Source of the DNA: an uncultured Candidatus Babeliaceae bacterium
Lineage (GTDB): Bacteria > Babelota > Babeliae > Babelales > Babelaceae
NCBI GenBank assembly: GCA_963704655.1
Contig: OY969927.1
Span: 832,001 to 896,000, forward strand
Length of the DNA stretch: 64,000 nucleotides
Reading direction: 5' to 3'
Positions 1 through 64,000 of the stretch are shown here, piece by piece (the first letter of the stretch is position 1; every line of letters starts with the position of its first letter). The notes beneath the pieces were generated by a model, which ran no database searches, had not been told where the DNA came from, and was given only the letters and a program-made list of their open reading frames with translations. The translations under genes were made by a program, and so were the position numbers.

Positions 1-822
1 GGTGTTATCACCACTGTTGGTAACAGCAGCATAAAGTTTTCCTGAAAATTCGGGGGAAAATGATAAGCCGATAGGCGATATTCCCGTAGAAAAAGGGGCA
101 GCAACTTGAGTAAATACGCCACTTGTTTGATCTACAGAATATACTGAAACGGTATTATCGTTCTGGTTAGTAACCGCTGCAAACATATTTCCTGATACAA
201 CTGGCGAAAATACAATAGTATACGGCCCACTGCCGGCAGAAAATGGATTCCCTGCAACGGTCGTAAACACGCCAGTATTTGGATCAACCGTATAGACCCA
301 AATTGTTCCATCGCCGTTATTTGCAACAGCGGCACACAACACACCAGAAGTTAGTAGTGTAAACGCAACACTATACGGCGTAACTCCTGTGGAAAATGGT
401 TGCCCAGTAACAGTAGAAAATGCGCCCGTTAAAGTATCAACCATAAAAACACTCAACGTACTATCGTTTGCATTTGGCACCGCTGCAAAAACATTTCCTG
501 AAACCTCTGGAGAATAGGCTAACCATGCCGGTCCTGAACCAGCACCAGAACCTGATGAAAATGGCGAGCCAGGAACCGACAAAAGCGTGCCATTTGATGT
601 ATCAACTTGATATACAGAAACTGTTCCATCACTATAATTTGGTACTCCGGCAAAAAGATTCCCCGAAACAACGGGTGAGTAAGCAACCCACGCTGGCCCG
701 GCGCCTGCTTGATATGGCGATTCACTCAACTGTTCAAATGTACCAACTACACACTCGGCAAAAAGCGCACTTTGCTGATTAATAAGAATTAGAAGTATAT
801 GATAAAATTTTGAAAATTTCAT
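1..822 (-). CDS. Secreted beta-propeller protein (lactonase/YncE-like repeats), 3' part outside the window
   Basis: ATG at 822 opens a frame running off the window start: MKFSKFYHILLILINQQSALFA..., with repeated blades such as GPAWVAYSP..NLFAGVPNYSDGTVSVY and GPYTIVFSP..FAAVTNQNDNTVSVY. Absent from the ORF track because no stop falls in the window. Confidence 0.8.
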   Translation of the reverse strand, partial: MKFSKFYHILLILINQQSALFAECVVGTFEQLSESPYQAGAGPAWVAYSPVVSGNLFAGVPNYSDGTVSVYQVDTSNGTLLSVPGSPFSSGSGAGSGPAWLAYSPEVSGNVFAAVPNANDSTLSVFMVDTLTGAFSTVTGQPFSTGVTPYSVAFTLLTSGVLCAAVANNGDGTIWVYTVDPNTGVFTTVAGNPFSAGSGPYTIVFSPVVSGNMFAAVTNQNDNTVSVYSVDQTSGVFTQVAAPFSTGISPIGLSFSPEFSGKLYAAVTNSGDNT

Positions 823-838
823 AAAACCTACAAATAAC

Positions 839-2230
839 TCAACAATTTTGCGTAACGGTTACTGCAACGGAGTCTGTTGTCGTGCCATTGCTATAATTTC
901 CTACAATGTAATAGGTATAAGTAACATTTGGATTTCTATTATGATCTAAAAATACAAATGGTTCTGCCGCAACAGTGCCTGCTAAATTAGTTAACCCAGC
1001 ATCACGATAAATTGAATAACTCACGGGCAATGTGTTTCCAGAAACCGTCCACGTTAATTTATTAACAAAATCTGTTTGAGTCAGAAACCTATTTGCTATT
1101 TGGCATCCCTGCGCAACAATTTGAACTGATTCTAGCGCTATAACATTCACGACATTAGATGTGTAATTCGTAACATACGCATATTCACCATCAGGCGAAA
1201 TTGCAATTGCATCAGGAGATTGTCCAACCACTATTGTTAGAGGGAGTAACGTATTAGTTGCGATGTCGATAATGTTAACGGTGCCCTGCCCAGCCACCAA
1301 ACTACTAAAGTATGTGGTAGTGTAAAGAGTATTATAATTAGTTGCGTATGCATAACGTCCATCGGGCGTAATAGCAATACCGGCAGGCTGTATTCCAAGA
1401 TCAATAGTTGCTGCAATAGTATTATTTTCAAGATCAACAGCGCTTACTGTTGTGCCGTAAGGAAAGAAATTATTGCTGCCAAAGTTTGTCACGTAGGCGT
1501 ATTGACCGTTTGGTGTAATTGCAATTGCAAAAGGACCTGAAAAACCTAAAATGGTTGTTGTAACCAGATTGCTGGTGGTATCTACAACATCAACAGTGCC
1601 CTGGCCGGGGTTGCCACTGGTATAATTAGCAACATAAAGATGTTTCCCATCAGGTGCCATAGCCAACACCGCAGGAGCAAGATCTGTGACAATAGGCGCA
1701 CCGATAATCATGTTCGTATTCAAATCTACAACACGTATTGTTGTGCCGTTACCACTAAGAACACCTTCAGGACCGCCATAATTATTGACATATGCAGTGT
1801 TTCCATCAGGAGTTATAACAAAACCTGATGGGCCATCAAACCCAGTAATTAAACCGGTAACTGAATTAGAAAGTAAATCAATAATAGAGACCGTTGTGTA
1901 ATTACTGTTGGTTACATATGCTTTTGTTCCAGCAGCATTTATAGTTACCGTATAAGGCTGATTAAAAGTGGTACTTGTAATAGTTTGTTCAAGGGTATTA
2001 TTCATGAGATTTAATACACTCACACTGTCTGAGCCAGGAATTCCATAATTATTATTGTTTGCAACATAGGCAAAACGATTATCAGGTGTAATGGCAAGAC
2101 CAGCCGGAGTGACTCCCACATTAATAGTTGCAACAACCTCATTAGGTGTCATAGAATGCAACAATACTGTTGCTCCACATGACAAAAAACAAACTAAGTA
2201 ACGTAACAATTTTATCATGAGTATCTCCAA
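839..2230 (-). CDS. Secreted YncE/YVTN-type beta-propeller repeat protein with C-terminal Fn3-like domain
   Basis: About 7 repeats of P.G.AITPDG..AYV.N...TVSVID; N-terminal signal peptide; C-terminal beta-rich domain. Confidence 0.9.
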   Translation of the reverse strand: MEILMIKLLRYLVCFLSCGATVLLHSMTPNEVVATINVGVTPAGLAITPDNRFAYVANNNNYGIPGSDSVSVLNLMNNTLEQTITSTTFNQPYTVTINAAGTKAYVTNSNYTTVSIIDLLSNSVTGLITGFDGPSGFVITPDGNTAYVNNYGGPEGVLSGNGTTIRVVDLNTNMIIGAPIVTDLAPAVLAMAPDGKHLYVANYTSGNPGQGTVDVVDTTSNLVTTTILGFSGPFAIAITPNGQYAYVTNFGSNNFFPYGTTVSAVDLENNTIAATIDLGIQPAGIAITPDGRYAYATNYNTLYTTTYFSSLVAGQGTVNIIDIATNTLLPLTIVVGQSPDAIAISPDGEYAYVTNYTSNVVNVIALESVQIVAQGCQIANRFLTQTDFVNKLTWTVSGNTLPVSYSIYRDAGLTNLAGTVAAEPFVFLDHNRNPNVTYTYYIVGNYSNGTTTDSVAVTVTQNC

Positions 2231-2417
2231 AAAATTTACTAAGCTAAGATTTTGCTTAGTAAACTCTAGAAAGTCTTAACAATGTATGTCAATAAATAAT
2301 TTTAAAATCAAGATGAAAAGCTAAATCCCCTTCGGGCAATATCTTGTTTTTCTAAGAACGACGGTTCTATTTTAATCAGTAGATTGTTTAATTTTTTTTT
2401 TAATCAGGAGAACAAGT

Positions 2418-3086
2418 ATGTTCAAGAAATTATTATTAACATTACTATTTGTAGCCACGGCTAAAACGAACTGCATGGCAGATCAAAGCGAAGAAGCAGA
2501 ATCAAAAAGCCGTAAATGCAAAACATTCCAAAATTTAAATGTATGTAAGAATCTTAACGTTGGCGGAACAGTAACGGCCAATAACTTTATGACTTCATCT
2601 GGCCAACTATTTGGTGGTATTCGCAATTATGCTGTGTTAACTAACCAGGCAGAAGTAATTTCAGGCGATAACATTCTTTGGGCCGAAACACCTGCAAGCA
2701 ACTTGTCTTCAGGTATCAGTTTTAACGCAACCACAGGTTCTATAACTCTTCCAACATCAGGACTTTTCCTTGTACAATACACAGTAAGATTTACAAGAAC
2801 CCCATATGATGGCACTTCTATTGCAACAGCACAATTACAGCAAACAGTTGCAGGAACACCTACGAATATAACCCAGCCAGCTATTACTACCTATCTTGGA
2901 ATAGACGGCATAACTTTCACTGTCCCACAATCCAATGCTTTAGTGACAGGCTACGCTCTTGTGAGTGTAACATCATCAGCAAACAATACCCTTAATTTAG
3001 TAGCTACATTTGATGACAATGCCACCCTTCCTGCAACTACAGGCACAGACGCAAATGCGGAAATGGTAATATTGCAACTTAACTAA
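2418..3086 (+). CDS. Secreted protein, possible C1q/BclA-CTD-like jelly-roll domain (copy 1)
   Basis: AGGAG RBS, signal peptide, 'ITLPTSGLFLVQYTV' motif; near-identical to the next gene. Confidence 0.75.
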   Translation: MFKKLLLTLLFVATAKTNCMADQSEEAESKSRKCKTFQNLNVCKNLNVGGTVTANNFMTSSGQLFGGIRNYAVLTNQAEVISGDNILWAETPASNLSSGISFNATTGSITLPTSGLFLVQYTVRFTRTPYDGTSIATAQLQQTVAGTPTNITQPAITTYLGIDGITFTVPQSNALVTGYALVSVTSSANNTLNLVATFDDNATLPATTGTDANAEMVILQLN

Positions 3087-3133
3087 AAAAAAATGTAGAT
3101 TGTTTAATTCTTTTTTTAATCAGGAGAACAAGT

Positions 3134-3802
3134 ATGTTCAAGAAATTATTATTAACATTACTATTTGTAGCCACGGCTAAAGCGAACTGCATGGCAGATC
3201 AAAGCGAAGAAGCAGAATCAAAAAGCCGTAAATGCAAAACATTCCAAAATTTAAATGTATGTAAGAATCTTAACGTTGGCGGAACAGTAACGGCCAATAA
3301 CTTTATGACTTCATCTGGCCAACTATTTGGTGGTATTCGCAATTATGCTGTGTTAACTAACCAGGCAGAAGTAATTTCAGGCGATAACATTCTTTGGGCC
3401 GAAACACCTACAAGCAACTTGTCTTCAGGTATCAGTTTTAATGCAACCACAGGTTCTATAACTCTTCCAACATCAGGACTTTTCCTTGTACAATACACAG
3501 TAAGATTTACAAGAACCCCATATGATGGCACTTCTATTGCAACAGCACAATTACAGCAAACAGTTGCAGGAACACCTACGAATATAACCCAGCCAGCTAT
3601 TACTACCTATCTTGGGATAGACGGCACAACTGGCGATATCCCGCAATCTAATGCTTTAGCAACAGGCTACGCTCTTGTGAGCGTAACATCATCAACAAAC
3701 AATACTCTTAATTTAGTAGCTACATTTGATGATAATGCAACGCTTCCTGCAACTACAGGCACAGATGCAAATGCGCAAATAGTAATATTACAACTTAACT
3801 AA
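3134..3802 (+). CDS. Secreted protein, possible C1q/BclA-CTD-like domain (copy 2)
   Basis: Tandem paralogue of 2418..3086, same length (222 aa). Confidence 0.75.
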   Translation: MFKKLLLTLLFVATAKANCMADQSEEAESKSRKCKTFQNLNVCKNLNVGGTVTANNFMTSSGQLFGGIRNYAVLTNQAEVISGDNILWAETPTSNLSSGISFNATTGSITLPTSGLFLVQYTVRFTRTPYDGTSIATAQLQQTVAGTPTNITQPAITTYLGIDGTTGDIPQSNALATGYALVSVTSSTNNTLNLVATFDDNATLPATTGTDANAQIVILQLN

Positions 3803-3829
3803 AAAAAACTTAGATCTTAAACTATAAGG

Positions 3830-3858
3830 GCCCTGTATTTTTATGCAGGGCTTTTTTT
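3830..3858 (+). terminator. Rho-independent terminator
   Basis: GCCCTGTAT-tttt-ATGCAGGGC followed by a T run. Confidence 0.8.
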
Positions 3859-3897
3859 ATTTGACAATAAAAACAAATAAGAGCAAAATTCCTAATT

Positions 3898-4611
3898 ATG
3901 GAAAGAATGACCTTACGACAACAACAATTTTTTGCCGCTCTGCCCGATTCTTGGAAAAAGCCTTTAGAAGATGTTTGTAAAAGAACAGAAATTGATGCGC
4001 TCCTACAATTTTTACAAGAGCGTGAATCTGCTGGTGCAAAAATTTATCCTGCAAAACAGAATATATTTGCTGCATTAAAAGCAACGCCATTTAATGATGT
4101 AAGTGTAGTAATTGTTGGACAAGATCCCTATCACGGCCCGGGCCAGGCACATGGATTAAGCTTTAGTGTTCCGCCAGGCGTTCCACAACCGCCCTCTTTG
4201 CGCAATATCTTTAAAGAGCTGCATAAAGATATCGGCATGCCTATTCCGGCACATGGCACTTTAACCGGCTGGGCACAACAAGGCGTGTTATTGCTTAATG
4301 CAATTTTAACCGTTGAAGATGGCAAACCGGCAAGTCATGCAAAACATGGCTGGGAAATTTTTACTGACGCTGTTATTGAACAGCTTATTAAACGCAAACA
4401 CCCGCTTGTTTTAATGCTCTGGGGCGCATACGCTCAGAAAAAAGTTGAACATTTGCATATGCACATCGACCCTTCACGCCATTTAATCTTAAAAGCGGCA
4501 CACCCATCACCACTTTCAGTAACCAAATTTTTAGGCTGCCGCCACTTTTCACAAGCTAATGCCTTTTTAAAAAAGCATAACGAGCCAGAAATTAATTGGG
4601 CAGATTTGTAG
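3898..4611 (+). CDS. ung: Uracil-DNA glycosylase (family 1)
   Basis: GQDPYH, GLSFSV, PPSLRNI, GVLLLN and HPSPLS motifs. Confidence 0.98.
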   Translation: MERMTLRQQQFFAALPDSWKKPLEDVCKRTEIDALLQFLQERESAGAKIYPAKQNIFAALKATPFNDVSVVIVGQDPYHGPGQAHGLSFSVPPGVPQPPSLRNIFKELHKDIGMPIPAHGTLTGWAQQGVLLLNAILTVEDGKPASHAKHGWEIFTDAVIEQLIKRKHPLVLMLWGAYAQKKVEHLHMHIDPSRHLILKAAHPSPLSVTKFLGCRHFSQANAFLKKHNEPEINWADL

Positions 4612-4616
4612 TTACC

Positions 4617-5513
4617 TTAATAACTATATCGCCCTTTTTTTGCAGCTTTTTCTTCCGCTAAGATATCACCTATTAACCCATACGCATCGTCATATGACAG
4701 CCCCTGCCACCGTATCCCGCGTTTATTCAGGATATCTATCTGAGCACCTGAAATCGGTCTAACAGGAGTAGGTTGTGCTTGTTGCACCGGCGCTAAAGCT
4801 GGAAAGTGCGCTATTAAATGTGCCTTTTGCGTTGCATCAAACCGATATCCACCACCAAACATATTTGAAAGTAATGTTTTAAAATAAGCATTTTTTTCAT
4901 AGAGCTTTGGCATCAAATTTCTCTTCCAAGCATCCAATTGATTTTTTGATGTATCAGCCAATTCGTGAATATATGCCTTAAAAATATCTTCCTGCATACT
5001 TAAAAAATTATTCTTATATTTTTCTGCAATCTCTTTTGATTTAATCCTTACTATATTTTCATTATTTACACTTGTCCGCGCATGACCTAAAGCACTTGCT
5101 GTTAGATTCGCTGAACCTGTCCATACATCTTCATCATCAATAATAATAAATTTATTATGCATTTTATTTTCATCGCCGTATGGTGATACAATCGGAACAA
5201 TGCCTGCGCTTAAAAATCTTTCCAATAAATTATCGCTATTAGATGTTTTACTATCATAGATAACTTGAACATCAACACCGCGAGCTTTTAAAAGTATAAG
5301 TTCATTAATAACTGGTTGGCTCGTTAACCAATATGAAGCAACAATAACTTTTTCTTTTGCTGTGTCAAACGATCGCAGCAATTCTCTTTGAAAAAGATTT
5401 GTATCATCGGGTATAAAATATACATTAACATCTGCAGGTACAGCGTTGAGTAACCCAAAAACCAACAAACAGAAAAATAGTACATTGTGTCTTAAAAAAT
5501 ATTTATTAGCCAT
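4617..5513 (-). CDS. Secreted phospholipase D / Nuc-like protein with a single HKD motif
   Basis: MHNKFIIID...WTGSANLT...NNEN; signal peptide; C-terminal extension. Confidence 0.9.
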   Translation of the reverse strand: MANKYFLRHNVLFFCLLVFGLLNAVPADVNVYFIPDDTNLFQRELLRSFDTAKEKVIVASYWLTSQPVINELILLKARGVDVQVIYDSKTSNSDNLLERFLSAGIVPIVSPYGDENKMHNKFIIIDDEDVWTGSANLTASALGHARTSVNNENIVRIKSKEIAEKYKNNFLSMQEDIFKAYIHELADTSKNQLDAWKRNLMPKLYEKNAYFKTLLSNMFGGGYRFDATQKAHLIAHFPALAPVQQAQPTPVRPISGAQIDILNKRGIRWQGLSYDDAYGLIGDILAEEKAAKKGRYSY

Positions 5514-5553
5514 AAAGCGCCTTTCTTTATTTATTATGAGATAAAAATCACTA

Positions 5554-7413
5554 TCAACTAAATGCAGCTGCCTGCCTAATTGGCCTTAAAAGACGATGAT
5601 AAACATAGGGCTCCCCATCTTTTTCACCAAAGGTATATTCTGCTCTGCAGTTCTGTTCTGCGCCTGTGGTAAGATTTTTGCGAGTAACTTCAGCAATAAG
5701 TTCATCTTCCGCCTCTGAAGAACCATCTTTCATAAAAGGAACAAGCTCCCCCACATATTGAATAACATAATCAAGCATCTGGGCAAAAGTATGATGCTCT
5801 ATGGTACTTTTTGCCAATTTCATCGCTTTTTTACCTTGTCCCTGCCTTTTTAAAATACGTTCATGATAACGAAGGCCCTTAATTTCTGCATAATTACGAT
5901 TAAGATCCGCTTTTGCCTTAACAATAAGCTCTTCATCTTGCTGCGGGTCCTCGATAACAAATATTTTATTTATTGGATCAATTTTACTCACAGAGCTACC
6001 ATCATCTACTTTGAAATTGTTGTTCCATTCTTTTGTGGTAATAGCAAATGGATCTTGCTCAGGCACTTTTGCAAATTGGCTAGAAGATTCGCCTTGCGTA
6101 ACTAGCGCAGGCTCTTCAAGAGTGGCCTTTTCTTTGCCTTTTTTTGATTTAGTTTTTTTCTTTTCTTCTTCTTGCAATAATTGCTGTTCTGCCCGCTCGG
6201 CTTTAATCTTTTTTATTGCTGGAAATAACTCATCCGTATCTAAATATATATCATCAAACTTATTCTTAGACTCTTCTATGAGCTTGAAACCTTCATTTTC
6301 ATTTTTATTTACACCAATACCAAAAAGGCGCATGTACCCGCGCGTTAAAATTACAGATCTTTGCGTGTTGTCAGTATCATTATAAATTTTTTTGAAATAC
6401 TCTTGTGCTTTTGCCTCATCTTTTTCAACACCAAACCCATAATGATATGCTATGGCTAGTTGCAATAGACCAATCGGCAGAATATCTATTTTGTTTGCTT
6501 CCGCTTGTTCAAGTATACGGATACCCTCTTGTTGTTCACCTTGTGTAATAAGTATCGTGCTATATAAAAATGCTGCTAAGTAATCTATTTTTGCCAGCTC
6601 TTTAAGCGATCCTTTTGCAGCTTGAGTATCGCCAACTATTTTTTTAGTCCATATTAGGCGCGCAATATGCGCCTTACCGCGTGCGCTATTTGCTTTCTCA
6701 AAATATTCACGGGCCTTAACTATGTTCGGTTTATGATCATTAAAGCCTTTTTCAGCCAAAAGGCCCAATCCAATGCATGCCAATTCGTAATTGTGAAAGG
6801 ATCGAATATGCTTTTCTGCAGGTAAATTTATAACCCTTAAAAACAAATCATGCGCTTTTTGTAAATCTTGTGGTATAACTTCATTTCCTTTGAAAAACTC
6901 AACAGCTAAATTGTAAATCCCCAGGGGATTATTTTTTGATGCCAATTTTTGATAATACTCAACAGCTGTTTTAACATCTTTTGGACCACCCTTCCCTTCA
7001 TTTAAAAGCTTGGCTAAATTGCTCATCGCATCATCTTCATAAGCAGTATGCATATCAATTGCTACTAGATAGTATTTTCTAGCCCTTCTATAATCTTTAT
7101 TTTCTTGATATTCAAATCCTAGATTATAGTTTTGTTCTAGAAATCCATGCGCTACAGCTTCAGACATATATCTTAATTTCTTATCTTTATCATTTTCTTT
7201 TATAGCCAAATCAGCCAAACGATTATAAGCATCAGGAATCCGATCACGCACCTGAAGAAGCATTCTTTCCGCTTCTGGCAAACTGTTATTACCCGCTATT
7301 AACATAGTCGCAAAATTATATATATATTCAGGATTGGCATCTGGGCCCGGATATCTAAAAAGTGCTGTGATTGAAGTAAAAGATAAAACTAGCAATACGA
7401 TTAAATAGTTCAT
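5554..7413 (-). CDS. Secreted Sel1-like repeat protein with uncharacterised C-terminal domain
   Basis: Sel1 motifs (NLAKLLNEGKGGPKD..AVEYY; LAIAYHYGFGVEKDEAKA); paralogue of 23247..25163. Confidence 0.9.
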   Translation of the reverse strand: MNYLIVLLVLSFTSITALFRYPGPDANPEYIYNFATMLIAGNNSLPEAERMLLQVRDRIPDAYNRLADLAIKENDKDKKLRYMSEAVAHGFLEQNYNLGFEYQENKDYRRARKYYLVAIDMHTAYEDDAMSNLAKLLNEGKGGPKDVKTAVEYYQKLASKNNPLGIYNLAVEFFKGNEVIPQDLQKAHDLFLRVINLPAEKHIRSFHNYELACIGLGLLAEKGFNDHKPNIVKAREYFEKANSARGKAHIARLIWTKKIVGDTQAAKGSLKELAKIDYLAAFLYSTILITQGEQQEGIRILEQAEANKIDILPIGLLQLAIAYHYGFGVEKDEAKAQEYFKKIYNDTDNTQRSVILTRGYMRLFGIGVNKNENEGFKLIEESKNKFDDIYLDTDELFPAIKKIKAERAEQQLLQEEEKKKTKSKKGKEKATLEEPALVTQGESSSQFAKVPEQDPFAITTKEWNNNFKVDDGSSVSKIDPINKIFVIEDPQQDEELIVKAKADLNRNYAEIKGLRYHERILKRQGQGKKAMKLAKSTIEHHTFAQMLDYVIQYVGELVPFMKDGSSEAEDELIAEVTRKNLTTGAEQNCRAEYTFGEKDGEPYVYHRLLRPIRQAAAFS

Positions 7414-7728
7414 ATATTATCCCTAAACAATAAATGCAGAGTTTTTATATCTTTCCTATTTAATCATTTAAATGCATTTACAGTCTATAAACGATGAAAT
7501 TATCATGAGAAGCCCTTATAAAAACCCTTGAACAGCTGCAGGCTCTTGGCAAAGATCAACTTTAAGCCTTTTTACGCCATTTATTTTTTATTCAATTTAT
7601 TATATAATAAGCCATATATGTGCCCAGCCTTCGCTTATCCACGCCATCGGGCTTGGTAAGTTATGCCCGGCACAGCCATAGCTTCCAGCTGGATCATCCA
7701 GCTTAAAACAGATATCCTTGATAACAAT

Positions 7729-7805
7729 GTGCCCATAGCTCAGCTGGATAGAGCAACGGATTTCTAATCCGTAGGTCGTAGGTTCGAATCCTACTGGGCA
7801 CACCA
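7729..7805 (+). tRNA. tRNA-Arg (anticodon TCT)
   Basis: Acceptor stem GTGCCCA/TGGGCAC, anticodon arm ACGGA-TTTCTAA-TCCGT, T arm GTAGG-TTCGAAT-CCTAC, encoded CCA; 77 nt. Confidence 0.98.
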
Positions 7806-9260
7806 ATTTCCAGTTTTTGCAGTTTCCATCACCACCCCAAATACGGGTTTAAGCTCCACGTCGATCTTTCCATCATTATAAGAACAGTTGGATGTTAAGA
7901 GCTCAATTATTCTTCTTTTAGCTGCAGCATTTCCATTTTTAAACAGCTCAGCCGCATTTTTCGCAAGTTCGATGATAAAGCGTGCATTTTCAAGATATTG
8001 TGTATCTGCCTTTTGAACAGCCAATAATTTTGTTAGCAGTTCTTCTTTTTCTGCCGACCATTTTTGAGAATTGGTCTTCCAGAATTCTTCACTGATTTTG
8101 CCATCGAGCTTATCTAAATAGACCTGATCGATTCTATTTTGTAATAAGCGTATCTGTTTTTCAAGCTGGGCAACCAAGCTATTATGGTATTCAATTTTGT
8201 CTTTTAAACTTTCACGAATTCCCTGTAAAATTATCTCTTGGTTTTCACTGGATACGTATAGGTTATCAACTATTATCGTAAATTGTTCTTCGATAGCTTC
8301 CTGTCGTATATATTCTTTCTTGCAGTTTCCTTTTGAAGTCGTGCAATAGTAATAAATATACTTATCCTTTTTAAGATCAGCTGTGAGCATACAGCCACAT
8401 TTGCTGCATTTTATAAGATTGGTGTAGGGAAATATCCCTTTCTTTGACTTGCTTTTACGTGGATTAAGAAGAACTTCCTGAACGCGTTGAAAGAGCTCCT
8501 TGCTCACCAATGGTTCATGGGAAGCATTTTCATATTTTTTGCCATTCCAGTAAAAAACACCCGTATAGAATTCATTTTTAAGGATAGTTTCAACTTTGCT
8601 GGTGTAGAAGTTTTTGCCATTACGATAAACCATCCCATCAGCTAACATCTTCTTGCGCAAAGACAGAAGAGAGTATGATCCAGTAGCATACAGTTCAAAC
8701 ATTTTCTTAACATATGGTGCTGTCTGTGGATCTACTAAGATGACCTTTTTGTCGCCTTTAAAGGTGTTAATATAACCATAAGGAGCTGTTGAAGGGTATG
8801 TTCCTTGAGCTGCTTTTTCAGTCATGCCTTTTTTAACTTCTTCTGATAGATTATCAATGTGATTTTTAGCCATAAGTGCTTTGATTCCAAAAATGAATTT
8901 CTCATTAGAACGTGCTTCTTTGCTAAGTATTACGTTCTCTTTAACAAGATGAATCCTTATATCACAGTCTTGTACGAGACGTTCCAGTAAGGCGTAATCG
9001 AACATGTTTCGTAAAAGTCGATCTGTTTTTTCTACTAAAAGATGCTTAACTGATCTGTTTTCATCAAAGAAAGCGAGCATTTTATTAAATTCTGTACGCC
9101 CAGCCTTTTTTGCAGTTTCTGCGTTAGCAAATTCTTTTACAATCGTATAATTGTTTTTAGCGGCATATTCATGTAGAACTTTAAGCTGCGCAGGGATCGA
9201 GAAACCTTCGACTTCTTGGTCTTTTGATGAAACTCGGGCGTAGATGACGGCTTTATTCAT
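7791..9260 (-). CDS. Large serine recombinase (integrase)
   Basis: YARVSS catalytic motif, DRLLRN, APYGY, zinc ribbon CSKCG..YYYC..C, coiled coil; 3' end overlaps the tRNA antisense. Confidence 0.96.
   Translation of the reverse strand: MNKAVIYARVSSKDQEVEGFSIPAQLKVLHEYAAKNNYTIVKEFANAETAKKAGRTEFNKMLAFFDENRSVKHLLVEKTDRLLRNMFDYALLERLVQDCDIRIHLVKENVILSKEARSNEKFIFGIKALMAKNHIDNLSEEVKKGMTEKAAQGTYPSTAPYGYINTFKGDKKVILVDPQTAPYVKKMFELYATGSYSLLSLRKKMLADGMVYRNGKNFYTSKVETILKNEFYTGVFYWNGKKYENASHEPLVSKELFQRVQEVLLNPRKSKSKKGIFPYTNLIKCSKCGCMLTADLKKDKYIYYYCTTSKGNCKKEYIRQEAIEEQFTIIVDNLYVSSENQEIILQGIRESLKDKIEYHNSLVAQLEKQIRLLQNRIDQVYLDKLDGKISEEFWKTNSQKWSAEKEELLTKLLAVQKADTQYLENARFIIELAKNAAELFKNGNAAAKRRIIELLTSNCSYNDGKIDVELKPVFGVVMETAKTGNWCAQ
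7796..7805 (+). repeat. att core, tRNA-proximal junction
   Basis: GGGCACACCA, the last 10 nt of the tRNA. Confidence 0.8.
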
Positions 9261-9288
9261 GATGCCTTTTCCGGATGCGTGTGAAATT

Positions 9289-9714
9289 TTATTTTTGTTT
9301 TGTTTTCATCCAAATAGCTACAATAGCACCTAACGCCAAAAATGTTAGCCCAAGTAAATCATTATTCGTGCTTTGCCTTTGGATTTGAGCTTGCTCTAGA
9401 TGTATTTGTTGCCGATAAGCCCTTTCTTCTTGCTGAAGTCGTTCTTGGTGAGCGATCTCTTCCTGCCGCAATCGTTCTTGGCGGGCAATTTCTTCTTGTT
9501 GCAGCTGCTGTTGATAGGCTATTTCTTGCAATTTTTGTTGGTGCATTAATTCTAATAGTTCGCGTTGTGCGGCCATTTCTCTTTGATGAGCTTGTTCAGC
9601 AGTCTTTTGGCGAGCAAGAGCCTCGAGAGCCTCGCCAATCCCTTTGCCTAGTGCGCTGCCAAAACGCGCTCCCGTACTTTCTGTCGGAGTAAATCCATTA
9701 GAAAAATTTGTCAT
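9289..9714 (-). CDS. Coiled-coil protein with Gly-rich N-terminus and C-terminal TM helix
   Basis: FGSALGKGIGEAL; 11-aa repeats of QEEIARQERL type; hydrophobic C-terminus. Confidence 0.75.
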   Translation of the reverse strand: MTNFSNGFTPTESTGARFGSALGKGIGEALEALARQKTAEQAHQREMAAQRELLELMHQQKLQEIAYQQQLQQEEIARQERLRQEEIAHQERLQQEERAYRQQIHLEQAQIQRQSTNNDLLGLTFLALGAIVAIWMKTKQK

Positions 9715-9737
9715 TATATTTCTTTATATTATTTTAA

Positions 9738-9932
9738 TTAGCTTCTTGAATAAGAATTGACGTATTTATACCCATTACTTGGCTTAAAATAACCTTTGGT
9801 ACTTTTAGTTTTAATCCTGCCTGTAGATTTGCTAACTTTTCCAAAGCCATCATACATAGCCTTCTTTGAAAGTAATTGAGTGGTTGAAATAAGGCATATA
9901 ATAGCGAATATTTTTACAAAATAGTGTTTCAT
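9738..9932 (-). CDS. Small basic secreted protein
   Basis: Signal peptide; KGYFKPSNGYKYVNSYSRS resembles the GYxRxxGxYVxxxxRS motif of small mobile-element proteins. Confidence 0.65.
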   Translation of the reverse strand: MKHYFVKIFAIICLISTTQLLSKKAMYDGFGKVSKSTGRIKTKSTKGYFKPSNGYKYVNSYSRS

Positions 9933-9962
9933 TTGGGTTTTTTCGATTATTGACAGATATTG

Positions 9963-10145
9963 TTATTCTTTTGATTCGACTTCTTTTTCATACAACAGAC
10001 GAATGCCTTCGCAAATAATTGTAGATCGGTCCGTTTTATTGCGATCACGTAGGCGCTTAATGAAGATCTCATCTAAGAGGTGTTCATCGGTTAACGACAT
10101 ATAAACGGTAGTTTTTGCCTTTTTTGGAACTTCCGATTCTTGCAT
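9963..10145 (-). CDS. Putative ribbon-helix-helix DNA-binding protein
   Basis: KTTVYMS strand followed by two helices (RSTIICEGIRLL); AAGGA RBS. Confidence 0.65.
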   Translation of the reverse strand: MQESEVPKKAKTTVYMSLTDEHLLDEIFIKRLRDRNKTDRSTIICEGIRLLYEKEVESKE

Positions 10146-10328
10146 ATTTTTCCTTAAATAATGAATTTTCTCTTATCTATAATGGCTCAATTAGAGAAAG
10201 ACGTCAAGTAATTAAACAAGTTAAATGCAAAAACTACTTTACATTATGTCATTTTTTGATAATTTTATAATAAGAAATAAATAATATAGCTTAATTAACA
10301 AAATCCAAAGATTATTGGGGAGGATATT

Positions 10329-12812
10329 TTGTCTACTATTGAAATTGGGATTGATTTAGGAACCACAAATTCCTCTATCGCGGTCATTCAACAAAATGCG
10401 GTACAGGGCATTAAAAATGCTTCAGGGGAAGAAAGTACCCCTTCTGTCATCTACGCTGATAAAAATGGAAACATTGTTGTCGGGTCGAGAGCGAAGAGAA
10501 TTATGAATAATTCCAAAGAAAACCTGCAAAATAGCAAGGCCGAAATCAAGCGTTTGATGGGTACAGCAGAGACTATTTTTTTCCCCAACTTGAATAAAAA
10601 AATGCTTCCCGAAGAAATTTCGGCAGAAATTCTGAAAGTACTTATAAATGATGCTAAGAGGAAGTACCCAGGGCTGCTTTTAGATGCGGCTGTGATTACG
10701 GTCCCTGCTTATTTTTCTACTGTGCAATCTGAGGCGACGAAAAGAGCTGGAGTTTTAGCGGGTTTGAGGCAAGTAGTTCTTCTTCAGGAACCAATTGCCG
10801 CAGCAATCGCATATGGTTTTCTTAATCAGAAGAACGAAAATTGGCTTGTATATGACCTAGGTGGCGGTACTTTTGATGTTGCTCTCGTAGCATTGCGTGA
10901 TGGATTTCTTACAGTTCTTGCCCATGCGGGAGATAATTTTCTCGGTGGTAAAGACTTCGACGCTGCGATCATACAAAATTTAATTCTTCCATCTCTTTCT
11001 ACCAAAGGTATCGTTTTAGATCCGTCAACTCACTCAGAAATCTTTAGTTACTTGAAAGAACTTGCTGAATTAGCAAAAATTGAACTTACCACGTGCGAAA
11101 GGACAACTATCGATATCGATGTCCAAGTAAATCAAGCCCAGGTCGAGCATTCTATTGAAATAACAAGGACAGATCTGCTGGAAAGCTGCAAACATTTGCT
11201 TGAAAAAACGGTCGACCTTTGCAAGAAGACAATCAGTGACGCCAATGTGGATCCAGCAACAGTTCAAAGAATTGTTCTTGTCGGTGGGCCGACACAAATG
11301 CCAATCTTACAAACTTTTTTGAAAAATTCCTTGCGAATCAATGTAGATGGAGGTTTAGATCCTCTACTAGTGGTTGCAAAAGGTGCTGCTATGTTCGGCA
11401 ATCAAACAGTAATCACTACCCCTGAAGGACAAGGGGATATCGACATATCAAACGTTTCCTGCCAGCTCGAAGTAAATTACAATCCAGTAACATCCGATGA
11501 TGAACAAATTGTCACAGGCAAGGTTTTGCGCATCACTGGTGCATCTCAGCCATATTCAGTTCAGTTTGCAAGCTCTGATGACTCCTTTGCGTCTGAAGAG
11601 ATTCTTATTAAAAATGGCAAATTTATACTGACGCTTCCTACAGGCAAAAAAGGTACATCATATTGGATTTATGTTAAAGACAATGATGGTCAGCTGATTA
11701 CTTCAGCTCCTGAAAGCATTCAAATTAATAGAGGCATTTCTATCATGGGAGCCCCCCTTCCTTATTCAATTGGCGTATCCGTGATTTCTCTTTCTTCCCA
11801 CAAAGGTTATGCTGATCCGACCGAGACAATAGAATTCTTTTTTTCTAAAAATAGCATTTTGCCCCTTAAAGAAAAAAAACGCTTTTATACTCTTGCCGAT
11901 TTAAGAGCAGGATCCTCCGAAAATGCTCTCCCTATTTGCATTTATGAAGGCGAATCTCTTATCACAAATCGAAATACTTTAGTCTGCCATTTGGCAATCA
12001 CAGGAAAAGCAATTTCTAAAGATTTGAAAAGAGGCACCCCGGTCGACATCACAATTGAAGTTAATGAATCAAGAGAGTTGAGTGTGATGGCCTATCTTCC
12101 GGATTCTGATATTACCCTTAATGCAAGAGAAACTTTGTATTTTGATGCTGCTAAAATTGACGAGGTAAAGAAGGATTTTACAGAGCAGGTAACACGCTCA
12201 GAATCCATAGCTGCATCTGCAGGGCCAATAAATGAAACCAATGGCATCAAGAATATGATTAAAGATATTCAATCTACTATCGATGACTCAGGATCAGACT
12301 CAGATCAGCAAAGAAAGGCAGAAAAACAAGTAAAAGACTTGATGATGGCCCTTGATCGAATTGAGGCGAAAACAAAATTTAATAGCAATGTTGCTACTTT
12401 CTGGCAAGAATGCCAGGAGCTCACTGATTATCTGGAAGATTGTAATCCGCCTGATAAACGCACCGAATACGAAGCCACATATAATACTCTTCGTAAAGAA
12501 GGATTAATGGCTATATCTAAAGAAGATGCGATATTATTAGAGCATATTGTTCAAAAATTGAGTCGACTTAATTTCAGATGTGTGTATAACGATGTTCGTT
12601 ATCTGACCTCATGGATTAAAGATTTAATAAAACAGGTGCAGGAAAAGGCCCATCTCCATCCTACTCTTCCAGACTTAATCAACAGAGCCAAAGATGCCCT
12701 AGCTAAATTAAATGTAAAAGAGATGCAGGAGCTTATTCATGCGCTTGATCCATTTACGGAGGAAGAAGGAAAGCATCAGGTTCGATTTGTGAAGTCGGGA
12801 ATTACGTTATGA
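10329..12812 (+). CDS. Atypical Hsp70-family protein (827 aa, not housekeeping DnaK)
   Basis: GIDLGTT, TVPAYF, EPIAAA, YDLGGGTFD, LGGKDFD and LVGG motifs; TTG start with GGAGG RBS; ~110-aa insert before the substrate-binding domain. Confidence 0.95.
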   Translation: MSTIEIGIDLGTTNSSIAVIQQNAVQGIKNASGEESTPSVIYADKNGNIVVGSRAKRIMNNSKENLQNSKAEIKRLMGTAETIFFPNLNKKMLPEEISAEILKVLINDAKRKYPGLLLDAAVITVPAYFSTVQSEATKRAGVLAGLRQVVLLQEPIAAAIAYGFLNQKNENWLVYDLGGGTFDVALVALRDGFLTVLAHAGDNFLGGKDFDAAIIQNLILPSLSTKGIVLDPSTHSEIFSYLKELAELAKIELTTCERTTIDIDVQVNQAQVEHSIEITRTDLLESCKHLLEKTVDLCKKTISDANVDPATVQRIVLVGGPTQMPILQTFLKNSLRINVDGGLDPLLVVAKGAAMFGNQTVITTPEGQGDIDISNVSCQLEVNYNPVTSDDEQIVTGKVLRITGASQPYSVQFASSDDSFASEEILIKNGKFILTLPTGKKGTSYWIYVKDNDGQLITSAPESIQINRGISIMGAPLPYSIGVSVISLSSHKGYADPTETIEFFFSKNSILPLKEKKRFYTLADLRAGSSENALPICIYEGESLITNRNTLVCHLAITGKAISKDLKRGTPVDITIEVNESRELSVMAYLPDSDITLNARETLYFDAAKIDEVKKDFTEQVTRSESIAASAGPINETNGIKNMIKDIQSTIDDSGSDSDQQRKAEKQVKDLMMALDRIEAKTKFNSNVATFWQECQELTDYLEDCNPPDKRTEYEATYNTLRKEGLMAISKEDAILLEHIVQKLSRLNFRCVYNDVRYLTSWIKDLIKQVQEKAHLHPTLPDLINRAKDALAKLNVKEMQELIHALDPFTEEEGKHQVRFVKSGITL

Positions 12813-14626
12813 ACATCCAGCTACCGCAGGTTTTGATTAGAAATTCATTCAATATACTAGGCCTTTCTTCTTCTGCTACTTTAAAGGAAATTAGAAAAAG
12901 AACTCAGCAACTTTTACAACTTGCAAAAATTGAAGAGATGCAAAAGTTTGATGCTGATATCGGGCATGTCTGTGAATTTCGAAATGAGAACGAAGTTCGG
13001 CTTGCAATGGAAAGAACATCGAGCGTCAAGGAACGCCTACGGGAAACCTTTTTTTGGTTCGATGACCATAATATAGAAAATCAGAAAGCCATTGCCCTTA
13101 TTTCGCAAGAGAATTATCGTGAAGCTATAGCTATCCTCGAAAAAACGAATGCTGCAAGCATGGATTGGTTAGAGCATAAGAACTTAGCCCTGGCTTTGAT
13201 TTTCCAAGCCTTTGCTTCCTCGGATCTTAGTAGTTTTAGTCACTCATTAGAGTTATGGAAACGAATCGTAGAGTCTGAAGTTTTTTGGAAGTTCTATGAA
13301 AAAAATTATATGCTTCATGATGAGTTTGGAACGTCTACATTCTTATTTCAGGAATTTAGAAGCTCAATTTACGAATCTTTATCCGCAATGACAGTTTCTT
13401 TCTATCATCAAACTAAAAATCCTGAAGCCATAGGCATTTATTTTTCTGAATTCGGTCAAATAGAAAAATCTATAGACTGTGAGGTTATTCAGCCAATCGT
13501 GACTAAGATTAAAAAAGAAATAGAAGACTTAGAAAAAATAGCTTCAGAATCGAGCAGCGATGCGAGCTTGATAAAGCAGGCTCTAGAAAAAATTCATAAA
13601 TACTTTGTGAAACTGGATCAATTTAAACTCTTCGAATATTCGCCATTAACTATCCTAAAAAATGACTCTGCTGAAAAATTACGATCTATTTCTATTGATA
13701 TCTATAATCAGAGTGAGAATGCTGAGTTAGCCTCATTGTTCCTTGATCAAAGTGCAGAGCTTGCTATTTCTGATGTAATTGTAAGAAAGATTGAGTCTGA
13801 CAAAAAAGTGATAAAAAACAATGAATTATGGGAGGCAATTTCTACCAGGTTCAATCGAATAAAAGAATTAATCGCAGAGAAAAAAATCGAAGAAGCTAAA
13901 AGTGTTTATTACGATTTGGACAATGAACTGGCTAGGCAAAATAACGGGTCATCTAAAGATACTAGAATCGTTCTGCTTATTCGCCTTTGCTATCAATTGA
14001 TGGGGAAGGGACATGAACTTTTCAATAAAAAAAAGTTTGGTATCAAGATTCTTGCGATTGGCGCTTTTTTAAATCGGCAAAATCATAAAGATGCGATACA
14101 TATTTTTGAGTATGTAATTGAAATATTGATGAATAAAATCTCTATATTAAGTTTTATAGATATTTACAATGACAGATCTTATCTCTTAAAAGAAATAGAA
14201 AATATATCAAACTCTCTAGAAAATTGTGAACTTTCTGATTTAATAAATGAACATGAACCGTACTTAAAATCACTAGAAATGTTTGCCGATGGGCAAGAGA
14301 ATGAGGATACGCAAGCTGTAATACATGTGCTAGGTTTTGCCATATACTTTAGCATTTTGTATCGCAGGATTCGTGGTATTATGCAAAGAAAAATGTGGCA
14401 ATGGGTAGCTTGTGGAACGGTAATTGCCTTCTATTTCTTAGTAATTATGAATAATGACAAGTGCGAATCAAAAATTGAGAAAGCTTTAACCTACGAAGAA
14501 AAAAGTATTATTGAATATTTGCAGGAAAATAGCCCGGAAGTACTTAAGAATATTAGAAGGGAGGGTTATTCTGATAAACAGATAGCCCAATATGCTTTAG
14601 ACCAAATAGCGAATGAGAAAAAATGA
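12809..14626 (+). CDS. Degenerate J-domain-like, helical-repeat protein with C-terminal TM segment(s)
   Basis: NSFNILGLSSSATLKEIRKR resembles J-domain helices I-II but has no HPD; hydrophobic WQWVACGTVIAFYFLVIM; ATGA overlap with the Hsp70 gene. Confidence 0.75.
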   Translation: MNIQLPQVLIRNSFNILGLSSSATLKEIRKRTQQLLQLAKIEEMQKFDADIGHVCEFRNENEVRLAMERTSSVKERLRETFFWFDDHNIENQKAIALISQENYREAIAILEKTNAASMDWLEHKNLALALIFQAFASSDLSSFSHSLELWKRIVESEVFWKFYEKNYMLHDEFGTSTFLFQEFRSSIYESLSAMTVSFYHQTKNPEAIGIYFSEFGQIEKSIDCEVIQPIVTKIKKEIEDLEKIASESSSDASLIKQALEKIHKYFVKLDQFKLFEYSPLTILKNDSAEKLRSISIDIYNQSENAELASLFLDQSAELAISDVIVRKIESDKKVIKNNELWEAISTRFNRIKELIAEKKIEEAKSVYYDLDNELARQNNGSSKDTRIVLLIRLCYQLMGKGHELFNKKKFGIKILAIGAFLNRQNHKDAIHIFEYVIEILMNKISILSFIDIYNDRSYLLKEIENISNSLENCELSDLINEHEPYLKSLEMFADGQENEDTQAVIHVLGFAIYFSILYRRIRGIMQRKMWQWVACGTVIAFYFLVIMNNDKCESKIEKALTYEEKSIIEYLQENSPEVLKNIRREGYSDKQIAQYALDQIANEKK

Positions 14627-15696
14627 TAAAATTTGCCAAACCATCATTTCCGCCTGGATGGATTTTGCCTGACGGAGCGAAGATTTTAAAAAGAATCGAT
14701 AAGCAAGAATTTGCTGAAGTGTTTGAGCTGAATACCGGAGAGTATCTTTATTTATTTCATGAAGAAAAAATTGCAAAAAAACTCAAAAGCCGCGGAATTT
14801 CACATGAAATCTATTTTATTAGCGGTGCAAAAGCTATTGGGAAAAAATATTCTGACCATAAAGATGGTGATCTTCCAGAAAGGTTGAAAAATATTATCCA
14901 AAGAAGAGGGCTAGATGCTATTGCAGGTATGACTGCACTTAAGAACACTTTAGTTAGAGATGTTATTCAGCCGTTTCTAAACTGGGAGGCATATGAAAAA
15001 TATGGCGTTACCCCATCTAATGGTATTCTTTTATTCGGCCCTCCTGGTTGCGGTAAAACATTTATAGCAAAAAAACTTGCAGAGGCAATGAAAGCTGAGC
15101 TTATTGAATTGAGCGAGGGAACCGTTGGTAGCCCTTATATTCATGCAACCTCCACAAACATTGTGCAGGCGTTTCAAAAAGCTGCGATGGTAGCTCCATC
15201 TGTACTCTTTGTAGATGAAATTTCAGGATTAATGCCAAGAAGAGATGGACTATCTTCACAAGAGCAATACAGAGAAGCAGAAATCAGCGAATTTTTGATG
15301 CAGATGGAAAGCAGTGTAAAGAATAAAGTCCTAGTAGTTGCAGCAACTAATTTCCCAGAGAAAATCGATCCGGCAATTTTACGTTCTGGGCGAATGGATA
15401 AAAGAATCTTTATCTCACCCCCTGATGCAGAAGCAAGATGCGAATTATTGCACCTGTTTTTAGAAGAAAGACCCATTGATAAAGAAATCGACTTTGAAGA
15501 ACTTGCCAGGATCACAGAAGGGCTAATTTCTTCTGACCTAAAATTAATAGCTAACAATGCTGCCCTGAAGGCGCTACATAAGAATGCATTAATTTCTATG
15601 GAGTTATTAGCAGAAGAAGCTTCACAGTTTAAGCCATCCTTAACTCAAACTGAACTAAATCGATATCGTGAATTCGAAGGCTACAATAGAGGTTAA
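14623..15696 (+). CDS. AAA+ ATPase (classic clade, single module)
   Basis: GPPGCGKT, LFVDE, AATNFPEKIDPAILRSGRMDK second region of homology; ATGA overlap. Confidence 0.95.
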   Translation: MIKFAKPSFPPGWILPDGAKILKRIDKQEFAEVFELNTGEYLYLFHEEKIAKKLKSRGISHEIYFISGAKAIGKKYSDHKDGDLPERLKNIIQRRGLDAIAGMTALKNTLVRDVIQPFLNWEAYEKYGVTPSNGILLFGPPGCGKTFIAKKLAEAMKAELIELSEGTVGSPYIHATSTNIVQAFQKAAMVAPSVLFVDEISGLMPRRDGLSSQEQYREAEISEFLMQMESSVKNKVLVVAATNFPEKIDPAILRSGRMDKRIFISPPDAEARCELLHLFLEERPIDKEIDFEELARITEGLISSDLKLIANNAALKALHKNALISMELLAEEASQFKPSLTQTELNRYREFEGYNRG

Positions 15697-16156
15697 AATC
15701 TTTTTTATTAATAATAACGACGGAGTGCTTCTGCGCATGTTGAAATTTAATGATAACTTTAATTCAGAGGCATTTTAATTCAGACAAAAGTGATAAAGCA
15801 TCTAAAAATCGTTTAAATATACAGCCCAATATTAAGTTAAAATAAATATCTTTTTCGTTATTAAGGCAAAGAACTTAATTATGATAATTTTGTAAATGCT
15901 TTAATACGTTGGTATTTCGTTATTGATATATTGCATAAATCCATCTATACGCGGAGATCTCTTCCTTTTTGGGATTTTGCTTGCATTTCTTTTTAACGAC
16001 AAGATAAGGTAAAAAAATAAATAGAACTTATACACGAGAAGAATAATGGATTATGAAACTCTTCAATCGCTTGCTACCTTTACGTTTTTTTTATCAGTTT
16101 ATAATTGGTTTAAAATATGTAAGTGCAAATGTGAGCGAAAATAAAGAGGTATCAAA

Positions 16157-16378
16157 ATGATGGGCGCTGTTTTAGAAATTCTATCAATGATAGTATTTTT
16201 TTCTGTATTCCCATTAACTTTTTATTTAATTTTCTATGTGGTTACTAAGATTGGAAAAAATAAGATAGTAACAGATGAAAAGACCAACCAACACAATCAA
16301 TTGGTTAACCTGCTTCAAACGATTATCTGGCTCCTAATTGTTTGCATAGTGCTTTTAATTACTCGATGGCACTATTAG
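16157..16378 (+). CDS. Small two-TM membrane protein
   Basis: GAGG RBS; two hydrophobic segments. Confidence 0.65.
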   Translation: MMGAVLEILSMIVFFSVFPLTFYLIFYVVTKIGKNKIVTDEKTNQHNQLVNLLQTIIWLLIVCIVLLITRWHY

Positions 16379-16414
16379 ATTTTTCTTTACTCAATCTCGC
16401 TGTATGGCACTTCA

Positions 16415-16816
16415 TCACATATATTTTGGGATTTCTACAACAACAACTTTGGTTTCCCCTTTATTTTCTGATTTATCCCTTAAGTTCATCAACCACTTAC
16501 GATATTTGGGGTCATACAAAGGCATTGTATGCAGAACTATCTGCTTATCTAACACCCCTTCTTGAGCAAGGCGTTCACGTCTTGAGCCTATTAATGTTAA
16601 GGCTATATCGTAAGCTTTGGCAAAGTATTCTGAGTTAGCTGGCAAATCATGAAAGATTTTTGGTGACATCATAATGCTAATTGGGAATTCATCTAAGGTA
16701 AGCGCATCTGGGTTCTTCGCCCATTCGGCAAACTCATCTGCCAATTTTTGATACTCTTCTTCACTTGTAGGTGCTGTACGAAATTTGAGCAATTTATTTT
16801 TTTTAGAAGCTGCCAT
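16415..16816 (-). CDS. Putative terminase small subunit-like protein
   Basis: 133 aa; helical/HTH-like N-terminal half, 'YFAKAYDIA' helix, terminal beta strand KVVVVEIP; coupled to the HGG gene. Family call is by resemblance only. Confidence 0.5.
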   Translation of the reverse strand: MAASKKNKLLKFRTAPTSEEEYQKLADEFAEWAKNPDALTLDEFPISIMMSPKIFHDLPANSEYFAKAYDIALTLIGSRRERLAQEGVLDKQIVLHTMPLYDPKYRKWLMNLRDKSENKGETKVVVVEIPKYM

Positions 16817-17069
16817 ATGATATCTCCTGGCTATAGATTAAATCTTTTAGTGTTCTGTGGCTTTTTCGTATCTCGCTAATTAAGCTACGGTTATGTGTCC
16901 GTTCCGCCTTTGCAACTTTGGTTTTATGGCCATGCTTTTTGGGTATCGCTCCCCCATGGTAATAGCATCTGCCATTTTTCATAGCTGCTTGACGGCACGA
17001 TAAACCGAAATTACTTCTTGCTTTAGCACCGCATCTTGGAAGCGATTTAAAATTCATCTTGAAGCGCAT
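16803..17069 (-). CDS. HGGxSTG-domain protein
   Basis: PRCGAKAR...CRQAAMKNGRCYYHGG motif. Confidence 0.85.
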   Translation of the reverse strand: MRFKMNFKSLPRCGAKARSNFGLSCRQAAMKNGRCYYHGGAIPKKHGHKTKVAKAERTHNRSLISEIRKSHRTLKDLIYSQEISYGSF

Positions 17070-17152
17070 AAAATATCTTTCGTAACTGTTTTATATGAAA
17101 ACGACGAGAATTTTTTCTCGTCGTTATAAAGCTATTTTAGAATGTATAAAAA

Positions 17153-17500
17153 TTATTCTCCCAACAAACCGTGATCTTTGAGCTCTTTAATAGCATCAGG
17201 AGAGTCTTGCAAAAGCGTTTGAATTAATTGCGGTTTTCTCATTTGCATCATTGTCGCCATCATAGGATTTTTAAGATACTGGCTATAATCATATAATGCC
17301 AATTCAACTGCATTGCTAACGCCTAAAGCTTCCTTTTGTTGCCCAGCCAAGTTTTTAACAATGTCTGTTTTTTCAATAAAATGGTCAAAGCCAGCTTGTT
17401 GTAATCGAGCTGTTAAGACCTTAGCTTCTGGTAAAGTTATCAAAACTGCTTGAAGCGAAGCTCCAGTAACTAGTAAACTTAAAAACAAAAGTTTTTTCAT
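17153..17500 (-). CDS. Small secreted hypothetical protein (moron-like insert)
   Basis: Likely start MKKLLFLSLL at 17500 with AAGGA RBS; hairpin downstream at ~17099-17126. Confidence 0.75.
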   Translation of the reverse strand: MKKLLFLSLLVTGASLQAVLITLPEAKVLTARLQQAGFDHFIEKTDIVKNLAGQQKEALGVSNAVELALYDYSQYLKNPMMATMMQMRKPQLIQTLLQDSPDAIKELKDHGLLGE

Positions 17501-17591
17501 AATATTCCTTTGTAGATTGGTTTGTTTTAATTTAAGACTTTCTAAAGAAATTATAGAATGAATACCAAAAAATATCAAAGAAGCGCATGGG

Positions 17592-18044
17592 CTATTCTCC
17601 ATTTTTAGATTTGCCCCCTACTTGAACCATCGCATTAAGCACAGCGTTGCCCTCAGAATGCACGTTGTAGTTAACGTTAATAGTTTGACTCTTGCCACGG
17701 TACTGTTGAAGTGTATTAAGAGCCTGGTGGCTAAGTCTTATCATCATCATTCCCTGCCCTATAATGTTGTAATTATCTTCTTCAATAATGGACATGGCCT
17801 TTAAGTGAAGCGCGACATATTGTGCAGCAAGTATAGACTCAACAGTATCTTTGGGATTAATACCTCGTATTAAGGCAATAACCGCATCAACATCCTTTGC
17901 TGAAGGATCATAAATAGACGGGCCATAGATCATGAGCATTGCACGATTTACAAGCAGCCTTGCCGCATCTTGATTATCGCAGTTTATAGCTTCAACAAGA
18001 AGTGAAATTTGACTTGGCAACGATATTTTTTTTGTTTTCGCCAT
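17592..18044 (-). CDS. Conserved mobile-element protein of the type usually found upstream of HGGxSTG genes
   Basis: PKDTVESILAAQ..ALH and QTINVNYNVHSEGNAV motifs. Confidence 0.7.
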   Translation of the reverse strand: MAKTKKISLPSQISLLVEAINCDNQDAARLLVNRAMLMIYGPSIYDPSAKDVDAVIALIRGINPKDTVESILAAQYVALHLKAMSIIEEDNYNIIGQGMMMIRLSHQALNTLQQYRGKSQTINVNYNVHSEGNAVLNAMVQVGGKSKNGE

Positions 18045-18055
18045 GGATATTCCTC

Positions 18056-18287
18056 GGTTGAAAGGTTGAACGACTTCATTATCATGTTCAAATTATAATT
18101 CTAGCTCTAGGTCGATGGATTGCTGTCGATAAAAGGCTTGGTTGAAGGGTTGATAAATCTTATTACTCATTTTAAGTATCGATCTTGATCAACCCTTCAG
18201 TTTTAATTATTCATTATTAAATAAATATAGCCTATAGGATGTTTTTTAGGTTGAAACTACATTTCAACTTTTTTCAACAACTTCAAC
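18056..18287. repeat. Iteron-like direct and inverted repeats (putative origin)
   Basis: GGTTGA(A) at 18056, 18064, 18140, 18148, 18249; inverted TTCAAC at 18263, 18273, 18282; 12-bp inverted repeat 18143-18154/18188-18199. Confidence 0.6.
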
Positions 18288-19949
18288 TATTACAGGTTTA
18301 TAGATCCAATCCTTTCGGTGCTCTTTTTTTTCAAAAGTTACTCTACCACTGTCGATTAAAGTTTGAAAAATATACTCATATTCTTTAGAACCACCCTTCA
18401 ACTTTTTTGAGGTAATAATTTGCGCCCACGTAACAGGTCTTTTTGAAGCAGCAGCCCATTTGCAAAGAGCTTCATGCATTATACGGCACTTCCGTTCATG
18501 CTCAGACTCTCCCAATTCTCCCTCAAAAAGCTGAATTGTGGACTGTATAGCGCGATGCAAGATCGCAAAAGCAGCCCAGAGGGCTTCCTCGCTTATATCT
18601 TTTGTAGTCGGATCTATAAAAAGCTGTATGATCATTGCTAACTTTAAAAGATACGGACTCCATCTTTTTAAGTATGGGTCTAAGATTTCTCGACTTCGGT
18701 CGCTATAAGCTTTTGGCATATCATTGATTTTTTTATGCATCGCTTCAAATACTGCTTTTGCAGAGCCTGCAAGAGGATTGAAGACGTAATTGTCACTTAT
18801 CGCATCTAAAACATCCATTATTTCTGCTTCAATTTCATGATCCGTTTTTTCTGTGTGGGCAGGCAAAGCAGGTGGAACTTCTTCTTGATGAGGTGGCGTA
18901 AAAATCAAAAAGCGGGCGAAAAATCCACTAGGGATATCCGTTATTTTAAGGTTATCTTGAATCCAAGGTAAAGTAGAAACGCCACATATGGAAAAGCAAG
19001 GGCGTTCTAATATACAATCGCCCTGTGTTTTGGTTTTATATCTATAAGATGGTGGAACATCATAAAGTTCGGTGAATATAGCTTTTAAATCATTATTATG
19101 GTTTTTATCAAAATTTTGTAACCATGCTCCAAATTCACTGGCAAGAATAACTCCTTGATGCCCTTGGCTTAGATGTTCGAGTAGGGCCTCTGCTGTCATT
19201 TTATTAGGCAAAATGACGTCTTGTCTTGAAATCGCAAGTATATCTTCCTCGATCATTTTTTTTTCTTTTGGATCTATTGTTATGCGGAGTGATGCATGTA
19301 ACTTTTTGATCTGATCAGTTATGATTTTATTTTTTACCCAAGCAAGGTTGGCCCCTTTATTAAGTGCCGTGCTCTTAAATTGTCCGCTTTTTGTGATGGA
19401 TAGTATCCATAAGTTAGGAAAAAGAGTTTGAAAATATGGGTATGAAACACGCTTTCCTAAAATAGCAGAGATTGTAGCCATCACAGACATTGTTATCATT
19501 ATTGGGTGCGCATTTGTTGTTTCGCAAATAGAGAGTATATAAGTACTGAGTGGAGGCGGTAGAAGCGATGGAGTAAAACCTTCGCAAGGATCGTCTTTTT
19601 TTTGACCAACCACAGACAATTTCTCGAGCTCTAAAGGTAGAAGATCATTCAAGCCGGCTTTGTCACAGAGTGAGTTAAATTCGGCTTGTTCATTTTCATT
19701 TAGCGGATGCGAATCATAAGTATACTCAGCGCCATCGCCCCAGTACATACATGTTAAGGATTCTTGATTATTTCTTAACGTAACTGATGCCATATACATA
19801 GCTGGTTTATTATAAGGTTGGGCTATATATTCGTAAGTATTACCATCTGGTGTGATCGGTCCATCTATGGCCAGATCATGTTCAGCCATATGTTGTCGAC
19901 ATTCTTCAAATAAATTACGTTTTTTTATGATATAATTAAGATTATTCAT
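18264..19949 (-). CDS. DUF3987/YfjI-like replication protein (helicase-like)
   Basis: NLWILSITKSGQFKST (Walker A-like), TAEAL, SEFG, SICGVST, SGFFARF motifs. Confidence 0.8.
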   Translation of the reverse strand: MNNLNYIIKKRNLFEECRQHMAEHDLAIDGPITPDGNTYEYIAQPYNKPAMYMASVTLRNNQESLTCMYWGDGAEYTYDSHPLNENEQAEFNSLCDKAGLNDLLPLELEKLSVVGQKKDDPCEGFTPSLLPPPLSTYILSICETTNAHPIMITMSVMATISAILGKRVSYPYFQTLFPNLWILSITKSGQFKSTALNKGANLAWVKNKIITDQIKKLHASLRITIDPKEKKMIEEDILAISRQDVILPNKMTAEALLEHLSQGHQGVILASEFGAWLQNFDKNHNNDLKAIFTELYDVPPSYRYKTKTQGDCILERPCFSICGVSTLPWIQDNLKITDIPSGFFARFLIFTPPHQEEVPPALPAHTEKTDHEIEAEIMDVLDAISDNYVFNPLAGSAKAVFEAMHKKINDMPKAYSDRSREILDPYLKRWSPYLLKLAMIIQLFIDPTTKDISEEALWAAFAILHRAIQSTIQLFEGELGESEHERKCRIMHEALCKWAAASKRPVTWAQIITSKKLKGGSKEYEYIFQTLIDSGRVTFEKKEHRKDWIYKPVIVEVVEKS

Positions 19950-20011
19950 TAAAATCTCTTTTCGATTGAGGCCATCTTGGCATATGGTGGCCTTATTTTG
20001 TTATGGATATG

Positions 20012-20278
20012 TCAATTTCTAACAATTTCTTCAAACTTTGAAACCACCTCCCTCTCTATATGTTCCGCTACTTCTTTATTAATTGGGTAAAAAACATTGA
20101 GTCCTCCAGTGTGGTACTTTCTGGTCGGGTAAGTTAATCGGTATCCGCCACGAGGGCGAGTGAAGATACCTATCGCACTCATATAAAAACAGTCATTTAA
20201 AATGAAGCTTGCGAATCCTACTAAGCCATTTTGGGGTTTAACAGGTGTGATCCGGATATTGTTGATTTGATATTGCAT
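20012..20278 (-). CDS. SpoVG-family nucleic-acid-binding protein
   Basis: INNIRITPV...GLVGFASFILNDCF...I...YPTRK...FYPINKE pattern. Confidence 0.8.
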   Translation of the reverse strand: MQYQINNIRITPVKPQNGLVGFASFILNDCFYMSAIGIFTRPRGGYRLTYPTRKYHTGGLNVFYPINKEVAEHIEREVVSKFEEIVRN

Positions 20279-20426
20279 ACGTTTTTCCTTTATTTACTTT
20301 TTGTTTTTGATCAAGTTCCATTAATGCTATAAACAGATCTGCAAGTTGCTTGCGCTCATCTGCTGATATCGGCTGTGTTCCTCGTGGAGGAATATGAATT
20401 TGCATTTTTAAGGATTTTTTAATCAT
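20238..20426 (-). CDS. Small hypothetical protein
   Basis: First ORF of the leftward replication operon, overlapping the SpoVG start. Confidence 0.5.
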   Translation of the reverse strand: MIKKSLKMQIHIPPRGTQPISADERKQLADLFIALMELDQKQKVNKGKTYAISNQQYPDHTC

Positions 20427-20447
20427 GGGGCTATTGTAACCCCATAT

Positions 20448-20479
20448 GTTAGGCCTAAATTAGGTCTAACTAGACTTAA
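20448..20479. promoter_or_regulatory. Putative operator array
   Basis: TTAGGCCTAA / TTAGGTCTAA / CTAGACTTAA; the first two form a near-perfect inverted repeat. Confidence 0.5.
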
Positions 20480-20580
20480 TCCACAAAGCGTTGAATCGTG
20501 CGTGTGTGAAGGTATTTAAAGAAATTGTAATGATGGCTATAGCTAAGAAAACTTTAATTTTAGCCCAAAAAGTATCGAAT

Positions 20581-21756
20581 TTAAGGAAGATATATGGGAT
20601 TAATACGAACAAAAGACATATCAAAATCAAGAAAATCTTTTAAACCGCATTCTGCGAATAGTTTCTGATTTATGTGCACACAAGCATCGTACATTGCCTG
20701 CATACCATCATCTTCAGGAGCTGTTCCGACAATATCTTCATACAAATTTTTAAAATAGCGAGGCAGATTTCTGTTGTTATATTTTCCTGAGAGATCTTCG
20801 AGTATTTTTCCAGGGTATCCATAAGCAGATCTGGGGTTTTTATTAGATTTTTTTTTATCCATTAATGCGAAGTTACGAAATTTTGCTATTTTCCCTTGAC
20901 ATGAGAAATATCTCTTTTTAGGACAATAACTCCAATCTGTGATTTTAGTTTGCGGAATAGACATGGCGTGAATCAGCCTTTTTTGAGCATAAAGATGTAA
21001 CTGCTGCATATACATTTTAAAATAGCGTGGATTAAATCCTTGCTCGGGGAATTGAGTATCTTTTGTTGGGCCTATGGCCCGATTAAGAGCATTGTTGCGA
21101 ACGGTCAAGGTAAGGTCATAAATAGGGTGTTGCTTATGCGCAATGGCTTTTCGCTCTTTATGCTGTTTTTGATCGTAAATCCAGAGAAAGTCTGTGAGGT
21201 TATCAAGAACCCACCATTCACGCGTTAGTTTTATACGATTAAAATGGTTATTTTCCTCAGACAACTCATCTGTATTGATATCAAATGTTATAGGTTGCTG
21301 AAGATTAGCCTCGTCGATCCTAGCATGTTGCCGTATAAAAGGACGATGATCTACTCTTGTGTCTCGTAACAAGAACTTAAAAATATTTATTAATATCGTT
21401 AGTTGCATGAAAAAAGCTACAACAGAAAGATCTTGTTTGATCCAAGGCAGCGAATTAATAATATTTGGATCATTTATATTTTTTTCCTTGATGTAAGCTT
21501 GCAGACTCTTACAGATTGACGAAGTTTTTCTAAATAACTTTTTCAGCAGAGAATTGAGTGGAGCAAAATCACCATGTCTGCTATTCCATATCTCGTTGGC
21601 TATTGGAACGAGTACTGGATCGGTTATGAATAATTGAGTAAACCTAGCAATTTTTGGGGCTGAAATTTCGATACTGTCGACATCCATGTATTCGCAAAGT
21701 ACGCCTAATTCCTCTAGAAGTATCTTTTCTGGGTTCATATTATTCTTGATATACAA
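20581..21756 (-). CDS. Hypothetical protein, possible C-terminal winged-helix domain
   Basis: 391-aa ORF; C-terminus 'AMYDACVHINQKL...FVRINP' resembles a wHTH recognition helix and wing. Confidence 0.65.
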   Translation of the reverse strand: MYIKNNMNPEKILLEELGVLCEYMDVDSIEISAPKIARFTQLFITDPVLVPIANEIWNSRHGDFAPLNSLLKKLFRKTSSICKSLQAYIKEKNINDPNIINSLPWIKQDLSVVAFFMQLTILINIFKFLLRDTRVDHRPFIRQHARIDEANLQQPITFDINTDELSEENNHFNRIKLTREWWVLDNLTDFLWIYDQKQHKERKAIAHKQHPIYDLTLTVRNNALNRAIGPTKDTQFPEQGFNPRYFKMYMQQLHLYAQKRLIHAMSIPQTKITDWSYCPKKRYFSCQGKIAKFRNFALMDKKKSNKNPRSAYGYPGKILEDLSGKYNNRNLPRYFKNLYEDIVGTAPEDDGMQAMYDACVHINQKLFAECGLKDFLDFDMSFVRINPIYLP

Positions 21757-21950
21757 CTTTTATGGTTTTACATTTTTAATTTCAACAAAAAGGATACAGT
21801 ATATTTTGATCTAACACATAATTTATTTGCAGAAAATCATCAGGTTTTGCCGTTAGCAGCAATTATTTTTTTAAGCTATTGCTGGTAGGAACAGACGAAT
21901 GGCGTAGATTATGCTATTTTCTATAAAAGAGTTGGTGAAATATTCCGATA

Positions 21951-21960
21951 GGGCACACCA
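21951..21960 (+). repeat. att core, distal junction
   Basis: Second GGGCACACCA, just beyond the last element gene. Confidence 0.8.
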
Positions 21961-22180
21961 TCCTGCGCCTATTCCAGCCGTCGCTGCCATGCAGCTGTGG
22001 CGGACAGGCCAGGCCAATTCACAGCCGAAGTGTGACAAAGCCTTGGCAGAGACGTATTGGCAAGCTACGCCAGACATGGTAATCTTAAAATAAACTCAAT
22101 TTTGTTGTTTTTAAGATAAAGCGCTCAGCGCACCATGCAGCTTATCTTCAGAAACAACTTTCATTAAATCGGTAAAAACT

Positions 22181-23137
22181 ATGAATATCCATAAAAAGGC
22201 TATAATATTTTTTTCTTTTATAATCTATCTCGGTACAGCTTCAAGGCTTTTATCTTATAATGAAGATTCTTGCTATGCATTACATCGCTTGGTTGACCGA
22301 CTTGAAGACACTCCAGAATCCGTCAAAATTCTGCGGCCAATTGTTCATAATTTTATAAAGCAAATAGATGGCGATCCAAATATCATGCTTTATACCGGTC
22401 ATGGCAGTAAGTTTTATTTAGGTGGGGCTCTTATGCAGGCCATCAAAAAAAACAAGATCCATTTGGCTTATCTTCTTGCAGAGTGTCAACCAGACTATGA
22501 CGTACGTGGCAATAATGATGATGGCTGCGAATTGAACATACTGCATTTTTGTGCTAAATATTTGCCCAATTCAGATCAATCAGTGGCATTGATTAATCAT
22601 ATAATGACTCACAGCAACTTAAAAGTTATGATGGAGTTGCTTACAGATAGTAAGCGATGGCAAAGAGCAGAGATTATACTTCCAGTTGATCTTGCAGAAA
22701 AATACCATAATGATAAAATTGCAGCGTACTTTAGAAAAGGAAAAACTATGCTGTTCGGTTATACTATTATATATGTTCAAAATGTCGAAGAAACCCTTCA
22801 ATTTTATCAAAAAGCTTTTTCTTGTAAAATAAAATTTTTCGCTGAAAGTAAACTTTATGGCGAGCTTGAAACAGGCACAACCATTTTGGCATTTTGTGAT
22901 GAATCATTCTGTATGAAAAATGGGTTGGAGTTTACCAAAAATAGATCAAACACAACTTGCGCAGGCTTTGAAATCGGGTTCATGGCCGATGATGTTCATG
23001 CAGCATATAAACTTGCTATTGCACAAGGTGCACAACCATTAAAAGAGCCTGCTCAAAAGCCGTGGGGACAGATTGTAGCATATATTAAAGACCTTAATGG
23101 TATTATTATCGAAATCTGCAATCCGATAAATTATTAA
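22181..23137 (+). CDS. Ankyrin-like secreted domain fused to a VOC/glyoxalase domain
   Basis: NILHFCAK and PVDLAEK (Ank-like); YTIIYVQNVEETLQFYQKAF...KPWGQIVAYIKDLNG (VOC); internal AGGA RBS and in-frame ATG at 22748. Confidence 0.8.
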   Translation: MNIHKKAIIFFSFIIYLGTASRLLSYNEDSCYALHRLVDRLEDTPESVKILRPIVHNFIKQIDGDPNIMLYTGHGSKFYLGGALMQAIKKNKIHLAYLLAECQPDYDVRGNNDDGCELNILHFCAKYLPNSDQSVALINHIMTHSNLKVMMELLTDSKRWQRAEIILPVDLAEKYHNDKIAAYFRKGKTMLFGYTIIYVQNVEETLQFYQKAFSCKIKFFAESKLYGELETGTTILAFCDESFCMKNGLEFTKNRSNTTCAGFEIGFMADDVHAAYKLAIAQGAQPLKEPAQKPWGQIVAYIKDLNGIIIEICNPINY

Positions 23138-23246
23138 AAGTTTTTCAAAAATTGCCTATAAAAATTTTTTTTTCACATATTCTAGCACATTTGCTATTAT
23201 TGACTATTATACATTCGCCCATATAAGCTTTAATTAAAATACAATA

Positions 23247-25163
23247 ATGGACACACACGTAAGGGGATTGGGAATGGTTAATAACGCCTTTAAATTATTA
23301 ATACCGTTGGTATTATCAGTATTTGCTCCACATGTATGCTGCTCTGAAAATAGGGGTCCAGAATCAGAATATGATTATGCGGTATGGATTTTAAATGGGC
23401 TTTCAACAAACCCAGAAGCATCTCAGGAAATGATAAGTAGAGTAGAAAATACATTTTTGCGGACAAGAGATAAATATTCTGACGCGCGCAGAATGTTAAT
23501 AAAAGTTGCAAGCTTACAAAATGATCCAGATAAACAGATTCGATATGCTCAAGATTCTGTAGAACACGGAAACCCTGGCGATAACTTGTATATCGCTAGA
23601 GCTTATGAGAAAAAAAAGAATTATAAAAAAACCCAAGAATACCTTGAAAAAACTATCGCATCCGGGAGCACCTATATAAACACAGCTCGCGTCGAGTTAG
23701 CTGTATTGCTGTTTCAAGGAAAGGGTGGGCCAAAGGATATTTATCGTGCACAAAAATATCTCCAAGATGCAGCCAATGATAATTCTCTTCAAGGTAAATT
23801 TAATTTAGCAATGAGCTATGTTAATGGCCCTAAGGAGCTACCTAAAGATCCTGAAACCGCCTACAAAATCTTGTCTGAGGTAATAAAAATCCCAATTCAA
23901 AATATTGAAAAATCTGAAATGGAATATTATTTTGAGGCATATGCACAGCTAGGATTGATTATTGAAAAGGGGTTTAAAGGTTACAAACCGGATCCAGCAA
24001 GAGCATATAGCTATTTTAAAAAATTGCAGGAATTAGGTAACGGAATGGGCACAGTTCATTGTGCGCGCTTAATCATTTCAAAAAAGGTTCCCGGAGATAT
24101 CAATAGCGCAAAAGCTGATCTTAAAAAGCTTGCTGATGATGGCATGCCTTTTGCAAAATTCATATACAGCTCAATACTCATTTCTGAAGGGCAGCAAGAT
24201 GAGGGTATCCGCTTGCTGGATGATTCGTATACAAGAAATCAACAAATTTTACCTGTGGGAATGCTTCAGCTTGCAATAGCCTATCACTATGGCATTGGCG
24301 TAGAAAAAGATGAGCAAAAAACGCTGGAATTACTTGAAAAAATAAATAATGACCCTGATGATAGATGGCGATCTTTATTTCTTGCACGAGCCTATATGCG
24401 CTTTTTGGGCTTAGGGGTAAAAAAGGATATTAAAAAAGTTAATGAACTCTTAGAAAAAGCAAATGAAAAATCTGATGACGTATATTTAGATACGTATCAG
24501 TTATTTCCTTCATTAAAAAGTTTAATAGAGGAACAAGCGCAAAAATTGCTTAAAGAAGAAGAGCTCGAAAAAAGCAAGAAAAAGGGCAAGAAAAAAGCGG
24601 TCATTGAGCAAGAGGAGCCTATTTTGGCAGGTGAATCTTCGACAGCTTCAACTTCTGGGCAAGAAGCTCAAGAGAGTTTTATAACTATTGCCGAATGGAA
24701 GAAGATATTCAAGGCCTCAGATGACGGAAGCTTTGTAAGCGCCATAGACCCGGTTCTAAAAATGATTACTATTCAAGACCCTCAACGTCATGAAGAGCTT
24801 ATAGTATATGCTGCAGAAAATAGATTCCGGGATCTCTCTGAAATTGAATATTTAAAAATTGCCACATGGGCCTTAATAAGGCAGGGAATAAAAAAACCGA
24901 AAAAAATCGAACATGCACCTACTGCAAGTCAAGAATATAACCATTCATTTGCAGATATGCTTGACTACGCTATTCAATACGCTGGCCAGTTAGTACCCTG
25001 GGTAAAAGCGGGCTCTGCTGACCCAGAAGACCAGCTGACGGTTGATGTTATCCGCAAAAATACCAAAACGGGCAAAGAATTATCATGCAGAGCAGAATAT
25101 ACCTTTGGCCAAAATGGCGTGTATCACCGACTTTTACGGCCGTTAAAAGAGAGAAATCAATAA
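23247..25163 (+). CDS. Secreted Sel1-like repeat protein, paralogue of 5554..7413
   Basis: Shared GKGGPKD, LQLAIAYHYG.GVEKDE, MLDY.IQY.G, CRAEYTFG and YHRLLRP. Confidence 0.9.
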   Translation: MDTHVRGLGMVNNAFKLLIPLVLSVFAPHVCCSENRGPESEYDYAVWILNGLSTNPEASQEMISRVENTFLRTRDKYSDARRMLIKVASLQNDPDKQIRYAQDSVEHGNPGDNLYIARAYEKKKNYKKTQEYLEKTIASGSTYINTARVELAVLLFQGKGGPKDIYRAQKYLQDAANDNSLQGKFNLAMSYVNGPKELPKDPETAYKILSEVIKIPIQNIEKSEMEYYFEAYAQLGLIIEKGFKGYKPDPARAYSYFKKLQELGNGMGTVHCARLIISKKVPGDINSAKADLKKLADDGMPFAKFIYSSILISEGQQDEGIRLLDDSYTRNQQILPVGMLQLAIAYHYGIGVEKDEQKTLELLEKINNDPDDRWRSLFLARAYMRFLGLGVKKDIKKVNELLEKANEKSDDVYLDTYQLFPSLKSLIEEQAQKLLKEEELEKSKKKGKKKAVIEQEEPILAGESSTASTSGQEAQESFITIAEWKKIFKASDDGSFVSAIDPVLKMITIQDPQRHEELIVYAAENRFRDLSEIEYLKIATWALIRQGIKKPKKIEHAPTASQEYNHSFADMLDYAIQYAGQLVPWVKAGSADPEDQLTVDVIRKNTKTGKELSCRAEYTFGQNGVYHRLLRPLKERNQ

Positions 25164-25441
25164 ATTAAGCACAGTTTGTTGTTACAAGGAATATGTTTTA
25201 TGTATTTTATAGTTATTTTTTTTCAGTTATTGCTATTTGTTTATCATCAAATAACAACGTTAGTAGATTTGTATATACAGAATGTTATTCTCGTACCATC
25301 AAAGTTTTGCCTCCCATCAAAGACAACCCTATCCCAGATCTTAATCATTGTATCTTGCACACAATAGCACTAATTACTACAATTTTAACGTTGTATTACG
25401 TATTTAATTTTTAAAATAAAGACATATATTCAGATAAGGCA

Positions 25442-25472
25442 CGCCCGTCATTTCACACAGAAATGACGGGCG
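25442..25472. terminator. GC-rich hairpin between convergent genes
   Basis: CGCCCGTCATTTC-acaca-GAAATGACGGGCG, a perfect 13-bp stem. Confidence 0.7.
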
Positions 25473-25491
25473 GCAAATCTTATATTTATTT

Positions 25492-27135
25492 TTAAACCGG
25501 TACAATATCAGTAATAGATTTTGCAATTTCAGAACGGGAGCTTGAAAGAAATTCATAAAATTCTTTCCCCTCAAATTCCTTAAGTGCTTGTTCTATTTTA
25601 TACAAACGGCGCCAAAGATCGTCTATTTTACCTGTTTCTTTAGACATCTCTCTGTTGTGAACGGCGTCTAAGGCTTCTGAAAGTTTAAGTAATTCAAATG
25701 CATTATTTTGCGCCTTTTCAACATCCTCTAAGGTGATATTTTTATTATCAAAAATAGTTAAAATATTATTAATTTTTGATTTTCTTTGCTCAAAAGTGGT
25801 AGATATATTTTCTCCTTTTGAAATCTTTAAACCGTCATGTAATCTATCTGCACGATCTCTTAATTTTTTAAAATCCGGCGTAGCAGGCTTACTTCCAGGA
25901 CTAAAGATTGAAAAGGGGTTGAACGACCAAGTAGTTTTTTCTGATTGTTGAATATCCTGCAAAACCTTCAAGGCTTTTTCAATTCGGCCAACTGCTATTA
26001 ATGACATATAAAGTTTTTCAACTTCAGTAATTTTAGCTTGAGGGTTATTTAAAAGTCCTAATGATGGTTCAATTTCATATAAAATTAGTTGAAGCGCTTC
26101 ACCCAGCCCTTTTTCTTGATAGCGCCCATTACTATAATTTTTAATAGCTTCTAAACCATCATAAAGCTTACCTAGTTGGTCTTCCAACTTGGAAAGACTT
26201 TCAGTATTCTTAAGATGTTCCCTAAAAGGATGCGACATACGGTTGGCAAAAGCTCTGTTGCTATCAATGTTTCTGGAAATTTTTAAAGCTTTTTCTGCAG
26301 TAGCATGTGCTGTTTTTATTTTTTCCATTGTAGCAACTGTAGGATTTTCAAAGTAAGAGCCGACCGTTTTGAGCTGATTTACGTATTCATCAAGCTTTTG
26401 TTCTTGTTCTATTATAATTTTATTTATGTCACCAATTTTCTCAGACGGTGAACGATAACTTTTTTGCCTACTATATAAAGCTGACCACGCTCCTTTGACA
26501 GATTCGCTTAATGGAGAAGCTTCACCTTTTAATGCATCAAGCCCTTCAACTATAGTACGTAATTTCCACATCTGCTCTTCTGCTTGTTTTATTTCTTCAA
26601 GCGTTGCGCTTTTATTGTTTAATACAGCATTAGCCTTATTGATTTTTGCTTGAATATTAAAGTTCTCCTCAGATAAATTCCCAGTCGTTGAACCTTTACC
26701 CATTCCAGCCTTAGCTTCATTTGCTTTTTGATAGCTTGTAGATGACCCTTGTTTCGATGAATCCCCGGCCTTAGTCCAAGCACCCATACTTTCTTGGGTA
26801 AAGGGCGCCTCTTGATTAATCATTTCTAGTAATGGGCTTTTTGGATCACGAGAAATAATGAATTTTTTAGTTTCTTCAAGCGTTTGCCAGTCCTTTTGCC
26901 TCATCGCATTTCTTGCCCGATCAAGAATTTTTTGGTCCATTTCACTAAGTTCTTTCTTGGCCCCAGGCATAGTTGAAGCATATCGTAGCTGACCCATCGG
27001 CCTATTCCAAAAATTGCTCACCCGAGTTCTTCCCAATACATAGGCACGCCTCCAAATATTAGAAGCTTGAGCAGCCGAAAGCTCAGGAATAACCATAAGC
27101 ATTAACAACAACGTAACGTATAAAGACTTTTGCAT
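25492..27135 (-). CDS. Secreted helical/coiled-coil protein with internal repeats (candidate effector)
   Basis: Signal peptide; KIN..N...TLE....A....L....E.LDA repeated twice. Confidence 0.8.
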   Translation of the reverse strand: MQKSLYVTLLLMLMVIPELSAAQASNIWRRAYVLGRTRVSNFWNRPMGQLRYASTMPGAKKELSEMDQKILDRARNAMRQKDWQTLEETKKFIISRDPKSPLLEMINQEAPFTQESMGAWTKAGDSSKQGSSTSYQKANEAKAGMGKGSTTGNLSEENFNIQAKINKANAVLNNKSATLEEIKQAEEQMWKLRTIVEGLDALKGEASPLSESVKGAWSALYSRQKSYRSPSEKIGDINKIIIEQEQKLDEYVNQLKTVGSYFENPTVATMEKIKTAHATAEKALKISRNIDSNRAFANRMSHPFREHLKNTESLSKLEDQLGKLYDGLEAIKNYSNGRYQEKGLGEALQLILYEIEPSLGLLNNPQAKITEVEKLYMSLIAVGRIEKALKVLQDIQQSEKTTWSFNPFSIFSPGSKPATPDFKKLRDRADRLHDGLKISKGENISTTFEQRKSKINNILTIFDNKNITLEDVEKAQNNAFELLKLSEALDAVHNREMSKETGKIDDLWRRLYKIEQALKEFEGKEFYEFLSSSRSEIAKSITDIVPV

Positions 27136-27292
27136 ATTCCGCCCCTCATTTAGCCGGTATAGAAAAAATTAATTCTTAATAAGATTTTATTAACCATGAG
27201 CATGGAAAGTCAATAATGCTTTATAAACTCAAATTCAAATTATTATGTTATTATTTTGTAAAACAGAAAGAACACAAAGTTAAAGTGCCTGT

Positions 27293-28033
27293 ATGAAAAA
27301 AGCAATAGTATATTTATTAATGTTTATTTTTTCACATTGTTATTCAATTGAGATGGAAGAACATATGATTTCTAAATCTATCTATCTAACCATTGATGAT
27401 GCGCCATCACAACACACGCTTGCAAAAGTAGATTATCTGCAAAAAAATAATATCCCTGCCATTTTTTATTGCCGCGGGAATGCTATTGAGCAGTACCAAG
27501 ACAGTGTTGTTGAAATAATTAAAGCCGGTTTTTTGGTGGGTAATCATTCTTATTCACATCCATTTTTTTCAAAAACCCCAAATGAAATATTTTTTGATGA
27601 AATTCTCAAAACTGAAAAACTTATCGATGAATGTTACTGCTTGGCTGGAATAATAAGGCCCTGCAAGGTTATCCGTCTGCCATTTGGGGACCGCGGGGCA
27701 GGCCAACACTGCCGAGCGCCGGTTACTCCCGAAGAAAAGATTAAATATGATGCATTGCAGGCATTTTTAAAAGAACAAGGTTTTGAACGAATTGATTTCA
27801 TTGGTTTTAAAGATGATCTTGCTATAGATAGCCCTTGGTCCTTAGATACGCAGGATTATAAGTCCATGTTTATACACGATGTGCAAAGATATCAGCAAAA
27901 TTTTGAAAAATTATTTTTTGAATCTGAAAGACCGGTAGAGATACTTTTGCTGCATGACTTTGAAAACAACCACTCACTATTTGAATCAACCATGCACTTT
28001 TTAGCACAGCACAACGTAACGTTTATGCCTTAA
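27293..28033 (+). CDS. Polysaccharide deacetylase (CE4/NodB)
   Basis: LTIDDAP, GNHSYSHP, RLPFG and LLLHD motifs. Confidence 0.92.
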   Translation: MKKAIVYLLMFIFSHCYSIEMEEHMISKSIYLTIDDAPSQHTLAKVDYLQKNNIPAIFYCRGNAIEQYQDSVVEIIKAGFLVGNHSYSHPFFSKTPNEIFFDEILKTEKLIDECYCLAGIIRPCKVIRLPFGDRGAGQHCRAPVTPEEKIKYDALQAFLKEQGFERIDFIGFKDDLAIDSPWSLDTQDYKSMFIHDVQRYQQNFEKLFFESERPVEILLLHDFENNHSLFESTMHFLAQHNVTFMP

Positions 28034-28052
28034 CCGCACCATGCATGTCAAA

Positions 28053-28391
28053 CTATAATTTAGAAATTGGCGATAAAAATTTTAGACCAATAATCCCACA
28101 TAAAATCAAAATAAAGCACAGAATTCGTAGGGGACTAGCCTCTTCACCAAGAAAAATAATCCCATAAGCAGCTGTTCCAATTGCCCCTATACCCACCCAA
28201 ACCGCGTATGCAGTACCAATAGGCAAAGTCTTCGTTGCAAGCGAAAGCAAATACATACTAAGGGCAATAAATATTAATGAAAATAAACTTGGACCAAGTC
28301 GAGTAAAACCATGTGTTTTTGGCATTGCTGCTGCATAGACTACTTCTGCTATTCCAGCAATTATAAGATACATCCAAGCCAACTGTTTCAT
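28053..28391 (-). CDS. SMR-family transporter (SugE/Gdx-like)
   Basis: [26 protein letters not shown]; four TM segments. Confidence 0.92.
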
Positions 28392-28533
28392 TTTTTAATC
28401 TCTTTTGTTGTTTTAATTAAATAACTTCTATAATCAGATAAAAATAATAGTATTTACTTTTCAATATTGATAGCTTTATGCTTATATGTTGTGTAACGCA
28501 CAGTAATTTTTGAAGTAAATAATAGGTTTTTTT

Positions 28534-28992
28534 ATGTCATATACCATTGTAACATTACCCGCGATAAAAGTAGTTGGCATGGCCAATAAAACAACAAATA
28601 ATAACCACCAAAGTGCTGTTGATATACCTCAGTTTTGGAACACCTATTTCACAGAAAAAATTGAAACATCTATTCATCATAAAAAAGAACCGCTGCAAAG
28701 AATATGCATGTATACTGATTATGACCCACAAGGATATACGGTAATTATTGGTGCATGCGTATCTGCCCTAGAAGATGTCCCGGAATCATGCGTAGCTCGT
28801 GAAATACCTGCAGGTAAATATGCAGTATTTGCGATTAATGGCCCTTTAGAGATAGCGGTACTCAAAGCTTGGCAACATGTTTGGTCAATTGCAGATCTTC
28901 CACGTGCATTTACTCATGATTTTGAACTTTATGAATATAAAGACAATGGTGATAATCTGCTCTCTGCAAAGATTTATGTGTCACTTGTTTAG
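28534..28992 (+). CDS. GyrI-like small-molecule-binding protein
   Basis: IPQFW, IPAGKYAVF, AWQHVW, RAFTHDFELY. Confidence 0.9.
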   Translation: MSYTIVTLPAIKVVGMANKTTNNNHQSAVDIPQFWNTYFTEKIETSIHHKKEPLQRICMYTDYDPQGYTVIIGACVSALEDVPESCVAREIPAGKYAVFAINGPLEIAVLKAWQHVWSIADLPRAFTHDFELYEYKDNGDNLLSAKIYVSLV

Positions 28993-29016
28993 TTACAAAG
29001 CGATTTCACAGCGCAC

Positions 29017-29379
29017 CTAAAGCACGCCTCTTTTTATTTCGCCTAAAATTTGCTTTGCTTCAGATTTATCATGATAATGGGTAGCAACTGTTTGAGCATC
29101 ATTTTTTAACGCAGCGCGGACCAATGCTTGAGCATCCCCGACCACCAGCCCACGCTCCAATAAAGCTTTACCAGCTTTCATGCGGCCATTACAAGCAACG
29201 GTTTTTGCTGCCGCTCTATCTACATTACGCTCAACGTCTTTATTTGCATTAATATATTTTTCTAGATAAACACGGTCAGCATCTTGGCCCACAAAATTTT
29301 GACTTACAATATCAGTGTTTACTGCGTGTAAAGATGATATAAAAAGCAGTGATAAAAAGATATTATTTACGTAGTTCAT
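29017..29379 (-). CDS. Secreted hypothetical protein
   Basis: Signal peptide ending SLHA; GGGGG upstream. Confidence 0.7.
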   Translation of the reverse strand: MNYVNNIFLSLLFISSLHAVNTDIVSQNFVGQDADRVYLEKYINANKDVERNVDRAAAKTVACNGRMKAGKALLERGLVVGDAQALVRAALKNDAQTVATHYHDKSEAKQILGEIKRGVL

Positions 29380-29568
29380 AATAAACCCCCAAAGTTACTA
29401 AAAAAACTTAATATAGTAATGATAGTAACAATATCAATTTATATTCTGCAATATAAAAATCACTCTTTATTACAGATCTCTTTTATATAAGCTATAAAAG
29501 CATCAACATCTTGCTCGCGGGAATCAAAAGCATTAAATTTATTGGCTAGCATTTACAACGGCTACAGA

Positions 29569-29898
29569 TTAAGTCTCTTGTCCAGCTCTGATAAGTGCTA
29601 AATGAGTAGCTATAAAGTGCGCATTCTCTTCAGTGCCTGCATACTGATATGCCCCTGCACCTTTATCTTTATTATGAATATAAAAATGATCCTCATAATC
29701 TATTTTTAATACCATGATAGGAACACCTCGATATGCCCGATAACGAATATCTAGGCCCACAAGCTCATTTGTGTAACTTAAATTTTTAGCTTGGGCAACA
29801 GTTAATTCATCCGGTATTTCAAATCTTTTTGATAAGCATGGCCCGGATACTATAGAGCTAGAAGATAAAATCGTTAAAAAAAATAATATTTTTTTCAT
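29569..29898 (-). CDS. Secreted hypothetical protein (one copy of a ~75-aa module)
   Basis: MKK signal peptide; related to 29962..30513. Confidence 0.75.
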   Translation of the reverse strand: MKKILFFLTILSSSSIVSGPCLSKRFEIPDELTVAQAKNLSYTNELVGLDIRYRAYRGVPIMVLKIDYEDHFYIHNKDKGAGAYQYAGTEENAHFIATHLALIRAGQET

Positions 29899-29961
29899 AA
29901 AATCTTTCTTAATTAAACTAAATTTATAGGTACATATATGGGTTACGTTACCCTAAGCAAC

Positions 29962-30513
29962 TTAATCTCGCTCGTTTAGCGTGCGCAATAAATTAGCAGC
30001 CATAGCCTTATCACCTAAGAACTTAAATATTTGATTCTCTTGAGCGATGTAGTAGCCGCTTTTCATATTATTACGTTCACAAAGCAGAACTTTCACGCCT
30101 TCTATCTCCTCCTCCACAATGGTAGGTGCAATAGAATATAATTCTGCAGCACTAATTTCATCCGGAAAAGATGGCTTCTTTTTTAATTGCTCGCAAAACC
30201 TTTGCTGAACACATGGCCAATCGCCAATAATTTTATATTTCTCCCAAGCTGGATCGTTTTTATCTGAAACATACAAATAATAAGCGCTTCCACTAATAGT
30301 AGAGGTACCCAATTGTTTTTGATTTTGTAAATGAACCAATATCACTCCCAATTTTTCTGCCTCTTCTGGGGCTCTCACGGTAGATATATATCGATTAGTG
30401 GCTATTTCATGCCGAGTTAATAATTCTGGGAGAGTCGCTTTGCGGCTTAAGTTGCCACCAGCTTGTAACTGCAAAGCAAGAAATGCTACGCCGAGATACA
30501 ATAATTTTTTCAT
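29962..30513 (-). CDS. Secreted hypothetical protein (two copies of the same module)
   Basis: MKK signal peptide; P(D/E).(L/I)(T/S)...GV....YY(L/I)....(Y/F)K..GD occurs twice. Confidence 0.75.
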   Translation of the reverse strand: MKKLLYLGVAFLALQLQAGGNLSRKATLPELLTRHEIATNRYISTVRAPEEAEKLGVILVHLQNQKQLGTSTISGSAYYLYVSDKNDPAWEKYKIIGDWPCVQQRFCEQLKKKPSFPDEISAAELYSIAPTIVEEEIEGVKVLLCERNNMKSGYYIAQENQIFKFLGDKAMAANLLRTLNERD

Positions 30514-30525
30514 AAAATCCCTTAA

Positions 30526-32034
30526 TTAAATTAAATTTATAGGTACATAGATTAAGCTGAATTCTTTTGCATATCCAGAAAGTTCTTTTATGATCTCTTG
30601 CGAAATATCAGCAGTTTCGGCGATTTTTTTATACAATTCAGGGTAACTTAGTTTAATGTACCCAACAAATTGCTGACTAAATTCACGAACCTGGGCAACT
30701 TTTATAGCATCCAAAAAGTTATATTTTAATAAGAATAACATAAGCACTTGGTCAACAAATAACATGGTTGCATGTTCATGCTGTTTTAGAAGCTCAACAA
30801 TGCGCGCACCGCGTGCAAGGCGTTCTTGCGAAACCGCATCAAGTTCAGAACCAAACTGCGAGAAGGCCAAAAGCTCATGATACTGTGCAAGTTCAATCTT
30901 TAAGGCACTTACCATCTTTTTCATAGCCCGAGTTTGGGCCGCACCACCAACACGCGAAACAGAAAGCTCAACATTAATCGCCGGACGCACACCACTATTA
31001 AAAAGTTTTGTATCTAAAAAGATCTGTCCGTCGGTGATCGAAATAAGATTTGTCGGAATATAGGCAGTAATATCATCACTTTGCACTTCTGCAATAGGTA
31101 ACGCCGTAATAGAACCGCCCGACTTAAATTTACCGGCACGTTCTAATAAACGGGAATGCAAATAAAAGACATCACCAGGATACGCTTCTCGGCCTGGCGA
31201 GCGACGCATTAACAGTGACATTTCACGGTAGGCAATTGCATGGTTACTTAAATCGTCATAAATAATTAATACATCTTTACCCTGATCTTTAAAATACTCT
31301 GCAATTGCACAACCAACATACGGTGCAAGGTATTTATCTAACGCAGGCTCACTGGCATCTGCACTAATAATCACGGTATATTCAAGCGCGCCGTACATAC
31401 GCAATGTATGAGCAAATCGTGCAAGGTTTGCTTGGCGCTGGCCAATAGATACAAAGATACAAATAACGTCTTTACCTTTTTGGTGCAATATCGTATCAAG
31501 AACAATAGACGTTTTTCCAGTGGACCGGTTACCAATAATAAGCTCGCGCTGCCCTTTACCAATGGGAATTAACGCATCAATAGCCAAAATACCCGTTTCG
31601 AGAGACTGATGTATTGGTGTTCGTTCTATAATGCCCGGTATTGCGATTTCAATCGGGCGATATTCACTTATTTGCAAATCACCAAGTCCATCGATGGGTA
31701 TTCCGATCGCACTCATGATGCGGCCAAGTAACCCATTTCCAGTAGGTGCTTTAAATACGGTGCCCGTTCGTTTAACAATTTCAAGTTCAGCCACAGCGAT
31801 ATGTGCATAAAGCAAAAAAATGGTAACAGAATCGTCATCAAGGTCGAATATGATCCCCTTGTTTCCACCTTCAAACTCAACAAGCTCACCATACACTGCC
31901 TTGCTTAAACCATAGGCGGTACAAGAAGCATCACCCACTTGAACCACTTTACCAATTTCAGCAAACTCTACATTCTCGTTTTTTGCAAAAGATTGTTCAA
32001 AAAGAGCTATTATATCTGCACTTTTAATATCCAT
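30526..32034 (-). CDS. atpA: F1 ATP synthase subunit alpha
   Basis: PIGKGQRELIIG..STGKT, PGREAYPGDVFYLHSRLLERA, SVSRVGG. Confidence 0.98.
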   Translation of the reverse strand: MDIKSADIIALFEQSFAKNENVEFAEIGKVVQVGDASCTAYGLSKAVYGELVEFEGGNKGIIFDLDDDSVTIFLLYAHIAVAELEIVKRTGTVFKAPTGNGLLGRIMSAIGIPIDGLGDLQISEYRPIEIAIPGIIERTPIHQSLETGILAIDALIPIGKGQRELIIGNRSTGKTSIVLDTILHQKGKDVICIFVSIGQRQANLARFAHTLRMYGALEYTVIISADASEPALDKYLAPYVGCAIAEYFKDQGKDVLIIYDDLSNHAIAYREMSLLMRRSPGREAYPGDVFYLHSRLLERAGKFKSGGSITALPIAEVQSDDITAYIPTNLISITDGQIFLDTKLFNSGVRPAINVELSVSRVGGAAQTRAMKKMVSALKIELAQYHELLAFSQFGSELDAVSQERLARGARIVELLKQHEHATMLFVDQVLMLFLLKYNFLDAIKVAQVREFSQQFVGYIKLSYPELYKKIAETADISQEIIKELSGYAKEFSLIYVPINLI

Positions 32035-32040
32035 AATTTT

Positions 32041-32595
32041 TTAACCTTTGTAACAGAATGCTTTAATTTTTTGAGCGAACGTTGACTCCCACAGATAATC
32101 TTGCGAAATGATTTTCATACCTGCAATAAGCTGAGGATCAACTTCAAATTCCGCATCGATTTTTTTGCCCGTTAATGCCTTGAAACTTTCAATAATTTCT
32201 TTTTGCTGATCCACCGTCACCGCATCTGCCGTTATAATGGTAGCATGCTGATAACCAATAACATTAAAAAAGCGTAATACTATCAACGAAATAATGCCAG
32301 GCAAGAAAGACAACCGCTCATGATCAGCTAAAATAGTTATCAACTGTTCAACTGCCTGTATCAGTTCAGGACGAGCATGTGGGGCTTTATAAGAAAATGC
32401 TTTTATATACAAAACCACCTGTTTTTCATGTTCTACAATTGCATGATGCGCAAAGAACGCTAATGTATGATGATGTTTTAAAAAATAAGCAAATGCTGAC
32501 AAGGCCTCAAGATCAACCGGCTGCAAATGCTCTTTATAAATTTGCAAGAAAGCGCGCGTATATTTTTTTATAATCTGCTGACGTGGCGTTTTCAT
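32041..32595 (-). CDS. atpH: ATP synthase subunit delta
   Basis: Directly upstream of atpA; KKYTRAF N-terminus and VDPQLIAG C-terminal motif. Confidence 0.85.
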   Translation of the reverse strand: MKTPRQQIIKKYTRAFLQIYKEHLQPVDLEALSAFAYFLKHHHTLAFFAHHAIVEHEKQVVLYIKAFSYKAPHARPELIQAVEQLITILADHERLSFLPGIISLIVLRFFNVIGYQHATIITADAVTVDQQKEIIESFKALTGKKIDAEFEVDPQLIAGMKIISQDYLWESTFAQKIKAFCYKG

Positions 32596-33104
32596 GCTTT
32601 ACTCTTAGATTCAGAATTGCCTGGTTGAGCCTGTTCTTTTAATGCTTTAATTGCGCCTTCAAGATACTGTTTACCATTTTCTTTACAATAACGAGTAAGC
32701 TCGCAACGAACTTCTTGAATAACATCTGGAGCAAGTTCGTTATAAGCATGCTGTAACTTACGCCTGTAAGCTATTATTTTCTGCTGTTCTGCGTATTCAG
32801 CTTGAACACGAGTCTGCTGCTGTGCTCGTTCATGTGCAAGCTTTTCATTAAGCTCATGCGCTTGTTTCTGTTGCTGAGAAATTTTTCTAAATAATGTTGT
32901 CAGATAATCTACCTGTTGTCTGAACGTTTGCATAAATATCTGAACCGTGGAAAGTTTTTGCTGTAATTGCACCATTAATGCACGTTGCTGCTGTTGCTCT
33001 TGTAGTAAATATGGCCGCACAAACTTTTTGTAAATCATCCAAACCAAGTAGATATAAAGAGCATAATGGGCACATAAAAAGAAGATATTTATGATACTAT
33101 TCAT
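32592..33104 (-). CDS. atpF: ATP synthase subunit b (divergent)
   Basis: N-terminal TM, KKFVRP, coiled coil; operon position. Confidence 0.7.
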   Translation of the reverse strand: MNSIINIFFLCAHYALYIYLVWMIYKKFVRPYLLQEQQQQRALMVQLQQKLSTVQIFMQTFRQQVDYLTTLFRKISQQQKQAHELNEKLAHERAQQQTRVQAEYAEQQKIIAYRRKLQHAYNELAPDVIQEVRCELTRYCKENGKQYLEGAIKALKEQAQPGNSESKSKA

Positions 33105-33531
33105 GAATAATCCGCTTTTTTAGATATTCAGAAAGCTCTTTAACAAGCTCTTTTTTTGCCTGTTCAGAATAAACTTCTTCCAAGTGCCTTTCTGCCGCTA
33201 ACCCTTGCGTAGGCTCAGGATGAGCGGGCTTGCCGCTCGTGGTGAGCCCTTCGAAGCGGCTCAGGATAAACTCCGTCGAACCATGCGGCGCCATATGAGC
33301 AGATCGAATAAGCTCATCTTGAAGCGCGGCAAGTTCTGCCGCTTTTTCTTGGCGCTGAGTATTAAGCTCTTCCTGCTGTTGAACAGCAGCATTTTTAAGA
33401 GCAGCACGCTCAGAGTCAATTTTCATAACCAAAGCATAGGCAGGCTTTAAAAAAAATTTTGAAAGTATCCAGTAGGCACACAGAAAATGAACCATCTGTA
33501 TGACTAATGTCGCATCAAGCACTGAAGGCAT
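33097..33531 (-). CDS. ATP synthase subunit b' (divergent, with in-frame REP insert)
   Basis: LDATLVIQMVHFL...KFFLKP typical b-type N-terminus. Confidence 0.75.
   Translation of the reverse strand: MPSVLDATLVIQMVHFLCAYWILSKFFLKPAYALVMKIDSERAALKNAAVQQQEELNTQRQEKAAELAALQDELIRSAHMAPHGSTEFILSRFEGLTTSGKPAHPEPTQGLAAERHLEEVYSEQAKKELVKELSEYLKKRIIHE
33201..33289. repeat. REP-like family B, composite, intragenic
   Basis: GGCTCAGGATGAGCGG plus CCGCTCGTGGTGAGC...GTCGAACCATGCGG. Confidence 0.85.
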
Positions 33532-33769
33532 AATAGATCAAAGCAGCAGCAACACCAACAGCAGCAAGTGACGATGTTTCGATAATAGCCAAGGACGTAA
33601 TCAAAACTGGAAAAAGCTTTGAACTACTTTCTGGATATTTGGCGACATTTTCACAAGCCTTTGAGCCAACGATACCCTGAGATATTGCAGGACCCATAGT
33701 ACCTATTGCAACAGCGAAAGCAGCACCTAATAATGCCGCGATTTTTACATAAGAGACAAATTCTTCCAT
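33515..33769 (-). CDS. atpE: ATP synthase subunit c
   Basis: Two TM helices, GPAISQG and IIETS with the ion-binding Glu. Confidence 0.93.
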   Translation of the reverse strand: MEEFVSYVKIAALLGAAFAVAIGTMGPAISQGIVGSKACENVAKYPESSSKLFPVLITSLAIIETSSLAAVGVAAALIYYAFSA

Positions 33770-33973
33770 AGAGCACCTTATATAAAGTAGACTTTTTTAT
33801 GAGCTATATAGTGTAACTATAAACCCTTTAAGTAGAAAAATCGATCTTTTATATAATTTTTTTTAATTTTTGTAAAATGCAAAAAAACATGATAGGCTCA
33901 AGACTCCTTCTAGATCGTTATTTTTACGATAAGCATACCAAATATCTATGCATTTTAACGCTGTAAAGAACGT

Positions 33974-35659
33974 ATGAAAACAAAAAAAATTCTAATTTTA
34001 TTGTGCTTCATAGTAAGCACACGGTCATATTCGAAAGAAATTTCCCCCATCTCCACCCTGGATTTTGACGAGATTAGTCTAGATACCCTGGATGATGAAT
34101 TTAATTCCCAATATGACAAAGAAATATCGCAACTATTACAAAAGTCATGTGCAAGCAGTTGCCCAACACCAAGCCCTTCAGATCTTGTGCAATTGGTAAC
34201 AACCGGGGTACTTTTTCCTCTCAAGCTTCAAAATCTTCTTCTATTTAATCCGTATAATTATACCTATCCTCCCGTTATTAGAAATTTACACGATCTGCCA
34301 AGCTTACGCCCATGGTACGGCTGCGAAGATACGCTATGCTTGTATGGCACATTCTTTTTAAATGAAATGTTCCACGCCAATTTTACTCACTGCGGAACAC
34401 ATCTTAAAGATTACTTATTTATTGCAGAAGAGGACGCTCTGGTTGGCGAACTTTCAAGTGCATTGCCAAACATTGCCCAAATAGTGCCTCTTTTTAATAC
34501 TGCACGGCTCCAAATGCACCGTCTTGGGGTTATGCTTGGCGCCTCTAAATGCTTTGGCAACTTGCGCTTTAATGCTGCTGTACCGGTCTATTATGCAGCC
34601 TGGAATTTTTATCTCACTCCAGATCAAGTTGACGCGCTTAATAACACACCATTTTTTAATGGCGGACAACCACTTCCAAATGACCAAGTTCAAACTGTTG
34701 GATTTGCTGTCTTTGATCCGAACACCTTTATAAACAGATATCTTGTAAGTGATAAATTTGGCATTGGGGATATACGCTTATACCTCGATTATCTTTTCTG
34801 TGGTGAGACACAGTGCCCATTTAGAATTGGTGGACAACTCACGTTGCCAAACAACACGGTAATACGCCATTCAATTATGGGAAATCAATTTAGTAAATGC
34901 TACCCCGGACCTGGATTAAACCTTGCCCAAATTGCTGAGCTTGTTTGCTGTGTAGGTGCTAATGATAACCCTGATTCACTTGTCGCTAAAAATGAACTTG
35001 CCGCACTTGGGCAAAGTTATGGATTACAATTTCTTGAACGCTTAAGCGCGACAGTTATAGAAAATCAACTGGGTCAGCGCTATGTAAGTTATGGCACACT
35101 GTTTGAAAGCTGGGCCGGCATAACAGATTACACCAATTTATGTATATTTTTTGAGTGGGACCAGTTTGTTAAAGGACGTGAGGATAGACCGGTAAGACTT
35201 GTTCTTACACCAAGTCAATCACTTGACCGCGATTACGCCAATGAGGACCTTGCAAATGATAACCTTACCTTCTTGCAACAGCGCACGATGAACCTTCTCT
35301 TTCCCCCTATTGCAAATGTTCAAGTTAAAGAAGGTGATATTTTCAAGTTCCGTGTTTATTCGCAAACAAATTGGCGCGTTGTGCAATGGGATATTGGTTA
35401 CGATCTCTGGTACCAAGCACAAGAACAAGTACTTACTTGCTGCAGCTGTGCGTTACCTAATGCGCAATTAGATATTCTTTCTGCAGCTCGCCCTGCCGCA
35501 TTACAAGGTAAAATATTTGGACATTTTAATGTTATAAAAGCTCCCGATAATGAAGAAGATTTTAGTTGGCGCCTGGGCCTTAAAGGCGAAGGAACCGTTA
35601 ATAATTACGGAATCGGCAAAGATTGGCTGATTGGCATAGACTTTGTTGCCGATTTTTAA
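33974..35659 (+). CDS. Secreted, possibly outer-membrane beta-barrel protein
   Basis: Signal peptide, amphipathic strands, C-terminal Phe (IGIDFVADF). Confidence 0.7.
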   Translation: MKTKKILILLCFIVSTRSYSKEISPISTLDFDEISLDTLDDEFNSQYDKEISQLLQKSCASSCPTPSPSDLVQLVTTGVLFPLKLQNLLLFNPYNYTYPPVIRNLHDLPSLRPWYGCEDTLCLYGTFFLNEMFHANFTHCGTHLKDYLFIAEEDALVGELSSALPNIAQIVPLFNTARLQMHRLGVMLGASKCFGNLRFNAAVPVYYAAWNFYLTPDQVDALNNTPFFNGGQPLPNDQVQTVGFAVFDPNTFINRYLVSDKFGIGDIRLYLDYLFCGETQCPFRIGGQLTLPNNTVIRHSIMGNQFSKCYPGPGLNLAQIAELVCCVGANDNPDSLVAKNELAALGQSYGLQFLERLSATVIENQLGQRYVSYGTLFESWAGITDYTNLCIFFEWDQFVKGREDRPVRLVLTPSQSLDRDYANEDLANDNLTFLQQRTMNLLFPPIANVQVKEGDIFKFRVYSQTNWRVVQWDIGYDLWYQAQEQVLTCCSCALPNAQLDILSAARPAALQGKIFGHFNVIKAPDNEEDFSWRLGLKGEGTVNNYGIGKDWLIGIDFVADF

Positions 35660-35695
35660 AAATTATACAGCCCTTTTACACTAAGGAAACAGATT

Positions 35696-36322
35696 ATGAA
35701 TAAAAAAATTCTTCTTATTTCTGCGCTCTATGCGCTACCGTGCTTTGCAAAAGATCAAATTCAGATTAACGAACCTGTAACTGGTCACGCTGAAGAGCCT
35801 ATAACGTTAGAAATAGCGGGTCTTGGCGCACTTGACCATAGCGGCATGGTAAACATTAGCAAGATTGCCGAATTTCGCGGCAAAGTTCATGGACTTATTA
35901 ATCATGTTTTTAAAGCTAAGGACCATGCATATATTTTACAAGAGTTTGTTGATTTGGAAATTGAAGGGAATCTTGACCCAGAGTTACAAAAAAAACTTTT
36001 TGATGCCTATACCAAAAAATTCTTGCAAATCTCACATTCATACTTTAATGACATTCGTCACCTTAAACCGATTCTTGTTAAAATTCTTTCTATTTGGGCA
36101 CATCAGCGCAATAGAACCGATTCATTAGTGCTGCTGTGGGCCACTATAGAAAATGGCAAAGAAGAACAATTTGTTAAAGAATATACCCCAACATTACAGG
36201 CTTTTTATACATTTTTATCTGATATTGATATGCTGTTACAAGATATTATGCATAGTTGCCCCAAGGCATACGCAAAATATCTTGAAGCTAAAAAAATAGT
36301 TGAAGAACAGCACCATAAGTAA
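35696..36322 (+). CDS. Secreted hypothetical protein
   Basis: AAGGA RBS, signal peptide. Confidence 0.75.
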   Translation: MNKKILLISALYALPCFAKDQIQINEPVTGHAEEPITLEIAGLGALDHSGMVNISKIAEFRGKVHGLINHVFKAKDHAYILQEFVDLEIEGNLDPELQKKLFDAYTKKFLQISHSYFNDIRHLKPILVKILSIWAHQRNRTDSLVLLWATIENGKEEQFVKEYTPTLQAFYTFLSDIDMLLQDIMHSCPKAYAKYLEAKKIVEEQHHK

Positions 36323-36344
36323 AATAAAAAAGAAAATTATCTTC

Positions 36345-38516
36345 ATGAGTGAACCGCAAACGGCACCTATTAAAATCTCGGGAACCATTGACCGGTTTAT
36401 CTACCATAACCAAGAAAATGGCTACGCCGTCTGCGTTGTTACTATTGAAAAGCAGCAATCTGTTACCGCTGCAGGCATTTTACCCCATACAACTGCCGGC
36501 CAAGAGGTCGAGCTTTTTGGTGAATGGGTGATGCATAAAAAATTTGGTCGCCAATTTGCTATAACCCAGTGTGTTCAAAAAATACCCTCTTCAATCACCG
36601 GGCTTAAAAAATATTTAGGCTCTGGGCTCATAAAGGGCATCGGCAAATCGTATGCAGAAAAGCTTGTTGACCATTTTGGTGACAAAATTTTACAAGTTAT
36701 CGAAGAACATCCGCGACGTTTACAAGAAGTTGCGGGTATCGGTGAAAAACGCGCTGAGCTCATAACGCAATCTTTTGCCGAACATAAAGAGGTTGCCCAT
36801 ATCATGGTCTTTTTACAAGGTTACGGTATATCGCCAGCTTATGCTGCAAAAATCTATAAACAGTACCGTGGCCGCACCATTGATATTCTTAAAGAAAATC
36901 CATACCGGCTTGCAGATGAAGTGTGGGGAATCGGCTTTAAACTTGCCGATGAAATCGCATTAAAATTAGGCTTTCAAAAAGATACCCCAAAGCGCATCTG
37001 TGCAGGGATTATTTATGCATTTCAGCTCAATGCGCAATCTGGCCATAGCTATACACTGCGCGAAGAGCTTATTACAAAAGCTGCACAACTTTTAGAATGT
37101 GATACTGACACGGTAACAACTTCACTTGAAGATTTACTTGCGCAAGAACGCATTAAGCAGATAATTTTTCATGGAAAACAGTACTGTGCGCTTATGGCAC
37201 ACTATAACGCCGAACGCTCTGTAGCGCAAAAAATACGTGACCTGTTAAGTTATCAACATGCCAATACCGTCGATAGCGCAAGCGTTTATTCGAAGTTACT
37301 CACGCAAAAACCGGGCGAAATTGCACTTAATGAAGATCAGCAACGTGGCATTATGACAATCTTTCAGCAAAAAGTTACGGTAATTACTGGTGGCCCGGGA
37401 ACAGGGAAAACGACACTTATTCGAAAATTGTTATCGATATTAGAAGAAGAAAAGATATCCTATAAACTTGCAGCACCAACCGGGCGCGCAGCAAAACGTA
37501 TCACCGAACAAACGGGCAGATTTGCAACAACGTTGCACAGATTACTTGAAATCGACCCACAAACATTTTCTTTTGTGCATAATGAATCGAATGCCTTAAA
37601 GTTACAAATGCTTATTGTTGATGAAAGTTCAATGATCGATATTTTTCTTGCAAATGCGTTATTAAAAGCTTTACCGATGCACGCATCGGTGATATTTCTA
37701 GGCGATATTGATCAGCTGCCATCTGTCGGCCCAGGAAATTTTTTAGCAGACTGTCTTGCAAGCAGCACGATCGCACGCATACGATTAACGCATATATTTC
37801 GGCAGGCACAAAATAGCTTGATCACATTAAATGCGCATCGCATCATTACTGGGCAAGCACCTGTCAAATCGAGCCCCGACACACGCAATGATTTTATATT
37901 TATTAATGAGCCCGAACCAGAAAATCTATTTAACCAGATCACTCAGTGCTATAAAACGCACTTTAAAATACATGGCATCGCGCAAGAAAACAGTGTTATT
38001 TTAACGCCCATGAACCGCGGTGTTGCAGGCAATTTTACGCTTAACCATAACTTGCAGCAATTTTTAAATGGCGCACCGGGAAAATCTGTTTCACAGGGAA
38101 ATACAACATTTAAAGTTCATGACAAAGTTATGCAAATTCGTAACAATTACGAAAAAATGGTCTTTAATGGCGACTGTGGCAACGTAGAAGATATTGACCA
38201 TCAAGAAGAGATGGTCACCATACTTTTTGGAGATAAACCTGTTCTTTATGGCTTTGATGAGTTACATGAACTTATTTTAGCCTATAGTATGACGATTCAT
38301 AAAAGTCAGGGCTCTGAGTATGACGCGGTAATTATACCCCTTTTTATGCAACATTACATGCTTCTTGCACGAAATTTATTATATACGGCAATCACGCGTG
38401 CCAAAAAATTATGTATCATTATCGGTCAACCTAAAGCTGTTCATTGTGCATTGGCACAAGCAAGAACAGTGCAACGAGTAACTTTTTTAACACAGTATAT
38501 CGATGGCACTTTATAA
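36345..38516 (+). CDS. recD2: RecD2-type SF1B helicase
   Basis: YLGSGLIKGIG HhH, NPYRL, GGPGTGKT, APTGRAA, VDESSM, GDIDQLPSVG, TIHKSQGSE; ATG at 36345 preferred as start. Confidence 0.96.
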   Translation: MSEPQTAPIKISGTIDRFIYHNQENGYAVCVVTIEKQQSVTAAGILPHTTAGQEVELFGEWVMHKKFGRQFAITQCVQKIPSSITGLKKYLGSGLIKGIGKSYAEKLVDHFGDKILQVIEEHPRRLQEVAGIGEKRAELITQSFAEHKEVAHIMVFLQGYGISPAYAAKIYKQYRGRTIDILKENPYRLADEVWGIGFKLADEIALKLGFQKDTPKRICAGIIYAFQLNAQSGHSYTLREELITKAAQLLECDTDTVTTSLEDLLAQERIKQIIFHGKQYCALMAHYNAERSVAQKIRDLLSYQHANTVDSASVYSKLLTQKPGEIALNEDQQRGIMTIFQQKVTVITGGPGTGKTTLIRKLLSILEEEKISYKLAAPTGRAAKRITEQTGRFATTLHRLLEIDPQTFSFVHNESNALKLQMLIVDESSMIDIFLANALLKALPMHASVIFLGDIDQLPSVGPGNFLADCLASSTIARIRLTHIFRQAQNSLITLNAHRIITGQAPVKSSPDTRNDFIFINEPEPENLFNQITQCYKTHFKIHGIAQENSVILTPMNRGVAGNFTLNHNLQQFLNGAPGKSVSQGNTTFKVHDKVMQIRNNYEKMVFNGDCGNVEDIDHQEEMVTILFGDKPVLYGFDELHELILAYSMTIHKSQGSEYDAVIIPLFMQHYMLLARNLLYTAITRAKKLCIIIGQPKAVHCALAQARTVQRVTFLTQYIDGTL

Positions 38517-39684
38517 GGGACTCTTATTACTGTTATTTACCAGCTTAGCTTTTGTATGCGGTGCTTTGTGGTACGCTGTACATACGGAAATTATTATTTT
38601 TAGTGTTCCTGCTTTTGCAGAATTTACGGTACAACAAACAGATAAAAAAACGATAGCGCTTTTTTGGTACACAGAAAAAGAAAAAATTGAAGAAAATAGC
38701 GATTGTATCTGGTCCAAAAGCAACAGTCAAAATATCAACACCGTTATTTCAACCTGGCTCTCGTGCATGCAAGATGAAGATTTGCTTGATAAGCGCATTA
38801 AACTCGAAGCGGTTGCACTTACTCCTGCAGGTAATGAAGCATGCGTATCATTTTCGCATACTCTTTTTGAACAACAGCAGAATAGTATAAAAAAATGGTA
38901 TATTCTTGAGTCTCTTTTTGCTACCTTAAAGCCGCTTTTTCCAGAACTTAAAATTATTCGATTACTTGTGCATTACCAACCACTTTATGATGAACAAATC
39001 GATTGTTCGGTGAGCCTGCCTATTACCACATTTATGCAAGATAATGAAATTAAAGCAAAATCATGGCCTGCCCTTCGAAGCTTTAGCGAAGTAGGGCACC
39101 AAAATAAGCAGAAATATACGCTGGTTATCCACCCTGCTGGTGATAAAAACAAAACGGGCCGTGTTATTGCGCGCGAATTTGAACGCAAACTTACGCGCCA
39201 ATTAGCACAAGAAATTAAGCAGATGTTAGAAAGTTCAGGGCAATTCACCGTAGCTATTACGCATGATATTGGCCAACAGATTGAGCAAGAAGAATCTGCT
39301 TCACGAGCAAATAGACTTTGTGCCGATGCGTATATACATTTGAACTGTTTTGAAAGTAAAAAGATATTGCCAGAAATAATCTGTTATTTCCCGCTGTATA
39401 ACCCGGCAACGGATTTTTGGCATAAAAAAAGAGACCCGTTAAGTCTCCAACCCATTGATAAAGCATATCTTACTAACATTAATGTCAGCTTAGCATTATG
39501 CAAAACTATCACTGAAAATCTCAAAATTATTGGCGACCAAAGGTATATTATTCATCGCCCTTATGGACTGCCACTTACACCACTCATTGGCGTTCAAACA
39601 CCAAGCTGCGTTATTGAGTGCGGCATACAAAAGCCCGAGCACATTACAGAAATTGCTTCCATAATCGCCCGGGCTTTAATTTAA
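38503..39684 (+). CDS. Membrane-anchored GerMN-like + Amidase_3-like fusion (amidase probably degenerate)
   Basis: N-terminal TM; LVIHPAGD in place of IDPGHG; RANRLCADAYIHL; PSCVIECG. Confidence 0.7.
   Translation: MALYKGLLLLLFTSLAFVCGALWYAVHTEIIIFSVPAFAEFTVQQTDKKTIALFWYTEKEKIEENSDCIWSKSNSQNINTVISTWLSCMQDEDLLDKRIKLEAVALTPAGNEACVSFSHTLFEQQQNSIKKWYILESLFATLKPLFPELKIIRLLVHYQPLYDEQIDCSVSLPITTFMQDNEIKAKSWPALRSFSEVGHQNKQKYTLVIHPAGDKNKTGRVIAREFERKLTRQLAQEIKQMLESSGQFTVAITHDIGQQIEQEESASRANRLCADAYIHLNCFESKKILPEIICYFPLYNPATDFWHKKRDPLSLQPIDKAYLTNINVSLALCKTITENLKIIGDQRYIIHRPYGLPLTPLIGVQTPSCVIECGIQKPEHITEIASIIARALI
39065..39096. repeat. REP-like palindrome, family A (identical copy at 57314-57345)
   Basis: GGCCTGCCCTTCGAAGCTTTAGCGAAGTAGGG, 32/32 identical. 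Confidence 0.9.
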
Positions 39685-39703
39685 ATGTGATATATAAAAA
39701 AAG

Positions 39704-40015
39704 TTATGAAGCAGGTTCTAAAGATATCTTTGAAGCCTGATATGCCCAAACGCCAAAAAGCGTTGCGAAACTTAACTCTAAAAGGGCTAATGGCGAACCA
39801 TTCTGCATATCGATAATACCTTTAAAGGCCAAAACTACAGATAAGATAGCTTCAACTGCACCATCGTCAATAATTTCTTGCTTTTCAACGGCTTTTTTCC
39901 ATTCATCAACAATAGGAGTCCGATCACTCAAATTGGTAATCCTGGCTGCCGCCTGAACTGAAGTACCTAATCCAAAAGTTATAATACTTATTAAAACTAA
40001 TAATGCTTTTTTCAT
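39704..40015 (-). CDS. Small secreted protein with C-terminal hydrophobic hairpin
   Basis: MKK signal peptide; member of a six-gene array. Confidence 0.75.
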   Translation of the reverse strand: MKKALLVLISIITFGLGTSVQAAARITNLSDRTPIVDEWKKAVEKQEIIDDGAVEAILSVVLAFKGIIDMQNGSPLALLELSFATLFGVWAYQASKISLEPAS

Positions 40016-40043
40016 AATTTTCCTTATAAATTATAAAATTTTG

Positions 40044-50279: not shown

Positions 50280-50969
50280 ATGAAAACTCTTACGTACACT
50301 TTCTATAGCGCGCTTATTTTTTTATCATTACACAGCATGCAAGAACTTGAACTATCAACAAAAACACTGCCAGAGAAAATATACCTGCTACATACTAAAA
50401 ATATCGGTAATGGGAATGAAAATTCACAATTTGAAGGCGTAATGAAAGAAGATGGGTGCGATTTGCATATCAGCCCAGATACTAAGGCTGCCATTACCCA
50501 AGAAATTTTCTATGATGGCATTAGAAATGCCCAAGAACATAGAAGTGCCTATATAGTTTATTTAATGAAGAAAAAATCAGAAAGAGATCTATATATTTAT
50601 CAACTATTAACAAATAAAGGGCTCAACCAAGTACCTATGCCAGCACAAGAAAAAGCGGCCCCATACCTTTATTCATTTGTAGACAACGTTTTTAATCGTA
50701 AAACAGAAAATATTCCAACACCCATCACAACTCAACCAGAATTCAAGCCAGCAAGAAGAACCAGTCAAGACGCCGTTTCACTAGACCTTGAAGTAAACTC
50801 AGGTTGGTGTTGGCCTGCACATACTAACAGCCCTACAAACAACCAGGGCAGCTCAAATGATAATTGTGCTGTGAGTTGCGCTCAACCTGAAGCACCTCAA
50901 TGCTGTGACTGTAGTGATTGGAACTGTGATTGCGGTGGTTGTGATTGCGATTGCGATGCTGGCGATTAA
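50280..50969 (+). CDS. Secreted protein with Cys/Asp-rich C-terminal tail
   Basis: Ends QCCDCSDWNCDCGGCDCDCDAGD. Confidence 0.75.
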   Translation: MKTLTYTFYSALIFLSLHSMQELELSTKTLPEKIYLLHTKNIGNGNENSQFEGVMKEDGCDLHISPDTKAAITQEIFYDGIRNAQEHRSAYIVYLMKKKSERDLYIYQLLTNKGLNQVPMPAQEKAAPYLYSFVDNVFNRKTENIPTPITTQPEFKPARRTSQDAVSLDLEVNSGWCWPAHTNSPTNNQGSSNDNCAVSCAQPEAPQCCDCSDWNCDCGGCDCDCDAGD

Positions 50970-51055
50970 AATTTGTTGCAAAAGCTCTCTCTATTTTGTA
51001 TAACTACAGTCGTTGTATTTTTATACGTTTTCATGTACTTAAAAAAGGATTTATC

Positions 51056-51496
51056 ATGAAAAAAATAGTCACATTTTTAACAATTTCGCTTCTTTTTCTT
51101 AATACTACGCAGGCAGAGACTCAACAATGTTACTGCACTCAAGTCTCACAGCAAGCAATCTCCATTTTAAATAGCGAATGTACTCAAGCATTCATTAATG
51201 GTGCTGCTGTCGGCGCTGTTGCAGGATTCAGTGTGGACTTCTTATTACCCTCTTTTAAAAAATTTACAGAAACTTGGAACATACCTGCTACAACTGGTAT
51301 TTGCAGGGACCAACTAGCTGGTGAAGCAAAAGTAGCAACAGCGGCACTTGGGCTTACAGCTTTAAACAAAGCAACTTTTACAAACTTTAAATTAATGGGC
51401 GCACAACTAGTTGGGATTATCGTAGGCGCATGCGCAGCAAGTTATGTGACAAAACTCTTAACGCCAGCAGCTACCCCAGCACCACAAGTACAATAA
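51056..51496 (+). CDS. Secreted/membrane Gly/Ala-rich protein
   Basis: Start re-called at MKKIVTFL (51056), AAGGA RBS. Confidence 0.75.
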   Translation: MKKIVTFLTISLLFLNTTQAETQQCYCTQVSQQAISILNSECTQAFINGAAVGAVAGFSVDFLLPSFKKFTETWNIPATTGICRDQLAGEAKVATAALGLTALNKATFTNFKLMGAQLVGIIVGACAASYVTKLLTPAATPAPQVQ

Positions 51497-51606
51497 TTAC
51501 ATATGCTCTGAGCCGCGAATTATTCGCTTGAGCCACGTAAGCTCTAGTTCGAGTTTTTCTTTCGGAGATATGTGCCAATTTATAGGTAGGTGCTGCAAAC
51601 GTTTGC
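51497..51606 (-). repeat. 110-bp copy of the trmH 3' end
   Basis: Matches 53180-53289 with one mismatch. Confidence 0.95.
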
Positions 51607-51706
51607 AGCACTTACCTATTTTTATCGCACTCATTAAATTTTCTGGGAACATCCCCACATTTTAATCTGGTTGTAAATCAAATTGCACAGATGCCAAAAG
51701 CACTTT

Positions 51707-52144
51707 TTAGTCTTCGGTAGGAATGTTCATCCTGTCAATACGAAAAAGTAACTCTTTTTCTGGAGAACAAAGGTTAAAATGAGACTTAACGTTAAAATAA
51801 GTAAATACTATTTCTTTGGTTGGCCTACTCACTTCCCATACCGGCTCAAATTGCATACCAAAACTCCAACCATTATTATTCAATGTCATTGATGTATGGC
51901 GACCATCTTTTGAATAATCGTCATGTTCTACAGTCCCATCCTTGTTAAAACCCCAAATAGATGTACCTTCAGAACCTTTAACTACAATCTCAACTCTTTC
52001 TTCAGACACATTTTTAACTTCAACATCTCTGCCGATATTTGCCAATAATATTTTGGCATAAAGATCTTTGGCGGGAATATCAAAAGCAAATATACCTAGC
52101 GGCATTAAACTAATAAAACTAATAAGTAGAGTACATGATTTCAT
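51707..52144 (-). CDS. Secreted hypothetical protein
   Basis: Start re-called at MKSCTLLIS; AGGA RBS. Confidence 0.7.
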   Translation of the reverse strand: MKSCTLLISFISLMPLGIFAFDIPAKDLYAKILLANIGRDVEVKNVSEERVEIVVKGSEGTSIWGFNKDGTVEHDDYSKDGRHTSMTLNNNGWSFGMQFEPVWEVSRPTKEIVFTYFNVKSHFNLCSPEKELLFRIDRMNIPTED

Positions 52145-52223
52145 AAAATTTCCTGCTAAAAAATTATCATCCAAGATATTTTAACCAAGTTTCAGTGTAA
52201 AACATGAGCACAAAAATGTCACC

Positions 52224-52262
52224 TATGCTCTGAGCCCTTAAGCTCTAGTTCGAGTTTTTCTT
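52224..52262 (-). repeat. Internally deleted second copy of the trmH 3' end
   Basis: TATGCTCTGAGCC..TAAGCTCTAGTTCGAGTTTTTCTT. Confidence 0.85.
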
Positions 52263-52311
52263 ATGGGATTATGCGTGAAATCCCACTTAAGACTTTTAAA
52301 AAGCCACTGGT

Positions 52312-53148
52312 TTATTCGGGTAACAATGCTAAAATTTGTTTCTTATATTCAACAAATTCAGGATCGTCAAAAACCGGTAAGCTGGTCTTTAGAAAAAGCT
52401 CTCGCACTGACAAACCCGTATCACTCTCTTTTGAACATGGATTTGCCCCAAGAGTAAGCAGATTTTTTATTAAAACTTGTTTACGCTTAAGAGAAATATC
52501 CTTACTGCCCGGAAAAAAGAATTTCTCACGTTTGGAATCTGCAAGATAATGCAGTAAAGAAGTGTTATCATCGTAGTAATTGACATCAAATTGGTCGACA
52601 GTAGTAAATGTACGCAGAGCAGCAGCAAGAACATCATCTGATTTTTCATCGTGCGCACGCGCCATTGCCCAGCAAACACTTTCAAACAATTCTTCAGCAA
52701 TAAAGAGCCTTTGCGCCTCTTGAAAATCTGAAACTTTAGCCATTAATCTATCCAAATATCTAGGGAAAAGAGTAATTGCTTGGGCTTGCGTTCTGGACCA
52801 TTCAGTTATATACATAGAAGAAAAATCAAACTCCTTAAGCTCTTGCGTAAATTTGTCCCAAACATAATCACCGATTTTATCATTGTGTTCTTGAAATATT
52901 AACACGATGCGTTCATCTTCAAATGTTGCATCGGTTTGGCTGTCGATTGTTTCTAACAAAACTGATACCGGCAACTTCTGTATCCAGCTCTTTAACCCCA
53001 TCTCCCGAAGTCTCAATGCTGTTACAAGGTTGTTATTTGAGATTTTCTTCTTTTGATCTATACAAGCAACGTTATTTTGCATCCCCCGCAAATTACTGAA
53101 AATCAAAAAAATAACAAAATGTTGTATCAAAACCCTGATGTAGTTCAT
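52312..53148 (-). CDS. Secreted protein with an ankyrin-like repeat
   Basis: DVNYYDDNTSLLHYLA...LLTLGANP. Confidence 0.7.
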   Translation of the reverse strand: MNYIRVLIQHFVIFLIFSNLRGMQNNVACIDQKKKISNNNLVTALRLREMGLKSWIQKLPVSVLLETIDSQTDATFEDERIVLIFQEHNDKIGDYVWDKFTQELKEFDFSSMYITEWSRTQAQAITLFPRYLDRLMAKVSDFQEAQRLFIAEELFESVCWAMARAHDEKSDDVLAAALRTFTTVDQFDVNYYDDNTSLLHYLADSKREKFFFPGSKDISLKRKQVLIKNLLTLGANPCSKESDTGLSVRELFLKTSLPVFDDPEFVEYKKQILALLPE

Positions 53149-53179
53149 ATCAAAACAATCATATTAAATTAACTCTTAT

Positions 53180-53830
53180 TTACATATGCTCTGAGCCGCG
53201 AATTATTCGCTTGAGCCACGTAAGCTCTAGTTCGAGTTTTTCTTCCGGAGATATGTGCCAATTTATAGGTAGGTGCTGCAAACGTTTGCGTAATTCATAG
53301 GCAACTATAGCAGCACTTACTGAAGCATTATAACTTTGAGTAAATCCGTACATCGGGATAGTGACATACGTATCAACATGTTCAAGAGCATAATCACTAA
53401 TACCAAGTCTTTCATTACCAAAAATTATTGCGACTTTTGTATCTAAAGGCAATTCAGAAACGGTGTATGCTTTTTGGTGCGGCGTCGTGCCAACAAGCGT
53501 ATAACCCTGGACCTTTAATGCTTCAAAACACATTTGAGTATTATTAGCACCCGGCTCTTTATAATGGTTCTCAGAGAGCCAATAATCTGCGCCTTTAGTG
53601 ATGGTAAGGCTATCATCATACTTTTTATTATCGATAATATGCACATCTTGAAAACCACAACATTCAATTGAACGCATGGCAGCGTCAACATTGTGATGAT
53701 GATAAAAATGCTCAAAGACAAAAGAGATATAGCGCGAACGATGCTCTAATTTCTCTTCTATCAACTGCACTTTATTTTCGGTAACAAGTGTTCTGAGTTT
53801 ATTACGTAACGTAATAAGATCGTGATTCAT
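53180..53830 (-). CDS. trmH: SpoU/TrmH-family tRNA 2'-O-methyltransferase
   Basis: HNVDAAMRS, IFGNERLG, IPMYGFTQSYNASVSAA. Confidence 0.9.
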   Translation of the reverse strand: MNHDLITLRNKLRTLVTENKVQLIEEKLEHRSRYISFVFEHFYHHHNVDAAMRSIECCGFQDVHIIDNKKYDDSLTITKGADYWLSENHYKEPGANNTQMCFEALKVQGYTLVGTTPHQKAYTVSELPLDTKVAIIFGNERLGISDYALEHVDTYVTIPMYGFTQSYNASVSAAIVAYELRKRLQHLPINWHISPEEKLELELTWLKRIIRGSEHM

Positions 53831-54408
53831 TATGGTTTAAAGGTATCTTCAAAGGCAAAATCTTCTACCCGCATACGGCCAGTCAATTCAAGGTCGCCTT
53901 TACGTAAATCTGGCGGAAGCTCCTGAGCATCTCCCGGGTAGCCAGCAACGATCATAGCCTCGACCGTATACGTTTCAGGAAGCGTCAAATATGCCCGCAC
54001 CCCATCGTAATCAAAGCCTTCCATTGCATGTGCAACCAAACCCATATCTGTTGCCTGCAAGGCTAAACTTACCCATGCAGACCCAGCATCAAAAGAGTGG
54101 GTACGTGATGGCCTATTATTATATGAAAAAAGATTATGTGAAAGAGCAACGATAACTACCGGAGCATTCAGCGTCCACAATCTATTTTGCGGCACTAAAA
54201 GATCTTGTAAATCATGCCATGCTTGCGAACCTTTAAGCGCATAGACATAACGCCATGGCTGATTATTATATGAAGAAGGCGCCCAACGAGCGGCTTCAAA
54301 TAACGACATAAGTATATCTTTTTCTAATGGCTTATCTGCAATGGCCCGTGGTGAATGGCGCTTAATAAAAAGAGGATTAATCTTATAATTCGCTTTTCTT
54401 TCTGGCAT
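53830..54408 (-). CDS. Nitroreductase-family protein
   Basis: RHSPRA, AARWAPSSYNNQPW, FDAGSAW, HAMEGFD. Confidence 0.95.
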   Translation of the reverse strand: MPERKANYKINPLFIKRHSPRAIADKPLEKDILMSLFEAARWAPSSYNNQPWRYVYALKGSQAWHDLQDLLVPQNRLWTLNAPVVIVALSHNLFSYNNRPSRTHSFDAGSAWVSLALQATDMGLVAHAMEGFDYDGVRAYLTLPETYTVEAMIVAGYPGDAQELPPDLRKGDLELTGRMRVEDFAFEDTFKP

Positions 54409-54446
54409 ATATATCCCCTATTTAAAACTAAACACTTATCTCCCCA

Positions 54447-54527
54447 ACCCTTCGACTCTGCTTTCGCATTCGCTCAGGGTGAGCGGATTCGGGCCGCTCG
54501 TGGTGAGCGTAGTCGAATCCATGCGGC
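54447..54527. repeat. REP-like family B, composite, intergenic
   Basis: ACCCTTCGAC...GCTCAGGGTGAGCGG plus CCGCTCGTGGTGAGCGTAGTCGAATCCATGCGG. Confidence 0.85.
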
Positions 54528-54532
54528 CAATT

Positions 54533-55360
54533 TTAGAATAATCTAAACTTATGCTTAATCACAAAACCTTTATTTTTAGTATAACTATCCAAAACTTTGG
54601 TTAATGATGGCGTGAGTTCCTCAATCTGGCAAGCAACGCGGTTAAAATCACGATCAACAGCATTTGATATCTGGCCAATTTTTTCTTGTAAATCCGGAAT
54701 GCCATCTTTAACTTCTTGCATAATGCCACGCAAGTCTTGCAGAGCATCGTGAATGTTCTCTTCATTTGCATTAACTACACGGTCAATAGATTCAGCGCAT
54801 GAAGATACTTTTTCAGTTACCTGAACAAAACCATCGATAATTTGTTGTATCGCTTTAACACCATCAGGCCCGCCAAGTGATTCTTTTAATGACGCGGTAA
54901 CCTCTTCTATATTACCGGCAATACCATTCATTTTTTTCAAAAGGACATCTATTGATACAGAATCTTCTGTTGGCTGTTCCAGCGTGCTACCAGCAGGCAC
55001 TTTTTGTAAGCGAGAATCACCAGTTATAATCTCTAAATATTTGCCACCTAAAATGCCATTTTGTCGTATTGAAGCATACGCATCGGCATACAGATGATAT
55101 TTTTTTAAAACCATAATGCACATACGCACACGTTGCTGTTCTTCTTCAAAGATAACTTGGTCTATCCAACCAACTTTAACACCCGCAATGCGAACATCTG
55201 CTTTTTTATTTAACCCAGATATATCATGAGAATAGATACAATATTTTGCATATTGGTGTGTTGCAAAACGTAACGACCCAATCTGAAAACTCATATAAAC
55301 AAGTACACCTAATGCAGCAAGAATAAATAAACCAACTGCCGTTTCTGCTTTTAACTGCAC
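54533..55360 (-). CDS. MCE/MlaD-family protein
   Basis: VGLFIL TM, GL..KADVRIAGVKVG, GILGGKYLEI. Confidence 0.92.
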   Translation of the reverse strand: MQLKAETAVGLFILAALGVLVYMSFQIGSLRFATHQYAKYCIYSHDISGLNKKADVRIAGVKVGWIDQVIFEEEQQRVRMCIMVLKKYHLYADAYASIRQNGILGGKYLEIITGDSRLQKVPAGSTLEQPTEDSVSIDVLLKKMNGIAGNIEEVTASLKESLGGPDGVKAIQQIIDGFVQVTEKVSSCAESIDRVVNANEENIHDALQDLRGIMQEVKDGIPDLQEKIGQISNAVDRDFNRVACQIEELTPSLTKVLDSYTKNKGFVIKHKFRLF

Positions 55361-55384
55361 TTTTCTTACCCTTTTATCGTTGTT

Positions 55385-56386
55385 TTATAACCAATATAAC
55401 CGCTTTATTGTATACACAGTAGTTTTCTGTTGGTTTTGGCTCTTTTCAAGATACACACAAACCTTTTGTGTTACCGGCATACCGGCTCCATCATCCACTG
55501 TTCCATAAGATATCACATTAAAAGTGGTAACTTCAATTTTTGAAGCCAGAATTTTTTTAATGCTATCAGGTAAAACAGTATACTCTTTCTTAAACAAAGC
55601 TGCCAGCAGCTCTTTCCAAGCAGACGCCCAATTAATTTGCCCTTTATTTGTACTTAATTTTTTAATAATCTCCAACCGCTGTTTTTTTTCAAGATTCTGT
55701 TTTTCAAGCTGCAATATTTGGGCCCACGATGAAGAAATATAAAGCGGTTGTATCTTAAATTCAGCAGTTCCTAAAGTAAAAAGATCAGTGAATGCAACGT
55801 ATTCTTTATCTTCAGAATCTATATCATAAAACATATCACCAGAAAATTTGGGCGCAGTAACTTCAGTCACGTCTTCAAACGGCTTAGCCCGTTTTTGAAA
55901 AAGTTGTCCCACTGCCTGTGCAAAGTTCTCAAACGAAAATTTCTGTTGTGCAACCTTGTCAGCTAAGGCAAGTATAGTTTGTGCGTCCTGTTCTTTATCA
56001 AGCTTAATAAATTGCTTTTGTTGGAAATCATACGCTTTATTCAGATTAATTTTGCCCTCTTCAGACGATATATATACTCTAATAGCGCCGTCAATGCCAT
56101 CTTTTTCGCTAGTTAGTTTAAATGTCTGTTCAAGATCGGTATACAAAAATGGCACCAAGTTTTGATCCACTGCTTTTTTATCTATTTCCAGCGGATTGCT
56201 CAACTGTGCACGGGCAATCTCAATGCCATTTAAAGCTAACATACGCGCTTGTTGCTGTTTAACCAATACACGGTGTAAGCGGTCAAATGCAATAGCCCGT
56301 TGCAATAAACTTGTTACTAAAACTGACCCGAGTGAAATAACAAAAAGCGCCATAACTAAAACAAATCCATGTTGATTATGTTTCAT
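55385..56386 (-). CDS. gspK: T2SS minor pseudopilin GspK-like
   Basis: GFVLVMAL (no Glu5), ALNGIEIA, EEGKINLN. Confidence 0.8.
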   Translation of the reverse strand: MKHNQHGFVLVMALFVISLGSVLVTSLLQRAIAFDRLHRVLVKQQQARMLALNGIEIARAQLSNPLEIDKKAVDQNLVPFLYTDLEQTFKLTSEKDGIDGAIRVYISSEEGKINLNKAYDFQQKQFIKLDKEQDAQTILALADKVAQQKFSFENFAQAVGQLFQKRAKPFEDVTEVTAPKFSGDMFYDIDSEDKEYVAFTDLFTLGTAEFKIQPLYISSSWAQILQLEKQNLEKKQRLEIIKKLSTNKGQINWASAWKELLAALFKKEYTVLPDSIKKILASKIEVTTFNVISYGTVDDGAGMPVTQKVCVYLEKSQNQQKTTVYTIKRLYWL

Positions 56387-57354
56387 TTTTTACCTCCCGG
56401 CTTTTGAAGTTCAAGTTGCTTTAAAAGACCGTTAGGTTTTATTTGTGTCTGGTCAGCAGATTTGGCGGCTTGCTGAGCTGTCTGCCCAGACGCTTTTGCA
56501 CCTGCTGTTGGAGCTTCTGCTTTTGCAGGCTCTTTATTTTCTGGTACCAGTTGTTTAATTTTTGGATCAATTGGTATGAAAAATGAATAAGAAAATGGAT
56601 GTTCATGTTCAGAAGTAAAATCGCCCATGGCGCCACTAAACGTGATAATCTGTGGTAACGCTATCGGTTGTTCAACTTTGCCCTGTGCATTAGGTTGAGG
56701 CTGCTTTTTTAAAAGTTCTGCAAATGACCATGAAGATACTTCTTCAACTTTCTTCTCATTATCCTTTACCGTAATGCTCGTACATAAAATAGACGATGTT
56801 TTTATGCCAAATGCAATGGCATGGGAATAATTTTTATTCTGCCCAATTTCACGTTCAAAATCTGGCATGGATAATTCGGACGATTCTTGACGCATGAGTG
56901 TAAAATAGTTTTGATGGTGCGCATCAGGCACCATAAGGTACCGCACGCGAGCCAAGCGTGGCTTTTTAGAGCCATAGACGCCCAATAAATTTGTAGTAAC
57001 AAAGCTTAAACTTTTTAGTTTTTCATTTTCAACTTCAATCTGCAAACCAAACTTCTTAAAATATTCCTGCTGAGCTTTTTCTTGTTCTTCTTTCTTTTCT
57101 TTTGGGTTAGGAATAAAACCATAAAGCGGAACAGCCATTGATGAGATATCTTTTTGCATCTGCGAAAATAGCATTTGCTGCTGACTGTCTACCGTTATAA
57201 GTTGGTTATAGCGCCTTGATGACTGCTGTAGTAATGAGATGGTATTAAAGACCATAATTCCGACAAAGCTACTTATTGCGAGTGCTATGATAATTTCTAT
57301 AAGACTAAACCCGGGCCTGCCCTTCGAAGCTTTAGCGAAGTAGGGACGCGTCAC
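56383..57354 (-). CDS. gspJ: T2SS minor pseudopilin GspJ-like
   Basis: G|FSLIEIIIAL prepilin motif; QMQKDI; operon order. Confidence 0.75.
   Translation of the reverse strand: MTRPYFAKASKGRPGFSLIEIIIALAISSFVGIMVFNTISLLQQSSRRYNQLITVDSQQQMLFSQMQKDISSMAVPLYGFIPNPKEKKEEQEKAQQEYFKKFGLQIEVENEKLKSLSFVTTNLLGVYGSKKPRLARVRYLMVPDAHHQNYFTLMRQESSELSMPDFEREIGQNKNYSHAIAFGIKTSSILCTSITVKDNEKKVEEVSSWSFAELLKKQPQPNAQGKVEQPIALPQIITFSGAMGDFTSEHEHPFSYSFFIPIDPKIKQLVPENKEPAKAEAPTAGAKASGQTAQQAAKSADQTQIKPNGLLKQLELQKPGGKK
57314..57345. repeat. REP-like palindrome, family A
   Basis: Identical to 39065-39096. Confidence 0.9.
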
Positions 57355-57911
57355 GGTTTTACCCCCGGCTGAGTTGCAGAATTTGAGGACGCTTGAGCCG
57401 TTACTGTGGCAGCTTCGCCACTTTTTTGCTCTGTTTTTTCTTGCCCGCCGCCGCTCGCAGCTTCTCCGGCTGGCCGCTCATCCTGAGCCCGTCGAAGGGT
57501 TTGCGGCTCTTTCTCTTTCTTTGGATGATATGAATATTTTATAAGCGTGAACGTTTGCGTAGCCATAATTTTTGTCCAGGAAACAACCACTTTTTCAATA
57601 ACAAGATTTTCTATTTCAGCAAGCGGTGTACCTTCAATTGGCTCAGAAATAGTATAAACTATCTTAAAATCATCCTGCTCACGCTCGATAGTTTTTCCTG
57701 GTCCAGCAGACTGCTGTTCTGCAGGTTGCTGCTTTTCTGCGTCAACAAATGCTTGCATAGCCAACTGTTCGGCATGCCACTGTGAATTATCTTTAAAAAG
57801 CATAGTCTGCAAACTGTTTTGCAACGTTAACAAGCTGGTAATAGTAATACTGACCATCATTAATGCAATCAAAACCTCTATAAGTGAAAAGCCTGGCTGG
57901 AGTTGTCTCAT
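57351..57911 (-). CDS. gspI: T2SS minor pseudopilin GspI-like
   Basis: G|FSLIEVLIAL; operon order. Confidence 0.7.
   Translation of the reverse strand: MRQLQPGFSLIEVLIALMMVSITITSLLTLQNSLQTMLFKDNSQWHAEQLAMQAFVDAEKQQPAEQQSAGPGKTIEREQDDFKIVYTISEPIEGTPLAEIENLVIEKVVVSWTKIMATQTFTLIKYSYHPKKEKEPQTLRRAQDERPAGEAASGGGQEKTEQKSGEAATVTAQASSNSATQPGVKP
57474..57501. repeat. REP-like family B, intragenic, inverted
   Basis: CCGCTCATCCTGAGCCCGTCGAAGGGTT is the reverse complement of 58452-58479 with one mismatch. Confidence 0.9.
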
Positions 57912-58439
57912 TTATGCCACCACAAACTGTACAAAAAAGGGATTCAGTTCCAACTCAAGCGGTTTACCTACGGCTTCATCACGCAACACAAGAGTTACCT
58001 GTTGAGATAGTCCGTCTGGCATAATATAAAACCAGACTGTTTTTAACTTGCCGCCACTTGCTTCGTCTTTGCCATCTATAATAAATTTTTCAACTTCAAA
58101 GTTATCGTTCCATACTAAAGAGTCGTTACCATAATCAGATTGCACTGTTTCAAAAACAGACTTATTTTCTGCGCCAGCTTTTTTATCTGACTCTACGCGA
58201 ATGGTAACTTTTTTTATTTGGGATTCAAAATCAAAAAAAAGTTGTGTCGGGCGGCCACTAACAAGTGCATGCGAATAGGCATTTCGAGCGAGCATATTAA
58301 GATCAGCAACAAATTTTTCTTGCTGATTATAGTTAATACGCGTTAAGCGAGGAATCTGCGTGGCCATGACTGCTACAATAGCCATGGCCACAATAATTTC
58401 TAATAAACTAAAACCCGGCTTAGTAAAAGAATGTTTCAT
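57912..58439 (-). CDS. gspH: T2SS minor pseudopilin GspH-like
   Basis: G|FSLLEIIVAM; ARNAYSHAL; FYIMPDG. Confidence 0.75.
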   Translation of the reverse strand: MKHSFTKPGFSLLEIIVAMAIVAVMATQIPRLTRINYNQQEKFVADLNMLARNAYSHALVSGRPTQLFFDFESQIKKVTIRVESDKKAGAENKSVFETVQSDYGNDSLVWNDNFEVEKFIIDGKDEASGGKLKTVWFYIMPDGLSQQVTLVLRDEAVGKPLELELNPFFVQFVVA

Positions 58440-58451
58440 AATTTACGCACT

Positions 58452-58480
58452 AACCCTTCGACAGGCTCAGGATGAGCGGG
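58452..58480. repeat. REP-like family B, intergenic gspG/gspH
   Basis: AACCCTTCGACAGGCTCAGGATGAGCGGG. Confidence 0.9.
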
Positions 58481-58499
58481 TCTCAGAAAGTTGTAAAGT

Positions 58500-58910
58500 T
58501 TACGCTCTTATCCATTCTGTTTCCGCTGAACCTTCACCATTGGAACCAAAAGAATAAAGTTCATAAGGAGGCTTAGTTCCTTTTGGATTAAGAATATATT
58601 GGTACTCAGCGCCCCATGGATCTTGTATCTCAGCTTCCATGTAAGGGCCTTTCCATTTTTTAGCGATGCTTTCTTCAGATGGACGATCCTTTAAATCATT
58701 CAATGATGCTGGGTATGCGCCGACATCTTGACGATATTGATCAATCTGATTTTTATACAAACGCAAATGTGATTCAGCAGCTCTGCGACGTGCTTGGCTG
58801 ATATAACTGGTTAACCCTAATGTACCACCAATCATAATACCAATAATTGCAAGCGCAATAATAATCTCGGTTAACGAAAACCCAGGTTGGGCACTTTTTG
58901 TATTAAACAT
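58500..58910 (-). CDS. gspG: T2SS major pseudopilin
   Basis: G|FSLTEII, YRQDVGAYP, WKGPY, DPWG, YELYSFG. Confidence 0.92.
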   Translation of the reverse strand: MFNTKSAQPGFSLTEIIIALAIIGIMIGGTLGLTSYISQARRRAAESHLRLYKNQIDQYRQDVGAYPASLNDLKDRPSEESIAKKWKGPYMEAEIQDPWGAEYQYILNPKGTKPPYELYSFGSNGEGSAETEWIRA

Positions 58911-58940
58911 AAAAAACTCCTAAAAATAGTGTGATTAATA

Positions 58941-60164
58941 TTAAAATCCTTCACCAAGACTCTTATTCATATTCAATAATGGCCCGGCAATTGCCATCAC
59001 CACAAACCCGACAATTAACCCCATAACCATGGTAGTAACGGGTGTAATTTTTTCAACAAGACCATCTGCATATTCGGTAACTTCAACATCATAGTAACTA
59101 CCAACCTGCAATAACATATCAGGCAAGGTGCCGCTCTCTTCACCCGTTTTAATGAGATAAATAGCAACTGCGGGGAACATGCCTGTCTCTTTCAAATATT
59201 CAGAAATTTTACCCTGCTTAATAATGCTGTCTCGCGCTTGCTGCAATTTATCAACAAGAATTTTATTTTTAATAATAGTCGTAACAATAGTAAGCGCCTC
59301 AGCTAAATTTACCCCGGCTTCTAAAAGCATGCCAAGTGTACTACTAAACTGAACAACAGCCCCCATACGCGCAAAATAGCCTGCGATAGGAACTTTTAAA
59401 ATAAAGGTGTCCCATAATCGTGCACCCGCTGCGGTTCTTTTCCACATAAGAAAGCCAACAACTGAGGCCACCAAGCCAATTAAAATCACCAAATAGTAGT
59501 TAATAACAAAAGTAGAAAGACCCATTAAAAAACGTGTTGCAAAAGGCAACTCCATCTTCATAGAAGTAAACGTGGTACTTATAGTAGGAATAACCACAAT
59601 CAAAAGCAACACGACCACACCAAGCGCAATAGCAAGTTGAATAGCAGGCATCATGAATGCACCACTAATCTTTTTACGCAGGCTTTCTGCCCGTTCAATA
59701 TAGCTGGTTAAGCGGTCAAGAATACTTTCAAGCTTTCCGCTTGCTTCACCAGCTTTTACCAATTGAACATACGTGTTTGAAAATATTTTTGGATATTTAG
59801 AAAGACCATCTGCAAGAGATTTACCCTCTTTAATATCATCTTTTAAATCAATAACAATGTTCCGCAACTGCCCTTCAGTTTGTTCAACTAATAACTCAAG
59901 AGCCTGCAAAAGCGGGACACCGGCCCTTAAAAGTACCGATAACTGTTTTGTAAAAAAAATCAGATCTTTTGAGTCAACATTTTTTTGAAAAAAATCTCTA
60001 AAAAATTTATAAAGGTTTGAACCTTCTTGACTGGCAGAGATAGTAACCGGATAAAGTCCACGCTTAACAAGCGCTTCACGCACCTGCGACAATGAAGGCG
60101 CATCAAGTGTGCCTGAAACCTTTTTTCCGTCTCTTGTAAGTGCCTTATAATAGTACAGAGCCAT
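58941..60164 (-). CDS. gspF: T2SS/T4P inner-membrane platform protein
   Basis: FTKQLSVLLRAGVPL, GEASGKL, GEESGTL. Confidence 0.93.
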   Translation of the reverse strand: MALYYYKALTRDGKKVSGTLDAPSLSQVREALVKRGLYPVTISASQEGSNLYKFFRDFFQKNVDSKDLIFFTKQLSVLLRAGVPLLQALELLVEQTEGQLRNIVIDLKDDIKEGKSLADGLSKYPKIFSNTYVQLVKAGEASGKLESILDRLTSYIERAESLRKKISGAFMMPAIQLAIALGVVVLLLIVVIPTISTTFTSMKMELPFATRFLMGLSTFVINYYLVILIGLVASVVGFLMWKRTAAGARLWDTFILKVPIAGYFARMGAVVQFSSTLGMLLEAGVNLAEALTIVTTIIKNKILVDKLQQARDSIIKQGKISEYLKETGMFPAVAIYLIKTGEESGTLPDMLLQVGSYYDVEVTEYADGLVEKITPVTTMVMGLIVGFVVMAIAGPLLNMNKSLGEGF

Positions 60165-60280
60165 GGGTCACCAAAATTACCTGTATTTGAATTTTCTTGG
60201 TATCTTGAAGAAAGTCACATTTGTATGGTACCATTTTTTACGTGACGATAAAAGAATTATCTTATTATTAAAGAGAAAGC

Positions 60281-61246
60281 ATGAGTATGAAGAGATTATT
60301 ATTTATTATATCGCTTATAACCTTTGCTCATTATACATATGCACAAAGAGTTAACAAAGAGACCCTTTCAGCCTTAACAACGCCTATTGTATTTACACGC
60401 ATTGGCCTTGAATCATTTTTTGTTGAACAGTTTAACTCACCATTATATACCGAATGTGTACTACCTTCGCATTTTGGTCACCTTGCTTATTTGTTGCACT
60501 ATAGCAGTAATGTGCAAGAACCGTATGATTTCGTTTTAGGAATATTCGATATATTCCATACCCGCATGAAAGATTGCCATTGGATAAATGCTCTGTCATT
60601 TAGTTTATTACTTGACCAGCTTCCTGGATACTTACAAGATATGTGCGTCCAAAAAGAGCAGGAATTATTAGAAGAGTCAATTAAAGACATTTTATATAAA
60701 CGTCTTTTTGCCCGGTTTACTAAACTTTCAAACAACCCTATGGATGGTATCAATAGCATGGATACATTCTTAGAAACTATCGACCAAGTCGTTAAGCCAA
60801 CTGCGCACGAAATTTCTGAGCTGGTAACAAAATCGGCACAAAAACGACAAGTAAGAGAGTTACAAGAAATTGTAACCCGCTTTATTGAAAGTGCGTTAGA
60901 AAAAATTGTGTGGAACCCACAAACCCAGCACGATTCATGGGATTCTTTATGCATTCTAGCAGAGCAAATTCGCCAATTACATGATTGTGGAATTATATAC
61001 TCGCCTAAAACGCTTAACCATCTTTATTGGACACTTTTATACCGCTATGGGTACTTTTTAAGATCCACAAAAGATATTCTAAACCCAGAAGTATTTGAAT
61101 ACATCAAAGCAGATATTGGTATGCACCATTATGATTGGCTGGCTACAGCAGAAGCTGAAGAGTTCTTAACTCCTAAAAAAGAATATCTTACCTATGTCTT
61201 GTGGGAATGTATTACCGACCGAGAAGCTCAAAGGGTTTTATTATAA
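60281..61246 (+). CDS. Secreted hypothetical protein
   Basis: Signal peptide; 321-aa ORF. Confidence 0.75.
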   Translation: MSMKRLLFIISLITFAHYTYAQRVNKETLSALTTPIVFTRIGLESFFVEQFNSPLYTECVLPSHFGHLAYLLHYSSNVQEPYDFVLGIFDIFHTRMKDCHWINALSFSLLLDQLPGYLQDMCVQKEQELLEESIKDILYKRLFARFTKLSNNPMDGINSMDTFLETIDQVVKPTAHEISELVTKSAQKRQVRELQEIVTRFIESALEKIVWNPQTQHDSWDSLCILAEQIRQLHDCGIIYSPKTLNHLYWTLLYRYGYFLRSTKDILNPEVFEYIKADIGMHHYDWLATAEAEEFLTPKKEYLTYVLWECITDREAQRVLL

Positions 61247-61258
61247 CACTGCAACAAA

Positions 61259-61336
61259 CTCAGGATGAGCGACTCGCTTAAGTACTATAGACCCACGACC
61301 GCTCGTGGTGAGCGCAGTCGAATCCATGCGGTCGTG
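61259..61336. repeat. REP-like family B, composite, intergenic
   Basis: CTCAGGATGAGCG plus CACGACCGCTCGTGGTGAGCGCAGTCGAATCCATGCGGTCGTG. Confidence 0.85.
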
Positions 61337-62008
61337 CTAACTTTTTTGATTGATAGACATCTGAACACTCAGCGTAAATTGCAAATCTTGTAAACCGGTA
61401 AGAATTCTTATCGCGCCTGCAAGATCACGCATTTTTTCTTCATCTGCATTATGAGTAATCTCATTAATATAAGAAAAAAGTTTTGCCAACAAATTATCAA
61501 ACTGCTTTTTTTCACCTTCAGTAGCAGATTCATACCACATCTTAACAGGGCTCATCTGCTCAATAATCTCTTGAGTAAGTTCAGGGGTTTGCTCTGTTTG
61601 TGACTTGGTGTTAACCACAGCATTAGCTTCTCCATCATTTTCTATATTTTCTGTGTCAGTCGGCTGAAGAGTAACATCGATTTCTGTTACGAGTTTCATA
61701 TTGGTTAATTGAGTGATCTCTTCAAAATCTTCTAGAAGCTTTATAAATTCATCATCAGATTTACGAATAACATTAATTGACGCATCTACTAACCGCGCAG
61801 ACCATTTATGCAATTTAGTTTTTTCATCGTGAGACGCTTGCCCGTACCATACTTTAAGATCTGGATAGCCTTGCAAAATTTCTTGCAAAAAATTCTCTTG
61901 AACTTGATTAACAACCACACCAAAATCAAGATTTTCTTCTACCAATAATTCTATATCACAAAAAGCAAATGCGTGTATACACAAAGATAATAAAAATATT
62001 TTTTTCAT
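61337..62008 (-). CDS. Secreted acidic protein with two WY..A(S/T) modules
   Basis: Start re-called at MKKIFLL. Confidence 0.75.
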   Translation of the reverse strand: MKKIFLLSLCIHAFAFCDIELLVEENLDFGVVVNQVQENFLQEILQGYPDLKVWYGQASHDEKTKLHKWSARLVDASINVIRKSDDEFIKLLEDFEEITQLTNMKLVTEIDVTLQPTDTENIENDGEANAVVNTKSQTEQTPELTQEIIEQMSPVKMWYESATEGEKKQFDNLLAKLFSYINEITHNADEEKMRDLAGAIRILTGLQDLQFTLSVQMSINQKS

Positions 62009-62051
62009 AAAATCACCTAAAAGTAAAAATTGGCTACCAACGTTTTTTAGC

Positions 62052-62082
62052 AAAACAGTGCGTTTTCACGCACTGTTTTTTT
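62052..62082. terminator. Terminator hairpin
   Basis: AAAACAGTGCG-ttttca-CGCACTGTTTT. Confidence 0.75.
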
Positions 62083-62110
62083 ACATAAGAAATTTAATTA
62101 AAAAATTTAC

Positions 62111-62548
62111 TTAGTTTAAATCGTCATCTGAATCATCTGAATCATCAGCATCATCAGCTGCACCTGCTTGTTGTGCTTGTAATGCTTGAGCTAATTCTTG
62201 TGACATGAAATTAATCTGTACGGACCAGTTTGTGCGTCCTGTTAAATCACTTAATGCATTAAAGAGTTGGTTATAATTAGGAGCAAATTGTCCGTAAACA
62301 ATAATATTCAATGTTGCATATTGGACACAAAGAGCATTGAATTGGTCAACATCTTCATCAGAAGCATCATTATACCAAGCAGCCAAAGCAGGATCTTGGA
62401 GTAAGTTAGAAGCTAATTGATCGCCCGCAGCATTAAGCATTGCTTGTTGTGCAGCTATTTGTTCAGCTGTTGGAACTTGACCAACGGTATCTTGCGCGAA
62501 AACCGCTGACACGCTTAACAATGCCAATGGCAAGAATAGTTTTTTCAT
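62111..62548 (-). CDS. Secreted acidic protein with one WY..AS module
   Basis: MKK signal peptide; Asp-rich tail. Confidence 0.8.
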   Translation of the reverse strand: MKKLFLPLALLSVSAVFAQDTVGQVPTAEQIAAQQAMLNAAGDQLASNLLQDPALAAWYNDASDEDVDQFNALCVQYATLNIIVYGQFAPNYNQLFNALSDLTGRTNWSVQINFMSQELAQALQAQQAGAADDADDSDDSDDDLN

Positions 62549-62644
62549 AAAGGTATCCTTTTTTTGTAAAAAAAATTATCTATAGACACCGTTCAGTTTA
62601 ATTTGTTTTTCTAAAAATACAACGCAGAAAAAAATAGATCTCAT

Positions 62645-62672
62645 TTGACAATCACACCTTAGTACCTATAAT
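62645..62672 (+). promoter_or_regulatory. Sigma70-type promoter
   Basis: TTGACA-N16-TATAAT. Confidence 0.75.
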
Positions 62673-62718
62673 TTACCATGATATTTTTCAATTAATTTAA
62701 ACAAAGAGGATTGCTTTT

Positions 62719-63363
62719 ATGAAAAATACTATAAAATTTTTATCACTTGTTATGGCAACTTTTAACTTACCGTACCTTAATAGTTATACGACTTTAGATA
62801 CAATTACTTTAAGAAATGGTAAAGAAGTCGAAATACTTGAACTGTCATCTCCAGAAGATGACAAGCTTTTTCAAAAGGGAAAACAGGTATTTTTAAAGAC
62901 TTTTGAAAAAGCTTATAGCAATTTTTCCGCGCAAGATCTTTTTTTAAATGACGAGCTTGGTTATCTTCGCAAGCTTCTTGAAGCAGCATTTGAAGACGAA
63001 GAAAATGATTTTAAAGCAAACAAAGAAGATACCCACTTCTTGGTTGCACGCGTTACAAAAACAGATAACGTTATCGGCTTTGTTGCTCATGATATTAATC
63101 CAGAAAAAAGCGAAGTTTACATTCGCCAGTTAGCTATTGCATCTGAAATGCAAGAACAAGGCCTTGGTAAAAAAATGACGCTTGGAATTATTGGCAAAAT
63201 TGCTACTAAAGCTAAGAAAGTTTTAGTTTGCACACGCAAAATCAATGAACAAGCTAAACAATTTTATTATGCGCTTGGTTTCAAAGATTCTAATATGAAA
63301 AAGGTACACCCACAATTGCCTGAAGTTAAATATCAAGGATTTGAACTTTTGCTACAAGATTAA
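62719..63363 (+). CDS. GNAT-family N-acetyltransferase with signal-like N-terminus
   Basis: YIRQLAI..EMQEQGLGK, N..AKQFYYALGF. Confidence 0.9.
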   Translation: MKNTIKFLSLVMATFNLPYLNSYTTLDTITLRNGKEVEILELSSPEDDKLFQKGKQVFLKTFEKAYSNFSAQDLFLNDELGYLRKLLEAAFEDEENDFKANKEDTHFLVARVTKTDNVIGFVAHDINPEKSEVYIRQLAIASEMQEQGLGKKMTLGIIGKIATKAKKVLVCTRKINEQAKQFYYALGFKDSNMKKVHPQLPEVKYQGFELLLQD

Positions 63364-63393
63364 AGACTAAAGTTAAGAACTCAATAAGTATAT

Positions 63394-63420
63394 AAGGGGT
63401 CTTTTGTAGACCCCTTTTTT
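63394..63420 (+). terminator. Rho-independent terminator
   Basis: AAGGGGTCT-tttgt-AGACCCCTTTTTT. Confidence 0.8.
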
Positions 63421-63481
63421 ATTAAGAAAAAATCCGATACGCTAAGAAACAGTATAAAAAATTTCTTTATTAAGGACCCCC

Positions 63482-64000
63482 ATGCAAAATGTTTTAAAAG
63501 GCACACTTGAAGTCATATGCGGCTCTATGTTTTCTGGCAAATCAGAAGAATTAATCAGACGTATCCGACGCGCAGAGTTTGCACAACAGCCAGTTCAGGT
63601 TTTTAAACATAGCCTTGATACCCGCAAAACTATTGAACACATTAATGCACATAGCGGATACAAATATCCTGCAACTGCAGCAGAAAATGCCCAAGCAATA
63701 AGAAATTTCTTATTACCAGAAACGTATATTATCGCCATTGATGAAATTCAATTTTTTGATGAAAGCATAGTACCATTATGCATGGAACTTATTGCACAAA
63801 AAAAGCGTGTAATTGTTGCCGGACTTGATTTAGATTTTCGCGGCCTGCCATTTGGCAAAATGCCAGAATTATTATCTTTAGCAGACAATGTCACTAAACT
63901 TAAAGCTGTATGTAATGTCTGCGGTGCAGATGCGCACCACACGCAACGCCTTGTTGGTGGAAAACCGGCTGACTTTAATGACCCGTTAATACAAATCGGC
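63482..64000 (+). CDS. tdk: Thymidine kinase (type II), truncated by the window end
   Basis: LEVICGSMFSGKSEELIRR, IAIDEIQFF, AGLDLDFRG.PFG, KLKAVCNVCG; not in the ORF track. Confidence 0.96.
   Translation, partial: MQNVLKGTLEVICGSMFSGKSEELIRRIRRAEFAQQPVQVFKHSLDTRKTIEHINAHSGYKYPATAAENAQAIRNFLLPETYIIAIDEIQFFDESIVPLCMELIAQKKRVIVAGLDLDFRGLPFGKMPELLSLADNVTKLKAVCNVCGADAHHTQRLVGGKPADFNDPLIQIG

Follow-up and report, generated by a model that had tools for sequence, protein, structure and literature searches.

A large serine integrase whose attachment site lies in its own last codons at a tRNA-Arg gene, and a possible C-terminal degradation signal removed by integration

The window, a 64-kb stretch of DNA analysed here as a whole and probably derived from a Dependentiae bacterium, carries an integrative element of 14,155 bp (~14.2 kb; positions 7806–21960) that appears to have been inserted at the extreme 3′ end of a tRNA-Arg gene by a large serine integrase. 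The attP site lies inside the integrase ORF, and integration shortens the product from 514 aa to 489 aa. We propose, with about an even chance of being right, that the residues lost constitute a C-terminal degron, which the integrase, carrying attP in its own last codons, sheds upon integration.

The integration target is the tRNA-Arg(TCT) gene at 7729–7805 on the plus strand, with an encoded CCA end (ARAGORN; Rfam tRNA, 76.2 bits). Its terminal 10 bp, GGGCACACCA (7796–7805, plus strand), the antisense of which provides the integrase codons W-C-A and 1 additional nt, recur at 21951–21960 as the right end of the element. These are the only two copies in the 64-kb window, both on the plus strand, and this 10-bp crossover core corresponds to the tRNA acceptor end plus CCA. 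The B arm of attB, that is, the host flank directly downstream of the tRNA, is found at 21961–21985 (plus strand) and is GC-rich and alike in three other genomes. The repeat is short, and a longer fragment of the tRNA was not found at the far end: a 25-mer of the tRNA 3′ end, allowing up to 3 mismatches, matched itself alone in the 64-kb window. It might thus be fortuitous, with the true boundary elsewhere and the 26-codon frame beyond it accidental. However, only 0.02 exact matches are expected from shuffles of the window, none of 100 shuffles yielded two, and the sequence following the distal core is homologous, in both DNA and protein, to the tails of natural 512–517-aa homologues as well as to the distal-junction sequence in four other genomes, so that a chance repeat is scarcely credible. 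The boundary drawn in the earlier note therefore stands, and homologues share the junction architecture. To the right of the element (21961–22100), no structured RNA was recognized by Rfam at E values up to 1, and the consensus fold of this segment is weak. A 68-aa ORF that crosses the junction (21871–22077) is taken as spurious, given that it matches no family and that its upstream half falls within the conserved GC-rich host flank.

The integrase gene occupies positions 7791–9260 on the minus strand and encodes 489 aa in its integrated form. Analogy with other tRNA-targeting systems had implied a tyrosine recombinase, which is wrong: the Pfam domains are those of a large serine integrase, namely, an N-terminal resolvase catalytic domain (PF00239, residues 4–154, E = 2.7e-24), followed by a Recombinase domain (PF07508, residues 178–264) and a zinc ribbon (PF13408, residues 279–327). 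Residues Y7, R9, S11, and S12, as well as four cysteines (285, 288, 306, and 313), are invariant among 55 homologues. In the AlphaFold2 model of homologue P0004, long helices 338–385 and 391–442 form an inserted coiled coil, and complexes of the SPbeta, Bxb1, and phiC31 integrases are the best PDB matches of the model. The enzyme belongs to the large serine integrases and has the domain order and fold of the canonical members. Its integrated C-terminus, ...AKTGNWCAQ*, ends in sequence of the tRNA gene: the W, C, and A codons are the reverse complement of 7803–7805, 7800–7802, and 7797–7799 (CCA end and acceptor stem), and the Q and stop codons (7791–7796) are likewise tRNA sequence, amounting to the last 4 codons and the stop. 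The coordinates thus confirm the overlap described previously, in which W-C-A comes from the att core and the stop from the tRNA. All three domains are kept in this 489-aa form. As read from the junction sequences, the integrase would recombine attP with attB.

Downward from 21960, the integrase frame reads WCA-LSEYFTNSFIENSIIYAIRLFLPAIA*, revealing a tail exon of 26 codons (21874–21951, minus strand; stop at 21871–21873) that joins the int frame only once the element is excised; the other two frames past the distal core meet stops after 12 and 14 codons. Since 26 open codons are added to 488, the excised form is predicted to have 514 aa. The first ~8 tail codons also serve as the P′ arm of attP, and the tail is hydrophobic, with the C-terminus ..LPAIA. 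The earlier note had additionally pointed to an inverted repeat, TTGGTG-N18-CACCAA, in the reconstructed attP. The repeat is present there but is missing from the attP sites of the L001, L003, L007, and L010 elements, and it is not centred within the 10-bp core; we therefore reject it as a functional feature and take it as chance.

Homologues provide independent views of both forms of the gene. Among the 120 best homologues, 11 are 507–525 aa long and possess homologous tails, bearing out the 514-aa excised form that had been predicted from the open frame at the distal junction. None of these 11 resides on a contig longer than 25 kb, compared with 39 of the 109 others (hypergeometric, 0.010), which fits free elements. 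In 28 of 30 close loci, a tRNA lies antisense at the 3′ end of int, and in 4 of the 28 searched (L001, L003, L007, and L010), the same tail DNA comes directly after a distal core no more than 10 kb away; L056, an element at a tRNA-Gln gene in another phylum, likewise has such a tail at its own distal junction. Two other distal matches, one of 8 nt in L008 and one of 10 nt in L020, were left out as probable chance, because the sequence after them is unlike the family tail, and those in L025, L027, and L028 are self-matches from short upstream DNA. The tail frame is open for 27–30 codons in five elements and, after a 1-nt deletion, also in a sixth, and the non-tail frames of the elements checked at the DNA level close after 3–17 codons. 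Tails are identical to that of the window at 13/24, 9/23, and 6/24 positions, whereas the integrase bodies are 67–73% identical; this far lower conservation of the tail counts against the degron reading. A protein search with the P0004 tail region retrieved no sequence besides P0004 itself, and further tails were gathered by profile search instead. The tail described in the earlier note is a conserved feature in homologues. Full-length close homologues measure 488–534 aa, many ending in tRNA-antisense peptides (..QDSNLRPTD), and the number of tRNA-derived residues at the integrated-form C-termini ranges from 0 to over 25; an att site inside the integrase gene, with its tRNA-antisense ends, accounts for the ragged C-termini that gene callers assign to this family. 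The targeted tRNA species include Arg, Ala, Glu, Asn, His, Gln, and Ser, and the attP-in-integrase arrangement spans many phyla.

The P arm of attP (7806–7830, minus strand) falls within the integrase coding sequence, at the codons ...K-T-G-N before W, and is doubly constrained, as protein and as a DNA site. In 27 genes, the P-arm Thr codon is ACT in 16 of 16 cases (28% elsewhere in the genes), the Gly codon is GGA in 18 of 19 (32% elsewhere), and the Lys codon is AAA in 24 of 24 (71% elsewhere), indicating that the last integrase codons are constrained at synonymous sites. The motif GGA(N)T occupies the same position in both att arms. In all 6 elements examined, the T-loop-like motif [GC]AAC is located farther out in P′ than in B′, by 5 bp in 4 elements and 6 bp in 2, and the common core is 9–10 bp; serine integrases as a rule have short cores. 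With the outer motif shifted outward in attP, these sites bear the serine-integrase signature. The same kind of motif offset is described for solved serine integrase complexes in the relevant passage of PMC11722253. The pairing of a fixed CCA end with a T-loop mimic suggests an explanation for the hopping of the family between tRNA species.

Constraint on the att DNA could extend to the tail, which would then be functionless: the frame would simply read through the P′ arm to the next stop, and the apparent conservation would be that of the DNA site. Indeed, the best-conserved tail residues, L-S-[DE]-Y-F-[RT]-[NT], coincide with the P′ arm and its motifs GGA(N)T and [GC]AAC, and a single DNA motif is translated as D-S-N in the integrated forms and as R-T in the attP forms; the distal part of the tail is weakly conserved, and the L003 tail is frameshifted by a 1-nt deletion. 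Nevertheless, in 5 of 6 elements, the frame remains open in AT-rich DNA for 15–20 codons past a plausible 25-bp half-site, one conserved tail Ala is encoded by four synonymous codons across four elements (GCC, GCA, GCT, and GCG), and terminal Ala is strongly enriched. We hence consider a functionless tail improbable.

The enrichment is seen in two sets of tails. With classes defined by regular expressions, where the attP class wrongly takes in about 6 ends and overlooks about 12 tails, 18 of 33 attP-type ends terminate in Ala, compared with 26 of 227 other ends (Fisher, 8e-8); against the 7.3% Ala in tail bodies, the excess in these 33 ends has a binomial value of 1e-12. In a second set, comprising 39 attP-type tails chosen by eye from a very diverse superfamily, among cluster representatives that are phylogenetically non-independent, 24 end in Ala after hydrophobic residues, the last three residues being LVA and LAA (3 tails each), LFA, IAA, and TAA (2 each), as well as VAA, AAA, MAA, and others. 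The remaining 15 of the 39 have non-Ala ends, as in L010 (..SHL), P0045 (..CGC), and P0077 (..YGY), which speaks against a degron, and the shortest tails consist of the att motif and just LLAAA, FAIAA, or ALLAG. The "degron-like" label, originally attached to the tail of the window, thus gains comparative support, with hydrophobic-Ala ends in 24 of 39 attP-type tails versus 26 of 227 other ends.

Midway along the tail, a recurrent amphipathic pattern, ..AI[KR]Q[LF]L.A, would be superfluous for a pure degron and counts against that reading. The tail could instead be a functional part of the enzyme, an amphipathic C-terminal helix tuning activity, site choice, or directionality, in which case the circle-encoded form would be competent for integration and its truncated prophage counterpart would behave differently, as is reported for myxophage Mx8. 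The recurrence of ..I[KR]Q[LF]L.A and a median of 20 tail residues beyond the att motif are consistent with such a helix. In the AlphaFold2 model, the tail follows the last zinc-ribbon strands and helix 472–483, near the base of the coiled coil, and published accounts report that RDFs fused to the C-terminus of the phiC31 and SPbeta integrases act there. In Mx8, attP also lies inside int, and the passage in PMC6070905 indicates that the new 3′ end alters specificity and does not inactivate the enzyme. On the other hand, AlphaFold2 of the long form leaves the tail flexible (pLDDT 55, 51, and 46) and not docked on the enzyme, although just 11 sequences cover the tail columns, making this weak evidence against docking. 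Moreover, tails as short as 8 residues from the motif retain just the hydrophobic-Ala end, a docking helix would not explain why 24 of 39 tails terminate immediately after Ala, and the variation of prophage-form ends implies that the enzyme tolerates arbitrary extensions at its integrated C-terminus. Overall, we regard a functional helix as unlikely.

If the tail is a degron, it would act as an ssrA-like C-terminal degradation signal, which we take to be of the ClpXP or Lon type. Integrase produced from the excised or incoming circle would be short-lived, and integration would physically strip the tag, leaving a stable enzyme with all domains; because the signal would be present on the circle-encoded form and removed by integration, the half-life of the integrase would signal which state the element is in. 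It is hard to see what an element would gain from an unstable integrase while excised, a point against the degron reading. No tmRNA was detected in the window (ARAGORN) or in 80 loci, and no ClpXP or Lon genes are found among the window ORFs scanned. The additional suggestion that the tail replaces a directionality factor is unsupported. Two conserved small ORFs upstream of int are candidates for such a factor. Both are co-oriented with int (9738–10145, minus strand; 64 aa at 9738–9932 and 60 aa at 9963–10145); among 30 related loci, tblastn finds them in 5 and 6, respectively, and neither has a match in Pfam or PHROGs; the 60-aa product looks ribbon-helix-helix-like by reading of its sequence, and either may encode a regulator or directionality factor. 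Serine-integrase RDFs are described as having no common fold (PMC11795197).

A degron removed by integration would resemble, by analogy, the integration-dependent immunity of mycobacteriophages, transferred to a serine integrase. According to the sections concerned in PMC4557955, the repressor of mycobacteriophage BPs loses an ssrA-like tag upon integration, and the BPs integrase carries its own C-terminal proteolysis signal; a bifidobacterial example is presented in PMC6109161. In BPs and its relatives (clusters G, I, N, and P), attP is situated inside an ORF near its 3′ end, as here. However, those phages split the repressor gene and use a tyrosine integrase, whereas here the split gene is the large serine integrase itself, with a core of 9–10 bp at the very end of the tRNA, and the tag-removal logic is borrowed by analogy. 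The intP/intX pair of Mx8 is similar in that attP is internal to int and the integrase acquires another C-terminus upon integration, but involves a tyrosine integrase and a different att architecture, and the Mx8 passage of PMC6070905 is free of degradation-tag logic. SSV-type ("suicidal") archaeal integrases also have the site inside the integrase ORF and tRNA-gene targets (as outlined in PMC7253208), but these are tyrosine recombinases whose gene is split and disrupted by integration, whereas here the domains remain intact and 26 residues are exchanged. With the SPbeta, phiC31, Bxb1, and A118/LI enzymes, the present integrase shares domain order, fold, short att sites, and the outward attP motif; unlike these canonical serine integrases, in which attB lies in protein-coding or intergenic DNA and attP outside int, it uses the tRNA T-loop and CCA end and has attP in its own last codons.

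Genome engineering relies heavily on serine integrases, whose control is generally ascribed to a directionality factor encoded separately. An enzyme whose C-terminus is rewritten by recombination itself would bring a new principle of control to this group. More tentatively, and on a reading that we consider less likely than not, a bacterial serine integrase superfamily spanning many phyla may recognize universal tRNA features, combining a CCA/acceptor core and a T-loop outer motif with attP in the last codons, such that recombination adds or strips a degron. If true, the state of the DNA would set the lifetime of the enzyme, and perhaps its directionality, with no need for a separate sensor, representing the first state-dependent isoform switch in serine integrases as well as a natural, retargetable scaffold for tRNA-directed integration. 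The filamentous phage phiRSM has a small resolvase-like recombinase at a tRNA-Ser gene. In our literature search, no description was found of a serine integrase with attP in its gene or targeting tRNA 3′ ends; the word "tRNA" is absent from the main text of Durrant 2022, and its supplementary tables, or TIGER/Islander, may list such cases. A passage of a 2015 paper (PMC4383910) considers serine-family integrases as not known to target tRNA genes, a published view which the present family contradicts. Pipelines that mine integrases together with their att sites ought to consider attP positions within coding sequences and to test the reconstructed long form rather than the prophage form.

The remaining genes of the element fall on both strands. 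The backbone genes (16415–21756, minus strand), co-oriented with int, include small conserved ORFs, a DUF3987 primase/helicase-like gene (18264–19949), a SpoVG-like gene (20012–20278), and a 391-aa ORF. PADLOC and PHROGs recognized no excisionase among the island genes, their matches being the primase-like gene and an IetA-like AAA ATPase alone. The latter belongs to a cargo operon (10329–15696, plus strand) that consists of an Hsp70-like ATPase (827 aa), a 605-aa protein of no known family, and the AAA+ ATPase. The L010 element shares the Hsp70-like (79% identity) and AAA (73% identity) genes.

The sole tRNA gene of the window, tRNA-Arg(TCT) (7729-7805, forward strand; recovered by ARAGORN and Rfam), overlaps the 3' end of a 489-aa ORF on the opposite strand (9260 to 7791). 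The domain make-up of its product, with Pfam Resolvase (residues 4-154), Recombinase (178-264), and recombinase zinc ribbon (279-327), is that of a large serine integrase and rules out a tyrosine integrase. The protein ends in ...AKTGNWCAQ*, its W-C-A codons being the reverse complement of the tRNA-Arg CCA end and acceptor stem, and its final Q and stop codon are likewise encoded by tRNA sequence. The core, GGGCACACCA, occurs in exactly 2 copies in the 64 kb (7796-7805 and 21951-21960; shuffle expectation, 0.02), with no longer tRNA fragment found elsewhere in the window. From 21960 downward, the integrase frame is open and encodes WCA-LSEYFTNSFIENSIIYAIRLFLPAIA*, the other frames stopping after 12 and 14 codons. 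Thus, the core copies and the open frame delimit an element at 7806-21960 (14,155 bp). If its ends were joined, the circle junction would read …AAAT-TGGTGTGCCC-TATCGG… on the integrase strand, with a 514-aa integrase as the predicted product. All statements on the sequence made in the earlier note proved correct. The tRNA and element region is flanked by genes for 2 paralogous Sel1-repeat proteins (619 and 638 aa; 5554-7413, reverse, and 23247-25163, forward) in inverted orientation, which are similar in their C-terminal halves.

A search of 5.8 billion proteins yielded 4,612 relatives of the integrase, the best 120 of which are 58-100% identical, derive from Dependentiae, Babeliales, and Chromulinivorax records, and have 3 kinds of C-termini. 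The commonest stops at or just past W-x-x (488-490 aa), many continue into antisense tRNA (e.g., ..NWCARQDSNLRPTD), and 11 of the 120, measuring 507-525 aa, carry after W-x-x a tail homologous to that predicted for the window (e.g., ..NWCALSDYFSNFLYENINFFALKQLLYA). Hence, the predicted longer form and the conservation of its tail are borne out by natural proteins. None of the 11 long forms resides on a contig >25 kb, compared with 39 of the 109 others (p = 0.010), which fits putative free elements.

In 28 of 30 close loci sampled from one-per-species genomes, the 3' end of the integrase gene is occupied by an antisense tRNA (Arg, Ala, Glu, Asn, or His). When these 28 were searched for a second core within 10 kb, 4 (L001, L003, L007, and L010) were found to carry the same tail DNA behind their own second core, corroborating the boundary; in 19, there was none within this distance. 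Set beside these junctions, a boundary produced by chance appears extremely improbable. Short matches in 2 other loci were set aside, the sequence beyond them being unrelated to the tail, and those in another 3 were self-matches. In L003, the tail exon (L003 1949-2040) lacks 1 nt immediately past the core and is otherwise intact in the shifted frame, representing either early decay while integrated or a sequencing error carried into the assembly. The contig of a further locus, L015, ends inside a tail of the same type.

The reconstructed attP and attB have only the 9-10-bp core in common. GGA(N)T lies at equal distance from the core in B' (the tRNA-side arm of attB) and P' (the tail-side arm of attP). 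The next motif outward, [GC]AAC, which in B' corresponds to the tRNA T-loop read in antisense, is farther out in P' by 5 bp (L003, L007, L010, and the more distant L056) or 6 bp (window and L001). Such a displacement of the zinc-ribbon motif in attP half-sites, away from the center, is a mark of serine integrases; an extract on the SPbeta integrase places its zinc-ribbon domain 4 bp nearer the center on attB (PMC11722253). As a 5-bp shift changes the reading frame, this DNA motif is read as D-S-N in integrated forms and as R-T in attP forms. The P arm sits within the integrase's own codons, and in 27 genes the residues before the core are encoded by ACT for Thr (16/16 versus 28% elsewhere in the same genes), GGA for Gly (18/19 versus 32%), and AAA for Lys (24/24 versus 71%), indicating that these codons are under selection at both the DNA and the protein level. 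The inverted repeat described earlier in attP is off-center and missing from other attP sites, and we do not retain it. A GC-rich stretch of ~130 nt directly past tRNA-Arg (window 21961-22100, L001 606-775, L003 1780-1949, and L007 994-1163) doubles as the B arm of attB. It can be aligned across these 4 different genomes and contains GNRA-like hairpin motifs. No Rfam family matches it, and its consensus fold is weak; it could represent a small RNA not described so far or a terminator region that has been conserved.

The first ~7 tail residues are accounted for by the P' arm, and the remainder is weakly conserved, identity to the window tail being 13/24 in L003, 9/23 in L007, and 6/24 in L001 for enzymes that are 67-73% identical. 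Such weak conservation would suit a functionless read-through, but the tail frame is open for 27-30 codons versus 3-17 in the other frames, and a conserved Ala is encoded by all 4 Ala codons; we consider functionless read-through unlikely. The tail usually ends in Ala preceded by hydrophobic residues. With attP-type ends defined by pattern, a class with ~6 false positives and ~12 missed members, terminal Ala is present in 18/33 versus 26/227 others (Fisher, 8e-8), and against the 7.3% Ala content of tail bodies its frequency in attP-type ends has a binomial probability of 1e-12. In a set of attP-type tails picked by eye, 24/39 have terminal Ala, the last 3 residues being LVA and LAA (3 each), LFA, IAA, and TAA (2 each), followed by VAA, AAA, and MAA. 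The shortest tails consist of the att motif plus LLAAA, FAIAA, or ALLAG and nothing more. An AlphaFold2 model of a 512-aa homologue has a confident serine-integrase body (mean pLDDT 81.5), with SPbeta, Bxb1, and phiC31 integrases as the best PDB matches, and a flexible tail (pLDDT 55, 51, and 46).

Flexible, hydrophobic, Ala-terminated, and confined to the excised state, the tail resembles C-terminal degrons and may act as one, presumably of the ssrA-like class. Of the systems understood in detail, mycobacteriophage integration-dependent immunity comes closest. According to passages of PMC4557955, attP there lies within the repressor gene, the viral form of the repressor is destroyed via an ssrA-like tag that the prophage form lacks, and the integrase bears its own proteolysis signal; here, in contrast, attP is in the integrase gene. 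The degron-like tail and this parallel lead us to favor a state-coupled putative degron on the integrase itself, a reading to which we give an even chance. Alternatively, the tail could be an activity or directionality module, as described in part of an account of Mx8 (PMC6070905), which we regard as possible, if rather doubtful. Nothing was found to support the proposal of the earlier note that the tail stands in for a directionality factor, and 2 small ORFs upstream of the integrase gene and conserved in related loci, of 60 aa (9963-10145) and 64 aa (9738-9932), are candidates for that role. Also just upstream (9289-9714, reverse strand) is the gene for a 141-aa Gln/Glu-rich protein with a hydrophobic C-terminus, which contains three 33-nt tandem repeats (9423-9527) and has no homologue among the 30 related loci.

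Relatives at 43-48% identity are found in Planctomycetota, Alphaproteobacteria, Acidobacteriota, Desulfobacterota, Omnitrophota, and other phyla. In 31 of 50 such loci, the integrase gene runs into an antisense tRNA, most often tRNA-Asn; the distal junction is within reach in 1 of the 31 searched, L056 (tRNA-Gln), which encodes ..VDCYRTFLVSPEGKELLEFAMSRIAA*. A profile built from the 11 long forms matched 4,719 proteins (E up to 1e-30) among 1.84 billion cluster representatives. Among the 149 new representatives listed of these, 49 have D/E-S-N-type tRNA antisense ends by a simple pattern, and many others listed have attP-type tails in which the W-x6-hydrophobic-R-T spacing is constant. The ends of some superfamily members (e.g., P0131, P0163, P0211, P0220, P0236, and P0240) look like tRNA antisense in the other 2 frames (..EARTRDL.., ..GFEPAT..), and therefore the core position relative to the reading frame varies between clades. 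In the literature searched, we found no description of a serine integrase that targets tRNA 3' ends or whose gene contains attP, and an excerpt from 2015 states that tRNA genes were not then known as targets of serine-family integrases (PMC4383910). The combination of tRNA targeting and an attP internal to the integrase gene is apparently undescribed for serine integrases and is akin to known systems with attP inside an ORF.

The backbone shared with related loci comprises the 60-aa and 64-aa ORFs, a SpoVG-like gene, and several small ORFs; a DUF3987 primase/helicase-like gene is also present. Backbone genes at 16415-20278 are closest to those of L015 (5067-9854; 70-94% protein identity), whereas the 2 integrases are only 63% identical, a disparity that suggests module exchange between elements. 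The element further carries 3 cargo genes (10329-15696, forward strand). The first encodes an Hsp70-like ATPase extended by a long C-terminal region, the second a 605-aa protein that belongs to no known family, and the third an IetA-like AAA+ ATPase. The Hsp70-like and IetA-like genes have counterparts, 79% and 73% identical, in the L010 element (about 1491-3104), which uses a different tRNA (Glu), and the cargo is possibly a defense or stress module moving between elements.

Follow-up and report, generated by a model that had tools for sequence, protein, structure and literature searches.

A compact operon of three genes in the 64-kb window, the whole stretch of DNA analyzed here, encodes an atypical Hsp70, a J-like membrane protein and an AAA+ ATPase. 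We read the trio as one co-transcribed, horizontally mobile module whose products would form a membrane-tethered remodeling machine, with a role most probably in genetic conflict, and we give this reading as a whole about an even chance. The part of it that describes a membrane-tethered, ATP-driven protein-remodeling machine is well supported; its assembly, its location at the membrane, the threading and the client are what we infer. The defense role is probable and is drawn solely from association with neighboring genes.

All three genes lie on the + strand. Gene 1 (827 aa, 10329..12812) is the Hsp70, identified by Pfam, NCBIfam, alignment and predicted structure. Gene 2 (605 aa, 12809..14626) is the J-like helical-repeat membrane protein, as judged from profile searches, hhalign and predicted structure, and gene 3 (357 aa, 14623..15696) is a single-module classic-clade AAA+ ATPase by Pfam, NCBIfam and a structure-relative profile search. 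Gene 1 starts with TTG and has GGAGG a few bases upstream, and both gene junctions are ATGA overlaps. The upstream sigma-70-like promoter at 10256..10285 (+ strand, TTGATA-18-AATAAT, 10/12) is weak evidence and is a candidate only, because the scan gave fewer sites overall than shuffles did.

The operon is supported as cargo of a tRNA-integrated serine-recombinase element. The integration target is a tRNA-Arg with anticodon TCT (7729..7805, + strand; ARAGORN and sequence reading), and its 3' end overlaps, by sequence reading, the end of the ORF for a large serine recombinase (489 aa, 7791..9260, - strand). This is the element integrase, with Pfam matches to Resolvase (2.7e-24), Recombinase (1.4e-19) and Zn_ribbon_recom (1.4e-08) and a PHROG match to integrase (3.7e-78). 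Direct repeats of at least 14 nt were not found at the element ends; reading found a 10-nt repeat, GGGCACACCA, with 2 matches in the window versus 0.02 expected. The left copy is the attL core within the tRNA 3' end (7796..7805, repeat search), and the right copy is the attR core (21951..21960, repeat search and reading) at the right end of an element of ~14.2 kb. In an empty-site comparison, the right-flank gene of the element had no match in 5 genus relatives. The backbone includes a DUF3987 primase/helicase-like replication protein (18264..19949, - strand; Pfam 4.8e-23, PHROG DNA primase 7.6e-23) and a small SpoVG-like protein (20012..20278, - strand; Pfam SpoVG 2.2e-10). Apart from two short + ORFs at 16157-16638, the remaining element ORFs of at least 70 aa between 7791 and 21756 are all on the - strand. 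A Pfam scan of 12 element proteins found neither a GrpE nor a DnaJ family; elsewhere in the host genome there are DnaK, GrpE and 6 PF00226 matches. An earlier note, made from the letters of this DNA, had described an ATGA-coupled three-gene operon as cargo of a tRNA-integrated element, transcribed against nearly all of its core genes and accompanied by neither GrpE nor a true DnaJ, and each of these points held.

The Hsp70 of gene 1 matches Pfam HSP70 over residues 6-382 (2.3e-84) and has the features of superfamily PF00012, an actin-like NBD with the catalytic motifs, an SBD-beta and a lid. Its ATPase motifs align with those of the host genome's own DnaK, and the catalytic motifs are conserved across the family. 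The NBD spans residues 1-360, the SBD-beta 481-602, and a helical tail of 200 aa 610-809, with a conserved S-G-I-T motif at the C-terminus. Alignment to the host DnaK places ~100 inserted residues (358-455) ahead of the linker and SBD, and the predicted structure renders this insert as a beta domain at ~378-468. The claims of intact ATPase motifs, an insert of ~110 aa and a long helical tail are thereby confirmed, the insert being slightly shorter. The model superimposes on full-length DnaK over 640-790 aligned columns (Foldseek 2.2e-40). The K-R that precedes the NEP motif in DnaK is V-V in gene 1, with V150 nearly invariant in the family, and we count this residue change toward a possible separate pairing of this Hsp70.

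Only three prokaryotic Hsp70 types, DnaK, HscA and HscC, are given in the parts of a review of bacterial Hsp70 machines on which we draw (Mayer 2021, PMC8215388), and the ~830-aa Hsp70 fits none of them. Against the DnaK models, gene 1 scores 288.3 bits versus a cut-off of 648 (NF001413) and 287.4 versus 822.55 (TIGR02350), with the NBD alone aligning. Against HscA (TIGR01991), it scores 258.3 bits versus a curated cut-off of 708.55. HscC proteins are 550-580 aa with deletions, versus 827 aa with an insertion for gene 1, and no HscC-specific model was among its NCBIfam matches.

Gene 2 begins with a probable degenerate J domain at ~9-85, followed by an FFWF motif, an all-helical repeat body, hydrophobic segment(s) at ~503-547 and a 55-aa helical tail. 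The J-domain signal is weak but consistent. Pfam PF00226 gave no match at E<=0.01. When an N-terminal profile was searched against PDB at E<=10, J domains made up 13 of the 14 matches (best E 0.02), and hhalign against the J domains of the host genome gave a probability of 90% over 31 columns. The model has short helices at 7-17, 25-40, 60-71 and 73-81, and the place aligned with HPD is K40-I41-E42, with K-I-D in most relatives. These matches suggest a degenerate J domain without HPD and agree with the earlier claim of J-like helices lacking that motif. Because canonical J domains require HPD to trigger Hsp70, gene 2 may have no J-protein function whatsoever. A complex prediction of Hsp70 1-620 with gene 2 1-95 scored 0.16 versus a mark of 0.32, which speaks neither for nor against binding. 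For gene 2, Foldseek found weak TPR-like matches only (best E 9e-4), and a wide fold search gave generic helical repeats with Z <=10.7, within the range of a common arrangement. Toward the C-terminus, where TM segment(s) had been called, there is a clear hydrophobic segment at ~529-547 and a weaker one at ~503-518. From these predicted features, the assignment of gene 2 as a membrane-anchored J-like partner without HPD is supported.

Gene 3 matches PF00004 (7.9e-33) and has a lid domain (AAA_lid_3). The classic-clade features are all present (Walker A and B, the lid, and arginine fingers within a second region of homology), and 46 sequences conserve both Walker motifs and the arginine fingers. 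The N-domain is ~95 aa, so the description as an intact single-module AAA+ with a small N-domain was correct. The closest solved structures are VAT and p97 D2 (6.5e-80), and gene 3 is probably a single-ring AAA+ nearest to the D2 module of Cdc48/p97/VAT.

In the machine as we picture it, the gene 2 protein would sit in the cytoplasmic membrane via its C-terminal hydrophobic segment(s), and its degenerate J domain and helical-repeat scaffold would hold the dedicated Hsp70 there. The Cdc48-D2-like ring would then thread or extract a client captured by the Hsp70. The module would serve genetic conflict, either as anti-phage defense or in competition between mobile elements.

The three genes belong together well beyond this window. 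The gene 2 family has 309 representatives at 50% identity (E<=1e-3). Of 66 loci with at least 2.6 kb upstream, 65 have the Hsp70 immediately before gene 2; of 46 loci with at least 2.8 kb downstream, all 46 have the AAA+ after it; and the trio is complete in 39 of the 40 loci covered on both sides, these counts including some near-duplicate loci. The proposal that the trio is one unit thus passes a check by conservation. The genes of L001 and L004 are likewise coupled by ATGA overlaps, as are the first two genes of L002, whose second junction reads ATAATGA, with the genes abutting. In most relatives the operon is longer and takes in DUF6804, membrane proteins and a GrpE-like gene. The GrpE-like product carries a hydrophobic segment at its N-terminus, and the long operons are interleaved with Yip1, RDD, single-pass and DUF6804 membrane proteins that share an N-terminal acidic motif, which is absent from window positions 7000-23000. 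The trio is a compact form of a much larger, widespread operon family built around the distinct ~830-aa Hsp70.

Members of the family occur in CPR bacteria, in Chlamydiae and in further genomes of symbiont type, and within groups the family is sparse, with matches in 3 of 261 genomes of the phylum, 0 of 5 of the genus and 5 of 200 of a chlamydial order. The operon is accessory and sporadic, as had been claimed, and the genome has a canonical DnaK elsewhere. The distribution bears on the idea that this is an ordinary heat-shock operon vertically inherited by the host organism. Public records do name the relatives 'molecular chaperone DnaK' or 'Hsp70 family protein', but that origin is contradicted by scores far under the DnaK and HscA cut-offs, by the separate DnaK, by absence from all 5 genus relatives and from 258 of 261 phylum genomes, and by the location of the trio inside an integrated element. 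We consider it extremely improbable.

How the operon travels suggests another role, one in service to the mobile element, in which the module would handle the element's membrane or transfer proteins, remodel replication complexes as DnaK does for lambda and P1, or exclude rival elements at the membrane. A neighboring large serine recombinase recurs among distant members, namely the window, L001 and 13 of the 48 related loci that were scanned; these recombinases are 28-31% identical to that of the window, and in L074 and L081 tRNAs adjoin them. L045 has a relaxase and coupling protein and L047 a Rep protein, and a part for Hsp70 in the replication of phages and plasmids is established, according to the portions of the review used here (Mayer 2021, PMC8215388). 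However, the operon is also carried on unrelated backbones (a tyrosine integrase with a DUF927 helicase in L002, none visible in L004), and most loci scanned have no recombinase within their flanks. For these two reasons exchangeable cargo fits better than a core element function, and we hold element service to be rather unlikely. A long-form gene 2 protein had no match in deposited phage genomes and matched 1 locus in IMG/VR.

The case for conflict comes from what adjoins the operon in its relatives. GajA and GajB (Gabija) lie beside it in L098, SduA (Shedu) in L026, AbiEi/AbiEii in L055 and L072, AbiU in L093, SoFic in 4 loci and Old-like (OLD) proteins in 2. At 1e-10, PADLOC matches 36 of 150 flank ORFs at 25 of 50 loci, many of the models in these counts being generic (methylases, UvrD, HTH). 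In a control, 2 of 47 ordinary ORFs of the window match (odds ratio 7.1, p 0.0024), a crude comparison since its 47 ORFs come from a different genome and the related loci are not independent of one another. By that crude control, relatives adjoin known defense genes more often than ordinary genes do. That the machine senses or dismantles phage proteins, as the earlier note supposed, is a conjecture that goes further than this association. Counting against conflict, some relatives have housekeeping neighbors: L034 has MreB/MreC, L039 a release factor and L062 AcrB.

Proteases directly follow the operon in several loci (Trypsin_2 in L001, L079 and L098; S49 in L016, L021 and L090), a pattern that suits protein quality control no less than defense. 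The proteases are one reason to weigh a mobile quality-control or stress-tolerance module, in which Hsp70, tether and AAA+ would refold or extract damaged proteins, including those of the membrane, and raise heat or envelope-stress tolerance, in the manner of transmissible loci for heat resistance in proteobacteria. Each of the three proteins is a chaperone-type ATPase or a co-chaperone, the long operons bring a GrpE-like exchange factor and membrane proteins, and the trio has no recognizable effector domain (nuclease, NADase or pore toxin), a point that also speaks against the defense role. Yet the host already owns J proteins as well as DnaK and GrpE, the loci scanned show neither a small heat-shock protein nor a ClpB/ClpG-type disaggregase beside the operon, defense genes are frequent neighbors, and loss of HPD is unusual for a general chaperone cycle. 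We regard quality control as unlikely, if a little less so than element service, and keep genetic conflict as the preferred role.

Whichever role is right, the trio is a compact three-gene version open to direct testing, and its Hsp70 has J-like and AAA+ partners of its own, joined in most relatives by a dedicated GrpE-like factor. If it is a defense system, it would be the first centered on an Hsp70 cycle and a Cdc48-like unfoldase without a nucleic-acid enzyme. If it is not, it may still offer a design for an Hsp70 working with an HPD-less partner at the membrane. The family is large, with 309 clusters by gene 2, moves on integrating elements, and is so far unnamed in PADLOC, Pfam and NCBIfam. 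The literature searched held no description of the operon and no occurrence of DUF6804, with the reservation that a wider Hsp70/JDP phylogeny (Barriot et al. 2020, cited by Mayer 2021) may cover the clade.

Comparison with named systems supports the earlier claim of no match. In PADLOC-DB v2.0.0 at E<=0.01, neither the Hsp70 nor gene 2 matches any family, and gene 3 has generic AAA+ matches only, including TRIP13. The best of these is IetA of IetAS (2.9e-33), at 105.2 bits far under the equivalog cut-off of 510; Cdc48, PAN and FtsH score higher, and no subtilase or peptidase family that could be the IetAS partner was found by Pfam among the element proteins scanned. Hsp70 homologs have also been recruited to predicted conflict systems, such as CnuD in CoCoNuT (PMC11090510) and GTPase-centered systems with Hsp70, GrpE and DnaJ/TPR (PMC7159879). 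As far as the cited parts of these papers go, such systems are defined by GTPases of McrB or GAP1-N2 type and CnuD has degenerate Walker A motifs, whereas the ATPase motifs of the trio's Hsp70 are intact. No McrB-like or GAP1-N2 GTPase or McrC/DUF2357 was found in the 12 element proteins by Pfam, or in the flanks of L001, L002 and L004.

For gene 2, the nearest named clusters in a protein atlas were cyanobacterial 'plastid division regulator ARM repeat/DnaJ' (0.80-0.82, under the lead threshold). ARC6 and the J-like division proteins of cyanobacteria span the membrane and combine a helical region with a J-like domain at the N-terminus, and the likeness is architectural only. Like DnaK-DnaJ-GrpE with ClpB, a system whose ring threads clients, the operon pairs an Hsp70 with a ring AAA+, and long-form relatives have a GrpE-like gene. 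Unlike ClpB, a two-ring Hsp100 with a middle domain, gene 3 is single-ring, Cdc48-D2-like and 357 aa; the J partner lacks HPD, and the genes form an accessory mobile operon.

The mitochondrial import motor holds mtHsp70 at the inner face of its membrane with Pam18, HPD-less Pam16, Tim44 and Mge1. An HPD-less J-like tether with a GrpE-type factor makes it a working analogy for a pulling motor, the homology considered being that of the shared families, with no channel component identified here, and the bacterial operon adding an AAA+. Extending this analogy, the operon could be a new immune or exclusion machine on a fourth prokaryotic Hsp70 type. The Hsp70 would act as a pulling motor on the inner side of the membrane, positioned by the HPD-less J-like scaffold (and in long forms by a membrane-anchored GrpE-like factor), and would pass invader or sentinel membrane proteins to the Cdc48-like unfoldase, a counterpart of the import motor joined to Cdc48-type extraction. 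The acidic N-terminal motif of the interleaved membrane proteins would be the gripped handle. We offer this version tentatively and think it more doubtful than the general conflict reading.

To our knowledge, HscC has no described AAA+ partner. The trio's Hsp70 also departs from it in the beta insert and long helical tail that take it to 827 aa, and gene 2 has K-I-E for HPD, where DjlB and DjlC are counted among J-domain proteins in the sections of the review cited (Mayer 2021, PMC8215388). By the same sections, HscC of E. coli is a non-DnaK Hsp70 that needs no general GrpE, has dedicated, probably membrane-related co-chaperones in DjlB and DjlC, and shows a sporadic distribution that suggests horizontal transfer. 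In these terms the trio resembles HscC-DjlB/DjlC, as a non-DnaK Hsp70 with a dedicated, probably membrane-related partner and a sporadic distribution.

The trio lies on the + strand at 10329-12812 (gene 1, the Hsp70, 827 aa), 12809-14626 (gene 2, the J-like protein, 605 aa) and 14623-15696 (gene 3, the AAA+, 357 aa), with ATGA overlaps at both junctions and a GGAGG directly 5' of the TTG start of gene 1. The top-scoring promoter-like sequence of the region is at 10256-10285, from a scan that yielded fewer sites than shuffled controls, and no terminator-like site was seen on the + strand beyond 15696. The operon sits within an integrated element whose large serine recombinase (7791-9260, -) adjoins tRNA-Arg(TCT) (7729-7805). 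The 10-nt 3' end of that tRNA, GGGCACACCA, has its second copy at 21951-21960, 2 copies in total in 64 kb against 0.02 expected, and because of this recurrence we put the element at ~14.2 kb, 5.4 kb of which is the trio. The backbone also encodes a DUF3987 primase/helicase-like protein and a SpoVG-like protein, and its genes are transcribed opposite to the trio. The earlier note, which described three genes coupled by ATGA overlaps as the main cargo of the element and reading against almost all its core genes, is borne out. On both sides of the trio are small membrane-type ORFs (9289-9714, -; 16157-16378, +) with no family match, one a Q/E-rich coiled-coil with a C-terminal hydrophobic segment and the other 73 aa with two hydrophobic segments. 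Paralogous, oppositely oriented repeat proteins of ~620-640 aa with a common C-terminal domain (5554-7413, -; 23247-25163, +) bracket the element, and a 222-aa secreted-looking protein is present in near-identical tandem duplicate (2418-3086 and 3134-3802, +).

Gene 1 matches Pfam HSP70 over residues 6-382 (2.3e-84) and scores far under the cut-offs of the DnaK and HscA equivalogs. Mayer 2021 (PMC8215388) counts three types of prokaryotic Hsp70, DnaK, HscA and HscC, and all three identities were ruled out by score or length. Aligned with the genome's own DnaK, gene 1 retains the phosphate-binding and catalytic motifs, has V-V in place of K-R ahead of the NEP motif, carries an insert of ~100 residues between the nucleotide-binding domain (NBD) and the linker and substrate-binding domain (SBD), and ends in a much longer C-terminal helical part. 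In the AlphaFold model (pLDDT 78.5) residues 1-360 form the NBD, 378-468 a beta domain, 481-602 the SBD-beta and 610-809 helices, with a disordered end; Foldseek matches this model to structures of full-length DnaK in alignments of 640-790 columns (best 2.2e-40). Invariant columns are spread along the entire length in 37 family members, down to an S-G-I at the very C-terminus, and in a tree the family forms a long branch apart from the genome's DnaK, divided into compact and long-form clades; one named long-form member comes from a Levybacteria MAG. The trio's Hsp70 is a dedicated one, with its ATPase and substrate-binding domain intact.

Gene 2 has no family match in Pfam, NCBIfam, PADLOC or PHROG. 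Its model is all-helical (pLDDT 88.6), and fold searches bring up nothing beyond generic TPR-like or helical-repeat matches. The most conserved portion is the N-terminal 95 residues, with the consensus N-A-Y-x-I-L-G-L, S-A-x-x-K-D-I-x-K-R and F-F-W-F, in that order. A profile of this region draws 14 PDB sequences at E<=10, 13 of them J domains (best 0.02), and hhalign against five J domains of the genome gives a probability of 90% and E = 1.4e-6 over 31 columns. The HPD position is K-I-E in the window and K-I-D in most relatives. A clear hydrophobic segment at ~529-547 is preceded by a weaker one at ~503-518, and the protein ends in a 55-aa helical tail kept in close relatives. Gene 2, co-inherited with the Hsp70, reads as a J-like protein built of helical repeats and bearing hydrophobic segment(s).

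Gene 3 matches PF00004 and the lid domain, its nearest solved structures being VAT, p97 and Cdc48 D2 (6.5e-80). The Walker A, Walker B and arginine-finger stretch are kept across 46 sequences, and the pore-loop position is aromatic-aliphatic-His. The protein is a Cdc48-type ring ATPase co-inherited with the other two. Matches to IetA and TRIP13 are generic. The three proteins are as first described from the DNA: an Hsp70 with intact ATPase motifs, insert and long helical tail, a J-like start lacking HPD on a protein that ends in membrane segment(s), and an intact single AAA+.

A word index gave 48 relatives of gene 2 at 41-63% identity, those named being from Protochlamydia naegleriophila, Rhabdochlamydiaceae, another Chlamydiae MAG and an Alphaproteobacteria MAG. 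The same compact three-gene operon is present in three genome loci (L001, L002 and L004 of the related loci), with ATGA junctions except for the second junction of L002, where the genes abut as ATAATGA; pairwise identity is 76-79% for the Hsp70, 75-79% for the AAA+ and 59-65% for gene 2. A fourth locus, L003, is decayed: at 8178-9561 of this Chlamydiae MAG, gene 2 survives as two remnants beside a truncated AAA+ and the Hsp70 is missing, as if the trio were being lost. An exhaustive search for gene 2 found 309 representatives at E<=1e-3, mostly over residues ~9-340, and 80 metagenome loci, retrieved with an alignment of distant members, reveal a longer operon. This long form comprises a GrpE-like gene (~173 aa, N-terminal hydrophobic segment), the Hsp70 (~837 aa), the gene 2 relative (~540 aa), one or two membrane proteins (Yip1-like, RDD-like or single-pass), the AAA+ (~359 aa) and DUF6804. 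In 84 loci counted, the Hsp70 is immediately upstream in 65/66 whose upstream DNA is long enough (all but L003), the AAA+ follows downstream in 46/46 and the trio is complete in 39/40, figures that overstate independence since several loci are near-duplicates.

The long forms share a membrane theme. The GrpE-like protein (L034 2952-3470 and equivalents) scores near or under the Pfam GrpE cut-off, and because of its N-terminal hydrophobic segment the exchange factor also looks membrane-anchored. The interleaved membrane proteins (L026 7589-8918, L034 7635-8243, L078 7652-8897, L085 6982-7554, L093 7461-8027) all start with a similar acidic-hydrophobic motif, about L-x-h-D-L-D-F-L-D-E, ahead of the first membrane segment; the single-pass type has a Cys-containing outer domain, and some gene 2 relatives have a related outer domain fused at the C-terminus.

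The trio is accessory and mobile, and its distribution is patchy. Gene 2 is matched in 3/261 genomes of the window's phylum, the source genome included, and in 0/5 relatives from the genus; both other matching genomes also have the neighboring genes. Of 200 genomes from the order to which a Parachlamydiaceae MAG belongs, 5 match, 3 of these strongly, and one genome has two copies. The compact-locus backbones differ from each other: in L001 there is a serine recombinase next to pheS, in L002 a TerY-P-like triad to one side and, to the other, a primase, a DUF927 helicase and a tyrosine integrase, and in L004 an AAA_27 protein with a metallophosphatase. These three were scanned apart from 48 long-form loci (145 flank ORFs), a set that leaves out L003, eight near-duplicates (L023, L030, L036, L037, L041, L044, L061, L073), ORFs <130 aa, and GrpE-like and DUF6804 neighbors; a large serine recombinase is found in 13 of the 48, and at L074 and L081 a tRNA adjoins it as in the window. 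Low-complexity "ORFs" next to the serine recombinase are alike at L028 7977-8537, L074 2163-2786, L085 1612-2175 and L088 1532-2056; they have no Rfam family and look like conserved non-coding DNA. A LOOT RNA (Rfam RF03000, 90.5 bits) adjoins the recombinase at L050 10175-10290.

PADLOC models are matched at E<=1e-10 by 36/150 flank ORFs in 25/50 loci: GajA and GajB (L098), SduA and two candidate systems (L026), AbiEi/AbiEii (L055, L072), SoFic (L016, L027, L048, L051), Old-like proteins (L040, L089), AbiU (L093), PD-T7-5 (L053) and methylases (4 loci). The control was 2/47 window ORFs of >=130 aa outside the element (odds ratio 7.1, p 0.0024), a crude one because it is from another genome, the loci are interrelated and many PADLOC models are generic. 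Its two matches are a PLD-type protein weakly matching DrmC (4617-5513, -) and a RecD-like helicase (36300-38516, +). L098 is the sole IMG/VR contig with the operon; its GajA-like and GajB-like genes (Gabija; 8-3795) lie ~3 kb upstream of the operon, which is directly followed by a Trypsin_2 peptidase. Against defense count the housekeeping neighbors of some loci (MreB/MreC, release factor or AcrB), the L004 neighbors, which match no PADLOC model, and the proteases after the operon in six loci. The peptidases just 3' belong to Trypsin_2 at three loci and are S49/NfeD-like at another three (L001 11046-12413, L079 4874-6238, L016 10373-11326, L021 11179-12045, L090 9076-9924 among them), and beyond that of L001 is a 202-aa protein with E-F-L-D-F-L-N-E near its N-terminus. 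We put a conflict-related role, which mobility, patchiness and neighbors suggest, at about an even chance; a mobile quality-control module is unlikely, and a function serving the element itself slightly more so.

As a machine, gene 2 would tether the Hsp70 at the membrane, its J-like domain docking on the NBD by an altered interface in which K-I-E with V-V replaces HPD with K-R, and the conserved tail of the Hsp70, or motifs of the client, may be gripped by its helical body, with the AAA+ threading the captured protein in this scheme. The acidic-hydrophobic motif of the long-form membrane proteins could be the handle; it was not found in the window's element, where gene 2 bears its own membrane segment.

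What the earlier note observed is confirmed, and its interpretation is partly supported. The note could not match a named system, and neither could we; IetAS, CoCoNuT and GTPase-centered Hsp70 systems were rejected, and a literature search found no description of the operon. We regard the operon as a new variety of specialized Hsp70 machinery that stands a real chance of proving to be a novel type of defense system. The mitochondrial import motor offers an analogy for such a machine, and HscC with DjlB/DjlC and DnaK with ClpB come nearest as working models.

Follow-up and report, generated by a model that had tools for sequence, protein, structure and literature searches.

A tRNA-integrated island of a Dependentiae genome with two small-terminase-related genes, a probable PICI-like phage satellite

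An integrative, self-replicating island of 14.2 kb is present in the 64,000-nucleotide stretch of DNA analyzed here (the window), which comes from the 1.3-Mb genome of a small, Dependentiae/Babeliaceae-like intracellular bacterium. The region of eight leftward ORFs at its right end is the core of the island. Since the element has its own genes for integration, replication, and packaging specificity and none for a virus shell, the hijacking of a phage is its most likely means of spread, and we read it as belonging to a PICI-like phage satellite family (rough probability 0.55), for which we infer the packaging, the induction, and the helper. The features of the island are listed below by window coordinates.

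7729..7805, plus strand: tRNA-Arg(TCT), predicted by ARAGORN; its last 10 nt (7796-7805) are the left copy of the attachment core
7791..9260, minus strand: 489-aa integrase of the large serine type, ending in codons that overlap the 3' end of the tRNA
9289..9932, minus strand: 141-aa ORF (Q/E-rich, C-terminal hydrophobic helix) and 64-aa ORF (N-terminal hydrophobic helix)
9963..10145, minus strand: conserved small protein, 60 aa
10329..16378, plus strand: cargo, comprising an Hsp70-like protein (827 aa), a 605-aa ORF, an AAA+ ATPase (357 aa), and a 73-aa two-helix membrane ORF
16415..16816, minus strand: small-terminase-like (TerS-like) protein of the GP3_package-like class, 133 aa
16803..17069, minus strand: HGG zinc-ribbon protein, 88 aa; overlaps the start of the TerS-like gene by 14 nt
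17153..17602, minus strand: 149-aa ORF with a hydrophobic N-terminal segment
17592..18044, minus strand: partner150, 150 aa, first gene of the partner150-HGG-TerS trio
18056..18254, no strand: putative origin with GGTTGA iterons and an adjoining AT-rich stretch, immediately 3' of rep
18264..19949, minus strand: Rep, a DUF3987 helicase-type initiator, 561 aa
20012..20278, minus strand: SpoVG-like protein, 88 aa
20238..20426, minus strand: 62-aa ORF, kept upstream of SpoVG
20581..21756, minus strand: 391-aa protein, first gene of the leftward run
21951..21960, plus strand: right copy of the 10-nt attachment core, a repeat of the tRNA 3' end

The initial annotation, made from the sequence alone, had proposed a 14-kb element with a serine integrase, and both parts of this proposal held. 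The island is inserted in the 3' end of the tRNA gene, and the two copies of the 10-nt repeat delimit 14,165 bp (about 7796..21960). The Pfam domains Resolvase (2.7e-24), Recombinase (1.4e-19), and Zn_ribbon_recom (1.4e-08) lie together in one ORF, which in PHROGs matched the integrase family phrog_95 (3.7e-78). In two genomes of the same genus, the same tRNA-Arg(TCT) is followed by an integrase 73% and 63% identical to that of the window, and in two other genomes no integrase follows it. In one genome (G003), the tRNA is unoccupied, and the sequence downstream from it resembles or matches that beyond the right repeat of the window. Sister islands measure 13,481, 10,825, and 10,690 bp between their repeats, and a tRNA-end repeat flanking the island was seen in four of the 13 loci examined. 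In related islands, the gene of the 60-aa protein lies immediately upstream of the integrase gene; its copies are 62-80% identical where the adjoining integrases share just ~31%. The protein, a candidate regulator or directionality factor, has no PDB or family match; its sequence pattern is possibly that of a ribbon-helix-helix protein. The neighboring 141-aa and 64-aa ORFs matched no family in Pfam, PHROGs, NCBIfam, or PADLOC.

All eight ORFs of the leftward run are present on the minus strand, and its replication module was recovered as first described. Rep matched PF13148 (4.8e-23, Pfam) and phrog_3022, "DNA primase" (7.6e-23, PHROGs), and relatives of it occur in 12 of 260 other genomes of the phylum. 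The SpoVG-like protein, a divergent island paralog, matched PF04026 above the cut-off (2.2e-10; 40.9 bits vs. 29.6), and its gene is kept upstream of rep in related islands. Upstream of it, copies of the 62-aa ORF are 43%-50% identical in the islands L027, L029, and L087. Six of the 33 GGTTGA matches of the window fall in the putative origin: Four form direct pairs (18056/18064 and 18140/18148), a fifth (18189) is inverted, and the sixth starts at 18249. In L021 and L027, the same cluster, as RGTTGA (11 of 25 and 10 of 26 matches, respectively), occupies the equivalent place. The label of wHTH-like regulator given to the 391-aa protein was not confirmed. Its model has helical bundles toward the N terminus and, at the C terminus, a possible winged helix (residues 309-379, helix-helix-helix-strand-strand), a pattern of low pLDDT (about 50-64) that no fold match covers. 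In the islands L026, L030, and L088, a tyrosine recombinase stands in place of this gene. A point absent from the initial annotation is that the window Rep, through an internal deletion, is without the Toprim primase domain found in its relatives. Because of this loss, the window copy may replicate poorly and, since the Rep of the genome G002 is split into two ORFs, some copies of the island may be decaying.

The last gene of the run had been called TerS-like, and a relation to TerS was recovered, through remote methods only, by fold, language model, and synteny. The protein itself has no HMM match. In VIA-align, its model placed Sf6 TerS (Z 6.2, rmsd 3.3, 88 aligned) and P22 TerS (Z 5.6, rmsd 3.2, 87 aligned) at ranks 2 and 3 of 48,161 chains, only seven of which gave Z >= 5, a Z of ~6 being under the level that the tool itself deems safe for helical proteins. 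Foldseek against the PDB gave E 1.2, and PDB sequence profiles found nothing. In BFVD, two matches at E <= 6e-4 were to Caudovirales proteins, and seven of the top 35 rows were named small terminase or DNA-packaging protein. The nearest clusters in a language-model protein atlas (scores 0.96 and 0.95) are viral, and 22% and 60% of their members, respectively, carry PF16677; among 150 members of the family two matched GP3_package and three matched TerS PHROGs. In five phage loci, a homolog 24%-31% identical to the window protein follows RusA and precedes TerL-portal, and it is the sole conserved small gene at that spot. Because 0.5-4.3 kb with unrelated ORFs separate it from TerL, its TerS role in these phages is itself one that we infer, and it could instead be, e.g., a late regulator. 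Taken together, the Sf6 and P22 ranks, the viral GP3_package clusters, and the synteny argue against a protein unrelated to TerS.

The adjoining HGGxSTG gene was also recognized only remotely. The protein reached 25.8 bits with NF041373 (NCBIfam), under the cut-off of 29; it gave 9e-11 in BLASTP to a 195-aa phage TerS, and profile-profile comparison (hhalign) aligned it to the N-termini of phage TerS (99.0%, E 7.4e-18). Among viral HGG ORFs, 32 of 54 are phrog_1889/phrog_509 TerS, and the next large ORF is TerL in 29 and portal in 11 of 43 cases. Judging by sequence, the HGG protein is thus a stand-alone homolog of the N-terminal zinc-ribbon of the phrog_1889/phrog_509 small terminases, a second TerS class, and as a small-terminase N-terminal domain it adds support to the satellite reading.

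The conserved partner gene of the initial annotation, partner150, forms with these two a trio found at 12 places in 11 Dependentiae genomes and in none of the five phage loci. It has no Pfam, PHROG, or PDB match, and its atlas clusters are unnamed; its 230 relatives are all unnamed or "hypothetical," the named ones being from Dependentiae MAGs, and a 93% identical copy is present in G002. In the window, partner150 and HGG are separated by the 149-aa ORF, which the family survey detected at this locus only. Members of the TerS-like family are present in 30 of 261 genomes of the phylum, and in the family tree one group (support 92/91) takes in 10 of 11 trio copies and no phage copy.

The trio lies next to serine integrases located at tRNA genes and to primase/helicase modules that are interchangeable, and integration and replication are the best-supported parts of the island. 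An integrative replicative island independent of phages, a cryptic element that targets tRNAs as the cargo-carrying tycheposons do, would also have these parts, as well as the variable cargo and the replication modules swapped among relatives, and would suit a genome without a helper phage. Tycheposons, as described in bioRxiv 10.1101/2020.12.28.424599, target tRNAs, carry tyrosine or large serine recombinases and primase/helicases, and are enriched in vesicles. The TerS-like and HGG proteins would then be DNA-binding factors for excision, replication, or regulation, with spread via vesicles, transformation, or unknown means. We regard this alternative as rather doubtful, since two neighboring genes are homologs of phage small terminases, each of a different class, the pair is kept as an operon at all 12 places, and the same TerS family is found in the packaging region of phages from bins of the same phylum. 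Small terminases are not known to have a role beyond packaging, which also counts against it.

As initially stated for structural, large-terminase, lysis, and conjugation genes, none of the 21 island ORFs matched capsid, portal, TerL, tail, lysis, or relaxase families in Pfam and PHROGs, nor did 20 of the 21 in NCBIfam and PADLOC. Related islands showed no clear virion or relaxase match in 183 ORFs of 10 loci (Pfam, the set to which the relaxase search in related loci applies) and no clear virion match in 59 ORFs of seven further loci (PHROGs). Two stray PHROG rows were taken for artifacts, one a collagen-like "minor tail" and the other a NUDIX protein on a "portal" family. Mobilizability is common among small islands that carry an integrase at a tRNA gene, and several ORFs here have no assigned family, as might be the case for an integrative mobilizable element transferred by a conjugative system whose genes lie elsewhere. 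Such an element is nevertheless highly unlikely: No relaxase, coupling-protein, or T4SS match was found in the window or the 10 related loci (Pfam), the sole FtsK-family match is a full-length chromosomal FtsK outside an island, and the conserved module is terminase-related. Only slightly less improbable is a decayed prophage that kept its integrase, replication, and small-terminase genes and lost the structural ones. The deleted Toprim region, the split Rep of G002, and an L025 integrase split into two ORFs would fit such decay, but the compact layout (10.7-14.2 kb from one intact repeat to the other) is shared by at least 11 genomes of several families, without a clear structural gene or fragment in the 183 and 59 ORFs; furthermore, the island TerS copies group apart from those of phages, and phages of the same TerS family have no serine integrase in the sequence examined.

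The search for a helper prophage suggested with the initial annotation gave no TerL, capsid, or portal match anywhere in the genome of the window, and thus the island has no known resident helper. In the phylum, 13 of 261 genomes have strong matches to TerL (E <= 2e-18), and two collinear contigs of 35.5 and 39.0 kb, assigned to Dependentiae by their presence in MAG bins, are phages with the same TerS family.

The gene set agrees with the PICI layout given in PMC10085698 (int, pri-rep, terS, cargo after terS, no structural genes). As in the PICIs (including SaPIs) described there, the island has 10-15 kb with an integrase at one end, a primase/replicase gene followed by an iteron origin, a small-terminase homolog that would redirect packaging, with accessory genes adjoining terS, and no tail, holin, portal, or capsid genes. 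The Hsp70-like (HSP70, 2.3e-84) and AAA+ (AAA, 7.9e-33, Pfam; IetA-like, 2.9e-33, PADLOC) genes are accessory cargo, placed where satellites usually carry it; L027, the island most closely related to that of the window, is without them. Unlike PICIs, the island has a large serine rather than a tyrosine integrase and two terminase-related genes (the stand-alone HGG and the GP3-like TerS) with the conserved partner150; the window showed no recognizable AlpA, MerR, or Stl regulator, nor any homolog of capsid-morphogenesis or Ppi proteins. Its host phylum is Dependentiae, whereas >99.9% of detected PICIs are in Proteobacteria or Firmicutes, and in the scheme of that paper it shows three of five core components, a class treated there as ambiguous (PMC10085698).

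Serine integrases have precedents in satellites, in PLEs and some VEIMEs (PMC9618062), and some tycheposons also use one (bioRxiv 10.1101/2020.12.28.424599). The PICI-like tycheposons of Prochlorococcus and other marine bacteria, as that preprint describes them, target tRNAs, tRNA-Arg(TCT) among them, leave a partial tRNA repeat, use tyrosine or, in a minority, large serine recombinases, swap primase/helicase modules between elements, and include a PICI-like subtype with terS. By this description, the Dependentiae islands differ in always having a large serine recombinase at the tRNA end, and the window island in its repeat of only 10 nt and the lack of a capsid gene. The PLE of Vibrio cholerae and the serine-recombinase VEIMEs are satellites or particle-borne candidates that integrate by serine recombinases, some with TerS homologs and primase/helicases (PMC9618062). 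PLEs, however, are ~18 kb and confined to V. cholerae, and VEIMEs are defined from particles, whereas the island is known from genome sequence. The PLE initiator is of the RepA_N type. The relatives of the window Rep join a Toprim primase to a DUF3987-type helicase, a makeup that would resemble the alpha-type primase-helicases of P4, and the island, like P4-like satellites, has about one third of the size of the (candidate) helper genome; the island has no Psu, Delta, Sid, Epsilon, or AlpA match (Pfam, PHROGs), and P4 has no TerS.

As a satellite, the island would be triggered by infection with a helper akin to the 35-39 kb RusA-TerS-TerL-portal phages of Dependentiae bins. The integrase would excise it, perhaps aided by the 60-aa protein, and Rep would melt the iteron origin for replication. 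The TerS ring, with the HGG zinc-ribbon as an extra DNA-recognition module, would recruit the phage large terminase to island DNA, whose concatemers would then go into phage-made particles; partner150 is, purely speculatively, a candidate interference or specificity factor. Such a phage-hijacking lifestyle would be one not yet described for the phylum Dependentiae.

The window genome is a single contig of 1,298,077 bp with an estimated completeness of 96%. In it, the gene for a 489-aa large serine recombinase ends within the 3' end of a tRNA-Arg(TCT) gene found by tRNA detection. The terminal 10 nt of this tRNA gene are repeated once, at 21951..21960, giving an element of 14,165 bp. In G003, a genome of the same genus, tRNA-Arg(TCT) has no integrase behind it, and the short sequence following the tRNA is equal at eight of nine bases to the window sequence that follows the right-hand repeat. 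The limits of the island were taken as 7796..21960, which would place the glyoxalase-like and Sel1 genes to the right outside it. The features are as follows.

7729..7805, tRNA-Arg(TCT) gene
7791..9260, minus strand, serine integrase, 489 aa
9963..10145, minus strand, 60-aa ORF
10329..16378, plus strand, cargo: Hsp70-like gene, 605-aa ORF without assignment, AAA+ ATPase gene, then a 73-aa two-helix membrane ORF
16415..16816, minus strand, TerS-like gene, 133 aa
16803..17069, minus strand, HGG gene, 88 aa
17153..17602, minus strand, 149-aa ORF
17592..18044, minus strand, partner gene (partner150), 150 aa
18264..19949, minus strand, Rep gene, 561 aa
20012..20278, minus strand, SpoVG-like gene
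20238..20426, minus strand, 62-aa ORF
20581..21756, minus strand, gene for a 391-aa protein

The integrase carries Resolvase (PF00239, 2.7e-24), Recombinase (PF07508, 1.4e-19), and Zn_ribbon_recom (PF13408, 1.4e-08) domains, all exceeding the Pfam cut-offs, and by its catalytic, Recombinase, and zinc beta-ribbon parts it is a large serine recombinase. Integrases 73% and 63% identical to it are found at the same tRNA-Arg(TCT) in the genomes G004 and G002, respectively, and this tRNA is therefore a recurrent target. In the related loci, three kinds of tRNA gene have a serine integrase overlapping or abutting their 3' end: tRNA-Arg (three anticodons), tRNA-Gln, and tRNA-Asp. Of the 13 related loci that had a tRNA beside a serine integrase, four had an exact 10-nt repeat of the tRNA end within the available sequence, bounding islands of 14,165, 13,481, 10,825, and 10,690 bp; by our own estimate, a given 10-mer would recur by chance within about 15 kb in roughly one of 70 loci. 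The tRNA-targeting serine integrases with very short (10-nt) common cores form a family.

Several genomes have the 3' end of tRNA-Arg(TCT) occupied in this way, with large serine integrases 63-73% identical in the loci L033 (G004:C81), L034 (G002:C15), and L087 (G194:C2). Some elements have two recombinases, the serine integrase next to the tRNA and a tyrosine recombinase (L026:15535-16761, L030:4099-5157, L088:14860-15978) that occupies the place of the 391-aa gene of the window. Genome G141 has a second element (L021:27-1969; G141:C7:40599-41033) just upstream of its island, where a further TerS-like copy accompanies a Toprim/zinc-ribbon primase and a fragment of a D5-like helicase, which suggests that such elements can stand in tandem.

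In a survey of the available loci with local HMMs, the ordered trio of partner150, HGG, and TerS-like genes was found at 12 places in 11 genomes. A metagenome scan returned two trio loci only, duplicating the G002-type and G141-type islands. Short contigs identical to parts of window 7300-22500, at about 2-4x depth, occur in four metagenome runs from three studies, labeled soil, marine, freshwater sediment, and lake water; they could reflect either a widespread strain or a common source of the runs. No junction of an excised or circular form was seen in these contigs. No capsid, portal, large-terminase, tail, holin, relaxase, or T4SS gene was detected with Pfam among the 183 ORFs covered out of 215 in ten related loci. 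For seven more loci, 59 of the 86 ORFs were compared with PHROGs only, which has few relaxase families, so that the result is informative on virion genes only. The virion-type matches in these seven loci, a 183-aa collagen-repeat ORF ("collagen like minor tail") and a NUDIX protein with a partial "portal" match, were read as artefacts.

The TerS-like protein had no match in Pfam (E <= 0.01), PHROGs, NCBIfam, or PADLOC. Its family is large, as a six-sequence profile recovered, from 1.84 billion cluster representatives, 1,603 at E <= 0.001. Its AlphaFold model (pLDDT 72.7) has six helices. When the model was compared with 48,161 representative chains, Sf6 gp1 was at rank 2 (Z 6.2, rmsd 3.3, 88 residues) and P22 gp3 at rank 3 (Z 5.6, rmsd 3.2, 87 residues), both Z values being below the alignment tool's caution level for helical proteins; Z was at least 5 for seven chains, and rank 1 was a condensin helical segment (rmsd 5.8). 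Foldseek against the PDB placed Sf6 TerS in the top three rows at E 1.2-1.4, with nothing at E <= 0.001. In BFVD, two uncharacterised Caudovirales proteins matched the model (E 2e-4 and 6e-4), and seven of the rows at ranks 4-35 are called small terminase or DNA-packaging protein. No meaningful relative was found among PDB sequences with the profiles A2 and A3, nor any match in cultured phage records by tblastn with the window protein or a phage homologue.

Two of 150 family members matched Pfam GP3_package (PF16677), at 1.6e-4 or weaker, and three matched TerS PHROGs; the other named matches were one primase-zinc-finger fusion and one weak transposase-HTH. The apparent primase fusion carries a CHC2 zinc finger of the DnaG type (Pfam 4.5e-21) and matches phage DNA-primase PHROGs. 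The closest clusters in the protein atlas are viral ones, of whose members 22% and 60% carry GP3_package (scores 0.96 and 0.95). A homologue lies after RusA and before TerL (phrog_2) and portal (phrog_156) in all five phage loci, which comprise two IMG/VR phage contigs and three contigs from Dependentiae bins. It is upstream of TerL by 0.5-4.3 kb and not adjacent to it, and the ORFs between them are not conserved across the five loci, so that the homologue is the only conserved small gene there. Because of the gap to TerL, the phage homologue could possibly be a late regulator instead. Five mutually independent lines of evidence (fold, viral structures, member HMMs, atlas, and synteny) point to a small terminase as the product of 16415..16816. 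We term it GP3-like, and not a member of PF16677, since the window protein has no Pfam match and those of its family are few and weak.

The TerS-like family is present in 30 of the 261 phylum genomes. In a maximum likelihood tree of 30 sequences (ORFs shorter than 110 aa and duplicates left out; midpoint rooting for drawing only), 10 of the 11 trio copies fell in one group of 15, with support of 92/91 and zero phage copies, and four of the five phage copies fell in the other half, together with Rep-adjacent copies outside trios. The trio itself was found in none of the five phage loci. By this distribution, the trio-type TerS looks like a long-standing island resident.

The initial annotation had also named an HGGxSTG gene. 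The score of 16803..17069 against NF041373 (HGGxSTG, NCBIfam) was 25.8 bits, below the cut-off of 29, and the protein has HGGAIP where the domain name reads HGGxSTG. Homology to the N-termini of HGG-type TerS is strong all the same: the island-HGG profile matched them in phage TerS with 99.0% probability (profile-profile), and a 195-aa phage TerS is, over its residues 12-68, 44% identical to residues 13-68 of the window protein (E 9e-11). When IMG/VR was scanned for the pattern of the island HGG alignment, 145 relatives emerged, and 80 loci were retained. Most of these loci have the domain at the N-terminus of a protein of 167-250 aa. Of the 54 distinct viral ORFs of this kind, 32 gave a match at E <= 1e-10 to phrog_1889 or phrog_509, both small-terminase families. 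Among 43 cases, the nearest following ORF of 300 aa or more encoded a large terminase 29 times, a portal 11 times, and a head-tail adaptor once, and had no assignment twice. The HGG result lends independent support to the reading of the island as a phage satellite. No paper on "HGGxSTG" was found in a literature search, nor any relative of the HGG profile among PDB sequences.

We also considered the HGG and TerS-like proteins as one split HGG-type TerS, which was rejected, as the TerS-like profile matched the C-terminal parts of HGG-type TerS with 0.1% probability. The first of the two overlapping island genes therefore encodes, as a protein of its own, the DNA-binding-type domain of one TerS class, and the second a TerS of another class. 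In a small IMG/VR contig from a different organism (L102; 14,245 bp, 48% G+C, viral-predicted), four features stand side by side: an ORF of the TerS-like type, a match covering only the C-terminal half of TerL, a weak match to partner150, and an HGG ORF of just 86 aa. This contig could be a satellite-like element that is related to the islands and comes from outside Dependentiae.

The calls of Rep, SpoVG, and an iteron cluster were borne out. The product of 18264..19949 matches DUF3987 (Pfam 4.8e-23) and phage "DNA primase" families, including phrog_3022 (PHROGs), and the SpoVG match of 20012..20278 (Pfam 2.2e-10) exceeds the cut-off. Directly 3' of rep, 18056..18254 holds six of the 33 GGTTGA matches of the window, as two direct pairs, one inverted copy, and one further copy, next to an AT-rich stretch. 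RGTTGA clusters are at the equivalent place in the related loci L021 (11 of 25 matches) and L027 (10 of 26), although Rep identity is only 50-56%, and related islands with other replication genes did not show the cluster. Such behavior is expected of Rep-binding iterons.

Relatives of Rep were found by a genome profile search in 12 of the 260 other phylum genomes; a pattern scan of genome contigs had returned no close ones. In eight of ten loci they are proteins of 763-811 aa with Toprim_3 and DUF3987 in a single ORF, while in L029 DUF3987 alone was above threshold and in L027 (G002) rep is two ORFs. The L021 protein aligns over its residues 24-99 and 367-802 with residues 11-80 and 117-554 of the window Rep, which is short of about 265 residues, including Toprim. 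The window Rep is helicase-only, and may need another primase or be degenerating. The replication modules of the related islands (Toprim-DUF3987, a DnaG-type primase with a D5-type primase/helicase, or a phrog_239 DNA primase/helicase protein) are interchangeable. At targeted tRNA-Gln genes, the canonical chromosomal SpoVG gene (about 1e-34) adjoins the tRNA (L022:6535-6825, L030:2029-2295, and others), and the SpoVG-like gene that the islands there bear upstream of rep is a divergent one of their own (about 1e-10).

No match in Pfam, PHROGs, NCBIfam, or PADLOC was found for 17153..17602, 17592..18044, 20238..20426, or 20581..21756. The 230 relatives of partner150 all lack a name and a Pfam domain; against PDB sequences partner150 gave designer-PPR rows only, with zero matched stretches, which were discarded as spurious. 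The 391-aa protein had been labeled a wHTH-type regulator, and that label is unproven. It has two close homologues only, and its positional counterparts form a loose set. Its model shows helical bundles with confidence at the N-terminus and, at low confidence, a helix-helix-helix-strand-strand motif at the C-terminus. The fold matches are to generic four-helix bundles (Avd, HEPN; Z <= 7.5) and concern the N-terminal part only. Its identity as a degenerate tyrosine recombinase was dropped, as the recombinase-bearing L026 and L030 proteins align poorly with the other eight. The 60-aa ORF looks like a ribbon-helix-helix protein by its sequence, and nothing was found for it in the PDB. ORFs 62-80% identical to it lie directly upstream of integrases that are only about 31% identical to that of the window; in L086 and L090 its place beside the integrase is taken by a phrog_66 gene ("excisionase and transcriptional regulator").

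The cargo separates the TerS-like gene from the integrase side of the island. Its Hsp70-like protein (827 aa) matches over the N-terminal ATPase domain only, and the AAA+ ATPase is IetA-like (PADLOC 2.9e-33), with a score well under the NCBIfam IteA cut-off. The three-gene Hsp70-like/AAA+ cargo is missing from the closest related island, and is possibly a new defence system in the usual satellite cargo position. In related islands the cargo varies, and includes PD-(D/E)XK and GIY-YIG nucleases, RelE, ankyrin/RING and Sel1 proteins, and GNAT and beta-lactamase-fold proteins.

No TerL_ATPase, Terminase_6N, Phage_capsid, Phage_portal, or phrog_2 match was found in the window genome. Strong phrog_2 matches (E <= 2e-18) are present in 13 of the 261 phylum genomes, excluding weaker ones (E > ~1e-8, mostly ORFs of about 730 aa) from the terminase count. 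Two contigs, G191:C5 (35,546 bp; L084+L095+L096) and G240:C3 (39,032 bp; L085+L097+L098), are collinear and circularly permuted to each other, with 39% G+C and a TerL 67-76% identical to an IMG/VR phage TerL; no terminal repeat and no integrase match was found in them. These candidate Dependentiae phages, with L083, L037, and L038, carry Erf, RusA, TerS-like, TerL, portal, and tail-fibre genes. The islands are about 0.3-0.4 of the length of the 35.5-39.0-kb phage contigs, a ratio that recalls the P4/P2 and SaPI/helper pairs and proves nothing.

On homology and synteny, we consider it somewhat better than an even chance (about 0.55) that the element is a phage satellite. This reading came through both comparisons that could have told against it, as 16415..16816 is by remote homology related to TerS, and no clear relaxase match (Pfam, ten loci) or virion-module match was found in the ORFs covered of the related elements. 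That the island, with its own Rep and iterons, integrates and replicates independently of phages is less likely, and a prophage remnant or a mobilisable element is less likely still. The initial annotation of a satellite-like core with a serine integrase was thus largely confirmed, including the leftward run of eight ORFs, all of which are present as described. The host as a probable intracellular bacterium is also reasonable, given homologues named Candidatus Babeliaceae, Babeliales, and Dependentiae and what is known of the phylum from the portion of PMC6561590 available.

In the available portion of PMC10085698, the PICI core comprises an integrase, an alpA/merR/stl-type regulator, a primase-replicase, a capsid-morphogenesis gene, and a small terminase, with accessory genes near terS and with structural and lysis genes absent; tyrosine and serine recombinases are given there as an example of exchangeable components. 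Three of these five are present in the island: the integrase, the primase-replicase with an origin (counted although the Toprim primase part is missing), and the small terminase, by remote homology only, to which the HGG domain adds support. The regulator is not, as no small ORF of the island had a Pfam, PHROG, or NCBIfam match of the alpA/merR/stl type. No Pfam or PHROG match to a capsid-morphogenesis or packaging-interference gene was found in the window, a part that partner150 and the 149-aa ORF could play. As the PICI definition requires, tail, holin, portal, and head-tail connector genes had no window match in Pfam or PHROGs. With three of the five components, the element is therefore described as working like a PICI and is not filed as one. 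The psu-delta-sid, alpA, epsilon, and alpha genes of P4-like satellites were likewise unmatched in the window (Pfam, PHROGs). Serine recombinases are present in PLEs and part of the particle-derived marine VEIMEs (PMC9618062, in the portion available), and in a minority of tRNA-targeting tycheposons, some of them PICI-like (bioRxiv 10.1101/2020.12.28.424599, likewise in part). New here are the phylum, the partner150-HGG-TerS module, and the fact that a serine integrase is consistently found at tRNA 3' ends.

More tentatively, the whole may be a three-level parasitism in Dependentiae, which themselves parasitize protists as obligate intracellular bacteria, in which tailed phages of 35-39 kb would be exploited by satellites of 10.7-14.2 kb. 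The satellites would integrate into the last 10 nt of tRNA genes by large serine recombinases, and would redirect packaging by a two-part small terminase, made of the stand-alone HGG zinc-ribbon DNA-recognition protein and the GP3-like ring, with the phylum-specific partner150 assisting as an interference or specificity factor. As part of this tentative scheme, the two-part small terminase would be one not described before.

For the HGGxSTG domain, the likely function is that of a DNA-binding N-terminus in one class of small terminases, and the split or dual small-terminase arrangement suggested here is open to direct test. The islands also provide serine integrases that target tRNA 3' ends via a 10-nt core. 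A literature search found no paper on Dependentiae satellites or a phage lineage among the matches listed; if the reading is true, these would be the first candidate satellites, with a candidate phage lineage, for Dependentiae, and PICI-like biology would reach a reduced intracellular lineage.
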